A stretch of DNA of 64,000 nt from Macrostomum lignano (taxonomy: Eukaryota), in assembly GCA_002269645.1 (NCBI GenBank), contig NIVC01000413.1:62001-126000 (forward strand), read 5' to 3'. Position numbers and translations under genes: made by a program. Positions 1 to 64,000 of the stretch are shown here, piece by piece; position 1 is the first letter of the stretch; the number at the start of each line of letters is the position of its first letter. Under the pieces are notes generated by a model. It was given only the letters and a program-made list of their open reading frames with translations. It was not told the DNA's origin and made no database searches.

Positions 1-2113
1 CTATTCGTTCGTTTTGGGCCAACAATTACTGTCTTCCGCGTTTGCAGCCCCTGATCATCGAATAAGATTATTGCTCTCCCTCAACTGTCACGCACTTGCA
101 TGTTAGCTGTTGTGTTGTCAATTAACAATTAACATACATCAGTCATTAGATTTTGCGCAATGCAAGTTAAGCAGATTTGGCCGTGGTTAGTATGAACTGC
201 TAGAGCTGTCTTGGACTGCATGGCCACCTTGCGTATTTTATATTTCAGTTCATCTCACACCTCGATAATCCTGCTTAATCCCAAAAAATCGACCCCCCAT
301 CTTCACTTGCAGCGTGAAGAAGTACTCCGGACAGTACTAAGTCGGGATGCTGATGTCCCTCAGTCGCTGGATGAACTTGATCGACTTACGGATACACAAA
401 CCGTGCGACTCTCGTATGACTAAAATCGATATGATCAACTGTAATTTTCATTGCATTCTGACTGTTTTGGTTCTCTAATCCAGTTTTTTGTCCCTAAAAT
501 ATTCAATAATCGTTACTTAAAAACAGGATCACACTGCAATCTTCGCGTTTTTTGGGAATCTGGGGATCTTTGAACGCTTCTGGCACGTCGGTTTTGCCTG
601 TTTAACTTCTCGTTCCTTTTGTTTCAAATATTCATTATGCTATATATTTTTGCGTACAACTTTTATTACGCGTGTATTTTTATATAGCTTAATAATAACT
701 ACTTTACTAGGCGGCTATGTATGTTGTAAATTATTTAGCTAGCTACTATAGTAAACCAAGCCTCTAAATTCGGGAAAATGTGCGTAAATCCCTCTCCAAC
801 CAAACCCCCATTTATACCAGCTGTTTGTTCCTACTTATTGTCACTTCTATAAGTAGTATAGTAAGTCCCATTTTCCCCTTAACTTTGTTTCGCAACAGCA
901 AATATACTACCGATTTATTAAGCTGACTCCTATTCATTGTTTCGTTCTTATAATAAGTCCAAAAGTCTTCAAATAGCAACTGCAAACAAATTCACTTCGT
1001 TGTCTTTTTTCGATTTGCGTGAAAGCGACTTGACTTACTGAACTTCGCGGGAGGAGGATGCTCCTGTCAAAATGGTGATGAGGTGTCCAATTAGTATCAA
1101 ACCTATCTGACTGCCTTGGCAGAGAGTGAACATGCATTGTACACTTCTATTGCGCAGGAGAGCGTAATCTTGGCATTTTCGCGGCCGTGGCCAGTCACCG
1201 CGATGCCCAGATTATAAAAAAACGCGGTTATTAATAATACAGCTAGCTCTAAAATTGGATATACGTGTTGTATTTTAATTATAATTCTCTAATAATGTCT
1301 CTGACAAAAAATTTGATCGACTAAACGCAGTAATAACTATTCCTACGGCATATCTGCTTGCTGTATCAGTTCGATGTCTGACAGCCGGCTTGTGTACGTA
1401 GCTAGATATAGTTATTATCGAGAATATAATTGTACTTCGGACTTGGAGATGCCAAGTTCCGATCCTATAGTCGACTAGTGATTATTTCATTTCTATAAAT
1501 TTGGGAAATTGCTAAATTTGGTGCCTACGGCATGCCCCGCAACGATGCTGATATTGCATGTAACAGTGTAGAAGACAAGTACATGGTCGCATGATATGTG
1601 TGTACTGTTGTAATTTCTGTTTATATCCTAATGTATTACCGGTATATGTTATAGTGGATTTTTATGTAACTTACTGTAAATGTATGTAGCTCTTTCTTGT
1701 GAACTGATATAATGTACATGTAAAACTTTCTCGTTATTACACTTGTTTTATACCAGTGTAAATTACGAAAGGTTACATAGTCCATATACATGTTACATTT
1801 AGGATCTTGAGGCTTATAAATTAAAACTGATTCAAATTGAAAGTGATGCTAGCATGTCAGATTTTTTTAAATAATTCAGATAATTAAAAAAGCCAATTGG
1901 CTTTCACAATTAAATACGAGCATGTTTGTATTTTAATGGTTACAGTGAGACTATATATAACTATTTTTAATTCGTACGTTTAATAGATCAAAATATGAAA
2001 TTAGATGCGCAATGCAATGTGACATACATTATAATGTGAAGCTGTACATGTATTAACATTTGCTTGTCAAATACTACTCAAATTTTACCGAAAAATTACA
2101 TTACGAAGATAGA

Positions 2114-2388
2114 AGGTTGTCATTTTTTCATCACAAAAATTGCCGTTGCTTTTGATAGGAGGGCCGACCCAATGTTCTGCATCTTTCTTATAAGCTCTAT
2201 TGATATTCATACAGCTTTCGTTTTTATAAAATTATGATTCTGCACATACAGAAAATTTTCTAAACGAAAAGTATTATGAATATCAATAGAGCTATAGATA
2301 GGAAAGGCAAGACATATCGAAAGATGAACACTGGGTCTGCCTCCTATCCAAAGCAATAACAATTTTAGTGCTGAAAAAATTAAAACCT
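2114..2388. mobile_element. Degenerate foldback / MITE-like element
   Basis: 2114-2225 (AGGTTGTCATTTTTTCATCACAAAAATTG..GATAGGAGGGCCGACCCAATGTTC..AGCTCTATTGATATTCATA) is an imperfect reverse complement of 2265-2388; non-coding spacer of about 40 bp. Confidence 0.6.
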
Positions 2389-2590
2389 AGCTCCGCCAAT
2401 CTCCGTAGTGTATTTCTGCGGTAAAAACCTGCCTCCTAAAATTTTCCAAGAAATGTACTTTTCCGTCCTACTTTAGTAGTCCTTGGTACATAAAGAAAGA
2501 CACGTATATGCACATATGCAACGACTATATTTAGCTATTAGTAATGCGTTTACATTATCTACATCATTGAAATTACATGTATATCAGCTG

Positions 2591-3041
2591 TCAAGAAAAA
2601 ACTGTCAACTCCACTTTCCATGGACTTAATTGGACTTTCGATTTCGATGATGCCGACTCGCCGATGCGCTGATTGACAGCTGCAGGCGACTCTCCTGTAG
2701 CATCCTCGGTCCGTACACATTCCTGTTCAAGCCGGATTCGCTTACTGATGTCCTGATGGCCGGATTCAGGCTGCCGAAGTTCAACTGAATCACTCGATGA
2801 TGATGAGCGTTTTTGTTGGGCGCAATGCTCGCCAATCGGCTGATCGCGACTGTGTCGCTGTGGAGGGCTCGCCGTTTCCGCCAGTCTCACCAGCTGGTCT
2901 CGAGCTCGGCCGGCCATACCGGCTATCAGTAGGCTGCGTCTCAAATCAATTCCGCTGCGTTTGCGTCGCTGCTGGAGGGCCTTAGCAACCGACAGCTGTA
3001 GAAGTCCGCGAGCTACCGCCACGGCCGAATGGTATCGTTGG

Positions 3042-3076
<35 letters not shown>

Positions 3077-3127
3077 CGGCTTCTCACTACCATCTTCATT
3101 GTTCATGATTTCTGTCTGTCTGTCCAT
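2591..3127 (-). CDS. Immediate-early-response (IER2/IER5-like) protein, 178 aa, intronless, poly-Q N-terminus
   Basis: ARGLLQLSVAKALQQRRKRSGIDLRRSLLIAGMAGRARD matches the pattern of the IER family N-terminal motif (LSxxK..R.QRGG(I/L)xL(H/R)xxL..S.V.R.AR); intact ATG-to-TGA ORF; low-complexity S/Q-rich C-terminus. Confidence 0.7.
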
Positions 3128-3215
3128 AAGTTGAAACCAATTCTAATGGCCGGCAGCTTAGTTCAGCTTTTTGAAGAAGTCAGCTGGCGGTCTACAATTC
3201 CCATAAACGGTAAAT

Positions 3216-3238
3216 TTTTATACCGAATGGGGGGGCGG
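3216..3238 (-). promoter_or_regulatory. Putative core promoter of the IER-like gene (TATAAAA plus adjacent GC box)
   Basis: Minus-strand TATAAAA at 3222-3216, about 90 bp upstream of the ATG; GGGGCGG at 3232-3238; GC-rich upstream region. Confidence 0.45.
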
Positions 3239-4039
3239 TCGGTCACGGTCGCAGCTTTAATAAGCCCAGACGGCCAGACCCTCTCTTTAATTATAGACCT
3301 CGCTGCAGTGAAGGCTAAAACTGCCGTGTGCCAGAAAACCGCCCACTCGATTTCTGCCCCCACTTCAATTGCACCCACCCCCACTGTGCGCGGGTTTCAT
3401 TCATCCATGGGTGGGTGGTGTTGGCTTCGTCTGAGCTAAAAATAGAATCGCCGCGGCCGAAACAACAACCCCGCCGCCTGATTGTCCTGATATTAACTAA
3501 ACTGTGCTAAAAATAGCTACCCAATGGAGGGATTCCCCTTCAGCCACAAACCCCCTCCGCGCCCAGCCCTCTCAATCCAAATGCGGGGGTGTGAAAAACT
3601 AAAAAGTCGGTTGGTTCAAGCCTTGACTGCTGTCAGCCAATTTCCATTCACAGTTAAATGCTGGCTGGGGGCATGGGGGCGGCACGGCGGACTGAAATGA
3701 ATTATTCTGCACGGACTTTGCTGCTCAAACGGGCCGCGGGCGCTATATTATTGTTTTCGCCACATTCAGCAGTTCGTTTCTGGTGCGCTAATTTATAGCT
3801 GGATATGCGAGTGTTTCAAAAGCAAAGGGGATGTCAACTTAAGCACCAGAATGGAGCCCGAAGTTCAGCTCCGCACCAAACCGACTGCAACTTGTCGGCC
3901 CAGACGACTAGAATCGCTGAGACATTCGCTGTGCCACTAGGTTCCGGTATGTCATTGAGTGCTGCTTTGCTGCCAATAAGCAGGACAAATGTGTTAACAA
4001 GAGGCACAAACCGAATCAGTGACTGCAGTCAGCCGGCTT

Positions 4040-4790
4040 CAGCGAGCGCAGCTGATTAGACGTTGTTATCGAGAACTCGATGGCAAAGTACAACGGGGCG
4101 TTTCCACGTTTTGAATCATTTAAACAGCTGCCACCGTCATGGACAGGGCTATCGTTGTTCGAATTCGGTCAGAATTTCTTGCGCCGAGTGCTCTTGTCCA
4201 ACGAACTGGACGAAATTGAGCAGCTGCACTTCAACTGTGATATGACGCGTGTCCCCCCTGCTATCACAAGGGCATGGATTGCCGAAAACCCGCTGGATCC
4301 AAAAAGCTCGGGGTTCCCCCGAATTTCCCCCGAAAAGGTTTCGGTGGGTCCGTATCAACTAAATCAAGCCGATGAATACTCTCGTACATTCAAAACATTC
4401 GTGTCAAAGAGGTTCTCGGTAGCTACGAAGGTGACTCCTGGAGAGACTTTGAGTCGCTCAAATCCGAACTTCCGAGCCATCTGAAGTGTTGGAAGTTTCG
4501 GCAAGAGACGCAGCCAGAAATCTGAAGCAACCGATTCGGTCAGTGGCATCCGTCTTGGATTTTTCTAGCTGTCGTTTTCTCGCGCCATACTTCGAAATTC
4601 TACCGCGTGATTCTTAGTGTCTGACAGCAGCGGACAATCGCTTTGGTTTTAGAGATCCAGGATTGCAACTTCTTCATGGCTACTACTCGTCAGCAAAAGC
4701 TGGAAGTAGGACTGCAGGCTGCGATTGTCATGTAATGGCAGTGCTCAAACTCCTGGGCTGCTACGCTTACCACCAAGATAGCTATCGAAG
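4040..4790 (+). pseudogene. Decayed transposase C-terminus with SWIM-type zinc-finger remnant
   Basis: Pieces across frames: VVIENSMAKYNGAF (last DDE Glu region), FPRISPEKVSVGPYQLNQADEY, SRHTSKFYRVIL, GYYSSAKAGSRTAGCDCHVMAVLKLLG (compare GWYCxCKxGxRTxGCCxHV); several stops and frameshifts; N-terminal DDE part absent. Confidence 0.55.
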
Positions 4791-4970
4791 GTCTGGTGCC
4801 AGCCTTCGCTTTGTTGATTTCGCTCTTCCACGCAGCCTTGTTGCCAGTCTTCATGCCAGAGAAAATGCTTTACCACAGCAGCGAAAGCCTACTGAGCAAC
4901 AGTTTAGCGGCCAGCCAGCCAGCAGTCAGCCAGCAGCAGCTCACGATCCAAGCCTCAGTCTTCAAGAGTC

Positions 4971-5746
4971 TTTGGTCTTCAAAACCGTGGTCAGCAGTGC
5001 TACGCAATTGTTGTTGCACTGTTTCACTGCATCAGCAGAAAAGTTCAGCTCTTTCAGCCGGTCAGAGGTGAACACCGCAATGACCAACCTGATGACGTCT
5101 ATGGCGATTGAGCAAGTGTAGATCAACTTGTCGAAGCTATCCGAAGCCGATATCCGCAGCAGTTTGCGCCAAGACAGCAACACTGCATGAACGAGCTGCT
5201 ACAGTGCATTCTGCCAGAGTTGCAGCTGCAGCGTCATTGCCAAATCGAATTTACACTCGTACGTGCGGTAGTTGCCTGACTAGCACGGTGGAGCTGCCCA
5301 TAGGAGTTCTGGACAATCGTATCCTCAGCATCTCCTTGCAGGAGTTTTCAACCGCGCCGTTAATTCTAGACGGTCTCTATGCTGCTTTTACGGCACCAAA
5401 GCACGTCCCATGCACCAACACCAACTGTGCAGCTGATAGTGTGCAGGAGGATCAGATCTCTAACGGCAGAGTGACCCTGATGCATATAGATCGCATTGGA
5501 ACCGATGGGCAAAAACTGAATATGCAAGTCTGGTGGACAAGCCCAGCAGGTAACATCTCCAGCTTGGGATGTCCAATATTCACAGTGTCCCGTTACGGTA
5601 GTACGCCCTTGGAAGGACACAATACATCTTGTGTCCTGAAGGATGGAGTATGGAATAAGCTGGACGACATGAGAGTTCAAAGAAACTACAATCCATTCTT
5701 TCATGAGCAATATTTTATTACCTTAGTAGCCCTGCTGCAAGTATAA
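4971..5746 (+). pseudogene. Decayed ubiquitin-specific protease (USP, peptidase C19)-like domain inside the transposon
   Basis: Frame 3: Cys box FGLQNRGQQCYAIVVALFHC (Cys codon 4998-5000), stop at 5109-5111, then PQQFAPRQQHCMNELLQCIL (QQD-box-like); shift to frame 2 near 5255: RTCGSC..PCTNTNC (Zn ribbon) and His box GHNTSCVLKDGVWNKLDDMRV (His codon 5618-5620). Confidence 0.65.
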
Positions 5747-6199
5747 AGAGACCCATGGGATCATCGGCGAGCATGTTTACACCATAACCCTTTCTGCAAA
5801 CTAATAACCATACTGTTTCATTTCGTTCAAAAAAGCATCCGGAGCGTTGCTTTGGGCTCCATTCCAGAGCCTTAAGTTGACATGAGATCCCCATTTTATC
5901 CCCTTTATCCCCTGGGACCCCAAGGAAGGGACCCGGATGGGATGTCTCGGCGATTCTAGTCGTCTGGGCCGACAAGTTATCGATTGCAGTCGGTTTGGTC
6001 CGGAGCTGAACTTCGGGCTCCATTCCAGAGCCTTAAGTTGACATCCCCTTTTTACCATCTTCAATCACTGTATAATACGTACTTATACTTATACAGTACT
6101 TGTATTCTTATACATGTAAAACATGTTTAATGTTATAAACTTAATGAATGACACATGAATGACACATTAATGAATAAATGTTAAACATGTTTTATACTA

Positions 6200-7470
6200 A
6201 CTTATACAGGCTGCGGAATACCTATTTGGTATTTAGAAACGCACTTAATCTGTTGTTATACTAAACAGACGTTTACATGTTAATACTTCCAATTCTTGCC
6301 TTGGCCATCAGACATACTAGGATTGTCCAAGGAGAAAATCGAGAAAAAGGTTGATATCATATCCAAAGTATTCTATCATTGGAGAGCGGCAACGCTAAAA
6401 AATGTACAGTTTTACACTTTACAGTTTACAGTTTACAGTTTACATTTTACATTTTACATTTTACAGTTTACAGTTTACAGTTTACAGTTTACATTTTACA
6501 GTTTACAGTTTACAGTTTACGAGCGTACAGTTTACAGTTTGCAGTTTACAGTTTACAGTTTACAGTTTTCAGTTTACATTTTACAGTTTATAGTTTTCAG
6601 TTTACATTTTACAGTTTACAGTTTACAGTTTACAGTTTACAGTTTACGCTTTACAGTTTACAGTTTACAGTTTACAGTTTACAGTTTACAGTTTACGCTT
6701 TACAGTTTACAGTTTACAGTTTTCAGTTTACAGTTTACAGCTTACTGTTTTACAGTTTCAGTTTACAGTTTACAGTTAACCGTTTACAGTTTACAGTTTA
6801 CAGTTTACAGTTTACAAATTACAGTTTACAGTTTACAGTATTCAATTTACAGTTTACAGTTTACTGTTTTCAGTTTACAGTTTACAGCTTACAGTTTTCA
6901 GTTTACAGTTTTCAGTTTACAGTTTTCAGTTTACAGTTTACAGTTTACAGTTTTTAGCTTACACTTTACAGTTTACAGTTTTACAGTTTACAGCAAACTG
7001 TAAACCGCTTGCTGGTTTCATTTGGAATGATTCATTTGGAATTTGGAAGTCTTTAAAGCTGAATGAAATATTAGGAATTTCAGGACTGAAAAAGTCAGCC
7101 CAGCCCGCACACAGATTAAAAATGGAGAACTATTGAAATTACATATTTCCTGTATTCTCTCGATTTTGTTAAAATTGATACGCTTGATTCATCGGATATC
7201 CCTTATAATTGATTTCCAAAAATGGTACACTCGATGTCGCGGCTCCCACGCAGATGCGCATCATTTATCCTGCCTCCTACACGATAACTAAGCTTTAAGC
7301 CATCTAAGAAATTATTATAATCTTCGGATGATTGCAGAATTTACAGTCGGCAATACTCGTAATTCATACTCATAGCCAAATATCAGCTATTACCCAGAAA
7401 TTATTTTAGAATCTGCCTCCCTGGCCTCTCTTAAAACGGATTTGAATTGGAACTTAATTAGCTCGTAATT
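6200..7470 (+). mobile_element. Possible highly degraded CR1/L2-type LINE 3' fragment, interrupted by the TTTACAG array
   Basis: Weak translated hints only: PEIILESASLASLKTDL (7400-7450) resembles the LINE ORF2 C-terminal LP..V..A.SL..FK..L motif; TRCRGSH near 7230. Confidence 0.25.
6404..6993 (+). repeat. 7-bp tandem repeat (TTTACAG)n, about 80 units
   Basis: Direct reading; variants TTTTCAG, TTTACAT, TTTACGC; produces the YSLQFTV repeat ORFs. Confidence 0.97.
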
Positions 7471-7751
7471 CTTGAAACCGTACTGTTAAACTATATTTTT
7501 CATTCAATAAAAAGTTATGACCATACAGTTACTTTTCTTTTTGTTAAGATGCGCCACATCTCTCAGTCGGTCCAAACGAACCGATAAAATGTCAATGCGC
7601 AGTCAAATTTTTCTGGGCTTTAAAAGATTAAACAATATAATGAGTTCCGCATTGTACATAAATTGTGATACTACTAGCAACTATCGTAAAAGTAATAAGT
7701 AGTAAGAATGGGGCCGCCCTCGCCAGGGGCGCCAGCGCGATCCAAGCGGCG

Positions 7752-8420
7752 CCATCCAGGGTCACCAGGGTCACCATCCAGGGTCACCATCCAGGGTCAC
7801 CATCCAGGGTCACCATCCAGGGTCACCATCCAGGGTCACCATCCAGGGTCACCATCCAGGGTCACCATCCAGGGTCACCATCCAGGGTCACCATCCAGGG
7901 TCACCATCCAGGGTCACCATCCAGGGTCACCATCCAGGGTCACCATCCAGGGTCACCATCCAGGGTCACCATCCAGGGTCACCATCCAGGGTCACCATCC
8001 AGGGTCACCATCCAGGGTCACCATCCAGGGTCACCATCCAGGGTCACCATCCAGGGTCACCATCCAGGGTCACCATCCAGGGTCACCATCCAGGGTCACC
8101 ATCCAGGGTCACCATCCAGGGTCACCATCCAGGGTCACCATCCAGGGTCACCATCCAGGGTCACCATCCAGGGTCACCATCCAGGGTCACCATCCAGGGT
8201 CACCATCCAGGGTCACCATCCAGGGTCACCATCCAGGGTCACCATCCAGGGTCACCATCCAGGGTCACCATCCAGGGTCACCATCCAGGGTCACCATCCA
8301 GGGTCACCATCCAGGGTCACCATCCAAGTGCGCCATTCAAGAGCGCCATCCAAGGGTGCCATCCAAGGGTGCCATCCAAAGGGTGCCATCCAAGGGTGCC
8401 ATCCAAAGGGTGCCATCCAT
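7752..8420 (+). repeat. 13-bp minisatellite (CCATCCAGGGTCA)n, about 43 perfect units with a degenerate 3' tail
   Basis: Perfect array 7775-8326; related units GCGCCATCCAAG / GGGTGCCATCCAA on both flanks. Confidence 0.97.
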
Positions 8421-8829
8421 GGACGTTAGCCAGAGGCGCCGATCCCAGGTGCGCCATAACAGGGCGCCATTCTCAACGAGCGCCAAAGCTGCTGCAAAAG
8501 ACACGCCACATGCATTTGCCATTCCTCAATAGAGGGTCAGCAAGGCTTCTTAGTCCTAAAAATGCGCTCTTCAATGGTGGAATACGAAGGCAAAGCATTC
8601 AAAAGATTTTTTATCTTAACGAATTAATTTTTTTTCATTCTAACGCTAGTACCTTTACCATTAAGCGAAGCAAAAAATTTAAATGCCAACACCAAGCACT
8701 GCAAAAATTAAACTCAGATGATTGACATCTTCCAAGATTTTAACACTGTTATTCAAGGTTTTCTTAAACTTTTATACTCATTAATTGAAGCTAATTTATA
8801 GCTCGTATGTCAGCCGGTCGGTTGTTTAA

Positions 8830-8960
8830 ACTACTACTGTTTAGCTGACAGTAAAGTACTACTACTACTACTACTGCTACTACTACTACTACTACTACTA
8901 TTACTGCTAGTACTACTACTACTACTACTGCTACTACTACTACTACTACTACTACTATTG

Positions 8961-9022
<62 letters not shown>

Positions 9023-9023
9023 G

Positions 9024-9076
<53 letters not shown>

Positions 9077-9173
9077 GCTAGTACTACTACTACTACTACT
9101 GCTAGTACTACTACTACTACTACTGCTAGTACTACTACTACTATTACTGCTAGTACTACTACTACTACTACTG

Positions 9174-9244
<71 letters not shown>

Positions 9245-9245
9245 G

Positions 9246-9316
<71 letters not shown>

Positions 9317-9382
9317 GCTAGTACTACTACTACTACTACTGCTAGTACTACTACTACTACTACTGCTTCTATACTACTACTG

Positions 9383-9427
<45 letters not shown>

Positions 9428-9448
9428 GTACTACTACTACTACTACTT

Positions 9449-9536
<88 letters not shown>

Positions 9537-9548
9537 GTGCTACTACTA
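8830..9548 (+). repeat. (CTA)n trinucleotide microsatellite, about 720 bp, with CTG/GTA interruptions
   Basis: Direct reading. Confidence 0.97.
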
Positions 9549-10034
9549 GTAGTAGTAGCAGCCTACTTCGGCAGGCACAGAAATTGCAAATTTCTATAAT
9601 TAACAGAAGCGTAACAGTGCCATCAATCAAAACTTCTAAGCTTCTATTTAGTAAAAAGAATCATACTTTCTATATCGTCAATGGCATTCTTCCACACGTA
9701 GGGGCAACGCCCTTATGAGCCTCCAACGCTTAGAGTGCGCGCCACTAAGAGTTTTACTGCTTGCTCTGGTTTAGAGTGACTAAATTTGGGTTGTTATACA
9801 GAGAGTATTACAGAACTCGGAGAAGAGATGAATGTCGGTGCGTGCAGCAACCCTAGTCAATGCGCGATGTTTCTCCAGGCTTAAGCAATTAACACACAGC
9901 CAGGCATTGTGCAGATTTTCTGGTTTATAACCCTCAGCATCTGAAGCTGCACAAAGCCGAAGCGAAGGCTTGAGCTGAGAGAATAGCTCGCGTACAGTCA
10001 CTGGACAGATGCTTTTAAGACGCACTCAGTTCTG

Positions 10035-10048
10035 GTTGCCATGGAGAC
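10035..10048. promoter_or_regulatory. RFX X-box upstream of stomatin paralogue A
   Basis: GTTGCCATGGAGAC (reverse complement GTCTCCATGGCAAC) fits the X-box consensus; 97 bp upstream of ATG 10146; identical copy upstream of paralogue B. Confidence 0.7.
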
Positions 10049-10145
10049 GCACAGAATACTGCAGAAGCTTGTGTAGAAAAACAGTATTATTTATTTAGGC
10101 GACCAAAATACCCCATGACCAGCGCCCCCTACCCACCCGCGCTTC

Positions 10146-13100
10146 ATGTCAACTGAGAGCCTGGCCGAGTTCACAGCAAAAGCCAGCCGAAAGGACCCAC
10201 AGCAGACTAACGAATCAGAGTTCATCGGCACACCCGGGCAAAGTCAGGCAGATCGATCCCAACAGCAAGCCAGTAAGTACGAGTACTTGCAATACAGTTG
10301 AATTCTAATCGAAATTATATTGTAGGTTTGCTTACAAAATTTTTATAAGCTCACAATCGTAACTGGCTCCTGTTAGGATCTCTAGCTAGGCTACGTCGCA
10401 TACCAAAGAAAACATCCGTGAAATCGAAGAAACACGTGTTTGCTTGATTTACATTTTTTAACCTCAAATTTTACGTCTTTCTATTATAAATGTCTAAGAG
10501 TTTGGCAAAAGTCCTTGAGAAAAAAATGCTGCTTGATCTGTTAAATATGGGTGCTCAATAGAATTAGTAGAATTTCACAATGTCGAAGCGATAAAATTAC
10601 ATCCTCGTAGGACGTGTAGTAACGATTAAATATATCAGTAGTAACCAATAAGTATAGTTTAATCTATGTCTAAAATTACTTATGTGTCAAGAAGGTTTAG
10701 TCTGTGGCAAAAAACGCTTTGCACACTTAGGCTGTGAATAAGTTTACGCTCCGATTATCAAATTGCAGGCTAAACTGGCATCAGTTTGGACCATAGACTA
10801 TAGTTTTATCAACTTTTCATTCAAGCTGAATTTCGTATCTATGAATTAATTTAAAGCTCTTGGATCTACGCTCGTACTTAGGCGGAAAATGCTATTCTTC
10901 ATCACAATTGTTGACTGACATTCTTCCTTGGCAGAGATGCGACAACAGCAACCGCACCAGCAAGAAGAAACGCCACCGAATGGTTGCGGATGCTGCGAGT
11001 GCCTGCTGAAGTTTATCAGCATCATACTCATCATCCTGACCTTCCCGTTCTCCTTGTGCGCCTGCATTAAAATTGTGCAACAGTACGAACGCGCGGTCAT
11101 CTTCCGACTCGGCCGGATTCAAGGCGAGCCTAAAGGTAGCTCGCGTCCGATGCTTTTTGACAACTTTTTCTTGTGGAACAGGTTAACCTACATTCAATGC
11201 ATAAATTATTTTTTCTCAGGAAATTATTTAAAATAATTACAAATTTAAAACCAGTTCGACACAGTTCACTACGAAGTTGTTTATAAAAGAATCTGACTAT
11301 CAATGCAATTCTTGGCCTTGAACAGTCCCTATTGTTTGTTAATGATGTATTGTCACTATAGATTTAGTGTATGTGAACTAGCGCCCTCTGCCCTCAAGCG
11401 GGGGCGTTCGAATGAAGTCCTCAAAGTCATATATGACGATCGAGTCAGGCTCGTTTCCGCTCTATGGTGTCCCGATTGACGAACCTAATAAATATAAAAA
11501 ATTCGCACCTAAAACCACCGAAATCAAATAATTCGTTTCATAGGTCCCGGTCTGTTCTTCGTCATGCCCTGCATTGACAAGATGCAAGTGATGGACTTGC
11601 GAACGGTGACTTTCGACGTGCCGCCGCAGGAGATTCTCACCAAGGACTCAGTCACCGTAGCCGTGGACGCCGTGGTCTACTATCGCATCTTCGACCCGAT
11701 CAGGGCCACGGTGGACATCGAGGATGTGCACCGAGCGACCCGACTGCTCGCTCAGACCACCCTGCGCAACACTCTGGGCACGAAGACGCTGCATGAGGTG
11801 CTGGCCGAGCGAGAGATCATTGCTCAGACGATGCAGGAGAGTCTGGACACTGCCACGGATCCGTGGGGCGTCAAGGTAGGCGAGAAAGTCGATTAGATTC
11901 ATGAGCTCTAAAATGTGTAGATTCTAGTCTAGTTTAAGTAAGCAATTGAAGTTCATTGTGGACTACTGATTTGAAGTAGGCTACTCAGGAAAAATACCAG
12001 TTTGCCTAGCGTCATTTGGCATTTAATGTCAAGGCCATGAAAGAGTAGAAAGAGTTTCTGCATCAGCTATTTAGCAGAAAAGTCTGACTTCGAAAGAAAG
12101 GTTGCAACAGTTCTTGCCTGAGATGGAACTCGCGATCTATGAAATGAAAAAATCTAACATCATCGAGGTTACCTTCTGTGGTTCTTTCTTGCGTGTTAGT
12201 ATCGACGTGAATATGAGAAACTCTTTCAAGAAGAGAAAGTATTGATTATGGTTGCTGCTGCCATCGCAGACACAAAGTCAAGAGAGAATGACACGATTTC
12301 TGTACAACTGACATTTGGAGGTTTTTAATTCGCAATGTGATCAGCGTTTAGCGAGGAAATAATGGCGCATTAATTAATTAAATCTATTCCGAGCTTTATG
12401 CAGTCGACAAAACTAAAAATTGCATATTACTAAGCTATAGTTGCATGGAAAAACTAACTTTGATGTATTTTTTTAATTTTAATTAGTAATCACAGTATTG
12501 AATTTTCCTACAAATTATCCAAATGTGCTAAATAGGCATGTACGCTCAAGTAGGAATTCTTCAGAGTTCAGAGAGCGCGACCAATTGCGCTAGTCGGCCA
12601 AAACTCGTAAAATTGTTACGCAATTTTATAGACGCTGGATTCATAAAATGTTTCCTATTTTTAATAGAACGTGGGGGTTGTGGAAGGCGCCTTAGTTACG
12701 AAATTAGGACGAGTTTCGACGCAGTTCACCATGCAGTTGCTTATTAAAACATCCGATTATTAATATTAATGCAATTCTATGCAACATACACGCAGTAAAG
12801 ATTTAGTATATGTGACTAGCATTCTGTGCCCCCCGTTAGGGAGGCAACTAAAAAATAAATATTTTTTGAATAAACCACAATTTAAGGTTTTGACCTTGAA
12901 CAGTCGCTATTGTTAGTGAATGATGCATAGGTTTAGTACACATGTATGTTAAATATAGCGCCCTCTGCCCCCAAGGAAGGAGTTCGAATGAAGTCCTGAA
13001 AGTAATGTATGAATTTCAGCAGTTTGTGCCAACGGAAAATGATAGGAAACACAACTGTCCATCACAATTTTTCACACTTACACAATAACACTGAGACAAC

Positions 13101-13620
13101 CCTAAGATATTTACTAAAACAAACTACACAACTATGACATACAAAAACATACAAGGCTTTTGCAACCACCTTGTGCATTGCTGTCTCAGGGTTCCTGCAT
13201 AAGCCCGCACGCTGGTGTTCTCGTATAAATAATTCAAACATGGCAAAGAGTTAGAATTGAAAACAAAGCACTTTACCAGAGAAGAATTTGTCAGTTCTTA
13301 CTCCAGCACCTGACCATGCTTTCAATTATCTCCCCCAGGTGGAGCGCGTCGAGGTTAAGGACGTCCGGCTACCCGTCCAGATGCAGCGCGCCATGGCGGC
13401 CGAGGCGGAGGCGCTGCGCGAGGCGAAGGCCAAGGTGATTGCGGCTGAGGGCGAGCAGAAGGCTTCCAGGGCGCTGAAGGAGGCCGCCGATGTGATCGAC
13501 GAGTCTCCAGCGGCTCTGCAGCTGAGGTACCTGCAGACGCTGAACTCCATTGCGGCTGAGAAGAACTCCACCATCTTGTTCCCGCTGCCAATGGAAATGC
13601 TGAGGGGGATTAAAAGATAA
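10146..13620 (+). CDS. Stomatin/band-7 (SPFH) family protein, paralogue A; exons 10146-10272, 10935-11135, 11544-11875, 13339-13620 (313 aa)
   Basis: Hydrophobic hairpin LLKFISIILIILTFPFSL, IKIVQQYERAVIFRLGR, GPGLFFVMPCID, DLRTVTFDVPPQEILTKDSVTVAVDAVVYYRI, AMAAEAEALREAKAKVIAAEGEQ, ALQLRYLQTLNSIAAEKNSTILFPLP; GT-AG sites in compatible phases (1,1,0); exon 1 inferred from ATG, GTAAGT donor and phase match. Confidence 0.9.
11310..11440 (-). mobile_element. Helitron terminus remnant in stomatin A intron 2 (related copies at 12790-12850 and 12890-13020 in intron 3, and at 21170)
   Basis: TTTAGT-containing 5'-end-like motif followed by ACTAG and a C-rich/G-rich hairpin (CTAG at 11378, 12816, 21170); 11310-11430 and 12890-13010 resemble each other. 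Confidence 0.45.
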
Positions 13621-14199
13621 AGAGTTGCTATCGATAATGTTGCTGGAGAACTTCTACTTTGGTTGAAATGGTTTAACTACAAGCCTTCTAAATAGGTTTC
13701 AAAGACGCACGTGCTTACGGTTTTTCTAACCATGCGAAAGAGTATATACTAATCTAACAATTAACAAGTCTTTTTAATCATTAACTCTGTTTCTCATTTA
13801 GTTTCCAAGAAAAAATTCATGCACAAAATACCTATTCAGTTTTAATCAATCTTCTTACCTTCAATCTGTGTGTATTCGAACATGTAATTAAATTTCGCCA
13901 AAATGTGTCTATATCAAAACGGCTCAACACACTCGCACAATTTATTGTTAGTTTTTGAGTGGCGTCCATTTATTGAAAAGCTGCAACGTTTGAAACTGTC
14001 GAGCCGGTATGTGATTTAACGAAACATTAAATTTTTCAAGCACCCGGAGTAGTGGAATTGTGGCGTAAGCTGCTGTTCTCATTTGTACCCGGAGCACATT
14101 TTTGGCCTCTATCTAATTTCTCTTATTTGAGCTAATATTTTATAAGAAATTATGAACACAAGTTATTAAACACCACTGACTACGATACAGAGATGTAGA

Positions 14200-14575
14200 T
14201 ATTCTCTGGAGAGCTGTGGGCACCCTGGCGTGACGCCTCCTGCGACATTGTCTCACAAGCCACAACCGGTGGCGTAGCAATTCTGTCCATTCCCATGACT
14301 CCTGAGCTGTACTGTACGCCAATACTGTACGCAGGTACGCAGTCATACACACGCTCACACAGGGTGTACAGCGGTCCTGACTTTCATGCAGTTTGGCATG
14401 TAGATTCATGTGTCTTGGGAGATTGGCCCTCATGGCTGTGAATTGCGCTTTTCGTGAATTTTCTAATTTTCGTGAACAAGGCCCAAATGAATGCAGCCGG
14501 CACACGGAATCGAACCAGGGGTCGTCGTGGCGCGAGAGTCAGACGAGTTTACCACTAAGCTACTCTATTCCTACA
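14200..14575 (-). mobile_element. tRNA-derived SINE
   Basis: Minus-strand A box TAGCTTAGTGG (14562-14552) and B box GGTTCGATTCC (14516-14506); body (CCGCTGTA..TGTGTGAG..GACAATGTCGC..GCCAGGGTGC) similar to copies at 31354-31720 and 32251-32400. Confidence 0.65.
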
Positions 14576-15117
14576 TTACAGGACCTGAAACTCTACCTAC
14601 GTATCAAAGAAATGTACTACAGAAACAGTTTCTTCTCGGAAAGCTTCTGAATACTTCCTGGATGACTACGTGTACATGGGAAATATGTGTTTCGACTAAA
14701 TTGGCAAAATTATAGTTATTTTCGAGATACATAAAAACAGAACAAACTGACCCAGATCTTGGCCAATCAAATTCGAAGACCTGTTTTGACTCTCAGTGAA
14801 TTTTCCTTTTCATATTTTTCAGCTTTAGTAGTACGCGATACATGTAAGCGTGATACAGTTCGGCCGCTGTAAAAATATAAATATTTATCCGTTTGCATAA
14901 ATTAGCCCGAGTGCCAGTCAACATAGCATGACAAAAATAGACTCAGGCTGAGTCATGCATATTTAGCGTCAGTCAGACGGGCTAAAAAGCTAATTAGACG
15001 GCTTTTGCAGCACATTTAACAGAAAGCAAAGGTAGAGAGCGAACGGTGAAGAAGAGACGGGCTGCCTTGAAACGCTCTCTCTCTTTCTCTCTCAAAACAG
15101 CGATTTACTTGCGGCAC

Positions 15118-15131
15118 GTTGCCATGGAGAC
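15118..15131. promoter_or_regulatory. RFX X-box upstream of stomatin paralogue B
   Basis: GTTGCCATGGAGAC, identical to 10035-10048 although the flanks are unrelated; 216 bp upstream of ATG 15348. Confidence 0.7.
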
Positions 15132-15347
15132 GAAGACGAAGCATAGACGAAAGTATAGCCTATCCGAGCACAGAGCCGCACGCTGGCAGATGAGGCCGAT
15201 GCCTGGCTGAGAGGTGAGAGAGTAGCTAAATAAGGCTTTAGGACAATAAAATACCCACCTCAAACAGCACTCAACCCGCTGCCCTGCTCCATAGCCAAGA
15301 GACCGAACCCAAGCTCCAAAACAGAAATTGTGTTTGAGTCTTCTCAT

Positions 15348-18300
15348 ATGTCTAACGACAGTCTGTCTGAGTACAGGCCCAGAGACAACGACAATCACAA
15401 ACAGCAGGGAAGGCGGCAGCAGCAGCGGCAGCAGCAGTTAGTAGACGCAGATCAAGCCGAGGCGGTTGCCCCAGTTGAGGTCAGCAAGTTCAGCGTGGAG
15501 GCGCCAAAGTACGACAGTCCGAACTCCTCTCGTCAGGAGGTTCGCGTTGCCGCAGCGGGAGCAGCTTCGTCATCGCGATTCGACGACGAGAAGCGATCGA
15601 CGCCAAAGCAAGCCGAGGACGGCAGTCAGAACAGGCGGGAAATAAAGGAGGAACGAGGCGGTGCCACTTATAGTGAGCTCTTATACCTAAAATGCATATT
15701 TGACACAATAGTTTAGGGTACAAGCAGGTACTTACCTTAAATGCACGATAGAGTTTGTTATAGCTTTTTGCGTTCTGGTTTGGACTGCGGGCTTTTAATT
15801 TGGACACAGAGTTGAGCAAAGCCCAGAGAATGCTGGCTAGTCTATGGCACAAACCAGAAGCAACTGACGGGCTTTTAAATTCGACAGCGGGCACAAATTT
15901 GGACAGTCTTTTCCTTCCCCTTTCTCTTGCATGTTTTTTCTTGAGCCAGCGCACAAAGTACACGACGAGTTTTTTAGAAGGAAGAAACAGGCTCTGACAA
16001 TGCAAGAGTCTTAAAGTTTAAAGTTTTAGAAAATTGTATCTAACGGTTTGGATAAGTTCAATGTTTGGGTCAAATATCCAGATTCATGACCTACCCTCAA
16101 AAACTGATTACTGTCGTTCTTAACTTTGATCTTCTTGTCTTCTGTGTCCAAAGGGGATGCGAACTTAAGCTCCAGAATAGAGCTCGAATGAGGCCAGCAG
16201 ATCAAACCGACTGGAATCGATAACTTGTCGGCCCAGATGACTATAACCGTCTGGACATTTGGCCCTGTACTCTTATTTAATGAATGAGAAGTCAAAGGGA
16301 GATTGTATTTTAAATGCATGTAATGTCTTCGTATTGTTATATTTATTTTTGCAGCACTCCTTTATTAGTCGGAAGCAAATATAAAATATTTGTAAATTAA
16401 CAAGTTGAAAGTTTTGAAAAAAACGTTTACTTAAATGTTTGTCATCTTGAATGCAAAATGCGCTTTAGCTGTCGTCATACTAGTGGCAGCTCACTAACTG
16501 CCTAAGCCTGCACCAGTGCGATCAATGTAAGGAATCCTGTTTCATGAACGAATGGATTCCGACTTGGTTCAATCCTCATGTCATCGATTTTATACCAGAC
16601 GTTGCTTTTAAAGATGCAGCAGGTGTAGTGCCCTTCCCGAACAATTTTTTGCGGGTCGCCTCTTAAGGTGGAGGGGGGGGGGCGACCGCTTCCCCACCCG
16701 CCAGCCCGAGTGGCGCTGATGGCACCTTATGGTATTGGGCAATAGACCGTAAAAAATTCGCGGCCTAAACCAAAAACTGAAATGTGAGGGCCATTGACTC
16801 GCTTCTTGGTTTCCAAAATAATCACTATCCTTAACATGGCTTAAGGGCTGCATAACACTGCGCTTCCTTGAGATAAACTCTAGAGCCTTAAATTCACATG
16901 AAATCCCCATTTATCCCATTTCTTCCCCAGGACCCAGTAGAATAGACTCGGGTGGGATGTGTCAGCGTTTGTAGTCATCCGGGCCGACAAGTTATCGATT
17001 CCAGTCGGTTTGATCTGCTGGCCTCATTCGAGCTCCATTCTGGAGCTTAAGTTCGCATCCCCTTTGTGCCTGCTGTCGAATTTAAAAGCCCGTCAGTTGC
17101 TTCTGGTTTGTGCCATAGACTAGCCAGCATTCTCTGGGCTTTGCTTAACTCTGTGTCCAAATTAAAAGCCCGCAGTCCAAACTAGAACGCAAAAAGCTAT
17201 AGTAGGCTTTTTAAATCACTGAGCTTTTAGGCGTGCCCGACAATGCGTCGATGGCAGGGGTCGGCAAATTCCGGCACGTGGGCCACATGCGGCCAGCCAA
17301 GCGTCTTTATCCGGCCCTCAGGTCCTTTGAAACTTCACAGTAGCAATCCAGCTAGCTCAGGGTTTGTCTCTCTTCTCAGCTGTCTTATCTCTTCTCTCAT
17401 CTCCCTTCTCTCCTCGATACGTCATCACTGAACACAAGGGACCTCTCTGCTGATATGAGCTCAGTCTTCTAATCTTTTCTGACAGTTGATCATTGAAACA
17501 CTTTTCAAAAATTTTCTTGATGAAAACTTGTATATTGTTAGTAGGCGTTACCGTAGACATTTCCCGCTGTTAGCGGGGGTTGCGGGAAAGAGTCCTATAG
17601 GGGTGTGGGGGGAGCCCCACATTCAAAACTTGGACAAGCTTGCAGTTTTTCATGCGCAAAAATCAGGTTTAGCACTAATATAATTATTGTTGCTGCAGAT
17701 TAACAATTACTCAAAGATGCGTACAAGTACGCTCGTACTTGTGGTAGCGATTGTTGCTCTCATTAGCTTCACTGACACCCTTGAGGCTCTATTGCATCCA
17801 TTAGCGTGAAGTGGCTTTGGCTATTGACTACAAACCTGACTGTATATTATCTCAATTTATGACATGTAAATGTATATTTTGCGTCACACTTGTAGCCTTA
17901 CAACGTGCAGTGTGCAATAACATAGGAACACTGTACATCAATATGCTAGACAAGACGTCTATAACTTCATACTTGAAACTCATTGTGTAGATAAACACAG
18001 CACTCACATCGCCATCTATGCACCCCAGTAGAAGCCGCCCCAGTGTCAACCGGAGCCATGCAACAGCAGCAAACTCCAAGGCAGAGAGAGGAAGAGCCTT
18101 CGAATGGTTGCGGATGCTGCGAGTGCCTGCTGAAGTTTATCAGCATCATACTCATCATCCTGACCTTCCCGTTCTCCTTGTGCTCCTGCATCAAAATTGT
18201 GCAACAGTACGAACGCGCGGTCATCTTCCGACTCGGCCGGATTCAAGGCGAGCCTAAAGGTAAAGAAACGTTGCTGCCTTAATTGCAACTTCTTTATTGC

Positions 18301-20274
18301 TGGGAAATACTCAGACATTTTTCATAGTGCCATCAGCATTTATAAGACCCTAAGACCTTGAACAAATAGCAGTAAGACCAATTAATCGGCATCAATGTAG
18401 CCGACGTTGATCTGGTCCATTTATCCCAAGCTCTAAGTCTTATTGTATTGAATAATATTTGGTGAACAATTATTGTACATACAGTTAGCACCTACCTGCT
18501 TCCCCTCAATACAATTCCTAATAGCAATTGGTATGGAAGACTTACATTGAAGACTTACCGTACGTTCAACAAGTTTATGACGCTAACTTAGGTATGGCGG
18601 TAAAGACTTACTTTTAACTATGCTTGAAAGCAAATACTTATATATCAATTTTAAAATTCATTAAAAAGGTCCTGGCTTGTTCTTCATCATGCCCTGCATC
18701 GATAAGATGCGAGTTATCGACCTGCGCACGCTGACTTTCGACGTGCCGCCGCAGGAGATTCTCACCAAGGACTCAGTCACCGTAGCCGTGGACGCCGTGG
18801 TCTACTATCGCATCTTCGACCCGATCAGGGCCACGGTGGACATCGAGGATGTGCACCGTGCGACCCGACTGCTCGCTCAGACCACCCTGCGCAACACTCT
18901 GGGCACGAAGACGCTGCATGAGGTGCTGGCCGAGCGAGAGATCATTGCTCAGACGATGCAGGAGAGTCTGGACACTGCCACGGATCCGTGGGGCGTCAAG
19001 GTAATGATCAGACAACCTCCATGGCTTTGAAGATGAAAGTATCGCTTTTGTAGGAATCCATTTGCTAGTCACGGAATCGGAGATACAACTCTGAATCACG
19101 CTATGACGCTTTGTATTCTCAAGATGCAGCCATTGATGATGCTTTTGCAGAGCAAACACGCGATTGTAGCATTCCACGCGATTCGCTTTGATGTGTGCAG
19201 CTTGGGGAAGGCAATGCTGCTTGCTGATTCTCAAAGCAAAGGCAAGAAATAAAGTCCTAAAATCCTGAAAAGCCTAAAAACCTCGAGATGGCTTATGAAC
19301 CATTTTTGACCATTTACGACCAGATACGCAGAGACCTCCCGTACTGGTCAATCCCAAGGGGTTCCAGAGGATGAATCCTGATAATCAATTCGAATTTCGA
19401 AACGGTTCGTCCCGGAGCTGGACTTCAGGGACCCCATCGCATTGCAAATGCCATCATCGTACAAATCGGCAAGCCTCTGCCGCCGCGACTTACCATTTCC
19501 ACTTAGTTTATTTGATACCGAATTTATATGCGGTCTCATTGAGCATGATTTATTTTTATGTAGAAACACAGTAACTACTTCTACTACGTTGATAAGTTCA
19601 ACACACACGCAGTACACATTTAAGTTCGAGTTCTTGAATAAACTTGAATAACTCGAATAATTCAAGTTCGAAGAAAATCGGTTGAGCAATATATGTAAAT
19701 CAACAGTTCATGACAATGTTCACAATTACACAATAACACTGAGAAGGACCCTAAGATATTTACTAAAACAAACTACTATGACATACAAGGCCTCGCAATC
19801 ATCTCGACAACACCCTTCATGCATTGGTGTTTCAGATTCATAAGACTTGTCACTCCGAGCTCGTATTTTATTATAAATAATTCAAACATGGCAAAGAGTT
19901 AGAATTGAAAACAAAGCACTTTACCAGAGAAGAATTTGTCAGTTCTTACTGCAGCACCTGACCATGCTTTCAATTGTCTCCCCCAGGTGGAGCGCGTCGA
20001 GGTGAAGGACGTCCGGCTACCCGTTCAGATGCAGCGCGCCATGGCGGCCGAGGCGGAGGCGCTGCGCGAGGCGAAGGCCAAGGTGATTGCGGCTGAGGGC
20101 GAGCAGAAGGCTTCCAGGGCGCTGAAGGAGGCCGCCGATGTGATCGACGAGTCTCCGGCGGCTCTGCAGCTGAGGTACCTGCAGACGCTGAACTCCATTG
20201 CGGCTGAGAAGAACTCCACCATTTTGTTCCCGCTGCCAATGGAAATGCTGAGGGGGATGGGGGCCAAGCGCTGA
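15348..20274 (+). CDS. Stomatin/band-7 (SPFH) family protein, paralogue B; exons 15348-15672, 18029 (or 18044)-18259, 18669-19000, 19987-20274 (about 386-391 aa)
   Basis: Same SPFH motifs and intron positions as paralogue A; exon 1 begins MSNDSLSEY (compare MSTESLAEF in A); phase-1 donor GTGAGC at 15673 (alternative at 15661); exon 2 acceptor ambiguous between two in-phase CAGs. Confidence 0.85.
15759..17201. mobile_element. Foldback/MITE-like element with ~145-bp inverted arms, interrupted by a Spy-like insertion
   Basis: 15759-15905 is the near-perfect reverse complement of 16145-16152 joined to 17063-17201; TA at both outer ends. Confidence 0.7.
16153..17062 (+). mobile_element. Non-autonomous Spy-like element, 910 bp, same family as 3827-6048
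   Basis: TIRs GGGGATGCGAACTTAAGCTCCAGAAT.. / ..ATTCTGGAGCTTAAGTTCGCATCCCC; flanks CAAA| and |TTTG with no TSD; right ~200 bp similar to 5850-6048; no coding remnant seen. Confidence 0.75.
17255..17325 (+). mobile_element. hAT-Charlie-like terminal fragment
   Basis: CAGGGGTCGGCAAATTCCGGCACGTGGGCCACATGCGGCC resembles the typical Charlie/MER58-type 5' terminus; no partner TIR found. Confidence 0.5.
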
Positions 20275-22083
20275 GAAACTGTATAGGCTTCTTCGATGTG
20301 AAGAAACATGAAATACAGGTGCCGTTTGAACTTAAAAATAAACAGCTAACCGAACTGAACCTTATTCTTGTAGAAAGTGACCTCTTTGGTGTTTATTCCA
20401 GCTGCTTTAGCTCGTAAAATAACTTTTTTGTTTGAAGCATCCAGTTTTCATATCGTACTCGTAGCTTAGCTTTAATCTGAAAGAGATATTTGTAATTTTT
20501 TGCTCGTAATTTTTGTAAATCACTTTGGTAATTTACTTGTACGCTCGTATTTCGTACGTTCTAGCTATTTATTTGTACCACTTAGACTCATATGGATATC
20601 TCCGACTTAAATGGTTTGTGCTGTGATTTTGTAGTTTACAGCACCACAGCTTTCTTAGCGAGCACATTATGCCATGGTCTTTAAATTTTTCTTTACATGT
20701 ACGCGTCCGGGAGTGATTCTTTTTATTATTTTTTACTACAATTTGTCTTGTTCTAGCCAGTGCTTTTTCAAGGACTTTTTCGAAATACATTGAAATTATA
20801 GCGATTAATTGAGTAAAATAATTATTAATCAGTGGTTACACACGTATTATTTTTTCCTGAGCTTTGAACGAAGAAAAACGCTATTGACTGACGCGTAAAC
20901 AGGAAGAACGTTTGAAATCGATTTTCTTTTTTAGTTTCAAAACAACATTTTTGGCACAGTGAAATAAAGTTTGACTTTTTTATCCATAAAGTTTTGCAAA
21001 ATTTTGAAAAAGAAAGTAAAAAATGAGAAAAATGGTTTTGTTTCATTTGTTTGGTCTTTTTTACAACTGCAGACTCACAGAGCTTACAAACCGTGTTTCT
21101 GAAACTGATTTTTCACCAGTTAGTTACTGAGCAGGTACCTTCAACATCTTGGAATTTTTAGACAATAAACTAGCATTCTGCGCCCCCTTTGTGGACCTGT
21201 ACAAATACCCCGTTTAGCAGTTTTGTAGCTCGTATTGTACCTGAAATTCGAATTGAATTCTATCTGTACACGCGGAAGAGTCTGAGTGAGTACTTTTTAC
21301 GCAGTCAACAAGCGAGTGTTAACCACTAGTGCGGTGCATTTCAACCTGTCACGTGGGAGATCCATAGGATGATTAAAGGCTCCCATTTCTCCCTGAAAAA
21401 CAGCCGATTCTTTTACTTTGTTAGGATTAGCTAGTTAGTCATGGGGATGCTTTTTAAACGCAAGGAAATGGAAGAAAAAATTGGCAAAGTCGCGTTTGCT
21501 GTCAAAGAAAGAAAAAACTGCGCTTATGGTTCGCGGATATGTTGCCCTTCCTGTAACCCTCCGCCGTTCGCATTCAAGGTCAAACCATGAACTGCAGTCT
21601 CCTCCAAGGCATCTGGCAGTGTTTACTTCTTGACAGGGAGAAAGTGCTTGTCTAAAGTTGGCCTTGCGGTGCATAATATAACCTTCCAAACTGCATAATA
21701 GTTGCTACTGAATGAATCGAAGTTGGTGAACCGAAAACCAAGTAACATTCAAGTCTAAGTGTCTAACCGTTTCAATGAATAGATATGCTTTAGTTTAAGG
21801 CAAATATCTTTGGACAAAAAAGCCCTTTTATAACTTACTAATTATCACTGCCAATGGTGAAAAATATTGTTCTAAATCATTGCTTGATCCAACCAACATA
21901 TGGCAGGATATCTGACCTTGCACACACGTGATGCACAGATTGGGGCGAGGTTACAATGGGATCACAAGGCGCTGGTCTGGCTATATACTGCTCCCAACAT
22001 TATTTTAGGATAACATTTGCCTTCCACCTTAATTTCTGCGGCTAATTGAAGGTCTTGTAGAACTGCTGTTCTTAGTAGAGTGA

Positions 22084-25000
22084 CTAGCAATCTTCGCCCC
22101 CCGATGGGGGACATCTGGATAGAACTTCTGTTCTCTACAAGTAAAAAAACCCGCCAAATAGAGTCTTCCTAAAGACAACAGAAAAACTGCTCAAATGAAG
22201 CGCAATGCAAAAAGAAAACATCCCAAGACAGCAAACATCCCCCCTCCTCCCAGATAGCAAGCACCCCCAGATAGCAAGCACCCCCAGATAGCAAGCACCC
22301 CCAGATAGCAAGCACCCCCAGATAGCAAGCACCCCCAGATAGCAAGCACCCCCAGATAGCAAGCACCCCCAGATAGCAAGCACCCCCAGATAGCAAGCAC
22401 CCCCAGATAGCAAGCACCCCCAGATAGCAAGCATCCAATTGATAGCAAGTATCTATCCTTAAATAGCAAGCATCCACCAGACAAAAAGAATATGGTGCAA
22501 CATTTCCTTTTAGCTTTCTAAGGGCTCCTTTATGATTGGCATGACGCTTCTTATTACGTTAGAAAATGTCTCTCCTGTGTTTGAAATGGTGGTTATTTTA
22601 TGTTTGAATTGGTGGCTTTTTAATGTTTGGCATGGTGACTCTTTAATGTTCTACATGGTGGCTCTTTAATGTTTGACAATTTATGTTTGTGCCAGTTTTA
22701 TGTTTGTCATGGTGGCTCCTTAATGTTAGAAACGGTGGCTCTTTAATGTTTGACATGGAGTCACATATATGTTTCACATGGTGGCTCTTCTATGTCTAAC
22801 TTGGTAGCTCTTTTATGTTTGACATCGTGGCTCGTTAATGTTCGACATGGTGGCTCTTTAACGTTCGACATGGTGGCTCTTTAATGTTCGACATGGTGGC
22901 TCTTTACTGTTTGACAATGTGGCTCTTTAATGTTTGACATGGTGGCTCTTTAACGTTTGACATGGGGGCGCTTTAATGTTCGACATGGTGGCTCTTTACT
23001 GTTTGACACGAAGGCTTTTAAATGTTTAACATGGTGGCTCTTTAATGTTTCACATGATGCTCTTTAATGTTTTACATGGTGGCTCTTTGATGTTTAACAT
23101 GGTAGCTCTTTAATATTTTACATGGCGGCTCTTTTATGTTCGACATGGTGACTCTTTAATATTCTTCATGTTATAGCTCTTTCATGTTTGACATGGTGGC
23201 TGTTTAATGTTCGAAATGGTGGTTCTTTAATGTTCGAAATGGTGGCTCTTTAATGTTCGAAATGGTGGCTCTTTAATGTTTGACACAAAGTCACATATAT
23301 GTTTGACATGGTGGCTCTTAAATGTTTGACATGGTGGCTCTTTATGTTTGACATAGTGGCTCTTTGATGTTCGAAATAGTGGCTCTTTTATGGTCGACAT
23401 GGTGGCTCTTTAATGTTCGAAATGGTGGCTCTTTAATGTTGGAAATGGTGGCTCCTTAATGTTTGACACAAAGTCACATATATGTTTGACATGGTGGCTC
23501 TTAAATGTTTGACATCGTGGCTCTTTATGTTTGACATGTTGGCTCTTTTATGTTTGACATGGTGGCTGTTTTATGTTTGACATGGTGGCTCTTTAATGTT
23601 CGAAATGGTGGCTCTTTAATGTTTGACACAAAGTCACATATATGTTTGACATGGTGGCTCTTAAATGTTTGACATGGTGGCTCTTTATGTTTGACATGTT
23701 GGCTCTTTTATGTTTGACATGGTGGCTCTTTTATGTTTGACATGGTGGCTCTTTAATGTTCGACAAAGTGGCTCCTAAATGTTTGACATAGTGGCTCTTT
23801 AATGTTTGACAATGTGGCTTTTGAATGTTTGACATGGTGGCTCTTAAATGATAGACATGGTGGCTCTTTTATGTTCGAAATGGTGGCTCTTTAATGTTCA
23901 AAATAGTGGCTCTTTTATGTTCAACATGGTGGCTCTTTAATGTTCGACATGGTGGCTCTTTGATGTACGACATAATGGCTCTTTAATGTTTGACATGGTA
24001 GCTCTGTTATGTTCGACATGGTGGCTCTTCTAGGTTTGACACGAAGGCTCTTAAATGTTTAACATGGTGGCTCTTTAATGTTTCACATGGTGGCTCTTTA
24101 ATGTTTTACATGGCGGCTCTTTTACGTTCGACATGGTGGCTCTTTAATATTCTTCATGTTATAGCTCTTTCATGTTTGACATGGTGGCTCTTTTATGTTC
24201 GAAATGGTGGCTCTTTTTATGTTCAAAATAGTGGCTCTTTTATGTTCGACATGGTCGCTCTTTAATAATCGAAATGGTGGCTCTTTAATGTACGACATAA
24301 TGGCTCTTTAATGTTTGACAATGCGGCTTTTGAATGTTTGACATGGTGGCTCCTTAATCTTTGACATGGTGGCTCTTTAATGTTCGAAATGGTGGCTCTT
24401 TAATGTTCGACATGGTGGCTCTTTAATTTTCTTCATGGTATAGCTCTTTTATGTTAGACATGGTGGCTCTTTAATGTTCGACATAGTGGCTCTTTAATGT
24501 TTTAAATTGTGGCTCTTTAATGTTTGTCATAAAGTCACATATATGTTTGACATGGTGGCTCCTAAATGTTTTACATGGTGGCTCAATATGTTTGACATGG
24601 TGGCTCCTAAACGTTTTACATGGTGGCTCAATATGTTTTACATGGTGGCTCTTTTTTGTTCTACATGGTAACTCTTTTATGTTTGATACGGTGGCTTTTT
24701 AATGTCTGACATGGTACGGCTCTTTAATGTTCTACATGGTGGCCCTTTAATGTTCGACATGGTGGCTCTTTACTTTTAGACATGGTGGCTCTTTAATGTT
24801 CGATATGGTAGCACTTTAATGTTTGACATCATGCCAGATTTATGTTTGACATGGTGGCTCTTTTAGGTTTGACATGGTGGCTCTTTAATGTTAGACATGG
24901 AGGCTCTTTAATGTTCGACATGGTGGCTCTTTAATGTTTGACATGGTGGCTCTTTAATGTTAGACATGGTGGCTTTTTTATGTTTGACATGGTGGCTCTT

Positions 25001-26849
25001 CTATTTTTGACATGGTGGCTCTTTAATGTTTAACATGGTGGTTCTTTAATGTTCGACATGGTGGTTCTTTAATGTTTGACATGGTGGCTCTTTAATGTTC
25101 TACATGGTGGCCCTTTAATGTTCGACATGGTGGCTCTTTTAGGTTTGACATAATGGCTCTTTAATTTTTGACATGGTGGCTCTTTAATGTTCGATATGGT
25201 GGCTTTTTTATGTTAGACATGGTGGCTCTTTTAGGTTTGACATGATGGCACTTTTGTGTTTTGACATGGTGGCTCTTCTATGTTTGACATGGTGGCTCTT
25301 AAATGGTTGCATGGTGGCTCTTAAATGTTTGACATGGTGGCTCTTTTTTGTTCGATATGGTGGCTCTTTTTTGATCTACACGGTAACTCTTTATGTTTGA
25401 TACGGTGGCTTTTTAATGTCTGACATGTTGGCTCTTTTATGTTTGACATGGCGCTCTTTAATGTTCGACAAAGTGGCTCTTTAATGTTTGACATGGTGGC
25501 TCTTAATTTTTTGACATGGTGGCTCTTTAATGTTCGAAATGGTGGCTCTTTAATGTTCGACATGGTGGCTCTTTTACGTTCAACATGGTGGCTCTTTAAT
25601 GTTTGACATGGTGGCTCTTAATTGTTTGACATGGTGGCTCTTTAATGTTCGAAATGGTGGCTCTTTAATGTTCTTCATGGTATAGCTCTTTTATGTTAGA
25701 CATGGTGGCTCTTTAATGTTTGACATAAAGTCACATATATGTTTGACATGGTGGCTCTTAAATGTTTGACATGGTTGCTCCTAAATGTTTGACATGGTGG
25801 CTCTTTAATGTTCAAAATGGTAGCTCTTTAATGTTCGAAATGGTGGCTCTTTAATGTTCGAAATGGTGGCTCTTTAATGTTCGACAAAGTGGCTCTTTAA
25901 TGTTTGACATGGTGGCTCCTAAATGTTTGACATGGTGGCTCTTTAATGTTCGAAATGGTGGCTCTTTATTTTCGACATGGTGGCTCTTAAATGTTTGACA
26001 TTGTGGCTCCTAAATATTTGACATGGTGGCTCTTTAATGTTTAAAATGGTGGCTCTTTAATGTTCAAAATGGTAGCTCTTTAATGTTCGAAATGGTGGCT
26101 CTTTAATGTTCGAAATGGTGGCTCTTTTATGTTCGAAATGGTGGCTCTTTAATGTTCGACATGGTGGCTCTTTAATGTTCGACGTGGTGGCTCTTTAATG
26201 TTTGACAAAGAGTCACGTGTATGTTTTACATGGTGCCCATGTAATGTTTGACATGGTGCCTCTTTTATGTTTGACATTGTGCTTTTTTATGTTTAGCAGT
26301 TTCGTGTTTTCAAGGTGTTTTAATAAAAAAAATATTTTTCACTACTAAGATTCGACACCAGGTCGCTACGTTGGCAGTCCAGTCTGTTCGTATATAGGCT
26401 ATCTCTTTTTAATTGGAGAACATGAATTGTGGCCCTTATAATTCAATTCTTACAGCAAGTCAATTAGAGTAAAAAGTTATGACATAATCAATTTATCAGT
26501 CAGCCAGTACCAGTATCAATTTAAGTTAGCAATATGGTTACTAACGACTACTATGGTTACACACGACTATTAAATAGTCGTGTGTGCATTTCTTTGGCAC
26601 TGTTTTCAACTTGTTGTGATGCAATCTTTATCAGAATCAGAATTCAGCCAGTCAGTTTTTTCTCTAGCATTCTTACAATGGGTTTTAAGTCAAAAATTTT
26701 GCTTGACCTTTGCAAAAAAGCATGTTTTTCGAATATTTAATCCCTTTAATATTGAGCAATTTCTTAGCCAAGATGCATGTACCGTCCCAGGAAAATTTCT
26801 AATCGAATGGTGCATATAGCTACAAACAACTCATTTTTAGTATATAGGA
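22084..26849 (-). mobile_element. Non-autonomous Helitron family A, solo copy A1 (4766 bp)
   Basis: Minus strand reads A|TCCTATATACTAAAAATG ... hairpin CCCCCATCGGGGG ... CTAG|T, i.e. canonical TC/CTAG ends in an AT site; contains a 17-bp array (22240-22450) and a 23-bp array (about 22620-26290). Confidence 0.85.
22620..26290 (+). repeat. 23-bp satellite array (consensus GACATGGTGGCTCTTTAATGTTT) inside Helitron A1; also about 35660-38770, 39830-42990, 48740-49695 and 50200-52100
   Basis: Direct reading; the 23-aa periodic pseudo-ORFs (MSNIKEPPCQTLKSHHVKHKRAT) equal three 23-bp units. Confidence 0.97.
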
Positions 26850-27459
26850 TACTACAAGGCTTAGAGGAAGGCTTACTACATGTATCAGCGAAGGTCGGTG
26901 TAATCTTTTAAATTAGTTATTAATCAATGACTACAACTAGATGAATCCGATTGCCTAATTCAATTGCCTAATCAAAAGAAGTAATTTCGATCGCCTTGGG
27001 ATAGCTTTCAAACTTCAGATCGGATTAATGAGGCGCCATCGGACAGAAACTTGATGAGATTTATTTAACAGTTTTTTTGCATTGCAGTAGTATTCACAGT
27101 CCTAAATTTAGGAACATTAGAGATCAAGTTTTTTAAAGCAGTTGAACACTACGATGGACTATTGCCATCATGAAGTAGTCAAGGACAAGCAAAACAACAC
27201 AAATGGACTATTCTGTAAAATTGGCTGTCTTTATCATAGCTATCCTGTGATGGCGCATTTAATCTCTTCGCCACTTTGCAGAGGCACTTAGCAACCGCAA
27301 CCTTTTGAGTAGTTGAAAAGAAAAAAATCACAACAGAGATTAAACGTACCAGGTAAGTCAACCAAACCAACAAAATTCAAAAGCCAAAGACGCGAATTCA
27401 ACCAGGGGAAATCGATCTTCACTCGAGGTTTCTTTAGTGCCTTTACTGCATGGCTGCAA

Positions 27460-27815
27460 CATAGACCATAGACCAAACACCATAAACCATAGACCACAGA
27501 CCATAGACCATCGACCACAGACCATAGAACATAGACCCCAGACCATAGAACATAGACCCCAGATAATAGAACATAGGCTACAAACCATAGACCATAGACC
27601 ATAGACCATAAACCATAGATCATATTTTACGATAACACATTAGACCACAATGCAGACAGTGTCATATACCATAAACCATAGAACGTAGAACATAAAACAT
27701 AGACCATATAGACCATAGACCATAGACCATGGTGACCGTATAGACCATTGACCATGGACCATAGACCATAGACCATAGACCATAGACCATAAACAATAAA
27801 CCATAAACCATAGAC
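27460..27815 (+). repeat. Degenerate 7-bp repeat (CCATAGA)n just downstream of the GPCR stop codon
   Basis: Direct reading. Confidence 0.9.
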
Positions 27816-27849
27816 ACAATCAACTATAATTCAGATGAGTTAGACCTGA

Positions 27850-29178
27850 TCAAGGCTGATCGGTCAGATGAACAACAGCATCTTCTTGATCAGCCGCGTT
27901 CACAACAGTTTCAGTCCGTCTGGCTTTGCTCCAGCGCAGCTGCAGATTGGCTGCGTCGCTTGCAGATCTGGCTACCACCGAGTGCCGATGCCTGACGCAT
28001 CGCATTGTGACCAAACTGCGAAAGCAGGCCTTAAATTTGGAGCTAATCAGTACTAAACAAATCGGATTGATGGCGCTATTCGCGTATCCTAGCAACAGAG
28101 CTACAGGCAGAAGCGTCGTCACCAGATAGTCCTCGGTAACCGCTGTCGGCACAGGCGTTGCTGGTGTTGTCGGAGTCTCCGAGCTCGAGTTGGCTGCCGC
28201 CTGCCGCAGGTCGATGAGAATGTTCACTACGTGATAGGGCAGCCAGCAGATGGAGAATGCAGCCAGTAGAACCATCACCACTTTGCTGGCCTTCACTCGG
28301 CCCTGGGTCACCGAGTTTTGCCCGGCCTGATCGCGCGAGAAACGGGCGGTGGACACGAGGCGACGGCTGAGCTTCCAGGAGAATACGGACATGGCTAGCA
28401 GAGGCAGCAGGTACAGCAGACCAAATAGACAGACGGTGTAGATGGTCTTGCGACTGGGGTGCTGGTGCCAATGCTCAACGCAGGTGTGCATGGTCACTAG
28501 CCAGAACACCTGAGCCTCTCGGACCTCGTACACCATGGGTATGGGGCTGCACACAAGCAGTGACAGCAGCCAGATGCCCCCCACCCAGAACCCCATGCGG
28601 GTGTTGGTCAGGGCCTCCTTGGCAACCAGAGGGTAGCGCACTACAACGAAGCGTTTCACGGACAGAGAAGCCAAAGACCAGACGCTGACGGAGATGGACA
28701 GGCCCTGGAGGAACGGCGTCAGCTTGCACAGAACGGAGCCGAATATCCACTGCAGGTGCAGGACATTGTAAATTGTCAGCGGTAGGCAGATCAGAAAGAT
28801 CAGCATGTCGCTCAGGGCCAGGCTTAGTAGAAACAGATTGGTTCGAGAGCGCATTCCTGGGAACACGGTGATGCTGAGGATTACCAGGATGTTGCCAATT
28901 AGTCCAATTAGCAGCAGCAGGCATGAGATAACCAGGATAGGTATTTTAAGCATCTCGTTTTTGCTGCTCATTTTCTGTTCGATAAAGTCGCGACAGAATT
29001 GCATATTCTGCCTCACCAGCTCCTCGGTCAGGGTGCACAGGTAGATGCCCAGCATTCGGTCGCTTACTTTCGCATCTGGAGGCAGGAAGCCATCAGAGCC
29101 AAACATGCTGGAGCTGTTGAAGCTCGACCTGCTTTGGTTAGCGGTTGGCATGTCTTCGCCGAGCATGTACTTTTGCAT
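27850..29178 (-). CDS. Class A (rhodopsin-like) neuropeptide-type GPCR, 442 aa, intronless CDS; closest in pattern to the orexin/allatotropin/NPFF/SIFamide receptor group
   Basis: Seven hydrophobic segments; GN (TM1), LALSD (TM2), WIFGSVLCK (ECL1), FLQGLSISVS (TM3), W (TM4), ECL2 Cys, LLP (TM5), CWLPY (TM6), NSAINP (TM7), helix-8 SSKFK. Confidence 0.92.
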   Translation of the reverse strand: MQKYMLGEDMPTANQSRSSFNSSSMFGSDGFLPPDAKVSDRMLGIYLCTLTEELVRQNMQFCRDFIEQKMSSKNEMLKIPILVISCLLLLIGLIGNILVILSITVFPGMRSRTNLFLLSLALSDMLIFLICLPLTIYNVLHLQWIFGSVLCKLTPFLQGLSISVSVWSLASLSVKRFVVVRYPLVAKEALTNTRMGFWVGGIWLLSLLVCSPIPMVYEVREAQVFWLVTMHTCVEHWHQHPSRKTIYTVCLFGLLYLLPLLAMSVFSWKLSRRLVSTARFSRDQAGQNSVTQGRVKASKVVMVLLAAFSICWLPYHVVNILIDLRQAAANSSSETPTTPATPVPTAVTEDYLVTTLLPVALLLGYANSAINPICLVLISSKFKACFRSLVTMRCVRHRHSVVARSASDAANLQLRWSKARRTETVVNAADQEDAVVHLTDQP

Positions 29179-30269
29179 GTAGTAAACGCAGCACCAGGCC
29201 TGATTGTAGTAGAGCCTGAAAGAGGGAGAGAGCAGTTCACGGTCTGACTTTTGTGAACGATTTTTAACTTGTCAGACTGCCGGAGAAAGTTTTACTAAGC
29301 CAGGATTTTCCAATTTCGACGGAATGGACCAACTGGAAAAGCACTTCTCCATCAAATAGAATTATAATTCAAGAGAGAAAATTTAGTCACGCAAACTGAG
29401 CGAAAGAATTCAATTTTCAGATGAAAATTGACATCCCAATGTAACCGGGATTTGATTAAAAGATTTTGATTAAAGAGAAAATTGATTGCAGCTTTTATCA
29501 GTTATTCCTGCTTCTTCCTAGATTTTGCCAGTTAGCGCCTGACTCAGGTAATTCGAATTTAGAAATCGCATTAGTTCAGTAGTCGCGGGAGAAGACCTCA
29601 ACTCAATGGTCTTAGCAATTAGAAGAAGAAGTGAGTTCAGCTTGGTGCTGCCGCGCTGTCAAAGCAACCGGCTCTCGACACCGGCCCTACGCAGCAACTG
29701 TTCGCACGCAATCGCCTCTTGTGACTTCTGTTGCAGAAAAACACGAATCTATACTCGTGCGCTCTGCGTCACTGCAGGCGGGTGGTTTTAAAAGAAAGTC
29801 GCCTAAAAAATAGAATCAAGAGGGAGAAGTACCGACAGCAGGAACACGGAGAGGCTTTCATTAAGAAGAAGAAGAACTCGTAGAAAAAGATGAGATTAGG
29901 AGCTGAATAAATTGAATGCTTCGCTGAGGCACTCCATCCATTCTCGATTGGAACTCTGTCATCCTCCGAGTTCCCGCGCTGGCTTACAAGTCGGAAGAGT
30001 GTGCTGGACCTTGACCAGTGAATAAAGTGGATCGAATTCAAGTGCCAAGAGAGAGAGAGAGAGAGAGAGAGTAAAGAAGTTAAAGAATGATTTTTACTCT
30101 TAAATCAATTATTTTATAGCCAACCTTCTCCTACTTCTCCGAGTGAGGAGATGAAAGAATCGAAGGGTATTGATGATGGAGAGCGGGCGTGTGAGAAACA
30201 GAACTTGGGTAGAATATCTGACCTGAATCGCGTCTTAGATTTAGACAGCGACATGCAGACAGACAGGGG

Positions 30270-30447
30270 AGGAGGAGGCAGGGGAGAAGGAGACAGGGAA
30301 GAGGGAGACAGGAGAGAGGAAAATATAAGAGACGGAGATAGGGGAGAGGGAGACACGGGAGGGGGAGATAGGAAGAGAGAGAGAGAAGAGAGGAGCAGAT
30401 AGGGGAGAGATCGACCAGGGAGGAGGAGACAGGAAGTGAGAGAGAAA

Positions 30448-30497
<50 letters not shown>

Positions 30498-31000
30498 AGG
30501 AGCAGATAGGGGAGAGGGAGACAAGGGAGGAGGAGATAGGGGAGAGGGAGACAAGGGAGAGGGAGACAGCGGAGAGGGAGACAGCGGAGAGGGAGACAGC
30601 GGAGAGGGAGACAGTGAAGAGGGAGACAGCGGAGAGGGAGACAGCGGAGAGGGAGACAGTGAAGAGGGAGACAGCGAAGAGGGAGACAGCGGAGAGGGAG
30701 ACAGCGGAGAGGGAGACAGCGGAGAGGGAGACAGCGGAGAGGGAGACAGCGGAGAGGGAGACAGCGGAGAGGGAGACAGCGGAGAGGGAGACAGCGGAGA
30801 GGGAGACAGCGGAGAGGGAGACAGCGGAGAGGGAGACAGTGAAGAGGGAGACAGCGGAGAGGGAGACAGCGAAGAGGGAGACAGCGGAGAGGGAGACAGC
30901 GGAGAGGGAGACAGCGGAGAGGGAGACAGCGGAGAGGGAGACAGCGGAGAGGGAGACAGCGGAGAGGGAGACAGCAGAGGGGGAGACAGCAGAGGGGGGA
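30270..31000 (+). repeat. Purine-rich tract: (GA)n plus 15-bp minisatellite (GGAGAGGGAGACAGC)n at about 30510-30990; further (GA)n at 30044-30070
   Basis: Direct reading; plus strand is mostly G and A. Confidence 0.95.
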
Positions 31001-31353
31001 TATGGGCGACAAAGGAGAAGAGTAAGGTGCAGAATAGAATTGCCAGACAGCCAAAAGCAGGCAGAAATCCAATCCGCCTTCCCATTAGCACGGAATAGTT
31101 CAAACAAAGAGACAGGCGGCCCAGAAAGCAATATTTGCTCTGACCATATAGCCCTATAGTTAAACCCAGTCAGCCATAATATATCGAATTTCATTAATTC
31201 AAATCGAAAAACATTTCAACTCCCCACGCTCTGGAGTGCTCTGGACCTTTCGGTGAAAGTGAAAATTTGATTATATGAATTAAAAATTCAACAGGTCTAT
31301 CTGACTAGCCACAGAGAGAGAACTGGAATGATTTCATGTACGAGCCTATCGTA

Positions 31354-31720
31354 GGGGCCGTAAACCCGTAGCCCAGTGGTCCAGCGCGGCGTTCTGATGT
31401 GCCAGCGGCCCAGGCTCGATTCCAAGTGCAGTCACATTAATTTGGGATGCATTCGAATCTCGGCTTGGCTCCGCTCCTGCTGTTAACGGCCTTGAGGGAC
31501 AACCCCCAAGGCACTGGGAAGTGTACATGTACATGAACGATAAATAAAGTTAGGGCCGCTGTAAACTCCTGTGTGAGTGTGTGCCTGTGCGTATGACTGC
31601 GTACGTATCCGCGCGCTTGTGTGCCTGCTCAGGGGAGTCGGCGGAATTAGGCAGTAATGGCTCTCGCCGGTTGTGTGACAATGTCGCCTAAAGTGCGCCA
31701 GGGTGCACACAATCCCTCCT
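31354..31720 (+). mobile_element. tRNA-derived SINE (second copy; a headless third copy lies at 32251-32400)
   Basis: A box TAGCCCAGTGG (31369-31379), B box GGCTCGATTCC (31413-31423); body similar to 14200-14400 (minus) and 32251-32400. Confidence 0.65.
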
Positions 31721-32594
31721 GTCTTTTATTTATGTATGCTCGCTGATTGCTAGTTTCAATTCTAAAATTTCCATTAGTTTTTCTACTTACAATAACCATT
31801 GCGTTTCTTTCTACGAGCAGAGACAGCTGAGACAATTGGCAATAATTAGCGATCTTAATTAACTTACCTTTTTTCACTGCAGAATGAATTGCTTGGGTAA
31901 GGCAGCTCCTAGACAGCGCTCTGGTGTGTGGAAGATTTGCCACAGTGTTTATAACAAAACAAGGCAGAAGCTGCAGGGCAGGAACAACTGAAGCCCAGCC
32001 GGGGATTTCGGGAAGCCGCACTGGCTTTAAGCTTCCCCTACCGTTTGGCGATGTCTAGAATTGGCCCTGACAACCAATGAACGAATTCTCCCATATGGGG
32101 AAGAGAGAGGCAGGAAGTTGAATTGGATGGACCGAGTCGGACCGAGGCAAGGACATCTCCAGTTAGAACTTGGAGGTTTCATGGAGTCGGAGCAGCTCAG
32201 TTGTAAACGGTTTGGACTCTCCTGAGACTCCTGCCGATTAGAAAGTGAAAGGGCCGCTGTACAAGCTGTAAATGAGTGCGTGCCTGTGTGCAGTTTTGCT
32301 TTCAGCGCGCTTACATGCATGTGCTCGGGAGTCAGAGGAATTGGCAGAATTGCCTCACCGCTACTTGAAGTAGTTGTGGGACGATGTCGCCAAAAGCGTT
32401 GCTAAAACTTTTCTGCAAATATTTATTTATTAAGGAACTTTAAATGCACACCCACGAGCTTGGCCGTTAATGGCTGGGCATATAAGCTTAGTAAAACAGC
32501 TTTCTACTTTCAGTTCAGTAGCAAAGAAGAATACATAAGCTATTTTACAAAAATATAGGCAGCTGAAATTACTTTGATAAGTTTAGAAGCCCAA

Positions 32595-32633
32595 CTAGCA
32601 ATCTAGCGCCCCCCTTCGGGGTGGCCAATAAGC
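32595..32633 (-). mobile_element. Solo Helitron 3' terminus of the A4 subtype
   Basis: CTAGCAATCTAGCGCCCCCCTTCGGGGTGGCCAATAAG is nearly identical to the A4 end at 43582; CCCC-TTC-GGGG hairpin. Confidence 0.55.
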
Positions 32634-34734
32634 AAGGGACGAATCCTTTAAAATGAAAAGAATTCTTAGGGAGGGGGGCTAGGAATCGAATTCTCATTTT
32701 AATTCCGGCCCTGGGCTTATGTACCAATAAAACATGCTTGTGTAGAATTTAAAAAACTGACAATTCAACCTACTTGCCTTCTTTCAGAGCAATAGCGTAC
32801 TACTTCTGTTGCGGTGCAAGCAGTACGCTCTGCAACGGCTGGAAAAGCAACTACAGCTAAAAAATTTTGTTTCCCAAAGGCCAAAGGCAACAGTTGCCTA
32901 TCATGCAGGGAGTCACTGGCGTTGCACCAATTTTAATGATGTCTGCTCTTAACTGTTTTAACGGTTACATACAAACATTGTGTCGACAATGTTATTGTAT
33001 TTGGAGCCAGTGTGGTTATTTGATAGTGGATATTGCCTAGTACAATGACGTATAATTAATTGGTTTGACTTGCTAAAAGTATTGTTTCCGTAATTTAGAT
33101 TTTGTAATTTTGTACTTTTAAAATTGCGACTCAAATACCAATATTTTCCCACAGCCTAATTTCATTTTAGCTACAGTTCTTTTTTGCAGTTTGCATGTGC
33201 TCCTAACCCTTTTAATCTTTATTCTCTTATACGGTAATTAAAACGAAATTTTATTTTAAGTCACTCGCCACTCAACTCTAGTAAGTTATTTTACGACTTT
33301 GGTTTGACCCATTTTGCAAATCATGCATACAACTTTGAAATACATAGATTCACAGCTCTGGTTAACTGATGCAATATATCTGTGCGACTCCTACACTAAA
33401 TTCTTCATCGACATATTCAACTCCACTTGATTAATTCCTTAACTGCGAAACAAGTGTGTGATTAATGTATAGATTTTTAACGTAAGAAAAACGAACCTGT
33501 GCTTGGGCCGCTTTCACTCTCATTACCCCAGATAATAGGGAATAGGGGGCATAAGCCAGTGTACTTAGCATGTACTGCGCTTTGGAAAAAATTCGACATC
33601 GTTGGCGCCCCAGTAAAGAGGCTTGTTAAAAAATTCTCAACCAAACTTTTCTAGCTGCCTGACAAGACTGTACTATCATATACGCCTACCCATTCCCCCA
33701 GGGGGACACACCAGTGTACTTAGCAACGTACAGTGTCGGAATAACTTCTTCATTTGCGCCCCAGCCGGTGGAGAGGGGCGCAGTCAGTCATTAGCGGAAA
33801 CAAGTACAACAAAGTATATACTACGCTCATAACTACATATACTTAAAGTACATGTAAAACACTGCAACCTGCAGCTACCATATTGATCACACACCCAGAC
33901 CTGTACATTTGAAGCAATCTAACTAACAAAAAATCAGAATGGCTGACAATAAATATTTTAGTATATAAAATTTTCATTCTTCTTGACAGTCACAAATTAG
34001 AGAGCAGTCTCCCATTAATTAGTACTCAATAATCCTTTCCTCTGCGTATTCAGACGAAAACAAGAAAAACTCTGCACTGTAATGTTAATAGCAAATTTAA
34101 AAACGCAATCAAATGCAAGTAGTCATTTTATTTACTCCGTATATTTACAATTGCAAAGTCATAAAAGGATAAGAACTAAGATGTTTTTGCAGAAGGCTTC
34201 GCCAACAAGATGGTACCATAGCACAAATTCTGTTACGAATTTTTCATTGGTGTCAATCTTTCCACTTGTTGGCTTGCTTTAGTCTGCACAGCTGGACAGA
34301 GACATTCACTTGGGGCATGTAAATTTCAGGCATTACTAATGAGCATGTAAGAATAGTTTGCAACCCTCCTCTTTTTGCAACCAGGCTTAGGACTGGCTTC
34401 GGCAGAGTTAAAGCCATCACAACAGACTATCTGGGGTTTGCAAAGGCTGCTTCAAACCCCCTCTGGCTGCATTTGCATGCACGAGGGCCATTCCAAAAGT
34501 TCATGCAATCAGAAAATTTCTCCCACCACAAAAAGCTGCCAATTTGAGCTTCTCTCACCGCACTATTAGACTCTCTGGCCGAACCCCTCAGCAGAATATG
34601 GACAGGATTCTTACTGAACTATCAAGACTAACTCTGGCTCAACCCCTCAATCAGAAAATGAATCAGAATTTAATTTAAATCAAGTCTGGTGCTACGCTTC
34701 CACACTGCATTTTCAATTCAAGTCAGAGTTACAA

Positions 34735-35016
34735 TTCAGTTATGATGCAATCTATTTTAGAATCAGAATTCAACCAGTCAGTTTGTTCTCTAGCATTCTT
34801 ACAATGCATTTCAAGTCGAAAAGTTTGCTTGACCTTTGCAAAAAATCATGTTTTTCAAATATTTAATGCCTTTAGCATCGAGCAATTTCTTAGCCACGAT
34901 GCATGTACAGTCACGGGAAAATTTCTGATCGAACAGTGCAAGTTCGAACAAAATCGGTCCAGCCATTTTTTCTCTAATCGATCACATATATATAGACATC
35001 ACATTTTTAGTATATA
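34735..35016 (-). mobile_element. Truncated Helitron A 5'-end fragment (A4 subtype) starting the tandem array
   Basis: Matches about 47865-48145; ends ..CATTTTTAGTATATA and abuts the CTAG of A2. Confidence 0.8.
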
Positions 35017-38000
35017 CTAGCAATCTTCGCCCCCCGATGGGGGACATCTGGATAGAATCTCTGTTTTCTACAAGTAACAAAAAGACAGCCAAAAATCCTT
35101 CAAAAAGACAACAGACAAACTGCTCAAATGAAGTGCATTGCAAAAAGAAATCATCCCAAGACTGCAAGCATCCACCAGATAGCAAGCATCCCCAAGATGG
35201 CAAGCATCCCCCAGATAGCAAGCATCCCCCAGATAGCAAGCATCCACCAGATAGCAAGCATCCCCCAGATAGCAAGCATCCCCCAGATAGCAAGCATCCC
35301 CCAGATAGCAAGCATCCCCCAGATAGCAAGCATCCCCCAGATAGCAAGCATCACCCCAGATTGCAAGCATCCCAAGATAGCAAGCATCCCCCAGATTGCA
35401 AGCATCCCCCAGATAGCAAGCATCCCCCAAGATAGCAAGCATCCCCAGATAGCAAGCATCCCCCAGATAGCAAGCATCCCCCAGATAGCAAGCATCCCCC
35501 AGATTGCAAGCATCCCCAAGATAGCAAGCATCCCCCAGATAGCAAGCATCCCCGAGATAGATAGCATCCCCAAATAGCAAGCATCCACCAGACAATAAGT
35601 AGCTAGTGCGACAATTTCCTTAGCATTATAGCGGCTCCTTTAAAATTCGCTTACTTTTACGTTTGAAATTGTGTATCTTTTATGTTTGATACGGTGGCTT
35701 TTCAATGTCTGACATAGTGGCTCTTCTATGTTTGACATGGGGGCTCTTCTATGTTTGACATGGGGGCTCTTCTATGTTTGACATGGGGGCTCTATTATGT
35801 TTGACATGGTGGCTCTTTAATGTTCGAAATGGTGGCTCTTAAATGTTCAAAAAGGTGGCTCTTTTATGTTTGACATGGTGGCTCTTTAATGTTTGACATG
35901 GTGGCTCTTTTATGTTCGACATGGTGTCTCTTCAATGTTTGACATGGAGTCATGTATATGTTTGACATGGTGGCTCTTGTATTTTTAACATGTTGGCTCT
36001 TTAATGTTCGACATGGTGGCTCTTTAATGTCTAACATGGAGTCACGTATATGTTTGACATGGAGTCATGTATATGTCTGATATGGTAGCTCTTTAATGTT
36101 TTACATGGAGTCACGTATATGTTTGACATGGTGGTTCTTAAATGTTCGACATGGTGGCTCTTTAATGTGTTACATGGTGGCACTTTCATGTTTGACCTGG
36201 TGGCTCTTTAATGTTTGACATAGTGTCTCTTTAATGTTTGACATGGAGTCATGTATATGTTTGACATGGTAGCTCTTGAATGTTAGACATGGTGGCACTT
36301 TCATGTTTGACCTGGTGGCTCTTTAATGTTTGACATGGTGGCTCCTTAATATTTGACATGGTGGCCCTTTAATATTTGACATGGTGGCCCTTTAATGTTC
36401 GACATGGTGGCTCTTCAATGTTCGACATGGTGGCTCTTTTAGGTTTGAAATGGTGGCTCTTTAATGTTTGACATGGTGGCTTTTTAATGTTCGACATGGT
36501 GGCTCTTTTATGTTCGACATGGCGTCATGTATATGTTTGACATGGTAGCTCTTGAATGTTCAACATGGAGTCATGTATATGTTGGACATGGTGGCTCTTT
36601 AATGTTTGACATGGGGGCTCTTCTATGTTTGACATGGGGGCTCTTCTATGTTTGACATGGGGCTCTATTATGTTTGACATGGTGGCTCTTTAATGTTCGA
36701 AATGGTGGCTCTTTAATGTTCAAAAAGGTGGCTCTTTTATGTTTGACATGGTGGCTCTTTAATGTTTGACATGGTGGCTCTTTAATGTTTCACATGGTGG
36801 CTATTCAATGTTAGACAAAGTAGCTCTTTAATGTTTGACATGATGGCTCTTTAATGATAGACATGGTGGCTCTTTAATTTTTGACATGGTGACTCTTTAA
36901 TGTTGGACATGGTGGCTCTTTAATGTTAGAAATGGTGGCTCTTTAATGTTCGACATAAAGTCACTTATATGTTTGACATGATGGCTCTTTTATGTTTAAC
37001 ATGGTGGCTCTTTAATGTTTGACATGGTAGCTCTTTTATGTTCGACATGGTGGCTCTTTAATGTTCGACATGGTGGCTCTTTTATGTTCGACATGGTGTC
37101 GCTTCAATGTTTGACATGGAGTTACGTATATGTTTTACATGGTGGCTCTTTTATGTTCGACGTGGTGGCTCTTTAATGTTTGACATGGGGTCTCTTCAAT
37201 ATTTGACATGGAGTTACGTATATGTTTTACATGGTGGCTCTTTAATGTTTTACATGGTGGCACTTTCATGTTTGACCTGGTGGCTCTTAAATGTTTGACA
37301 TGGTGGCTCTTTAATGTTTGACATGGTGTCTCTTTAACGTTTGACATGGAGTCATGTATATGTTTGACATGGTGGCTCTTGATTGTTCGACATAGAGTCA
37401 TGTATATGTTTGCCATGGTGGCTCTTTAATGTTAGACATGGTGGCTCTTTTATGTTTTGCATGGTGGCTCTTTTATGTTCGACATGGTGTCTCTTCAATG
37501 TTTGACATGGAGTCATGTATATGTTTGACATGGTGGCTCTTGTATTTTTAATACGTTGGATCTTTAATGTTCGACATGGTGGCTCTTTAATGTCTAACAT
37601 GGAGTCACGTATATGTTTGACATGGAGTCATGTATATGTCTGATATGGTAGCTCTTTAATGTTTTACATGGAGTCACCTATATGTTTCACATGGTGGCTA
37701 TTTTATGTTTGACATGGTGGTTCTTAAATGTTCGACATGGTGGCTCTTTAATGTGTTACATGGTGGCACTTTCATGTTTGACCTGGTTGCTCTTTAATGT
37801 TTGACATGGTGGCTCTTTAATATTTGACATGGTGGCCCTTTTATGTTCGACATGGTGGCTCTTTAATGTTTGACATGAAGTCATGTATATGTTTGACCTG
37901 GTGGCTCTTTAATGTTTTATATGGTGGCACTTTCATGTTTGACCTGGTGGCTCTTTAATGTTTGACATGGTGGCTTTTTAATATTTGACATGGTGGCACT

Positions 38001-39353
38001 TTCATGTTTGACCTGGTGGGTCATTAATGTTTGACATGGTACCTCTTTTATGTTCGACATGGTGGCTCTTTAATGTTTTACATGGTGGCTCTTTACTGTT
38101 TGACATGGTGACTCTTTTATGTTCTACATTGTGGCTCTTTTATGTTCGACATGGTGGCTCTTTAATGTTTGATAAGGTGGCTCTTTAATGTTTGACATTG
38201 TGGCTCTTTAATATTTGACAAGGTGGCTCTTTAATGTTTAAAATGGTGGTTCTTTAATTTTCGAAATGGTGGCTGTTTTATGTTTGACATGGTGGCTCTT
38301 TAATGTTCTTAATGGTGTCTCTTTAATGTTTGCCATTGTGGCTCTTTAATGTTTGACATGGTGGCTTTTTAATGTTCGACATGGTGGCTCTTTTAGGTTT
38401 GAAATGGTGGCTCTTTAATGTTTGACATTGTGGCTCTTTAATGTTCGACATGGTGGCTCTTTAATGTTTGACATGGTAATTCTTTTATGTTTGATATGGT
38501 GGCTCTTTTATGTTCGACATGGTGGCTCTTTAATGTTCGACATGGTGGCTCTTTTAGGTTTGAAATGGTGGCTCTTTAATGTTTGACATGGCGGCTCTTT
38601 AATGTTTGAAATGGTGGCTCTTTAATGTTTGATATGGTGGCTCTTTTATGTTCGACATGGTGGCTCTTTAATGTTCGACATGGTGGCTCTTTTAGGTTTG
38701 AAATGGTGGCTCTTTAATGTTTGACATGGTGGCTCTTTTAGGTTTGAAATGGTGGCTCTTTAATGTTTAGAATTTTGTGTTTTTTAAGGTGTTTTAATAA
38801 AAAAAACATTTTTCACTACTAAGATTCGAACCAAGGTCGCTACATTAGCATTCCAGTCTGTTTGCATCCGGCTATCTCTTTTCAATTGGAGAACATGACT
38901 TGTGGCCCTTATAATTCAATACTTATAGCAAGTCGGTTAGAGTAAAAAGTTATGACATAATCAATTTCTCAGTCAGCCAGTATCAGTCTGAATTTAAGTT
39001 AGCAATATGGTTACGCAATTTAAATGAAGTCTTGTGTGCATTTCTTCGGCACTGTTTTCAACTGGTTGTGATGCAATCTTTATCACAATCGGAATTCAGC
39101 CAGTCAGTTTTTTCTCTAGCATTCTTACAATGCATTTCAAGTCAAAAATTTTGCTTGACCTTTGCAAAAAAGCATGTTTTTCGAATATTTAATCCCTTTA
39201 ACATTGAGCAATTTCTTAGCCAAGATGCATGTACCGTCCCAGGAACATTTCTGATCGAATGGTGCAAGTTTGAAGAAAATCGGTTGAGCCATTTTTTCTG
39301 AAATCTATCGCATAGCTAGTTAGTTACAGACATTTCATTTTTAGTATATAGGA
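35017..39353 (-). mobile_element. Helitron A2 (4337 bp): 18-bp array, 23-bp array, conserved 5' region
   Basis: Same termini as A1; junction with A3 reads CTAG|TCCTATATAC on the minus strand. Confidence 0.85.
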
Positions 39354-42300
39354 CTAGCAATCTTCGCCCCCCGATGGGGGACATCTGGTTAGAATCCTTG
39401 TTCTTTACAAATAACAAATAGACAGCGAACTAAAGCCTTCAAAAAACAACAACAGACATTCCCTCTAAAAACAAAACATCCCAAGACAGCAAGCATCCTC
39501 AGACAGCATTCAAGCATCGATCCCAAAATAGCAAGCATCCCCCAGGTAGCAAGCATCCCCCGATAGCAAGCAACCCCAGATAGCAAGCATCCGCAGATAG
39601 CAAGCATTCCCCAGACCCCAGATAGTAAGCATCCCCCAGATAGCAAGCATCCCCCAGATCGCAAGCATCCCCCAGATCGCAAGCATCCCCCAGATAGCAA
39701 GCACCCCAAATAGTAAGCATCCACCATACAATAAGTAAAGTAGCTAGTGCTACAATTTCCTTAGCTCTATAGTGGCTCCTTTAAAATTGGCATGACGCTT
39801 ACTTTTACGTTTGAAATTGTGTAAATTTTATGTTTGACATGGTGGCTCTTTAATGTTTGACATGGTGGCTTTTTAATGTTTGACATGGTGGCTCTTTAAT
39901 GTTTGACATGGTGGCTCTTTTATGTTCTACATGGTGGCTCTCTTATGTTTGATTCAGGGTTTTTTTAATGTCTGACATGGTGTCTCTTTATTGTTTGACA
40001 TGGTGGCGTTTTACTGTTTGACATTATGGCTCTTTAATTTTTGACATGGTGGCTCTTTTATGTTTGAAATGGTGGCTCTTTATGTTAGACATGGTGGCTC
40101 TTTAATGTTCGACATGGTGGCTCTTTAATGTTAGACATGATGGCTCTTTAATGTTTGACATTGCGGCTCTTTTAATGTTTGACATGGTGGCTCTTTTATG
40201 TTGGACATGGTGGCTCTTTTTTGCTTGACATGGTGGCTCTTTACTGTTTGACATGGTGGCTCTTTAATGTTCGAAATGGTGGCTCTTTAATGTTTGACAT
40301 GATGGCTCTTTTATGTTTGACATGGTGGCTCTTTTATGTTGGACATAGTGGTTCTTTAATGTTCGACATGGTGGCTCTTTATTGTTCGACATGATGGCTC
40401 TTTAATGTTTGACATTGCGGCTCTTTAATGTTTGACATGGTGGCTCCTTTATGTTTGACATGGTGGCTCTTTTTTGATTGACATGGTGGCTCCTTTATGT
40501 TTGACATGATGGCTCTTTTATGTTTGACATGGTGGCTCTTTAATGTTTTACGTGGTGGCTCTTTAATGTTCTTCATGGTAGCTGTTTTATGTTTGACATG
40601 GTGGCTCTTCTATGTTTGACATGGTGGCTCTTTAATGTTCTACATGGTGGCTCTCTTATGTTTGATTCGGGTTTTTTTAATGTCTGACATGGTGTCCCTT
40701 TATTGTTTGACATAGTGGCTCTTTTATGTTTGACATGATGGCTCTTTAATGTTCGACATGGTGGCTCTTTAATGTTTGACATGGTGGCTCTTTAATGTTT
40801 GACCTGGTGGCACCTTAATGTAATGATGGCTCTTTAATGTTTGAAATGGTGGCTCTTTAATGTTCGACATGGTGGCTCCTTTATGTTTAACATGGTGCTC
40901 TTAAATGTTTGACATCGTGGCTCTTTAATGTTTGACATGGTGGCTCTCTAGTGTTTCACATGGAGTCACGTCTGTGTTTGACATGGAGTCACGTATATAT
41001 TTGGCATGGAGTCACGTATATGCTTTTCATGGTGGCTCTTTTATGTTTGACATGGTGGGTCTTTAATGTTTGACATGGTGGCTCTTTAATTTTTGACATG
41101 ATGGCTCTTTAATGTTCGACATGATGGCTGTTTAATGTTTGTTATGTAGTCATGTGTATATGTTTTACATGGTGGCTCTTTTATGTGTGACATGGAGTCA
41201 CGTATATATTTGACATGGAGTCACATATATGTTTGACATGATGGCTCTTTTATGTTTGACATGGTGGCTCTTTTATGTTTGACATGGTGGCTGTTTTATG
41301 TTTGACATGGTGGCTCTTCTATGTTTGACATGGTGGCTCTTTAATGTTCTACATGGTGGCTCTTTTATGTTTGACATGATGGCTCTTTAATGTTCGACAT
41401 GGTGGCTCTTCTATGTTTGACATGGTGGCTCTTTAATGTTTGACCTGGTGGCACCTTAATGTAATGATGGCTCTTTAATGTTTGAAATGGTGGCTCTTTA
41501 ATGTTCGACATGGTGGCTCCTTTATGTTTAACATGGTGCTCTTAAATGTTTGACATCGTGGCTCTTTAATGTTTGACATGGTGGCTCTCTAGTGTTTCAC
41601 ATGGAGTCACGTCTGTGTTTGACATGGAGTCACGTATATATTTGGCATGGAGTCACGTATATGCTTTTCATGGTGGCTCTTTTATGTTTGACATGGTGGG
41701 TCTTTAATGTTTGACATGGTGGCTCTTTAATTTTTGACATGATGGCTCTTTAATGTTCGACATGATGGCTGTTTAATGTTTGTTATGTAGTCATGTGTAT
41801 ATGTTTTACATGGTGGCTCTTTTATGTGTGACATGGAGTCACGTATATATTTGACATGGAGTCACATATATGTTTGACATGGTGGCTCTTTAGTGTTCGA
41901 TATGGTGGCTGTTTAATGTTTGACATAGTGGCTATTTTATGTTTGACATAGTGGCTCTTTAATGTCTGACATGGTGGCTCTTTAATGTTTGACATGGTGG
42001 CTCTTTTATGTTCGACATGGTGGCTCTTTAATGTACGACATAATGGCTCGTTTATTTTCGACATGGTGGCTCTTTAGTGTTTGACATGGCTTTTTAATGT
42101 TTGACATGGTGGCTCTTTTATGCTTGACATGGTGGCTCTTTAACGTTCGACATGGTGGCTCTTTAATGTTTGACATGGTGGCTCTTTTATGCTTGACATG
42201 GTGGCTCTTTAATGTTTGACATAAAGTCACTTATACATGGTGTCTCTTAAATATTAGACATGGTGGCTCGTTTAGGTTTGACATGTTGGCTCTTTTATGT

Positions 42301-43581
42301 TTGACATGGTGGCTCTTTTATGTTCGACATGGTGGCTCTTTTTTGTTCTACATGGTAACTCTTTTATGTTTGATACGGTGGCTTTTTAATATCTGACATG
42401 GTGGCTCATCTATGTTTGACATTGTGGCTCTTCTGTGTTTGACATGGTGGCTGTTTAATGTTTGACATGGTGGCTCTTTAATGTACGACATAATGGCTCG
42501 TTTAAGTTGGACATGGTGGCTTTTTAATGTTTGACATGGTAGCTCTGTTATGTTCGACATGGTGGCTCTTTTAGGTTTGACATGGTGGCTCTTAAATGTT
42601 TCACATGGTGGCTCTTAAATGTCTTACATGGTGGCTCTTTTATGTTTGACAATGTGGCTGTTTAATGTTTTACATGGCGGCTCTTTTATGTTCGACATGG
42701 TGGCTCTTTAATGTTTGACATGCTAGCTCTTTAATGTTCGACATAGTGGCTCTTTTATGTTTGGCATGGTGGCTATTTAATGTTCTTCATGGTGGCTCTT
42801 TTACGTTTGACATGGTGGGTCTTTAATGTTCGACGTGGTGGCTCTTTAATTTTCGAAATGGTGACTCTTTTATGTTTCACATGGTGGCTCTTTAATGTTT
42901 GACATAGAGTGACGTATATGTTTTACATGGTGCCCATGTAATGTTTGACATGGTGCCTCTTTTATGTTTGACATTGTGCTTTTTTATGTTTAGCAGTTTC
43001 GTGTTTTCAAGGTGTTTTAATAAAAAAATCTTTTTGCAGCACTAAGATTGGAACCCAGGTCGCTGCATTAGCAGTCCAGTCTGTTCGCATCTATGCTATC
43101 TCTTTTCAATTGGCGAACATGATTTGTGGCCCTTATAATTCAATGCTTACAGCAAGTTGGTTAGAGTAAAAAGTTATGACATAATCAATTTCTTAGTCAG
43201 CCAGTATCAGTGTCAATTTAAGTTAGCAATATTGTTACGCAATTTCAATCAAGTTGTGTGTGCATTTCTTTGGCACTGTTTTCAACTTGTTGTGATGCAA
43301 TCTTTATCAGAATTGAAATTCAGTCAGTCAGTTTTTTCTCTAGCATTCTTACAATGCATTTCAGATCGAAAGAGCCGCTTGACCTTTGCAAAAAAGCCTG
43401 TTTTTCGAATATTTAATCCCTTTAATATTGAGCAATTTTTTAGCCAAGATGCATGTACCGTCCCAGGAAAATTTCTGATCGAATGGTGCAAGTTTGAAGA
43501 AAATCGGTTGAGCCATTTTTTCTGAAATCTATCGCATACCTACCCACATACATACAGACAACTCATTTTTAGTATATAGGA
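39354..43581 (-). mobile_element. Helitron A3 (4228 bp)
   Basis: Same termini; a ~641-bp internal duplication in the 23-bp array (marker at 40801 and 41442). Confidence 0.85.
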
Positions 43582-46500
43582 CTAGCAATCTAGTGCGGCC
43601 CCCCTTCGGGGCGCCCAATAAGAACGAAGCAAAAATAGTTTATGGAAATCAATGAAAAAGCACATTTTCTTAAAAACTAAGTCCTTCATCACTTTTAAAA
43701 ATCACCTTATTCATTTAAAATTGTCATGGACAATAATATTTGCTATGAATCTCTTTTTTTCTAAAATTAACAAACAGACAAGAAAATTTAGCTTTCACAA
43801 AGATCACAGCCATTACCCCTAAATAGAAAATATTCCCAAGACAGCAAGCATCCCCCCAGTAGCAAGCACCCGCCTCCAAAAGTAAACAACCGCAGATAGC
43901 AAGCATCCCCTAATACTCCTAGCAAGTATCCACCCAGATAGCAAGCATCCCCTAAAACTCCTAGCAAGCATCCACCCAGATAGCAAGCATCTGCAGATAG
44001 CAAGCATCTTGTAGATAGCAAGCATCCCCCAAATAGAAGCATCTCCCGGATAAAAGCATCCAGCCAAATAGCAAGCATCCCCCAAATAATGTAGAAGCAT
44101 CCTTCCAGATAGCAAGCATCCTGCAAATAGCAAGAATCCCTAAATAGCAAGCATCCCTGGATAGAAATAATCCTATACATGTAGCCAAGCTTATCAAGCG
44201 CAGTAATCCTTGGCTATGGAGTGAAGTAATCCTTGGCTATGGAGTGAAGTAATCCTTGGTTTATTAAGACCAATAATCTTTGGCTTATCGAGTGCAGTAA
44301 TCCTTGGTTTATTAATAGCAATAATCCCTGGCTTCTCAAGTGCAGTAATCCTTGGTTTTCCAAGTTTAGTAATCCTTGGTTTATTAATAGCAATAATCCT
44401 TGGCTTATTGAGTGCAGTAATCTTTGGTTTTCTAAGTGCAGTAATCCTTGGTTTATTAATAGCAATAAATCTTGGCTTATCGAGTGCAGTAGTCCATGGT
44501 TTATTAATAGCAATAATCCTTGGCTTATCGAGTGCAGTAATCCTTGGTTTATTAATAGCAATAATCCTTGGCTTATCGAGTGCAGTAATCCTTGGTTTAT
44601 TAACAGCAATAATCCTTGGCTTATCGAGTGCAGTAGTCCATGGTTTATTAATAGCAATAATCCTTGGCTTATCGAGTGCAGTAATCCTTGGTTTATTAAT
44701 AGCAATAATCCTTGGCTTATCGAGTGCAGTAATCCTTGGTTTATTAATAGCAATAATCCTTGGCTTATCAAGTGCATTAATCCTTGGTTTATTAATAGCA
44801 ATAATCCTTGGCTTATCGAGTGCAGTAATCCTTGGTTTATTAATAGCAATAATCCTTGGCTTATCGAGTGCAGTAATCCTTGGTTTGCCAAGTGCAGTAA
44901 TCCTTGGTTTATTAATAGCAATAATCCTTGGCTTATCGAGTGCAGTAATCCTTGGTTTATTAATAGCAATAATCCTTGGCTTATCGAGTGCAGTAATCCT
45001 TGGTTTAACAAGTGCAGTAATCCTTGGTTTATTAATAGCAATAATCCTTGATTAATCAAGTGCAGTAATCCTTGGTTTGCCCAGAGCAATAGTCCTTGGT
45101 TTATTGAGTGCAGTAATCCTTGGTTTATTAATAGCAATAATCCTTGGCTTATCGAGTGCAGTAATCATTGGTTTATTAATAGCAATAATCCTTGATTAAT
45201 CAAGTGCAGTAATCCTTGGTTTGCCAAGAGCAATAGTCCTTGGTTTATTGAGTGCAGTAATCCTTGGTTTATTAATAGCAATAATCCTTGGCTTATCGAG
45301 TGCAGTAATCCTTGGTTTGCCAAGTGCAGTAATCCTTGGTTTATTAATAGCAATAATCCTTGGCTTATCGAGTGCAGTAATCCTTGGTTTGCCAAGTGCA
45401 GTAATCCTTGGTTTATTAATAGCAATAATCCTTGGCTTATCGAGTGCAGTAATCCTTGGTTTATTAATAGCAATAATCCTTGATTAATCAAGTGCAGTAA
45501 TCCTTGGTTTGCCCAGAGCAATAGTCCTTGGTTTATTGAGTGCAGTAATCCTTGGTTTATTAATAGCAATAATCCTTGGCTTATCGAGTGCAGTAATCAT
45601 TGGTTTATTAATAGCAATAATCCTTGATTAATCAAGTGCAGTAATCCTTGGTTTGCCAAGAGCAATAGTCCTTGGTTTATTGAGTGCAGTAATCCTTGGT
45701 TTATTAATAGCAATAATCCTTGGCTTATCGAGTGCAGTAATCCTTGGTTTGCCAAGTGCAGTAATCCTTGGTTTATTAATAGCAATAATCCTTGGCTTAT
45801 CGAGTGCAGTAATCCTTGGTTTGCCAAGTGCAGTAATCCTTGGTTTATTAATAGCAATAATCCTTGGCTTATCGAGTGCAGTAATCCTTGGTTTAATAAT
45901 AGCAATAATCCTTGATTAATCAAGTGCAGTAATCCTTGGTTTGCCCAGAGCAATAGTCCTTGGTTTATTGAGTGCAGTAATCCTTGGTTTATTAATAGCA
46001 ATAATCCTTGGCTTATCGAGTGCAGTAATCCTTGGTTTATTAATAGCAATAATCCTTGATTAATCAAGTGCATTAATCCTTGGTTTATTAATAGCAATAA
46101 TCCTTGGCTTATCGAGTGCAGTAATCCTTGGTTTATTAATAGCAATAATCCATGGCTTATCGAGTGCAGTAATCCTTGGTTTGCCAAGTGCAGTAATCCT
46201 TGGTTTAATAATAGCAATAATCCTTGATTAATCAAGTGCAGTATTCCTTGGTTTGCCCAGAGCAATAGTCCTTGGTTTATTGAGTGCAGTAATCCTTGGT
46301 TTATTAATAGCAATAATCCATGGCTTATCGAGTGCAGTAATCCTTGGTTTATTAATAGCAATAATCCTTGATTAATCAAGTGAATTAATCCTTGGTTTAT
46401 TAATAGCAATAATCCTTGGCTTATCGAGTGCAGTAATCCTTGGTTTATTAATAGCAATAATCCATGGCTTATCGAGTGCAGTAATCCTTGGTTTGCCAAG

Positions 46501-48151
46501 TGCAGTAATCCTTGGTTTATTAATAGCAATAATCCATGGCTTATCGAGTGCAGTAATCCTTGGTTTATTAATAGCAATAATCCTTGGCTTATCGAGTGCA
46601 GTAATCATTGGTTTATTAATAGCAATAATCCTTGATTAATCAAGTGCAGTAATCCTTGGTTTGCCAGGAGCAATAGTCCTTGGTTTATTGAGTGCAGTAA
46701 TCCTTGGTTTATTAATAGCAATAATCCTTGGCTTATCGAGTGCAGTAATCCTTGGTTTGCCAAGTGCAGTAATCCTTGGTTTATTAATAGCAATAATCCT
46801 TGGCTTATCGAGTGCAGTAATCCTTGGTTTATTAATAGCAATAATCCATGGCTTATCGAGTGCAGTAATCCTTGGTTTGCCAAGTGCAGTAATCCTTGGT
46901 TTATTAATAGCAATAATCCTTGGCTTATCGAGTGCAGTAATCATTGGTTTATTAAAAGCAATAATCCTTGGCTTATCGAGTGCAGTAATCCTTGGTTTAA
47001 TAATAGCAATAATCCTTGATTAATCAAGTGCAGTAATCCTTGGTTTGCCCAGAGCAATAGTCCTTGGTTTATTGAGTGCAGTAATCCTTGGTTTATTAAT
47101 AGCAATAATCCTTGGCTTATCGACTGCAGTAATCCTTGGTTTATTAATAGCAATAATCCATGGCTTATCGAGTGCAGTAATCCTTGGTTTGCCAAGTGCA
47201 GTAATCCTTGGTTTATTAATAGCAATAATCCATGGCTTATCGAGTGCAGTAATCCTTGGTTTATTAATAGCAATAATCCTTGGCTTATCGAGTGCAGTAA
47301 TCATTGGTTTATTAATAGCAATAATCCTTGATTAATCAAGTGCATTAATCCTTGGTTTATTAATAGCAATAATCCTTGGCTTATTGAGTGCAGTAATCCT
47401 TGGTTTATTAATAGCAATAATCCTTGGCTTATCGAGTGCAGTAATCTAAGTTTTGTTTTATTAAAGGACTAAATGTTTTATTAAAGGACTAAATATTTAA
47501 TAAAAGCTTTTAATAAAAAAATTTATACTACTACTTTTAAACTACTTAGATTCGAAGCCAGGTCGCTGCATTAGCAGTCTGGTCTGTTCAGCTCTAGGCT
47601 AGCTCTCATCGAAGTTATCAGTGAATTTGTACCACTTATATAATTCAACACTCACACCAAGTCAGGTAGAGTAAAAAGTCACACGAAGCAGTTATGACAT
47701 AATCAATTTCTTAGGCAAGTCAGTACCAGTGTCTATGAAAGCTAACAATATGGTTACGTAATATAAATTCAGTACTGCACTATGCTTTCACACTCAAAGC
47801 TGTGACGCAATTCAATTGAGTGTCAAATTCAGCCAGTACACAGACGATAAACAAAGTGTATTGTGATGCAATCTATTTTAGAATCAGAATTCAACCAGTC
47901 AGTTTTTCTGCTAGCATTCTTACAATGCATTTCGATGCTTGACCTTTGCAAAAAAGCATGTTTTTCGAATATTTAATCCCTTTAGCATCGAGCAATTTCT
48001 TAGCCACGATGCATGTACCGTCACGGAATAATTTCTGATCGAACAGTGCAGGTTCGAAGAAAATCGGTTCAGCCGTTTTTGCTAAAATCGATCACACACA
48101 CACACACACACACGCACGCACACACAAACAGACCATTTTTAGTATATTAGA
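43582..48151 (-). mobile_element. Helitron A4 variant (4570 bp) carrying a 24-bp satellite instead of the 23-bp one
   Basis: 3' CTAG with a variant hairpin; degenerate 17/18-mer block at 43840-44160; 5' end TCTAATATACTAAAAATGG; 5' region homologous to A1-A3. Confidence 0.8.
44195..47447 (+). repeat. 24-bp satellite (AATCCTTGG core; alternating ..TTTATTAATAGCAAT / ..CTTATCGAGTGCAGT) with 48-bp dimer and local 432-bp higher-order period
   Basis: Direct reading; ORF-track duplicates offset by 432 bp (45165/45597, 45221/45653). Confidence 0.95.
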
Positions 48152-51100
48152 CTAGCAATCTTCGCCCCCCGATGGGGGACATCTAGATAGAATCTCTGTT
48201 CTCTACAAGTATCAATAAGATGGCCAAACAAAGCCTTCACATAGTCAATAGAAAAACTGCTCAGATGAAGTGCAATGCAAAAAGAAAACATCCTAAGACA
48301 ACAAGCATCCCCCCAGATAGCAAGCACCTCCAGATAGCAAGCACCCCCCCAGATAGCAGGCACCCCCAGTTAGCAAGCACCCCCAGATAGCAAGCACCCC
48401 CCAGATAGCAGGCACCCCCAGATAGCAAGCACCCCCAGATAGCAAGCATCCCCCCAGATAGCAAGCACCCCCAAGATAGCAGGCACCCCCCCCCCAGATA
48501 GCAAGCATCCCCCAGATAGCAAGCACCCCAGATAGCAAGCACCCCAGATAGCAAGCACCCCCAGATAGCAGGCACCCCCAGATAGCAGGCACCCCAGATA
48601 GCAAGCACCCCAGATAGCAAGCACCCAGAGATAGCAGGCACCCCCAGATAGCAGGCACCCTCCAGATAGCAAGCACCCCCAGATAGCAAGCACCCCCAGA
48701 TAGCAGGCTCTCCCAGATAGCAAGCACCCCCAGATAGCAGGCGACATGGTGGCTTTTTACTGTTAGACATGGTGGCTCTTCTATTTTTGACATGGTGGTT
48801 CTTTAATGTTCGACATGGTGGTTCTTTAATGTTCGAAATGGTGGTTATTTAATGTTTGACATGGTGGCTCTTTAATGTTCGATATGGTGGCACTTTAATT
48901 TTTGACATCATGCCGGATTTATGTTTGACATGGTGGCTCTTTAATGTTCGACATGGTGGCTCTTAGGTTTGACATGGTGGCTCTTTAATGTTCGAAATAG
49001 TGGCTCCTTAATGTTCTTCATGGTGGCTCTTTTTTATTCGACATGGTGGCTCTTTTTTGTTCTACATGGTAACTCTTTTATGTTTGATACGGCGGCTTTT
49101 TAATGTCTGACATGGTGGCTCTTTAATGTTCGACAAAGTGGCTCTTTAATGTTCGACATGGTGGCTCTTTAATGTTCGACATAGTGGCTCTTTAATGTTC
49201 GAAATGGTGGCTCTTTAATGTTTGACATAAAGTCACATATATGTTTGACATAAAGTCACATATATGTTTGACATAAAGTCACATATATGTTTGACATAAA
49301 GTCACATATATGTTTGACATAAAGTCACATATATGTTTGACATAAAGTCACATATATGTTTGACATGGTGGCGTTTTTTAATATCTGACATGGTGGTTCT
49401 ACTATGTTTGACATGGTGGCTCTTTAATGTATAACATGGTGGCTCTTTTATGTTTGACATGGTGGCTCTTAAATGTTTGACATGGTGGCTCTTTAATATT
49501 CTACATGGTGGCTCTTTTTTGTTCGACATGGTGGCTCTTTTTTGTTCTACATGGTAACTCTTTTATGTTTGATACGGTGGCTTTTTAATGTCTGACATGT
49601 TGGCTCTTTTATGTTTGACATGGTGGCTCTTTAATGTTCGACATAGTGGCTCTTTAATGTTTGACATGGTGGCTCTTTAATGTTCGAAATGGTGGCAAGC
49701 ATCCTCAGACAGCATTCAAGCATCGATCCCCAAATAGCGAAATCCTCCAGACTGCAAACATCCCCCAGATAGCAAGCATCCCCTCGATAGCAAGCATCCC
49801 CCAGATAGCAAGCATCCCCCAGACCCCAGATAGTAAGCATCCCCCAGACTGCAAGCAACCCCTGAAGCAAGCATCCCCCAGATAGCAAGCACCCCTCAGA
49901 TAGCAAGCATCCCCCAGATAGCAAGCACCCCTCAGATAGCAAGCATCCCCCAGACCGCAAGCAACCCCAGATAGCAAGCATTAACCTGGATACAAAGAGA
50001 CCTTATAGATATCTAGCAACCCCCTCTTAGATAGCAAGTACCCTCCACCCCCCAAGAGCAAGCATCTCCCAATAGCAAGTTACCCCAGTAGCAAGCATCC
50101 TTCCGATAGCAAGCATCCCCTTGATAGCAAGTATCCATCCTTATAATAGCAAGCATCCACCAGAGAAAGTAGCTAGTGCAACAATTTCCTTAGATTTATG
50201 GTGGCTCCATTTCTTTTGGCATGACACTTCTTTTATGTTTGAAACGGTGTCTCTTTTATGTTTAAAAAGGTGGCTCTTTAATGTTGACATAGTGGCTCTT
50301 CTATGTTTACCATGGCGGCCCTTTTACGTTTGAAATGTTGTCTCTGTTATGTTTGACATGGTGGCTCTTCTATGTTTGGCATGGTGGCTCTTCTATGTTT
50401 GGCATGGTGTCTCTTCTTTGTTTGACATGGTGGCTTAGTTGTTTGACATGGTGGCTCTTTTATGTTTGACATGCAGTCACATATATGTTTGACATGATGG
50501 CGCTTTAATGTTTGACATGGAGTCACGTATATGTTTGACATGGTGGCTCTTTTATGTTTGGCATGGTGGCTCTTTTACGTTTAACATGGTGGCTCTTTAA
50601 TTTTCGACATGGTGGCTCTTTAATGTTTGACATTAAGTCACGTAAATGTTTGACATGATGGCCCTTTTATATTTTACATGGTAGCTCTTTTATATTTTAC
50701 ATGGTGGCTCTTTATGTTTGACATGGTGGCTCTTTAATGTTCGACATGGTGGCTCTTTAATGTTTGACATGGTAACTCTTTTATGTTCGACATGGTGGCT
50801 CTTTTATGTTCGACATGGCTGCTCTTTTATGTTCCACATGGTGGCTCTTGTATGTTCGACATGGTCGCTCTTTTAGGTTTGAAATGGTGGCTCTTTAATA
50901 TTTGACAAGGTGGCTCTTTAATGTTCGACATGGTGGCTCTTTAATGTTTGACATGGTGGCTCTTTTAGGTTTGAAATGGTGGCTTTTTAATATTTGACAA
51001 GGTGGCTCTTTAATGTTCGACATGGTGGCTCTTTAATGTTTGACATGGTGGCTCTTTTAGGTTTGAAATGGTGGGTCTTTAATGCTTGACAATGTGGCTC

Positions 51101-52697
51101 TTTAATGTTTGACATGGCTCTTTAATGTTCGACATGGTGGCTCTCTAATGTTTGACATGGTAACTCTTTTATGTTTGATATGGTGGCTCTTTTATGTTCG
51201 ACATGGTGGCTCTTTAATGATTGACATGGTGGCTCTTTAATGTTTGACATGGTGGCTCTTTAATGTTTGACATGGTGGCTTTTGAATGTTCGACATGGTG
51301 GCTCTTTAATGTTCGACATGGTGGCTCCTTTAGGTTTGAAATGGTGGCTCTTTAATGTTTGACATTGTGGCTTTTTAATGTTTGACATGGTGGCTCTTTA
51401 ATGTTCGACATGGTGGCTCCTTTAGGTTTGAAATGGTGGCTCTTTAATGTTCGACATTGTGGCTCTTTAATGTTTGACATGGTGGCTCTTTAATGTTCTT
51501 AATGGTGTCTGTTTTATGTTTGACATGGTGGCTCTTCTATGTTCGACATGGTGGCTCTTTAATGTTTCACATGGTGGCTCTTTAATTTTCGAAATGTTGG
51601 CTGTTTTATGTTTGACAAGGTGGCTCTTTAATGTTCGACATGGTGGCTCCTTTAGGTTTGAAATGGTGGCTCTTTAATGTTTGACATTGTGGCTTTTTAA
51701 TGTTTGACATGGTGGCTCTTTAATGTTTGACATGGTGGCTCCTTTAGGTTTGAAATGGTGGCTCTTTAATGTTCGACATTGTGGCTCTTTAATGTTTGAC
51801 ATGGTGGCTCTTTAATGTTCTTAATGGTGTCTGTTTTATGTTTGACATGGTGGCTCTTCTATGTTCGACATGGTGGCTCTTTAATGTTTCACATGGTGGC
51901 TCTTTAATTTTCGAAATGTTGGCTGTTTTATGTTTGACAAGGTGGCTCTTTAATGTTCGACATGGTGGCTCTTTAATTTTTAACATGGTAACTCTTTTAT
52001 GTTTGATATGGTGGCTCTTTAATGTTTGACATTGTGGCTCTTTAATGTTCGACATGGTGGCTCCTTTAGGTTTGACATGGTGGCTCTTCTATTGTGCTTT
52101 TTTATGTTTAGCAGTTTTTTTGTTTTTAAGGGTGTTTTAATAAAAAAATTATTTTGCGCTTCTAAGATTCGAACCCAGGTCGCTACATTAGCATTCCAGT
52201 CTGTTCGCATCTTTCTTGGCTATCTCTTTTCAATTGGAGAACATGAATTGTGGCCCTTATAATTCAATTCTTACAGCAAGTCAATTGGAGTAAAAAGTTA
52301 TGACATAATCAATTTCTCAGTCAGCCAGTATCAGTCTCACTTCAAGTTAGCAATATGGTTACGCAATTTAAATCAAGTCGTGTGTGCATTTCTTCGGCAC
52401 TGTTTTCAACTTGTTGTGATGCAATCTTTATCACAATCGGAATTCAGTCAGTCAGTTTTTCTCTAGCATTCTTACAATGCATTTCAGGTCGAAAGAGCTG
52501 CTTGACCTTTGCAAAAAAGCATGTTTTTCGAATATTTAATCCCTTTATCATTGAGCAATTTCTTAGCCAAGATGCATGTACCGTCCCAAGAAAATTTCTG
52601 ATCGAATGGTGCAAGTTTGAAGAAAATCGGTTGAGCCATTTTTTCTGAAATCTATCGCATACCTACCTACCCACAGACAACTCATTTTTAGTATATA
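48152..52697 (-). mobile_element. Helitron A5 (4546 bp), chimeric: two 17/18-mer blocks (48290-48740 and 49695-50160) and two 23-mer blocks
   Basis: Second block begins GCAAGCATCCTCAGACAGCATTCAAGCATCGATCCC as in A3 (about 39490); 5' end lacks the first TCC and joins family B. Confidence 0.8.
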
Positions 52698-55600
52698 CGA
52701 GGCCAACTCCTCCTCTGGAGGAGAAAGGGGAAGAATTCCCATCACCGGAACTCCATTCCCTGAAATGCCATTCCCTGAATCCCATCATCCAACTCCTCTC
52801 CGCGAAACTGAACATCATCGAAATCCTCTCCGTAAAAGATAACTCCATCAAAAACCTCTCCGTGAAACTGACATTCATCAAAATCCTCTCCGAGAAACAG
52901 AAATCCTCTCCGTTAAACTGGACTTCATGGAAATCCTCTGCGTGAAACTGACATCCATCAAAATCGTCTCCGCGAAACAGAAATTCTCTCCTTAAAACTG
53001 GACTGAATCGAAATTTTCTCCGTCAAAAAGAATCAACTCTCAGGATTTAGTGGTTAGGGTTAGGGTTAGGGTTAGAGCTACAACGCAGCAGCGTGTTGAA
53101 AGGCGCCGATAAAAAATTGAACCAATTAAATTCATTGAATGCGCAACCGATTTCACAGTCAGTCAGTATCAGTCTCGGTAAAAGTTAACAAAAAGATTGC
53201 GCAAACTAAATCAACCCTTCAATACACAGCGACTGACCCCCTTCCGCAGTGGCAATTAAAAGTTGAACCGCCCCTCCCCTCCCACCAACTGTTCGGGGGT
53301 TGGTCGAACCCCCATTGAACTCCAAAATGAGTAACACTGCAGAAAGTTAAAAGTATGGAAATCGTTTTTTAAATGCTGTGCTTTTTGTTTTCACATTTAA
53401 AGCAAACAACTTATATCCCCGAACTCAGCGTTGCAAGATCTTTCCAGCAATATAAGTCTCTCAAAGTAAAAAACTCGAGGATCAGTTTGCGTTTGAAATT
53501 TCCCGATTTAAAGCATTGAACCATCGAGTGTACGTTCAGTGCGTGCTAAAGATGCTCGCAAGTTTATTCAAATTGAATTCACTGTCCAACAAATAAATAC
53601 ACAGGGCTGCCTATTGAAAATCAGAACATATATCGTTGCGCAATTTTCTATTCAGTCAGTCAGCCCGTGCGCCAAGGTAAAAGTGTACACACGCCGCCAC
53701 TGAGAACGCGACCATCCCCCCACTGGAGAGAAAATACACTGCCAAGATAGCAAAATTTTATGGCGCAATCACTAAAATTCATACAAATTTTCAGCTCCGA
53801 GCAGAAAGAGGGGACAATTAAGATTATCAAAGGTCAGAATTGCCGTTTTCTGCTTTTTTAGGGATCTTAAAATGTAAAAATAAAAGTATGGAAATCGTTT
53901 TTTAAATGCTGTGCTTTTTGTTTTAACATTTAAAGCAAACAACTTATATCCCCGAACTCAGTATTGCAAGATCTTTCCAGCAATATAAGTCTCTCCTCTC
54001 AAAGTTTAAAACTCGAGGAACAGTTAGCGTTTGAAATTTACCGATTTCCCGACTGCTTGCTAGAGATAGAGAAGCTCGCAAGTTTATTCATTGAATTTCA
54101 CTGCCTAGCTAATACACAGGGCTGCCTATGGAAAAAAGGCGCCAATAATAAAACCAAATGAATCTCGACACAGTCTATCTGTTTACACTGTACAACTGCT
54201 ATGTACACTCAGCTCAAGCCCAACCCCCGTTCTGGGGGAAGCATTAAATTTAACTCAACCCCCTAACACGCGGGGGGTTTTATTTGCATTGAACCCAGAA
54301 CACGCGCACCCACCACCCCTCAATACACAGCGGCCCGCGGGCGGAGGTTGGGGTGGCTATTTTTACAAACTGGCTGCAGCCCCAGGCAGAGTGGCCAAAG
54401 AAGGTTATTGAGGGTTAAAAAAACAGTTTTCTGCTTTTTTAGGGATCTTAAAATGTAAAAATGAAAGATTAAAATAGCTATAAACCCAATCCGGAAAATT
54501 TGCAGTTTTCCCATATAAGTTTCAACGCTGACTTGCCAGTAGTCTAGGAGAAAAATTGCAACACACAAACAAACATCGCATCAGTTTTAGTATTAAGAGG
54601 ATTTAGTATATTTACGAGGCCAACTCCTCCTTCGGAGAAGAAAGGGGAAGAACTCCAATCAGCGGAATTCCATTCCCTGAACTCCATCAGCGGAATCCCA
54701 TTTTCCAACACCTCTCCGCGCAACAGAAATCGTCTCCGTGAAACTGAACACTATCGAAATCCTCTCCGTGAAACTGAACACCATCGAAATATTCTCCGCG
54801 AAATAGAAATCCTCTCCGTGAAACTGGACTAAATCGAAATTTCTACGTCAAACAGCCCAGCTCTCGGAATTCATTGGTTAAGGTTAGGGTTAGGGTTAGA
54901 GCTACACACAGCTGCGTGTTGAAAGACGCCGTAAAAACATTGAACCAATTAAATTGCGCAACTTATTTCTCAGGCAGTCAGTATCAGCCTCAGTTAAAGT
55001 TAACAAAAAGATTGCGCAATCTAAATCAACCCTCAAATACACAGCAACCGACCCCCCTTCCAATACGCAGTGCAGCTAGAAATTGAACCCCCCCCCTCAC
55101 CAACTATTGGGGGGTCGGTCGAACCCCCATTGAACTCCAAAATGAGAACAATCTTTGCAGAAAGCTAAAAGTATGAAAATCTTTTCTTGAATGCTGTGAA
55201 TTTAATTTTCATATTTAAAGCAAAAAACTTATATCCCCGAACTCAGTGTTGCAAGATCTTTCCAGCAATATAAGTCTATTCTTTTAAAGTTTAGAACTCG
55301 AGCAACAGTTAGCGTTTGAAATGTCCCGATTTAAAGCATTGAAGTATCGAGTGTACGTTCACCTGCCTGCTAAAAAGGCTCGCATGTTGATGCATTGAAT
55401 TTCAGTGTGCAAAAAATACACCGGGCTGCCTAATTGAAAATCAGAGCACGTATCGTTGCGCAATTGTCTATACAGTCAGCCCGTGCGCCAAGGTCCAAGT
55501 GTACACACGCCGCCACTGAGAACGCGAGCACCCCCACTGGAGAGAAAATACACTGCAGAGATAGGAGAAAGTTATGGCGCAATCGCTCAAAATTCATGCA

Positions 55601-58600
55601 AATTTTTAGCTCCAAGCAGAAAGAGGGGACAAATAAGATGATCAAAGGTCAAGATTGCAGTTTTTTGCTTTTTTCGGGATCTTAAAATGTAAAAATAAAA
55701 AATTGAAATAGCCCACTGCCATCCTCGGAAAATTTGCAGTTTTCCCATATAAGTTTCGACGCTGACTTGCAAGTCGTCTAGGAGGAGATATGTATCACAC
55801 AGACAATCATCGCACCAACTTTAGTATTAGGACGAGGCCAACTCCTCCGATGGAGGAGAAAGGGGAAGAACTCCCATCACCGGAATTCCATTCCCTGAAA
55901 CCCCTTAGCTGAATCCCATGACCCGAATCCCATCATCAAAACATCTTCAAATCCATCAAACTCCTCTCCGCGAAACAGAAATCCTCTCCGTGAAACTGAA
56001 AACCATCGAAATCCTCTCCGTAAAACTGGACTCAATCGAAATTTTCTCCGTCAAAAAGAACTCAACTCTCAGGGTTCAGTGCCATCAGTGGTCTAGGGTT
56101 AGGGTTAGAGCTGCACAGAGCTGCGGGTTGAAGGCGCCGATAAGAATATTGAATTAATTGAATCAATTTATTGCGCAACCGATTTCTCATTTAGTCAGTA
56201 TCAGGCTCAGGTAAAGTTAACAAAATGATTGCGCAATCTAAATCAACCCTCCAATACACAGTGGCAGTAAGAAGTTGAACCCTTCCCATAACTTTATCTA
56301 TTACGTCTCGCGAAACTAAGTGTAATCTTTGCAGAAAGTTAAAAGTTCGGAAATAGTTTTTGAATGCTGTCCTTTTTGTTTTCATATTTAAAGCAAACAA
56401 CTTATACCTCCAAACTCAGTGTTGCAAGCTCTTTCCGGCAATATAAGTTTTTTCTCTTAAAGTTTAGAACTCGAGGAGCAGTTAGCGTTTACAACTTTCC
56501 GATTTAAAGCATTGAAATATCGAGTGTACGCTCACCGCCTGTTAAAGCGACTCGCAAGTTATGCAATGAATTTAACTGTCCTACAATACACAGGCTTCAT
56601 ATTGAAAGGCAGAACAACTTAACAGTAGCCAAATCATTGCGCAATCATCTATACAGTGCGCCAGTGAGCTAGGGTCCAATTGTACACACGCAGCCACTTA
56701 GAACGCCCCATCCCCCAACTGGAGAGAAATGCACTGGCGAGATAGGAGAAAGTTATGGCGCAAGCAATCAAAATTGATGCATTTTATCAGCTCCGAGCAG
56801 AAAGAGGGGACAAATAAGATTATCAAAGGTCAAGATTGCAGTTTTCTGCTTTTTTAGGGATCTTAAAATGTGAAAATAAAAAATTGAAATAGCCCACTGC
56901 AGTCCCCGGAAAATTTGCAGTTTACCCATATAAGTTTCAACGCTGACTTGCAAGTATTCTAGGAGGAGTTATGCAACACACAAACAAACAGACAAACAAA
57001 CAAACAATCATCGCACCAACTTTAGTATTAGGACGAGGCCAACTCCTCCGATGGAGGAGAAAGGGGAAGAACTCCCATCACCGGAATTCCATTTCCTGAA
57101 ACCCCTTAGCTGAATCCCATGACCCGAATCCCATCATCAAAACATCTTCAAATCCATCAAACTCCTCTCCGCGAAACAGAAATCCTCTCCGTGAAACTGA
57201 AAACCATCGAAATCCTCTCCGTAAAACTGGACTCAATCGAAATTTTCTCCGTCAAAAAGAACTCAACTCTCAGGGTTCAGTGCCATCAGTGGTCTAGGGT
57301 TAGGGTTAGAGCTGCACAGAGCTGCGGGTTGAAGGCGCCGATAAGAATATTGAATTAATTGAATCAATTTATTGCGCAACCGATTTCTCATTTAGTCAGT
57401 ATCAGGCTCAGGTAAAGTTAACAAAATGATTGCGCAATCTAAATCAACCCTCCAATACACAGTGGCAGTAAGAAGTTGAACCCTTCCCATAACTTTATCT
57501 ATTACGTCTCGCGAAACTAAGTGTAATCTTTGCAGAAAGTTAAAAGTTCGGAAATAGTTTTTGAATGCTGTCCTTTTTGTTTTCATATTTAAAGCAAACA
57601 ACTTATACCTCCAAACTCAGTGTTGCAAGCTCTTTCCGGCAATATAAGTTTTTTCTCTTAAAGTTTAGAACTCGAGGAGCAGTTAGCGTTTACAACTTTC
57701 CGATTTAAAGCATTGAAATATCGAGTGTACGCTCACCGCCTGTTAAAGCGACTCGCAAGTTATGCAATGAATTTAACTGTCCTACAATACACAGGCTTCA
57801 TATTGAAAGGCAGAACAACTTAACAGTAGCCAAATCATTGCGCAATCATCTATACAGTGCGCCAGTGAGCTAGGGTCCAATTGTACACACGCAGCCACTT
57901 AGAACGCCCCATCCCCCAACTGGAGAGAAATGCACTGGCGAGATAGGAGAAAGTTATGGCGCAAGCAATCAAAATTGATGCATTTTATCAGCTCCGAGCA
58001 GAAAGAGGGGACAAATAAGATTATCTAAGGTCAAGATTGCAGTTTTCTGCTTTTTTAGGGATCTTAAAATGTGAAAATAAAAAATTGAAATAGCCCACTG
58101 CAGTCCCCGGAAAATTTGCAGTTTACCCATATAAGTTTCAACGCTGACTTGCAAGTATTCTAGGAGGAGTTATGCAACACACAAACAAACAGACAAACAA
58201 ACAAACAATCATCGCACCAACTTTAGTATTAGGAGATGCAAGTCGTCTAGGAGGAGATATGTATCACACAGACAAACAACGCACCAGTTTTAGTATTAAG
58301 AATGCAAGTCGTCTAGGAGGAGATATGTATCACACAGACAAACAACGCACCAGTTTTAGTATTAAGATGCAAGTCGTCTAGGAGGAGATATGTATCACAC
58401 AGACAAACAACGCACCAGTTTTAGTATTAAGAATGCAAGTCGTCTAGGAGGAGATATGTATCACACAGACAAACAACGCACCAGTTTTAGTATTAAGATG
58501 CAAGTCGTCTAGGAGGAGATATGTATCACACAGACAAACAACGCACCAGTTTTAGTATTAAGACGAGGCCAACTCCTCCGATGGAGGAGAAAGGGGAAGA

Positions 58601-61600
58601 ACTCCCATCACCGGAATTCCATTCCCTGAACTCCATCAGCTGAATCCCAAGACCCGAATCCCATTATCTAACTGTTCTCCAAATCCATCAAAATCCTCTC
58701 TGTGAAACTGAACACGATCGAAATCCTCTCCGCGAAACAGAAATCCTCTCCGTGAAACTGGACTCAATCGAAAGTTTCTCCGTCAAACAACTAAACTCTC
58801 AGGATTCAGTGGTTAGGGTTAGGGTTAGGGTTGGAGCTGCACAGAGCTGCGTGTTGAAAAGGTCCGATAAAAAATGAGATAATTGAATCAAAAGATTGCG
58901 CAATTTACGCTCGTATTTCTAAGTCAGTCAGTATCAGTCTCAGTTAAAGTTAACAAAAATATTGCGCAATCTAAATCAACCCTCCATCCAATACACAGCG
59001 ACCGACCCCCTTCCAATACGCAGTGGCAATTAGAAATTGAACCCCCCCCCCCCAACTGTTGGGGGTCAGTCGAACACCATTGAACTCCTAAAATGAGTAC
59101 AATCTTTGCAATAAGTTAAAAGTATGGAAATAGTTTTTCCAATGCAGAGCATTTAGTTTTCATATTTAAAGCAAACAATTTATATCCCCGAACTCAGCGT
59201 TGCAAGTTCTTTCCAGCAATATAAGTCTCTCCTCTCAAAGTTAAAAACTCCAGCAACAGTCTGAGTTTGAAATTTGCCGATTTATAGCATTGCAATATTG
59301 AGTGTACGTTCATACGTTCACTGCCTGCTAAAGAGGCCCGCAAGTTTATTCATTGAATTTCACTGTCTAACCAATGCACAGGGCAGTCAATTGAAAGGCG
59401 CTGATAATAAAACCAATTGAATCTCAGCACAATAGCCATATAATTGCGCTTACTTACCCACCACCCCACGAAATACACACAGTTCAATTTTTCAGCCGGG
59501 GTCCGCTTGTACACACGCTGCCACTGAGAACGCGACCAACCCCCACTGGCGAGAAAATACACTACAGAGATAGGAGAAAGTTGTGGCGCAATCGCTCAAA
59601 ATCATGCAAATTTTCGGCTCCGAGCAGAAAAAGTGTCCAGAGAAGGTTAGGAAATCAGTTTTCTGCTTTTTTAGGGATCTTAAAATGTGAAAATAAAAAA
59701 TTGAAATAGCCCACTGCAGTCCCCGGAAAATTTGCAGTTTCCCCATATAAGTTTCAACGCTGACTTGCAAGTATTCTAGGAGGAGTTATGCAACACACAA
59801 ACAAACAGACAAACAAACAAACAATCATCGCACCAACTTTAGTATTAGGAGACGAGGCCAACTCCTCCTTCGGAGAAGAAATGGGAAGAACTCCCATCAC
59901 TGGAATTCCATTCCCTGAACTCCATCAGCTAAACTCAACTCTCAGAATTCATTGGTTAGGGTTAGGGTTAGAGCTACACACAGCAGCGTGTTGAAAGGCG
60001 CCAATAAAATATTGAACTAATTGAATCAATTGATTGCGCAACCGATTTCTCAGTCAGTCAGTATAAAGTTAGCAAAAAGATTGCGCAATCTATTGTAAAT
60101 CAACCCTCCAATACACAGCGACCGACCCCCTCCAATACTCAGTGGCAGTTAGAAGATGAAACCAACCCCCGGAACCCCCATGAACCCCTAAAATGAATAA
60201 AATCTTTGCCGACAGTAAAAAGTATGAAAAACTTTTTCCATTGCTCCGCCTTCATTTTTTCTACTTTAAAGCAAACAATTTTTATACCCGAACTCAGCGT
60301 TGCAAGCTCTTTTCAGCAATATAAGTCTCTCCTCTCAAAGTTTAATACTCAAAGAAAATTTAGCGTTTGAAAGTTCCCGTTTTAAAGCATTGAAATATCG
60401 AGTGTACGTTCACTACTGCCTGCTGGCACAAATAATAAAACAAATTGATGGCGCAATTCATTTCTCCGTCAGTCAGTATCAGTCTCAGTTAAAATTATTA
60501 CGCAAACTAAATCAACCCTCCAATGCTCAGAGACTGACCCCTTGCAATACGCAGTGGCGGTTAGAAATTGAACCCACCCCCCCCCCCCCAACTGTTGGGG
60601 GGTCGGTCGAACCCCCATTCAATCCAAAATGAGTACACTCTTTGCAGAAAGTTAAAAGTATGAAAATCTTTTATAGAATGCAGTGCTTTCAGTTTTTTTG
60701 ATTTAAAGCAAGCAACTTATATTCCCGAACTCAGCATTGAAAGATCTTTCCAGCAATATAAGTCTCTCCTCTCAAAGTAAAAAACTCGAGGAACAGTTAG
60801 CGTTTGAAATTTCCCGATTTAAAGCATTGAACCATCGAGTGTACGTTCAGTGCGTGCTAAAGATGCTCGCAAGTTTATTCAAATTGAATTCACTATCCAA
60901 CAAATAAATACACAGGGCTGCCTATTGAAAATCAGAACATATATCGTTGCGCAATTTTCTATACAGTCAGTCAGCCCGTGCGCCAAGGTAAAAGTGTACA
61001 CACGCCGCCACTGAGAACGCGACCATCCCCCACTGGAGAGAAAATACACTACAGAGATAGGAGAAAGTTGTGGCGCAATAGCTCAAAATTCATGCAAATT
61101 TTCGGCTCCGAGCAGAAAAAGTGACCAGAGAAGGTTAGGAAATCAGTTTTCTGCTTTTTTAGGGATCTTAAAATGTGAAAATAAAAAATGGAAATAGCCC
61201 ACTGCAGTCCCGGGAAAATTTGCAGTTTACCCATATAAGTTTCAACGCTGACTTGCAAGTATTCTAGGAGGAGTTATGCAACACACAAACAAACAGACAA
61301 ACAAACAAACAATCATCGCACCAACTTTAGTATTAGGACGAGGCCAACTCCTCCGATGGAGGAGAAAGGGGAAGAACTCCCATCACCGGAATTCCATTCC
61401 CTGAACTCCATCAGCTGAATCCCAAGACCCGAATCCCATTATCTAACTGTTCTCCAAATCCATCAAAATCCTCTCTGTGAAACTGAACACGATCGAAATC
61501 CTCTCCGCGAAACAGAAATCCTCTCCGTGAAACTGGACTCAATCGAAAGTTTCTCCGTCAAACAACTAAACTCTCAGGATTCAGTGGTTAGGGTTAGGGT

Positions 61601-62622
61601 TAGGGTTGGAGCTGCACAGAGCTGCGTGTTGAAAAGGTCCGATAAAAAATGAGATAATTGAATCAAAAGATTGCGCAATTTACGCTCGTATTTCTAAGTC
61701 AGTCAGTATCAGTCTCAGTTAAAGTTAACAAAAATATTGCGCAATCTAAATCAACCCTCCATCCAATACACAGCGACCGACCCCCTTCCAATACGCAGTG
61801 GCAATTAGAAATTGAACCCCCCCCAACTGTTGGGGGTCAGTCGAACACCATTGAACTCCTAAAATGAGTACAATCTTTGCAATAAGTTAAAAGTATGGAA
61901 ATAGTTTTTCCAATGCAGAGCATTTAGTTTTCATATTTAAAGCAAACAATTTATATCCCCGAACTCAGCGTTGCAAGTTCTTTCCAGCAATATAAGTCTC
62001 TCCTCTCAAAGTTAAAAACTCCAGCAACAGTCTGAGTTTGAAATTTGCCGATTTATAGCATTGCAATATTGAGTGTACGTTCATACGTTCACTGCCTGCT
62101 AAAGAGGCCCGCAAGTTTATTCATTGAATTTCACTGTCTAACCAATGCACAGGGCAGTCAATTGAAAGGCGCTGATAATAAAACCAATTGAATCTCAGCA
62201 CAATAGCCATATAATTGCGCTTACTTACCCACCACCCACGAAATACACACAGTTCAATTTTTCAGCCGGGGTCCGCTTGTACACACGCTGCCACTGAGAA
62301 CGCGACCAACCCCCACTGGCGAGAAAATACACTACAGAGATAGGAGAAAGTTGTGGCGCAATCGCTCAAAATCATGCAAATTTTCGGCTCCGAGCAGAAA
62401 AAGTGTCCAGAGAAGGTTAGAAAATCAGTTTTCTGCTTTTTTAGGGATCTTAAAATGTGAAAATAAAAAATTGAAATAGCCCACTGCAGTCCCCGGAAAA
62501 TTTGCAGTTTCCCCATATAAGTTTCAACGCTGACTTGCAAGTATTCTAGGAGGAGTTATGCAACACACAAACAAACAGACAAACAAACAAACAATCATCG
62601 CACCAACTTTAGTATTAGGAGA
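52698..62622 (-). mobile_element. Tandem array of seven non-autonomous Helitron family B units: 52698-54598, 54615-55832, 55833-57033, 57034-58236, 58564-59852, 59853-61338, 61339-62622
   Basis: Each unit on the minus strand: 5' TC(TC)CTAATACTAAA ... hairpin CTCCTCC-ATC-GGAGGAG ... TTGGCCTCG 3'; junctions CTCG|TC; each carries 2-3 TTAGGG units plus a degenerate unit and GAAATCCTCTCCGTGAAACTG repeats. Confidence 0.8.
58237..58563 (-). repeat. Five tandem copies (65/66 bp) of the Helitron B 5' terminus
   Basis: Unit ATGCAAGTCGTCTAGGAGGAGATATGTATCACACAGACAAACAACGCACCAGTTTTAGTATTAAG starting near 58236, 58302, 58367, 58433 and 58498. Confidence 0.92.
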
Positions 62623-62825
62623 GAAGGTTGCAGGCGTAAACAACTTGCTAATTGGTTCAGCAATAATGTACATTAGCCAGTCCACTGAAATGTACATGGC
62701 AGCTTGAGACTGGAATTCCGAGAAAGCCAATAAAAATTGGGGCGGGCGGTAGGGGGGGGGGGTAATGTGGAAAGGCGCGGTTGGAGGGTTTAAGCTGGGG
62801 GGAGGGGTAAGAGCCTCGCATACAT

Positions 62826-62963
62826 GCGCAACCTTGGGAATCACCCGGCCGTTTCTATTGGCAACACACACATGTAAGTCGCTATTGGCTGAGAGCAGTC
62901 ACGTGACTACTATTCCGTATATTGTTGCCAATAGAAACGGCCGGGTGAATCCCTAGGTTGCGC
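62826..62963. other. Near-perfect inverted repeat (41-bp arms, 2 mismatches, 56-bp loop) rich in promoter-like motifs
   Basis: 62826-62866 versus 62923-62963; the loop holds GTCACGTGAC (62898-62907) and ATTGG; both arms contain GTTTCTATTGGCAAC. Confidence 0.8.
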
Positions 62964-63589
62964 CCAAGCATGGTAAGAGCCTACGAGTAATACACGAGCC
63001 TCGGCTTTAAAGTACATTAAAATGCTTCTGTTTAACTACTGAACTGAAAGTAGCTTACACGCAAATGTGCTGAGTGGCTCATCTAGTATCTGTGGTTTCG
63101 TCTCAATTCTTGATTAAAAATTATTATCTTTTTTCTCTCAAGTTTATGTTCAATTCGGATTTAAATTCAGGTTCACAGGCCGGATCTCCTTGCTCATTCA
63201 CAGCCAAGCGCGAGAATGAAAATTCGTGACAAAGGGAAAAACCAGCGAGTCGTATACCTCGATAAGGAGAGAAGCGAAAGAATGAGTGCTCCAGATATGG
63301 AAGCGAAGAGTTTACGGTCCTCTGGATATGATAAATGGGAGATTTTTTCACGCAGCACTGACTGACGAGACTGGTGGGATTGAAGTGTCTCACGGGAGAA
63401 GTTTTATGCGACCTCCCTGCAGAGCTCAGAACTAACTGAGGAGCAGCGGGCCTCGGTATAGGGATAATATTCCCATGTCAAGTCACTCTCTGCTAATCAA
63501 TCAGTGACAGCGGCTTCTTGGATCCCTGGAATCCCAGATTCCCAATGTTCCCCAGATCGCCAGCTTTCCCCTGCTTCCCATAATCTCCA

Positions 63590-64000
63590 GATCCTTCATA
63601 CTCATGCTCTCAGGATTCCCCACATTCCTCATGATCTCAGGATTCCCCACATTCCTCATGCTCTCAGGATTCCCCACATTCCTCATGATCTCAGGATTCC
63701 CCACATTCCTCATGCTCTCAGGATTCCCCACATTCCTCATGCTCTCAGGATTCCCCACATTCCTCATGATCTCAGGATTCCCCACATTCTTCATGCTCTC
63801 AGGATTCCACACATTCCTCATGATCTCAGGATTCCCCACATTCTTCATGCTCTCAGGATTCCCCACATTCCTCATGATCTCAGGATTCCCCACATTCTTC
63901 ATGCTCTCAGGATTCCCCACATTCCTCATGATCTCAGGATTCCCCACATTCCTCATGATCTCAGGATTCCCCACATTCTTCATGCTCTCAGGATTCCCCA
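63590..64000 (+). repeat. 27-bp minisatellite (TCAGGATTCCCCACATTCCTCATG(A/C)TC)n running off the window end
   Basis: Direct reading; gives the 9-aa MRNVGNPE(I/S) repeat ORF on the minus strand. Confidence 0.93.

What the first reader, a model, noticed from the sequence alone, without database searches (positions are those of the whole stretch)
3827..6048. Spy-like DNA transposon carrying a ubiquitin-specific protease (USP/C19) domain downstream of its transposase/SWIM region
Seen: inside one pair of TIRs, co-oriented and in order, lie a transposase C-terminal remnant, a SWIM-like motif, a Q/P/S linker and all three USP signature blocks at plausible spacing. These are the Cys box GLQNRGQQCY, QQHCMNELL and the His box GHNTSCVLKDGVWNKLDDMRV, with a Cys-rich ribbon between them. 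The ORF track hides the first two blocks because of a stop and two frameshifts. Established: some transposons carry Ulp1/SUMO or OTU proteases, and USPs use a Cys-His-Asp/Asn triad. Inference: the autonomous parent encodes a transposase with a fused or companion deubiquitinase, possibly protecting the transposase from proteasomal turnover or removing repressive H2A/H2B ubiquitin at target sites. I do not know of a described C19-carrying Spy/PHIS element.
Basis: partly seen in the sequence, partly recalled or inferred. Interest (0 to 1): 0.82.

Follow-up and report, generated by a model that had tools for sequence, protein, structure and literature searches.

The report
Dead flatworm transposon carrying a deubiquitinase
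A decayed, non-autonomous cut-and-paste transposon of a Macrostomum flatworm really does carry the remains of a ubiquitin-specific protease gene that belongs to the transposon family, which adds a deubiquitinase to the accessory genes known from AAA|TTT-inserting (Spy-like) transposons; the claimed transposase and SWIM parts are not supported.

Summary
The sequence observation holds. Window 3827-6048 is a 2.2-kb element with about 100-nt terminal inverted repeats (TIRs), inserted between AAA and TTT. It contains a broken reading frame with the three USP blocks and a CxxC...CxxxxC ribbon.

The USP call is now solid, but only through relatives. The window copy scores below Pfam's cut-off (UCH 13.6 bits). 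Its C-terminal 162 aa match an intact 362-aa environmental protein (P0002) at E=5e-18, and P0002 is a clear Pfam UCH member (55 bits). A family profile hits only USPs in the PDB.

The USP is a family feature. A second, diverged element in the window (16153-17062) keeps the same ORF tail with a canonical GHY His box, the same stop codon and coding-type substitutions.

A paralogous empty site shows AAA|TTT insertion without target-site duplication, which is the Spy signature.

Not supported:
- The "SWIM" motif lies in 134 nt that the intact relative lacks.
- No DDE transposase similarity was detected. The conserved region upstream of the USP has unknown function.

No full-length parent was found. 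Transposon-borne C19 domains have precedents (a Trichomonas vaginalis transposase-C19 protein, and Helentrons). This is a new variant of a known kind, present here only as dead copies.

The parts
3824..3826 (.). AAA half of the host target site (no target-site duplication)
   Evidence: Flank read. For the sister element, a paralogous empty site reads AAATTT uninterrupted.
3827..3925 (+). Left terminal inverted repeat (99 nt), terminus GGGGATGTCAACTTAAG
   Evidence: 94/107 columns identical to the right TIR. The terminus pattern occurs only at the four element ends in the window.
4080..4372 (+). 5' coding remnant starting at an ATG (MAKYNGAFPRF...). No detectable homologue outside this transposon family. 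Probably the N-terminus of the parent's protein.
   Evidence: ORF 4080-4484. The same N-terminus is retained in the internally deleted copy read through by UniRef protein P0001 of Macrostomum lignano. No Pfam hit. A frame change between 4373 and 4453 is the likely deletion junction (inference).
4454..4615 (+). Conserved region X (54 aa, codons starting at positions with p mod 3 = 2). In-frame TGA at 4521-4523 where the relative has TGG. Function unknown.
   Evidence: 54% aa identity to L001 nt 3-164. 74% nt identity over 4481-4566. Substitutions by codon position 19/16/31. No Pfam, NCBIfam or PDB hit.
4616..4749 (+). 134-nt stretch absent from the intact relative. A GT...AG pair at 4617/4741 (125 nt) would restore the frame, so it is a candidate intron or an insertion.
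   Evidence: tblastx collinearity: L001 164->167 against window 4615->4750. Sequence read. No similarity to anything else in the window, L001 or L002. The intron reading is inference.
4750..4964 (+). Conserved post-X segment (4750-4869, LLGCYAYHQDSYRR...LPRSLVASL) followed by a Q/P/S-rich linker
   Evidence: 47.5% aa identity to L001 nt 167-286. Collinear full-length alignment.
4959..5257 (+). USP domain, N-terminal part: Cys box GLQNRGQQCY (4974-5003, catalytic Cys 4998-5000), premature TGA 5109-5111, QQH box QQHCMNELL (5175-5201)
   Evidence: Pfam UCH model positions 2-102 match, E=0.05, 13.6 bits, below the cut-off. Aligned with GLRNIGNDCYANSALQ and QQHCLLEF of P0002.
5258..5746 (+). USP domain, C-terminal part: zinc ribbon CGSC (5264-5275) and CTNTNC (5411-5428), His box GHNTSC...WNKLDDMRV (5615-5677, catalytic His 5618-5620), stop TAA 5744-5746
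   Evidence: HMMER against 1.84 billion representatives: P0002 E=5.1e-18 (33% id, full length) and P0003 E=6.5e-12. P0002 is Pfam UCH at E=1.1e-14, 55.2 bits, above the 23.9 cut-off.
5838..5883 (+). Internal extra copy of the outer 46 nt of the TIR, followed by a 58-nt spacer (5884-5941). The same arrangement is present in the sister element.
   Evidence: D2, 89% identical to 5999-6044. Element region 5863-6048 matches 16879-17062 at 78.7%.
5942..6048 (-). Right terminal inverted repeat (107 nt)
6049..6051 (.). TTT half of the host target site
16153..17062 (.). Sister element (910 bp, MITE-like). TIRs 16153-16257 and 16958-17062 (94% identical to each other, 76-79% to the first element). Also flanked AAA|...|TTT.
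16502..16636 (-). Remnant of the same USP ORF tail in the sister element: EGHYTCCIFKSNVWYKIDDMRIEPSRNPFVHETGFLTLIALVQA*, with a canonical GHY His box and the stop at the homologous position
   Evidence: Regex hit. tblastx 56% aa identity over 45 codons including the stop. 61% nt identity with substitutions by codon position 17/9/25, chi-square p=0.023.
15759..15905 (-). Paralogous empty site for the sister element: the reverse complement reads ...TGTCCAAATTTGTGCC... without the element
   Evidence: 98% identity to 16145-16152 plus 17063-17201 across the insertion point

Best explanation
Window 3827-6048 is a dead, internally deleted (non-autonomous) copy of a TIR transposon family of a Macrostomum flatworm. 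The family inserts in the Spy manner, precisely between AAA and TTT with no target-site duplication.

The 3'-most part of the family's coding region encodes a real ubiquitin-specific protease (peptidase C19) domain. It has a Cys box, a QQH box, a four-cysteine zinc ribbon and a His box. It is preceded by a low-complexity linker and a conserved region of unknown function ('X').

The USP is an inherited, once-selected component of the transposon lineage. It is neither a chance motif match nor a one-off recent capture.

Both copies in this window are relics that cannot make the protein:
- The first has two premature stops, at least three frame changes and very probably a deletion of the middle of the ORF.
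- The second keeps only the last 45 codons.

Inferred, not shown: in the autonomous parent the USP acted as a deubiquitinase serving transposition. It may have shielded the transposase or a repair/chromatin factor from ubiquitin-dependent removal, as proposed for the OTU/VTD/Ulp1 domains of other transposons. Whether it was fused to the transposase or made as a separate protein is open.
For: Element anatomy: about 100-nt TIRs, and a terminus motif found only at the four element ends.

Host and family: UniRef protein P0001 of Macrostomum lignano is a mis-prediction that reads through a shorter copy of the same element. Its translated TIR is identical over 28 aa.

Spy-type insertion: both elements are flanked AAA|...|TTT, and a paralogous empty site reads AAATTT. 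This is the criterion used in PMC4122938.

USP identity:
- Window 5258-5743 matches P0002 at E=5e-18 and P0003 at E=6.5e-12, out of 1.84 billion proteins.
- P0002 is Pfam UCH at 55 bits, above the 23.9 cut-off.
- The repaired window protein aligns end to end with the L001 protein: 35% identity over 399 columns, pairwise E=9e-73.
- A family profile gives 64 PDB hits, all USPs, best 2.3e-8.
- A low-confidence AlphaFold model of P0002 gives Foldseek top-50 hits that are all USPs, E about 1e-11.

Family feature and past selection:
- The sister element keeps the ORF tail with GHY and the same stop. It is 56% aa and 61% nt identical, with substitutions 17/9/25 by codon position.
- The X-linker-USP order is conserved in L001, where the USP ORF is intact.
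- Only two relatives exist in the whole library. That patchy distribution fits a mobile gene better than a conserved host gene.
Against: - No DDE transposase was found in this element, elsewhere in the window, or next to the relatives. The link between the USP and a transposition machinery is therefore inferred from deletion-derivative logic only.
- No full-length parent was retrieved.
- The two relatives sit on 1.3-kb contigs without visible TIRs, so they could be host genes of unknown organisms.
- The window copy alone is below Pfam's threshold.
- Homology with the sister element covers only 45 codons, and its orientation relative to the right subterminal block is inverted.
- The Spy terminal consensus GGANNNNG is only approximately matched.
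Confidence: 0.7

Rival explanations
1. One reading: the autonomous parent makes one polypeptide, a DDE (Spy/PHIS) transposase with a SWIM finger, a linker and a USP. Region 4040-4790 is then the transposase C-terminus.
For: - Region X and the USP are adjacent and co-oriented in both the window and L001.
- A 125-nt GT-AG removal would join them in frame in the window.
- By eye, X (RFGQWHPSWIFL ... LLGCYAYHQ) loosely recalls the end of DDE_Tnp_4 as I remember it (ERxFGxLKxRFRxL ... aCxvLHN). This is a memory-based lead only.
- A transposase-C19 protein exists in Trichomonas vaginalis (PMC2836005).
Against: - No Pfam DDE_Tnp_4, DDE_Tnp_1 or SWIM hit, even at E<=10, in the correct frames. No NCBIfam IS-transposase hit. 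No PDB hit.
- The position where the catalytic E would align is Ser in both the window and the intact relative.
- The CxC of the 'SWIM' lies in the 134 nt that L001 lacks, and the C and H of 'GCYAYH' are not conserved there (ILGHYSYE).
- In L001, X and the USP ORF are 2 nt out of frame.
Confidence: 0.25
2. Transduplication: a non-autonomous element once captured part of a host USP gene (X-linker-USP). The two window elements descend from that single capture, and the USP never served transposition.
For: - No transposase was found.
- Both window copies are non-autonomous.
- L001 and L002 show no TIRs and could be host genes.
- Gene capture by DNA transposons is common (HELIANO discussion, PMC11417382).
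Against: - No Macrostomum or other host protein close to the segment was found in the k-mer searches or the exhaustive HMMER search. Only two environmental fragments matched.
- The two elements differ by 39% at nucleotide level in the tail, yet keep the frame, the stop and a 3rd>1st>2nd substitution pattern. This indicates coding constraint during their divergence.
- The segment sits where the 3' end of a parent's ORF is expected in deletion derivatives.
Confidence: 0.2
3. Chance resemblance: the USP 'blocks' are fortuitous motifs in non-coding transposon DNA.
For: The window copy alone gives only Pfam UCH E=0.05 and no USP in a single-sequence PDB search.
Against: E=5e-18 to a bona fide Pfam UCH protein over the full 162 aa. 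End-to-end alignment at E=9e-73. Profile hits only USPs. Motif expectation is near zero.
Confidence: 0.01

Closest known systems
Spy transposons (PHIS superfamily; Han et al. 2014, PMC4122938; cgSpy, PMC11304231)
   Same: TIR elements inserted precisely between AAA and TTT with no target-site duplication, shown here by flanks and by a paralogous empty site. TIR length is within the reported range (9-1,474 bp). Many non-autonomous deletion derivatives.
   Different: - Described Spy elements encode a single DDE transposase and nothing else. This family carries a USP domain.
- No DDE domain is visible in these copies, so phylogenetic membership is untested.
- The terminal GGANNNNG consensus is only approximated (GGGGATGT...).
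- Flatworms are not among the hosts listed in those papers.
Transposase-associated Peptidase C19 in Trichomonas vaginalis (XP_001314237.1: transposase_11/pfam01609 + C19; cited in PMC2836005 from Gladyshev & Arkhipova 2009)
   Same: A C19 ubiquitin hydrolase domain associated with a DDE transposase.
   Different: A protist protein with a different Pfam transposase family. I could not retrieve or compare its sequence. Here no transposase domain is demonstrated.
Deubiquitinase or SUMO-protease domains in other transposons: UCH, OTU and VTD in Helitron/Helentron (PMC11417382, PMC9741609); OTU/Ulp1 in Ginger1 and Ulp1 in Mutator-like elements (PMC2836005)
   Same: A papain-fold ubiquitin or ubiquitin-like protease carried as a stable accessory domain at a fixed position in the element's coding region. 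The proposed role is protecting transposition proteins or engaging repair.
   Different: Different transposition mechanisms (rolling-circle, integrase-like, Mutator). Apart from the Helentron UCH, different protease families.
Cellular USPs (e.g. USP2, USP12/46, USP1, USP15, USP18, USP21)
   Same: Cys box, QQD-type box, zinc-ribbon fingers and His box in the canonical order. Profile and fold matches are exclusively to these.
   Different: - Only 13-20% identity in the structural alignments.
- A compact core of about 270 aa.
- QQH instead of QQD.
- No affinity to a particular USP subfamily.
- Only two close relatives in 1.84 billion proteins.

Membership tests
Peptidase C19 / USP (Pfam UCH PF00443) | Cys box with catalytic Cys (GLxNxGNxCYxNSxLQ) | tested here: met
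   GLQNRGQQCY at 4974-5003. Degenerate after the Cys in this copy. Canonical in the relatives: GLRNIGNDCYANSALQ (P0002) and GLRNTGNSCYANCAVQ (L002).
Peptidase C19 / USP (Pfam UCH PF00443) | His box with catalytic His and downstream Asp/Asn (GHY...W..[FL]DD..V) | tested here: met
   GHNTSCVLKDGVWNKLDDMRV at 5615-5677. GHYTCCIFKSNVWYKIDDMRI in the sister element. GGHYTASVWHNGAWWLMDDSRV in P0002.
Peptidase C19 / USP (Pfam UCH PF00443) | Profile score above Pfam's gathering threshold | tested here: inconclusive
   The window copy scores 13.6 bits against a cut-off of 23.9, so it is not met on its own. Its homologue P0002 (E=5e-18 to the window) scores 55.2 bits, which is met. The family profile hits 64 PDB USPs and nothing else.
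Peptidase C19 / USP (Pfam UCH PF00443) | USP fold (thumb-palm-fingers) with a zinc ribbon in the fingers | tested here: met
   CxxC...CxxxxC is conserved in the window, P0002 and L002. A model of P0002 (mean pLDDT only 51.5; C-terminal half 60-89) gives Foldseek top-50 hits that are all USPs, E about 1e-11, TM 0.45-0.55.
Peptidase C19 / USP (Pfam UCH PF00443) | Isopeptidase activity on ubiquitin | not testable with these tools
   Needs Ub-AMC or Ub-probe assays on an intact family member.
Spy transposons (PHIS) | [quoted passage not shown] | tested here: met
   Flanks of both elements. The paralogous empty site rc(15759-15905) reads TGTCCAAATTTGTGCC.
Spy transposons (PHIS) | Terminal inverted repeats with the terminal 5'-GGANNNNG-3' consensus | tested here: inconclusive
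   TIRs are present. The termini are GGGGATGTCAAC and GGGGATGCGAAC. The GGA is offset by 2 nt and the last position is A rather than G (consensus from PMC4122938).
Spy transposons (PHIS) | Single ORF encoding a D(79-80)D(44-62)E transposase that groups with Spy in a phylogeny | tested here: inconclusive
   No DDE domain is detectable in these deleted copies or in the window. No autonomous copy was retrievable. No Spy reference sequence was available to compare.
SWIM zinc finger (PF04434) | CxCxnCxH signature recognised by the profile and conserved in relatives | tested here: not met
   The spacing is CxC-x10-C-x3-H. No Pfam hit. The CxC lies in 4616-4749, which L001 lacks, and the later C/H are not conserved in L001.
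PIF/Harbinger-type transposase (DDE_Tnp_4 PF13359) | Profile match including the third catalytic acidic residue | tested here: not met
   No hit at E<=10 for region X in the correct frame, from either the window or L001. My by-eye alignment puts Ser where the catalytic Glu would be.

The most novel reading that the evidence does not exclude
The autonomous parent of this family is a Spy-type (AAA|TTT, no duplication) cut-and-paste transposon whose transposase is fused, through region X and a flexible linker, to an active USP deubiquitinase. This would be a DDE transposase with a built-in deubiquitinase in an animal, forming a transposon-specific USP clade that is almost unsampled in databases.
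Probability: 0.3. Interest if true: 0.75.

Novelty: new variant of a known kind. Interest (0 to 1): 0.55.

Why it matters
Several unrelated transposon classes carry ubiquitin or SUMO proteases: Helitron/Helentron OTU, VTD and UCH; Ginger OTU/Ulp1; Mutator Ulp1; and a Trichomonas transposase-C19 protein. Nobody has shown what these proteases do for transposition.

A USP in a small TIR element would add an independent acquisition, in a superfamily so far described as encoding only a transposase. Spy elements have also been shown to work in human-cell transposition assays (PMC11304231). If an intact member can be recovered, it becomes directly testable whether deubiquitinase activity is needed for cut-and-paste transposition, using the wild type against a catalytic-Cys mutant.

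It would also extend Spy-type insertion to flatworms, and it defines a USP clade seen only three times so far.

The copies in this window are dead, so nothing here is functional today.

Tried and rejected
- My first 'repair' of 4400-4740 used the wrong frames. The correct frame for 4454-4615 emerged only from comparison with L001.
- Pfam on the C-terminal piece alone gave no hit. A single-sequence PDB search gave no USP.
- The k-mer protein search with the USP region alone gave nothing. The search with the long repaired protein gave only the mis-predicted M. lignano protein P0001.
- Exact-sequence look-ups of P0001 and of two window ORFs are not on record.
- Metagenome scans with the L001 protein and with a two-sequence alignment found no relatives. 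A four-sequence alignment was too diverse to scan. The viral contig scan found nothing.
- P0007 is only a generic USP. P0004-P0006 are repeat-protein noise.
- Region X against Pfam, NCBIfam and a PDB profile gave nothing.
- The cgSpy supplement holds no transposase sequence to compare. The Gladyshev & Arkhipova 2009 paper is not held.
- The 134-nt stretch is not a duplicate of neighbouring sequence.
- L001 and L002 show no TIR-like ends.
- The large ORFs of the window contain no transposase.
Full report
**1. What is in the sequence**

Window 3827-6048 is bounded by inverted repeats: 3827-3925 on the left and 5942-6048 on the right. Of 107 aligned columns, 94 are identical. The differences are five substitutions, a 1-nt indel and a 7-nt indel. 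The terminus GGGGATG(T/C)(C/G)AACTTAAG occurs four times in the window, only at the ends of this element and of a second one at 16153-17062. The chance expectation is 0.5 matches.

- GLQNRGQQCY at 4974-5003.
- QQHCMNELL at 5175-5201.
- GHNTSCVLKDGVWNKLDDMRV at 5615-5677.

Between them lie two cysteine pairs, CGSC at 5264-5275 and CTNTNC at 5411-5428. The USP part is broken by a frame change at about 4945-4970, a TGA at 5109-5111 and a frame change at about 5250-5262.

Relaxed regular expressions for the three blocks are expected 0.03, 0.12 and 0 times per simulated 64-kb window.

**2. Whose element it is**

The only close database match of the repaired protein is P0001, a UniRef entry of Macrostomum lignano (flatworm). 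It is a gene mis-prediction that reads straight through a shorter copy of the same element. It contains the translated TIR (28 identical residues), the MAKYN... N-terminus, an out-of-frame stretch of 4796-4915 and the other TIR.

The window therefore comes from Macrostomum or a very close relative. The family is multi-copy, with internally deleted derivatives. The window is otherwise mostly satellite DNA with one GPCR gene.

**3. Is it a USP?**

On its own the window copy is not convincing:
- Pfam UCH gives E=0.05 and 13.6 bits, against a cut-off of 23.9. Only the Cys-box-to-QQ-box part matches.
- The C-terminal piece alone gives nothing.
- A single-sequence PDB search gives no USP.

The exhaustive HMMER search settled the question. 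I used the exact ORF piece 5258-5743 against 1.84 billion representative proteins. It found two true relatives, each matched over the whole 160 residues:
- P0002, 362 aa, E=5.1e-18, 33% identity.
- P0003, 252 aa, E=6.5e-12.

P0002 has textbook motifs: GLRNIGNDCYANSALQ, QQHCLLEF, RTCRRC...CEQPGC and GGHYTASVWHNGAWWLMDDSRV. It passes Pfam UCH at E=1.1e-14 and 55.2 bits.

Further support:
- The repaired window protein aligns end to end with the protein of contig L001 (which carries P0002): 35% identity over 399 columns, pairwise E=9e-73.
- A profile of the four family sequences hits 64 PDB sequences, every one a USP, best USP15 at 2.3e-8.
- An AlphaFold model of P0002 is of low confidence overall (pLDDT 51.5; 60-89 in the C-terminal half). 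It still retrieves only USPs in the top 50 Foldseek matches, at E about 1e-11 and TM 0.45-0.55.

The domain is a USP. The window copy is a pseudogene of one.

**4. Family feature or one-off capture?**

The second element (16153-17062, 910 bp) has TIRs 76-79% identical to the first. It keeps, on its minus strand, the last 45 codons of the same ORF: EGHYTCCIFKSNVWYKIDDMRIEPSRNPFVHETGFLTLIALVQA*. This is 56% identical to the first element's tail, and it ends at the homologous stop codon.

The two tails are only 61% identical at nucleotide level. The differences fall 17/9/25 on codon positions 1/2/3 (chi-square p=0.023). That pattern is expected if both lineages evolved as coding sequence after they split.

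No host protein close to the segment exists in the searched collections. The only relatives are two 1.3-kb contigs, one from a JGI metagenome and one from a Logan SRA assembly.

This is inheritance within a transposon lineage, not a single recent capture. An old capture at the base of a non-autonomous lineage cannot be excluded. I give it 0.2.

**5. What lies upstream of the USP**

Comparison with L001 corrected the frames.

- Window 4454-4615 encodes a conserved 54-residue region, 'X': SLKSELPSHLKCWKFRQETQPEI*SNRFGQWHPSWIFLAVVFSRHTSKFYRVIL. It is 54% identical to L001, and the window's TGA aligns with a Trp codon in L001.
- An 86-nt core of X is 74% identical at nucleotide level.
- Substitutions are third-position biased, 19/16/31.
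- Homology resumes at 4750-4869 (LLGCYAYHQDSYRR...LPRSLVASL, 47.5%) and runs through the linker into the USP.

Between the two blocks the window has 134 nt (4616-4749). L001 has only 2 nt there.

A GT at 4617 and an AG at 4740-4741 delimit 125 nt whose removal restores the frame. The stretch may therefore be an intron, or it may be an insertion (inference). It is not a duplicate of anything nearby. Either way, the SWIM reading fails on three counts: wrong spacing, no profile hit, and no conservation.

Region X and the N-terminal remnant (4080-4372) match nothing in Pfam, NCBIfam or the PDB. By eye, X faintly recalls the last helix of PIF/Harbinger-type transposases as I remember them. But the residue that would be the catalytic Glu is Ser in both sequences. 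I record this as a lead, not evidence.

The total coding capacity between the TIRs is about 514 codons. That leaves no room for a DDE core, so this copy is best read as a deletion derivative. It keeps the two ends of the parent's coding region, with the junction somewhere in 4373-4453 where the frame changes (inference).

**6. Superfamily**

Both elements are flanked AAA|...|TTT.

For the second element the window itself supplies a paralogous empty site. The right flank, plus the last 8 nt of the left flank, is 98% identical to the reverse complement of 15759-15905. That sequence reads ...TGTCCAAATTTGTGCC... without the element.

So AAA and TTT are host nucleotides and nothing is duplicated. 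This is the behaviour that defines Spy elements (PMC4122938; confirmed experimentally for cgSpy, PMC11304231).

The left-side homology at the empty site is only 8 nt, so more sites would be welcome. The conserved Spy terminus GGANNNNG is only approximated. Without a transposase, phylogenetic membership is untested. 'Spy-like by insertion signature' is the defensible label.

**7. How it most likely works**

Shown:
- A USP domain with the catalytic Cys, His and Asp positions present. These are intact in P0002 and L002.
- A zinc ribbon.
- A fixed position at the 3' end of the family's coding region.
- Evidence of past purifying selection.

Inferred:
- In the autonomous parent the domain removed ubiquitin from a substrate relevant to transposition. 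The candidates are those discussed for other transposon-borne deubiquitinases: protection of the element's own proteins from proteasomal turnover (PMC9741609), or engagement of ubiquitin-controlled DNA repair after excision and insertion (PMC2836005).
- Nothing in the sequence points to a particular substrate or chain type. The PDB and fold matches show no subfamily preference.

The two copies in this window are inert.

**8. Novelty**

The literature I could search gives these precedents:
- Spy and other PHIS elements are described with a transposase, plus Myb/SANT or YqaJ partners in the sister groups. No protease is mentioned (PMC4122938, PMC4482050).
- Transposon-borne C19 is not new in general. 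Bao et al. mention a Trichomonas vaginalis protein combining transposase_11 (pfam01609) with Peptidase C19 (PMC2836005).
- HELIANO lists UCH among the domains stably carried by Helentrons (PMC11417382).
- Targeted searches found no description of a USP in a Spy/PIF/Harbinger-type element. Repbase itself could not be consulted.

I therefore rate this as a new variant of a known kind. It is of moderate interest, mainly because it could give an experimentally tractable case if an intact copy exists.

**9. Limits**

- No genome of the host could be queried.
- The relatives lack context.

The decisive step is a genome-wide retrieval of the family in M. lignano.

Noticed in passing
window 16153-17062, compared with 3827-6048: In the sister element the USP tail is on the opposite strand relative to the shared right subterminal block (16879-16956, matching 5863-5941). 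One of the two elements has therefore undergone an internal inversion. Recombination between the left TIR end and the internal TIR-end-like copy (5838-5883), which are in inverted orientation, would produce exactly this arrangement.
   Followed up: partly
window 15759-15905 and 17063-17201: A 147-nt inverted duplication (98% identical) brackets the sister element and about 240 nt of spacer. One arm served as the empty site. What this repeat is remains unknown.
   Followed up: partly
window 5838-5883 and 16879-16900: Both elements carry an extra internal copy of the outer part of the TIR about 60 nt inside the right TIR. The arrangement predates their divergence. It could be an internal transposase-binding site or a scar of aberrant repair.
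   Followed up: no
window 4481-4566 vs L001 30-115: An 86-nt ungapped patch of 74% nucleotide identity between the window and an environmental contig whose USP is only 33% identical at protein level. This is unusually strong conservation for this pair. It could reflect a cis-acting sequence, overlapping reading frames or a very constrained peptide.
   Followed up: partly
L001 nt 160-170: In the intact relative, region X (frame 3) and the USP ORF (frame 2) are offset by 2 nt, and the two open frames overlap by about 150 nt. This could be a frameshift mutation or assembly error, two overlapping ORFs, or recoding. It is unresolved.
   Followed up: partly
L002 nt 230-250: Upstream of the USP reading frame in the Logan contig there is an AT-rich stretch ending in ...gctgcttttatag. 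This looks like a 3' splice acceptor and suggests an intron in roughly the same region as the window's candidate intron 4617-4741.
   Followed up: no
window 22696-26294, 35654-42991, 48743-49696, 50229-52088: Four large arrays of a 23-bp satellite (TTTAATGTTTGACATGGTGGCTC; the largest has 318.5 copies). They are interleaved with 17/18-bp CCCCCAGATAGCAAGCA arrays at 22249-22433, 35164-35592, 39528-39726, 48310-48739 and 49742-49981.
   Followed up: no
window 44191-47446; 6405-6993; 7765-8326; 8857-9548; 30261-30998; 63601-64000: Further tandem arrays: 48-bp (68 copies), 7-bp TACAGTT directly right of the element, a perfect 13-bp CCAGGGTCACCAT array, a (TAC)n run of 690 nt, a 15-bp array and a 27-bp array. 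They account for most of the long 'ORFs' in the window.
   Followed up: no
window 27853-29178 (-): An intact 442-aa ORF encoding a rhodopsin-family GPCR (Pfam 7tm_1, E=7e-50). It is the only clear host gene found among the ten large ORFs scanned against Pfam.
   Followed up: partly
window 2591-3127 (-) / 3029-3439 (+): A CAG/CTG repeat giving a poly-Q run in a 178-aa minus-strand ORF (poly-L on the other strand), about 700 nt left of the element. No Pfam match.
   Followed up: partly
window about 56900-62500: Short-word hits recur at spacings of about 1.2-1.6 kb (56905, 58106, 59722, 61210, 62492) and 2.77 kb (59189/61960, 59416/62187). This suggests a long-period tandem duplication in the last 8 kb.
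   Followed up: no
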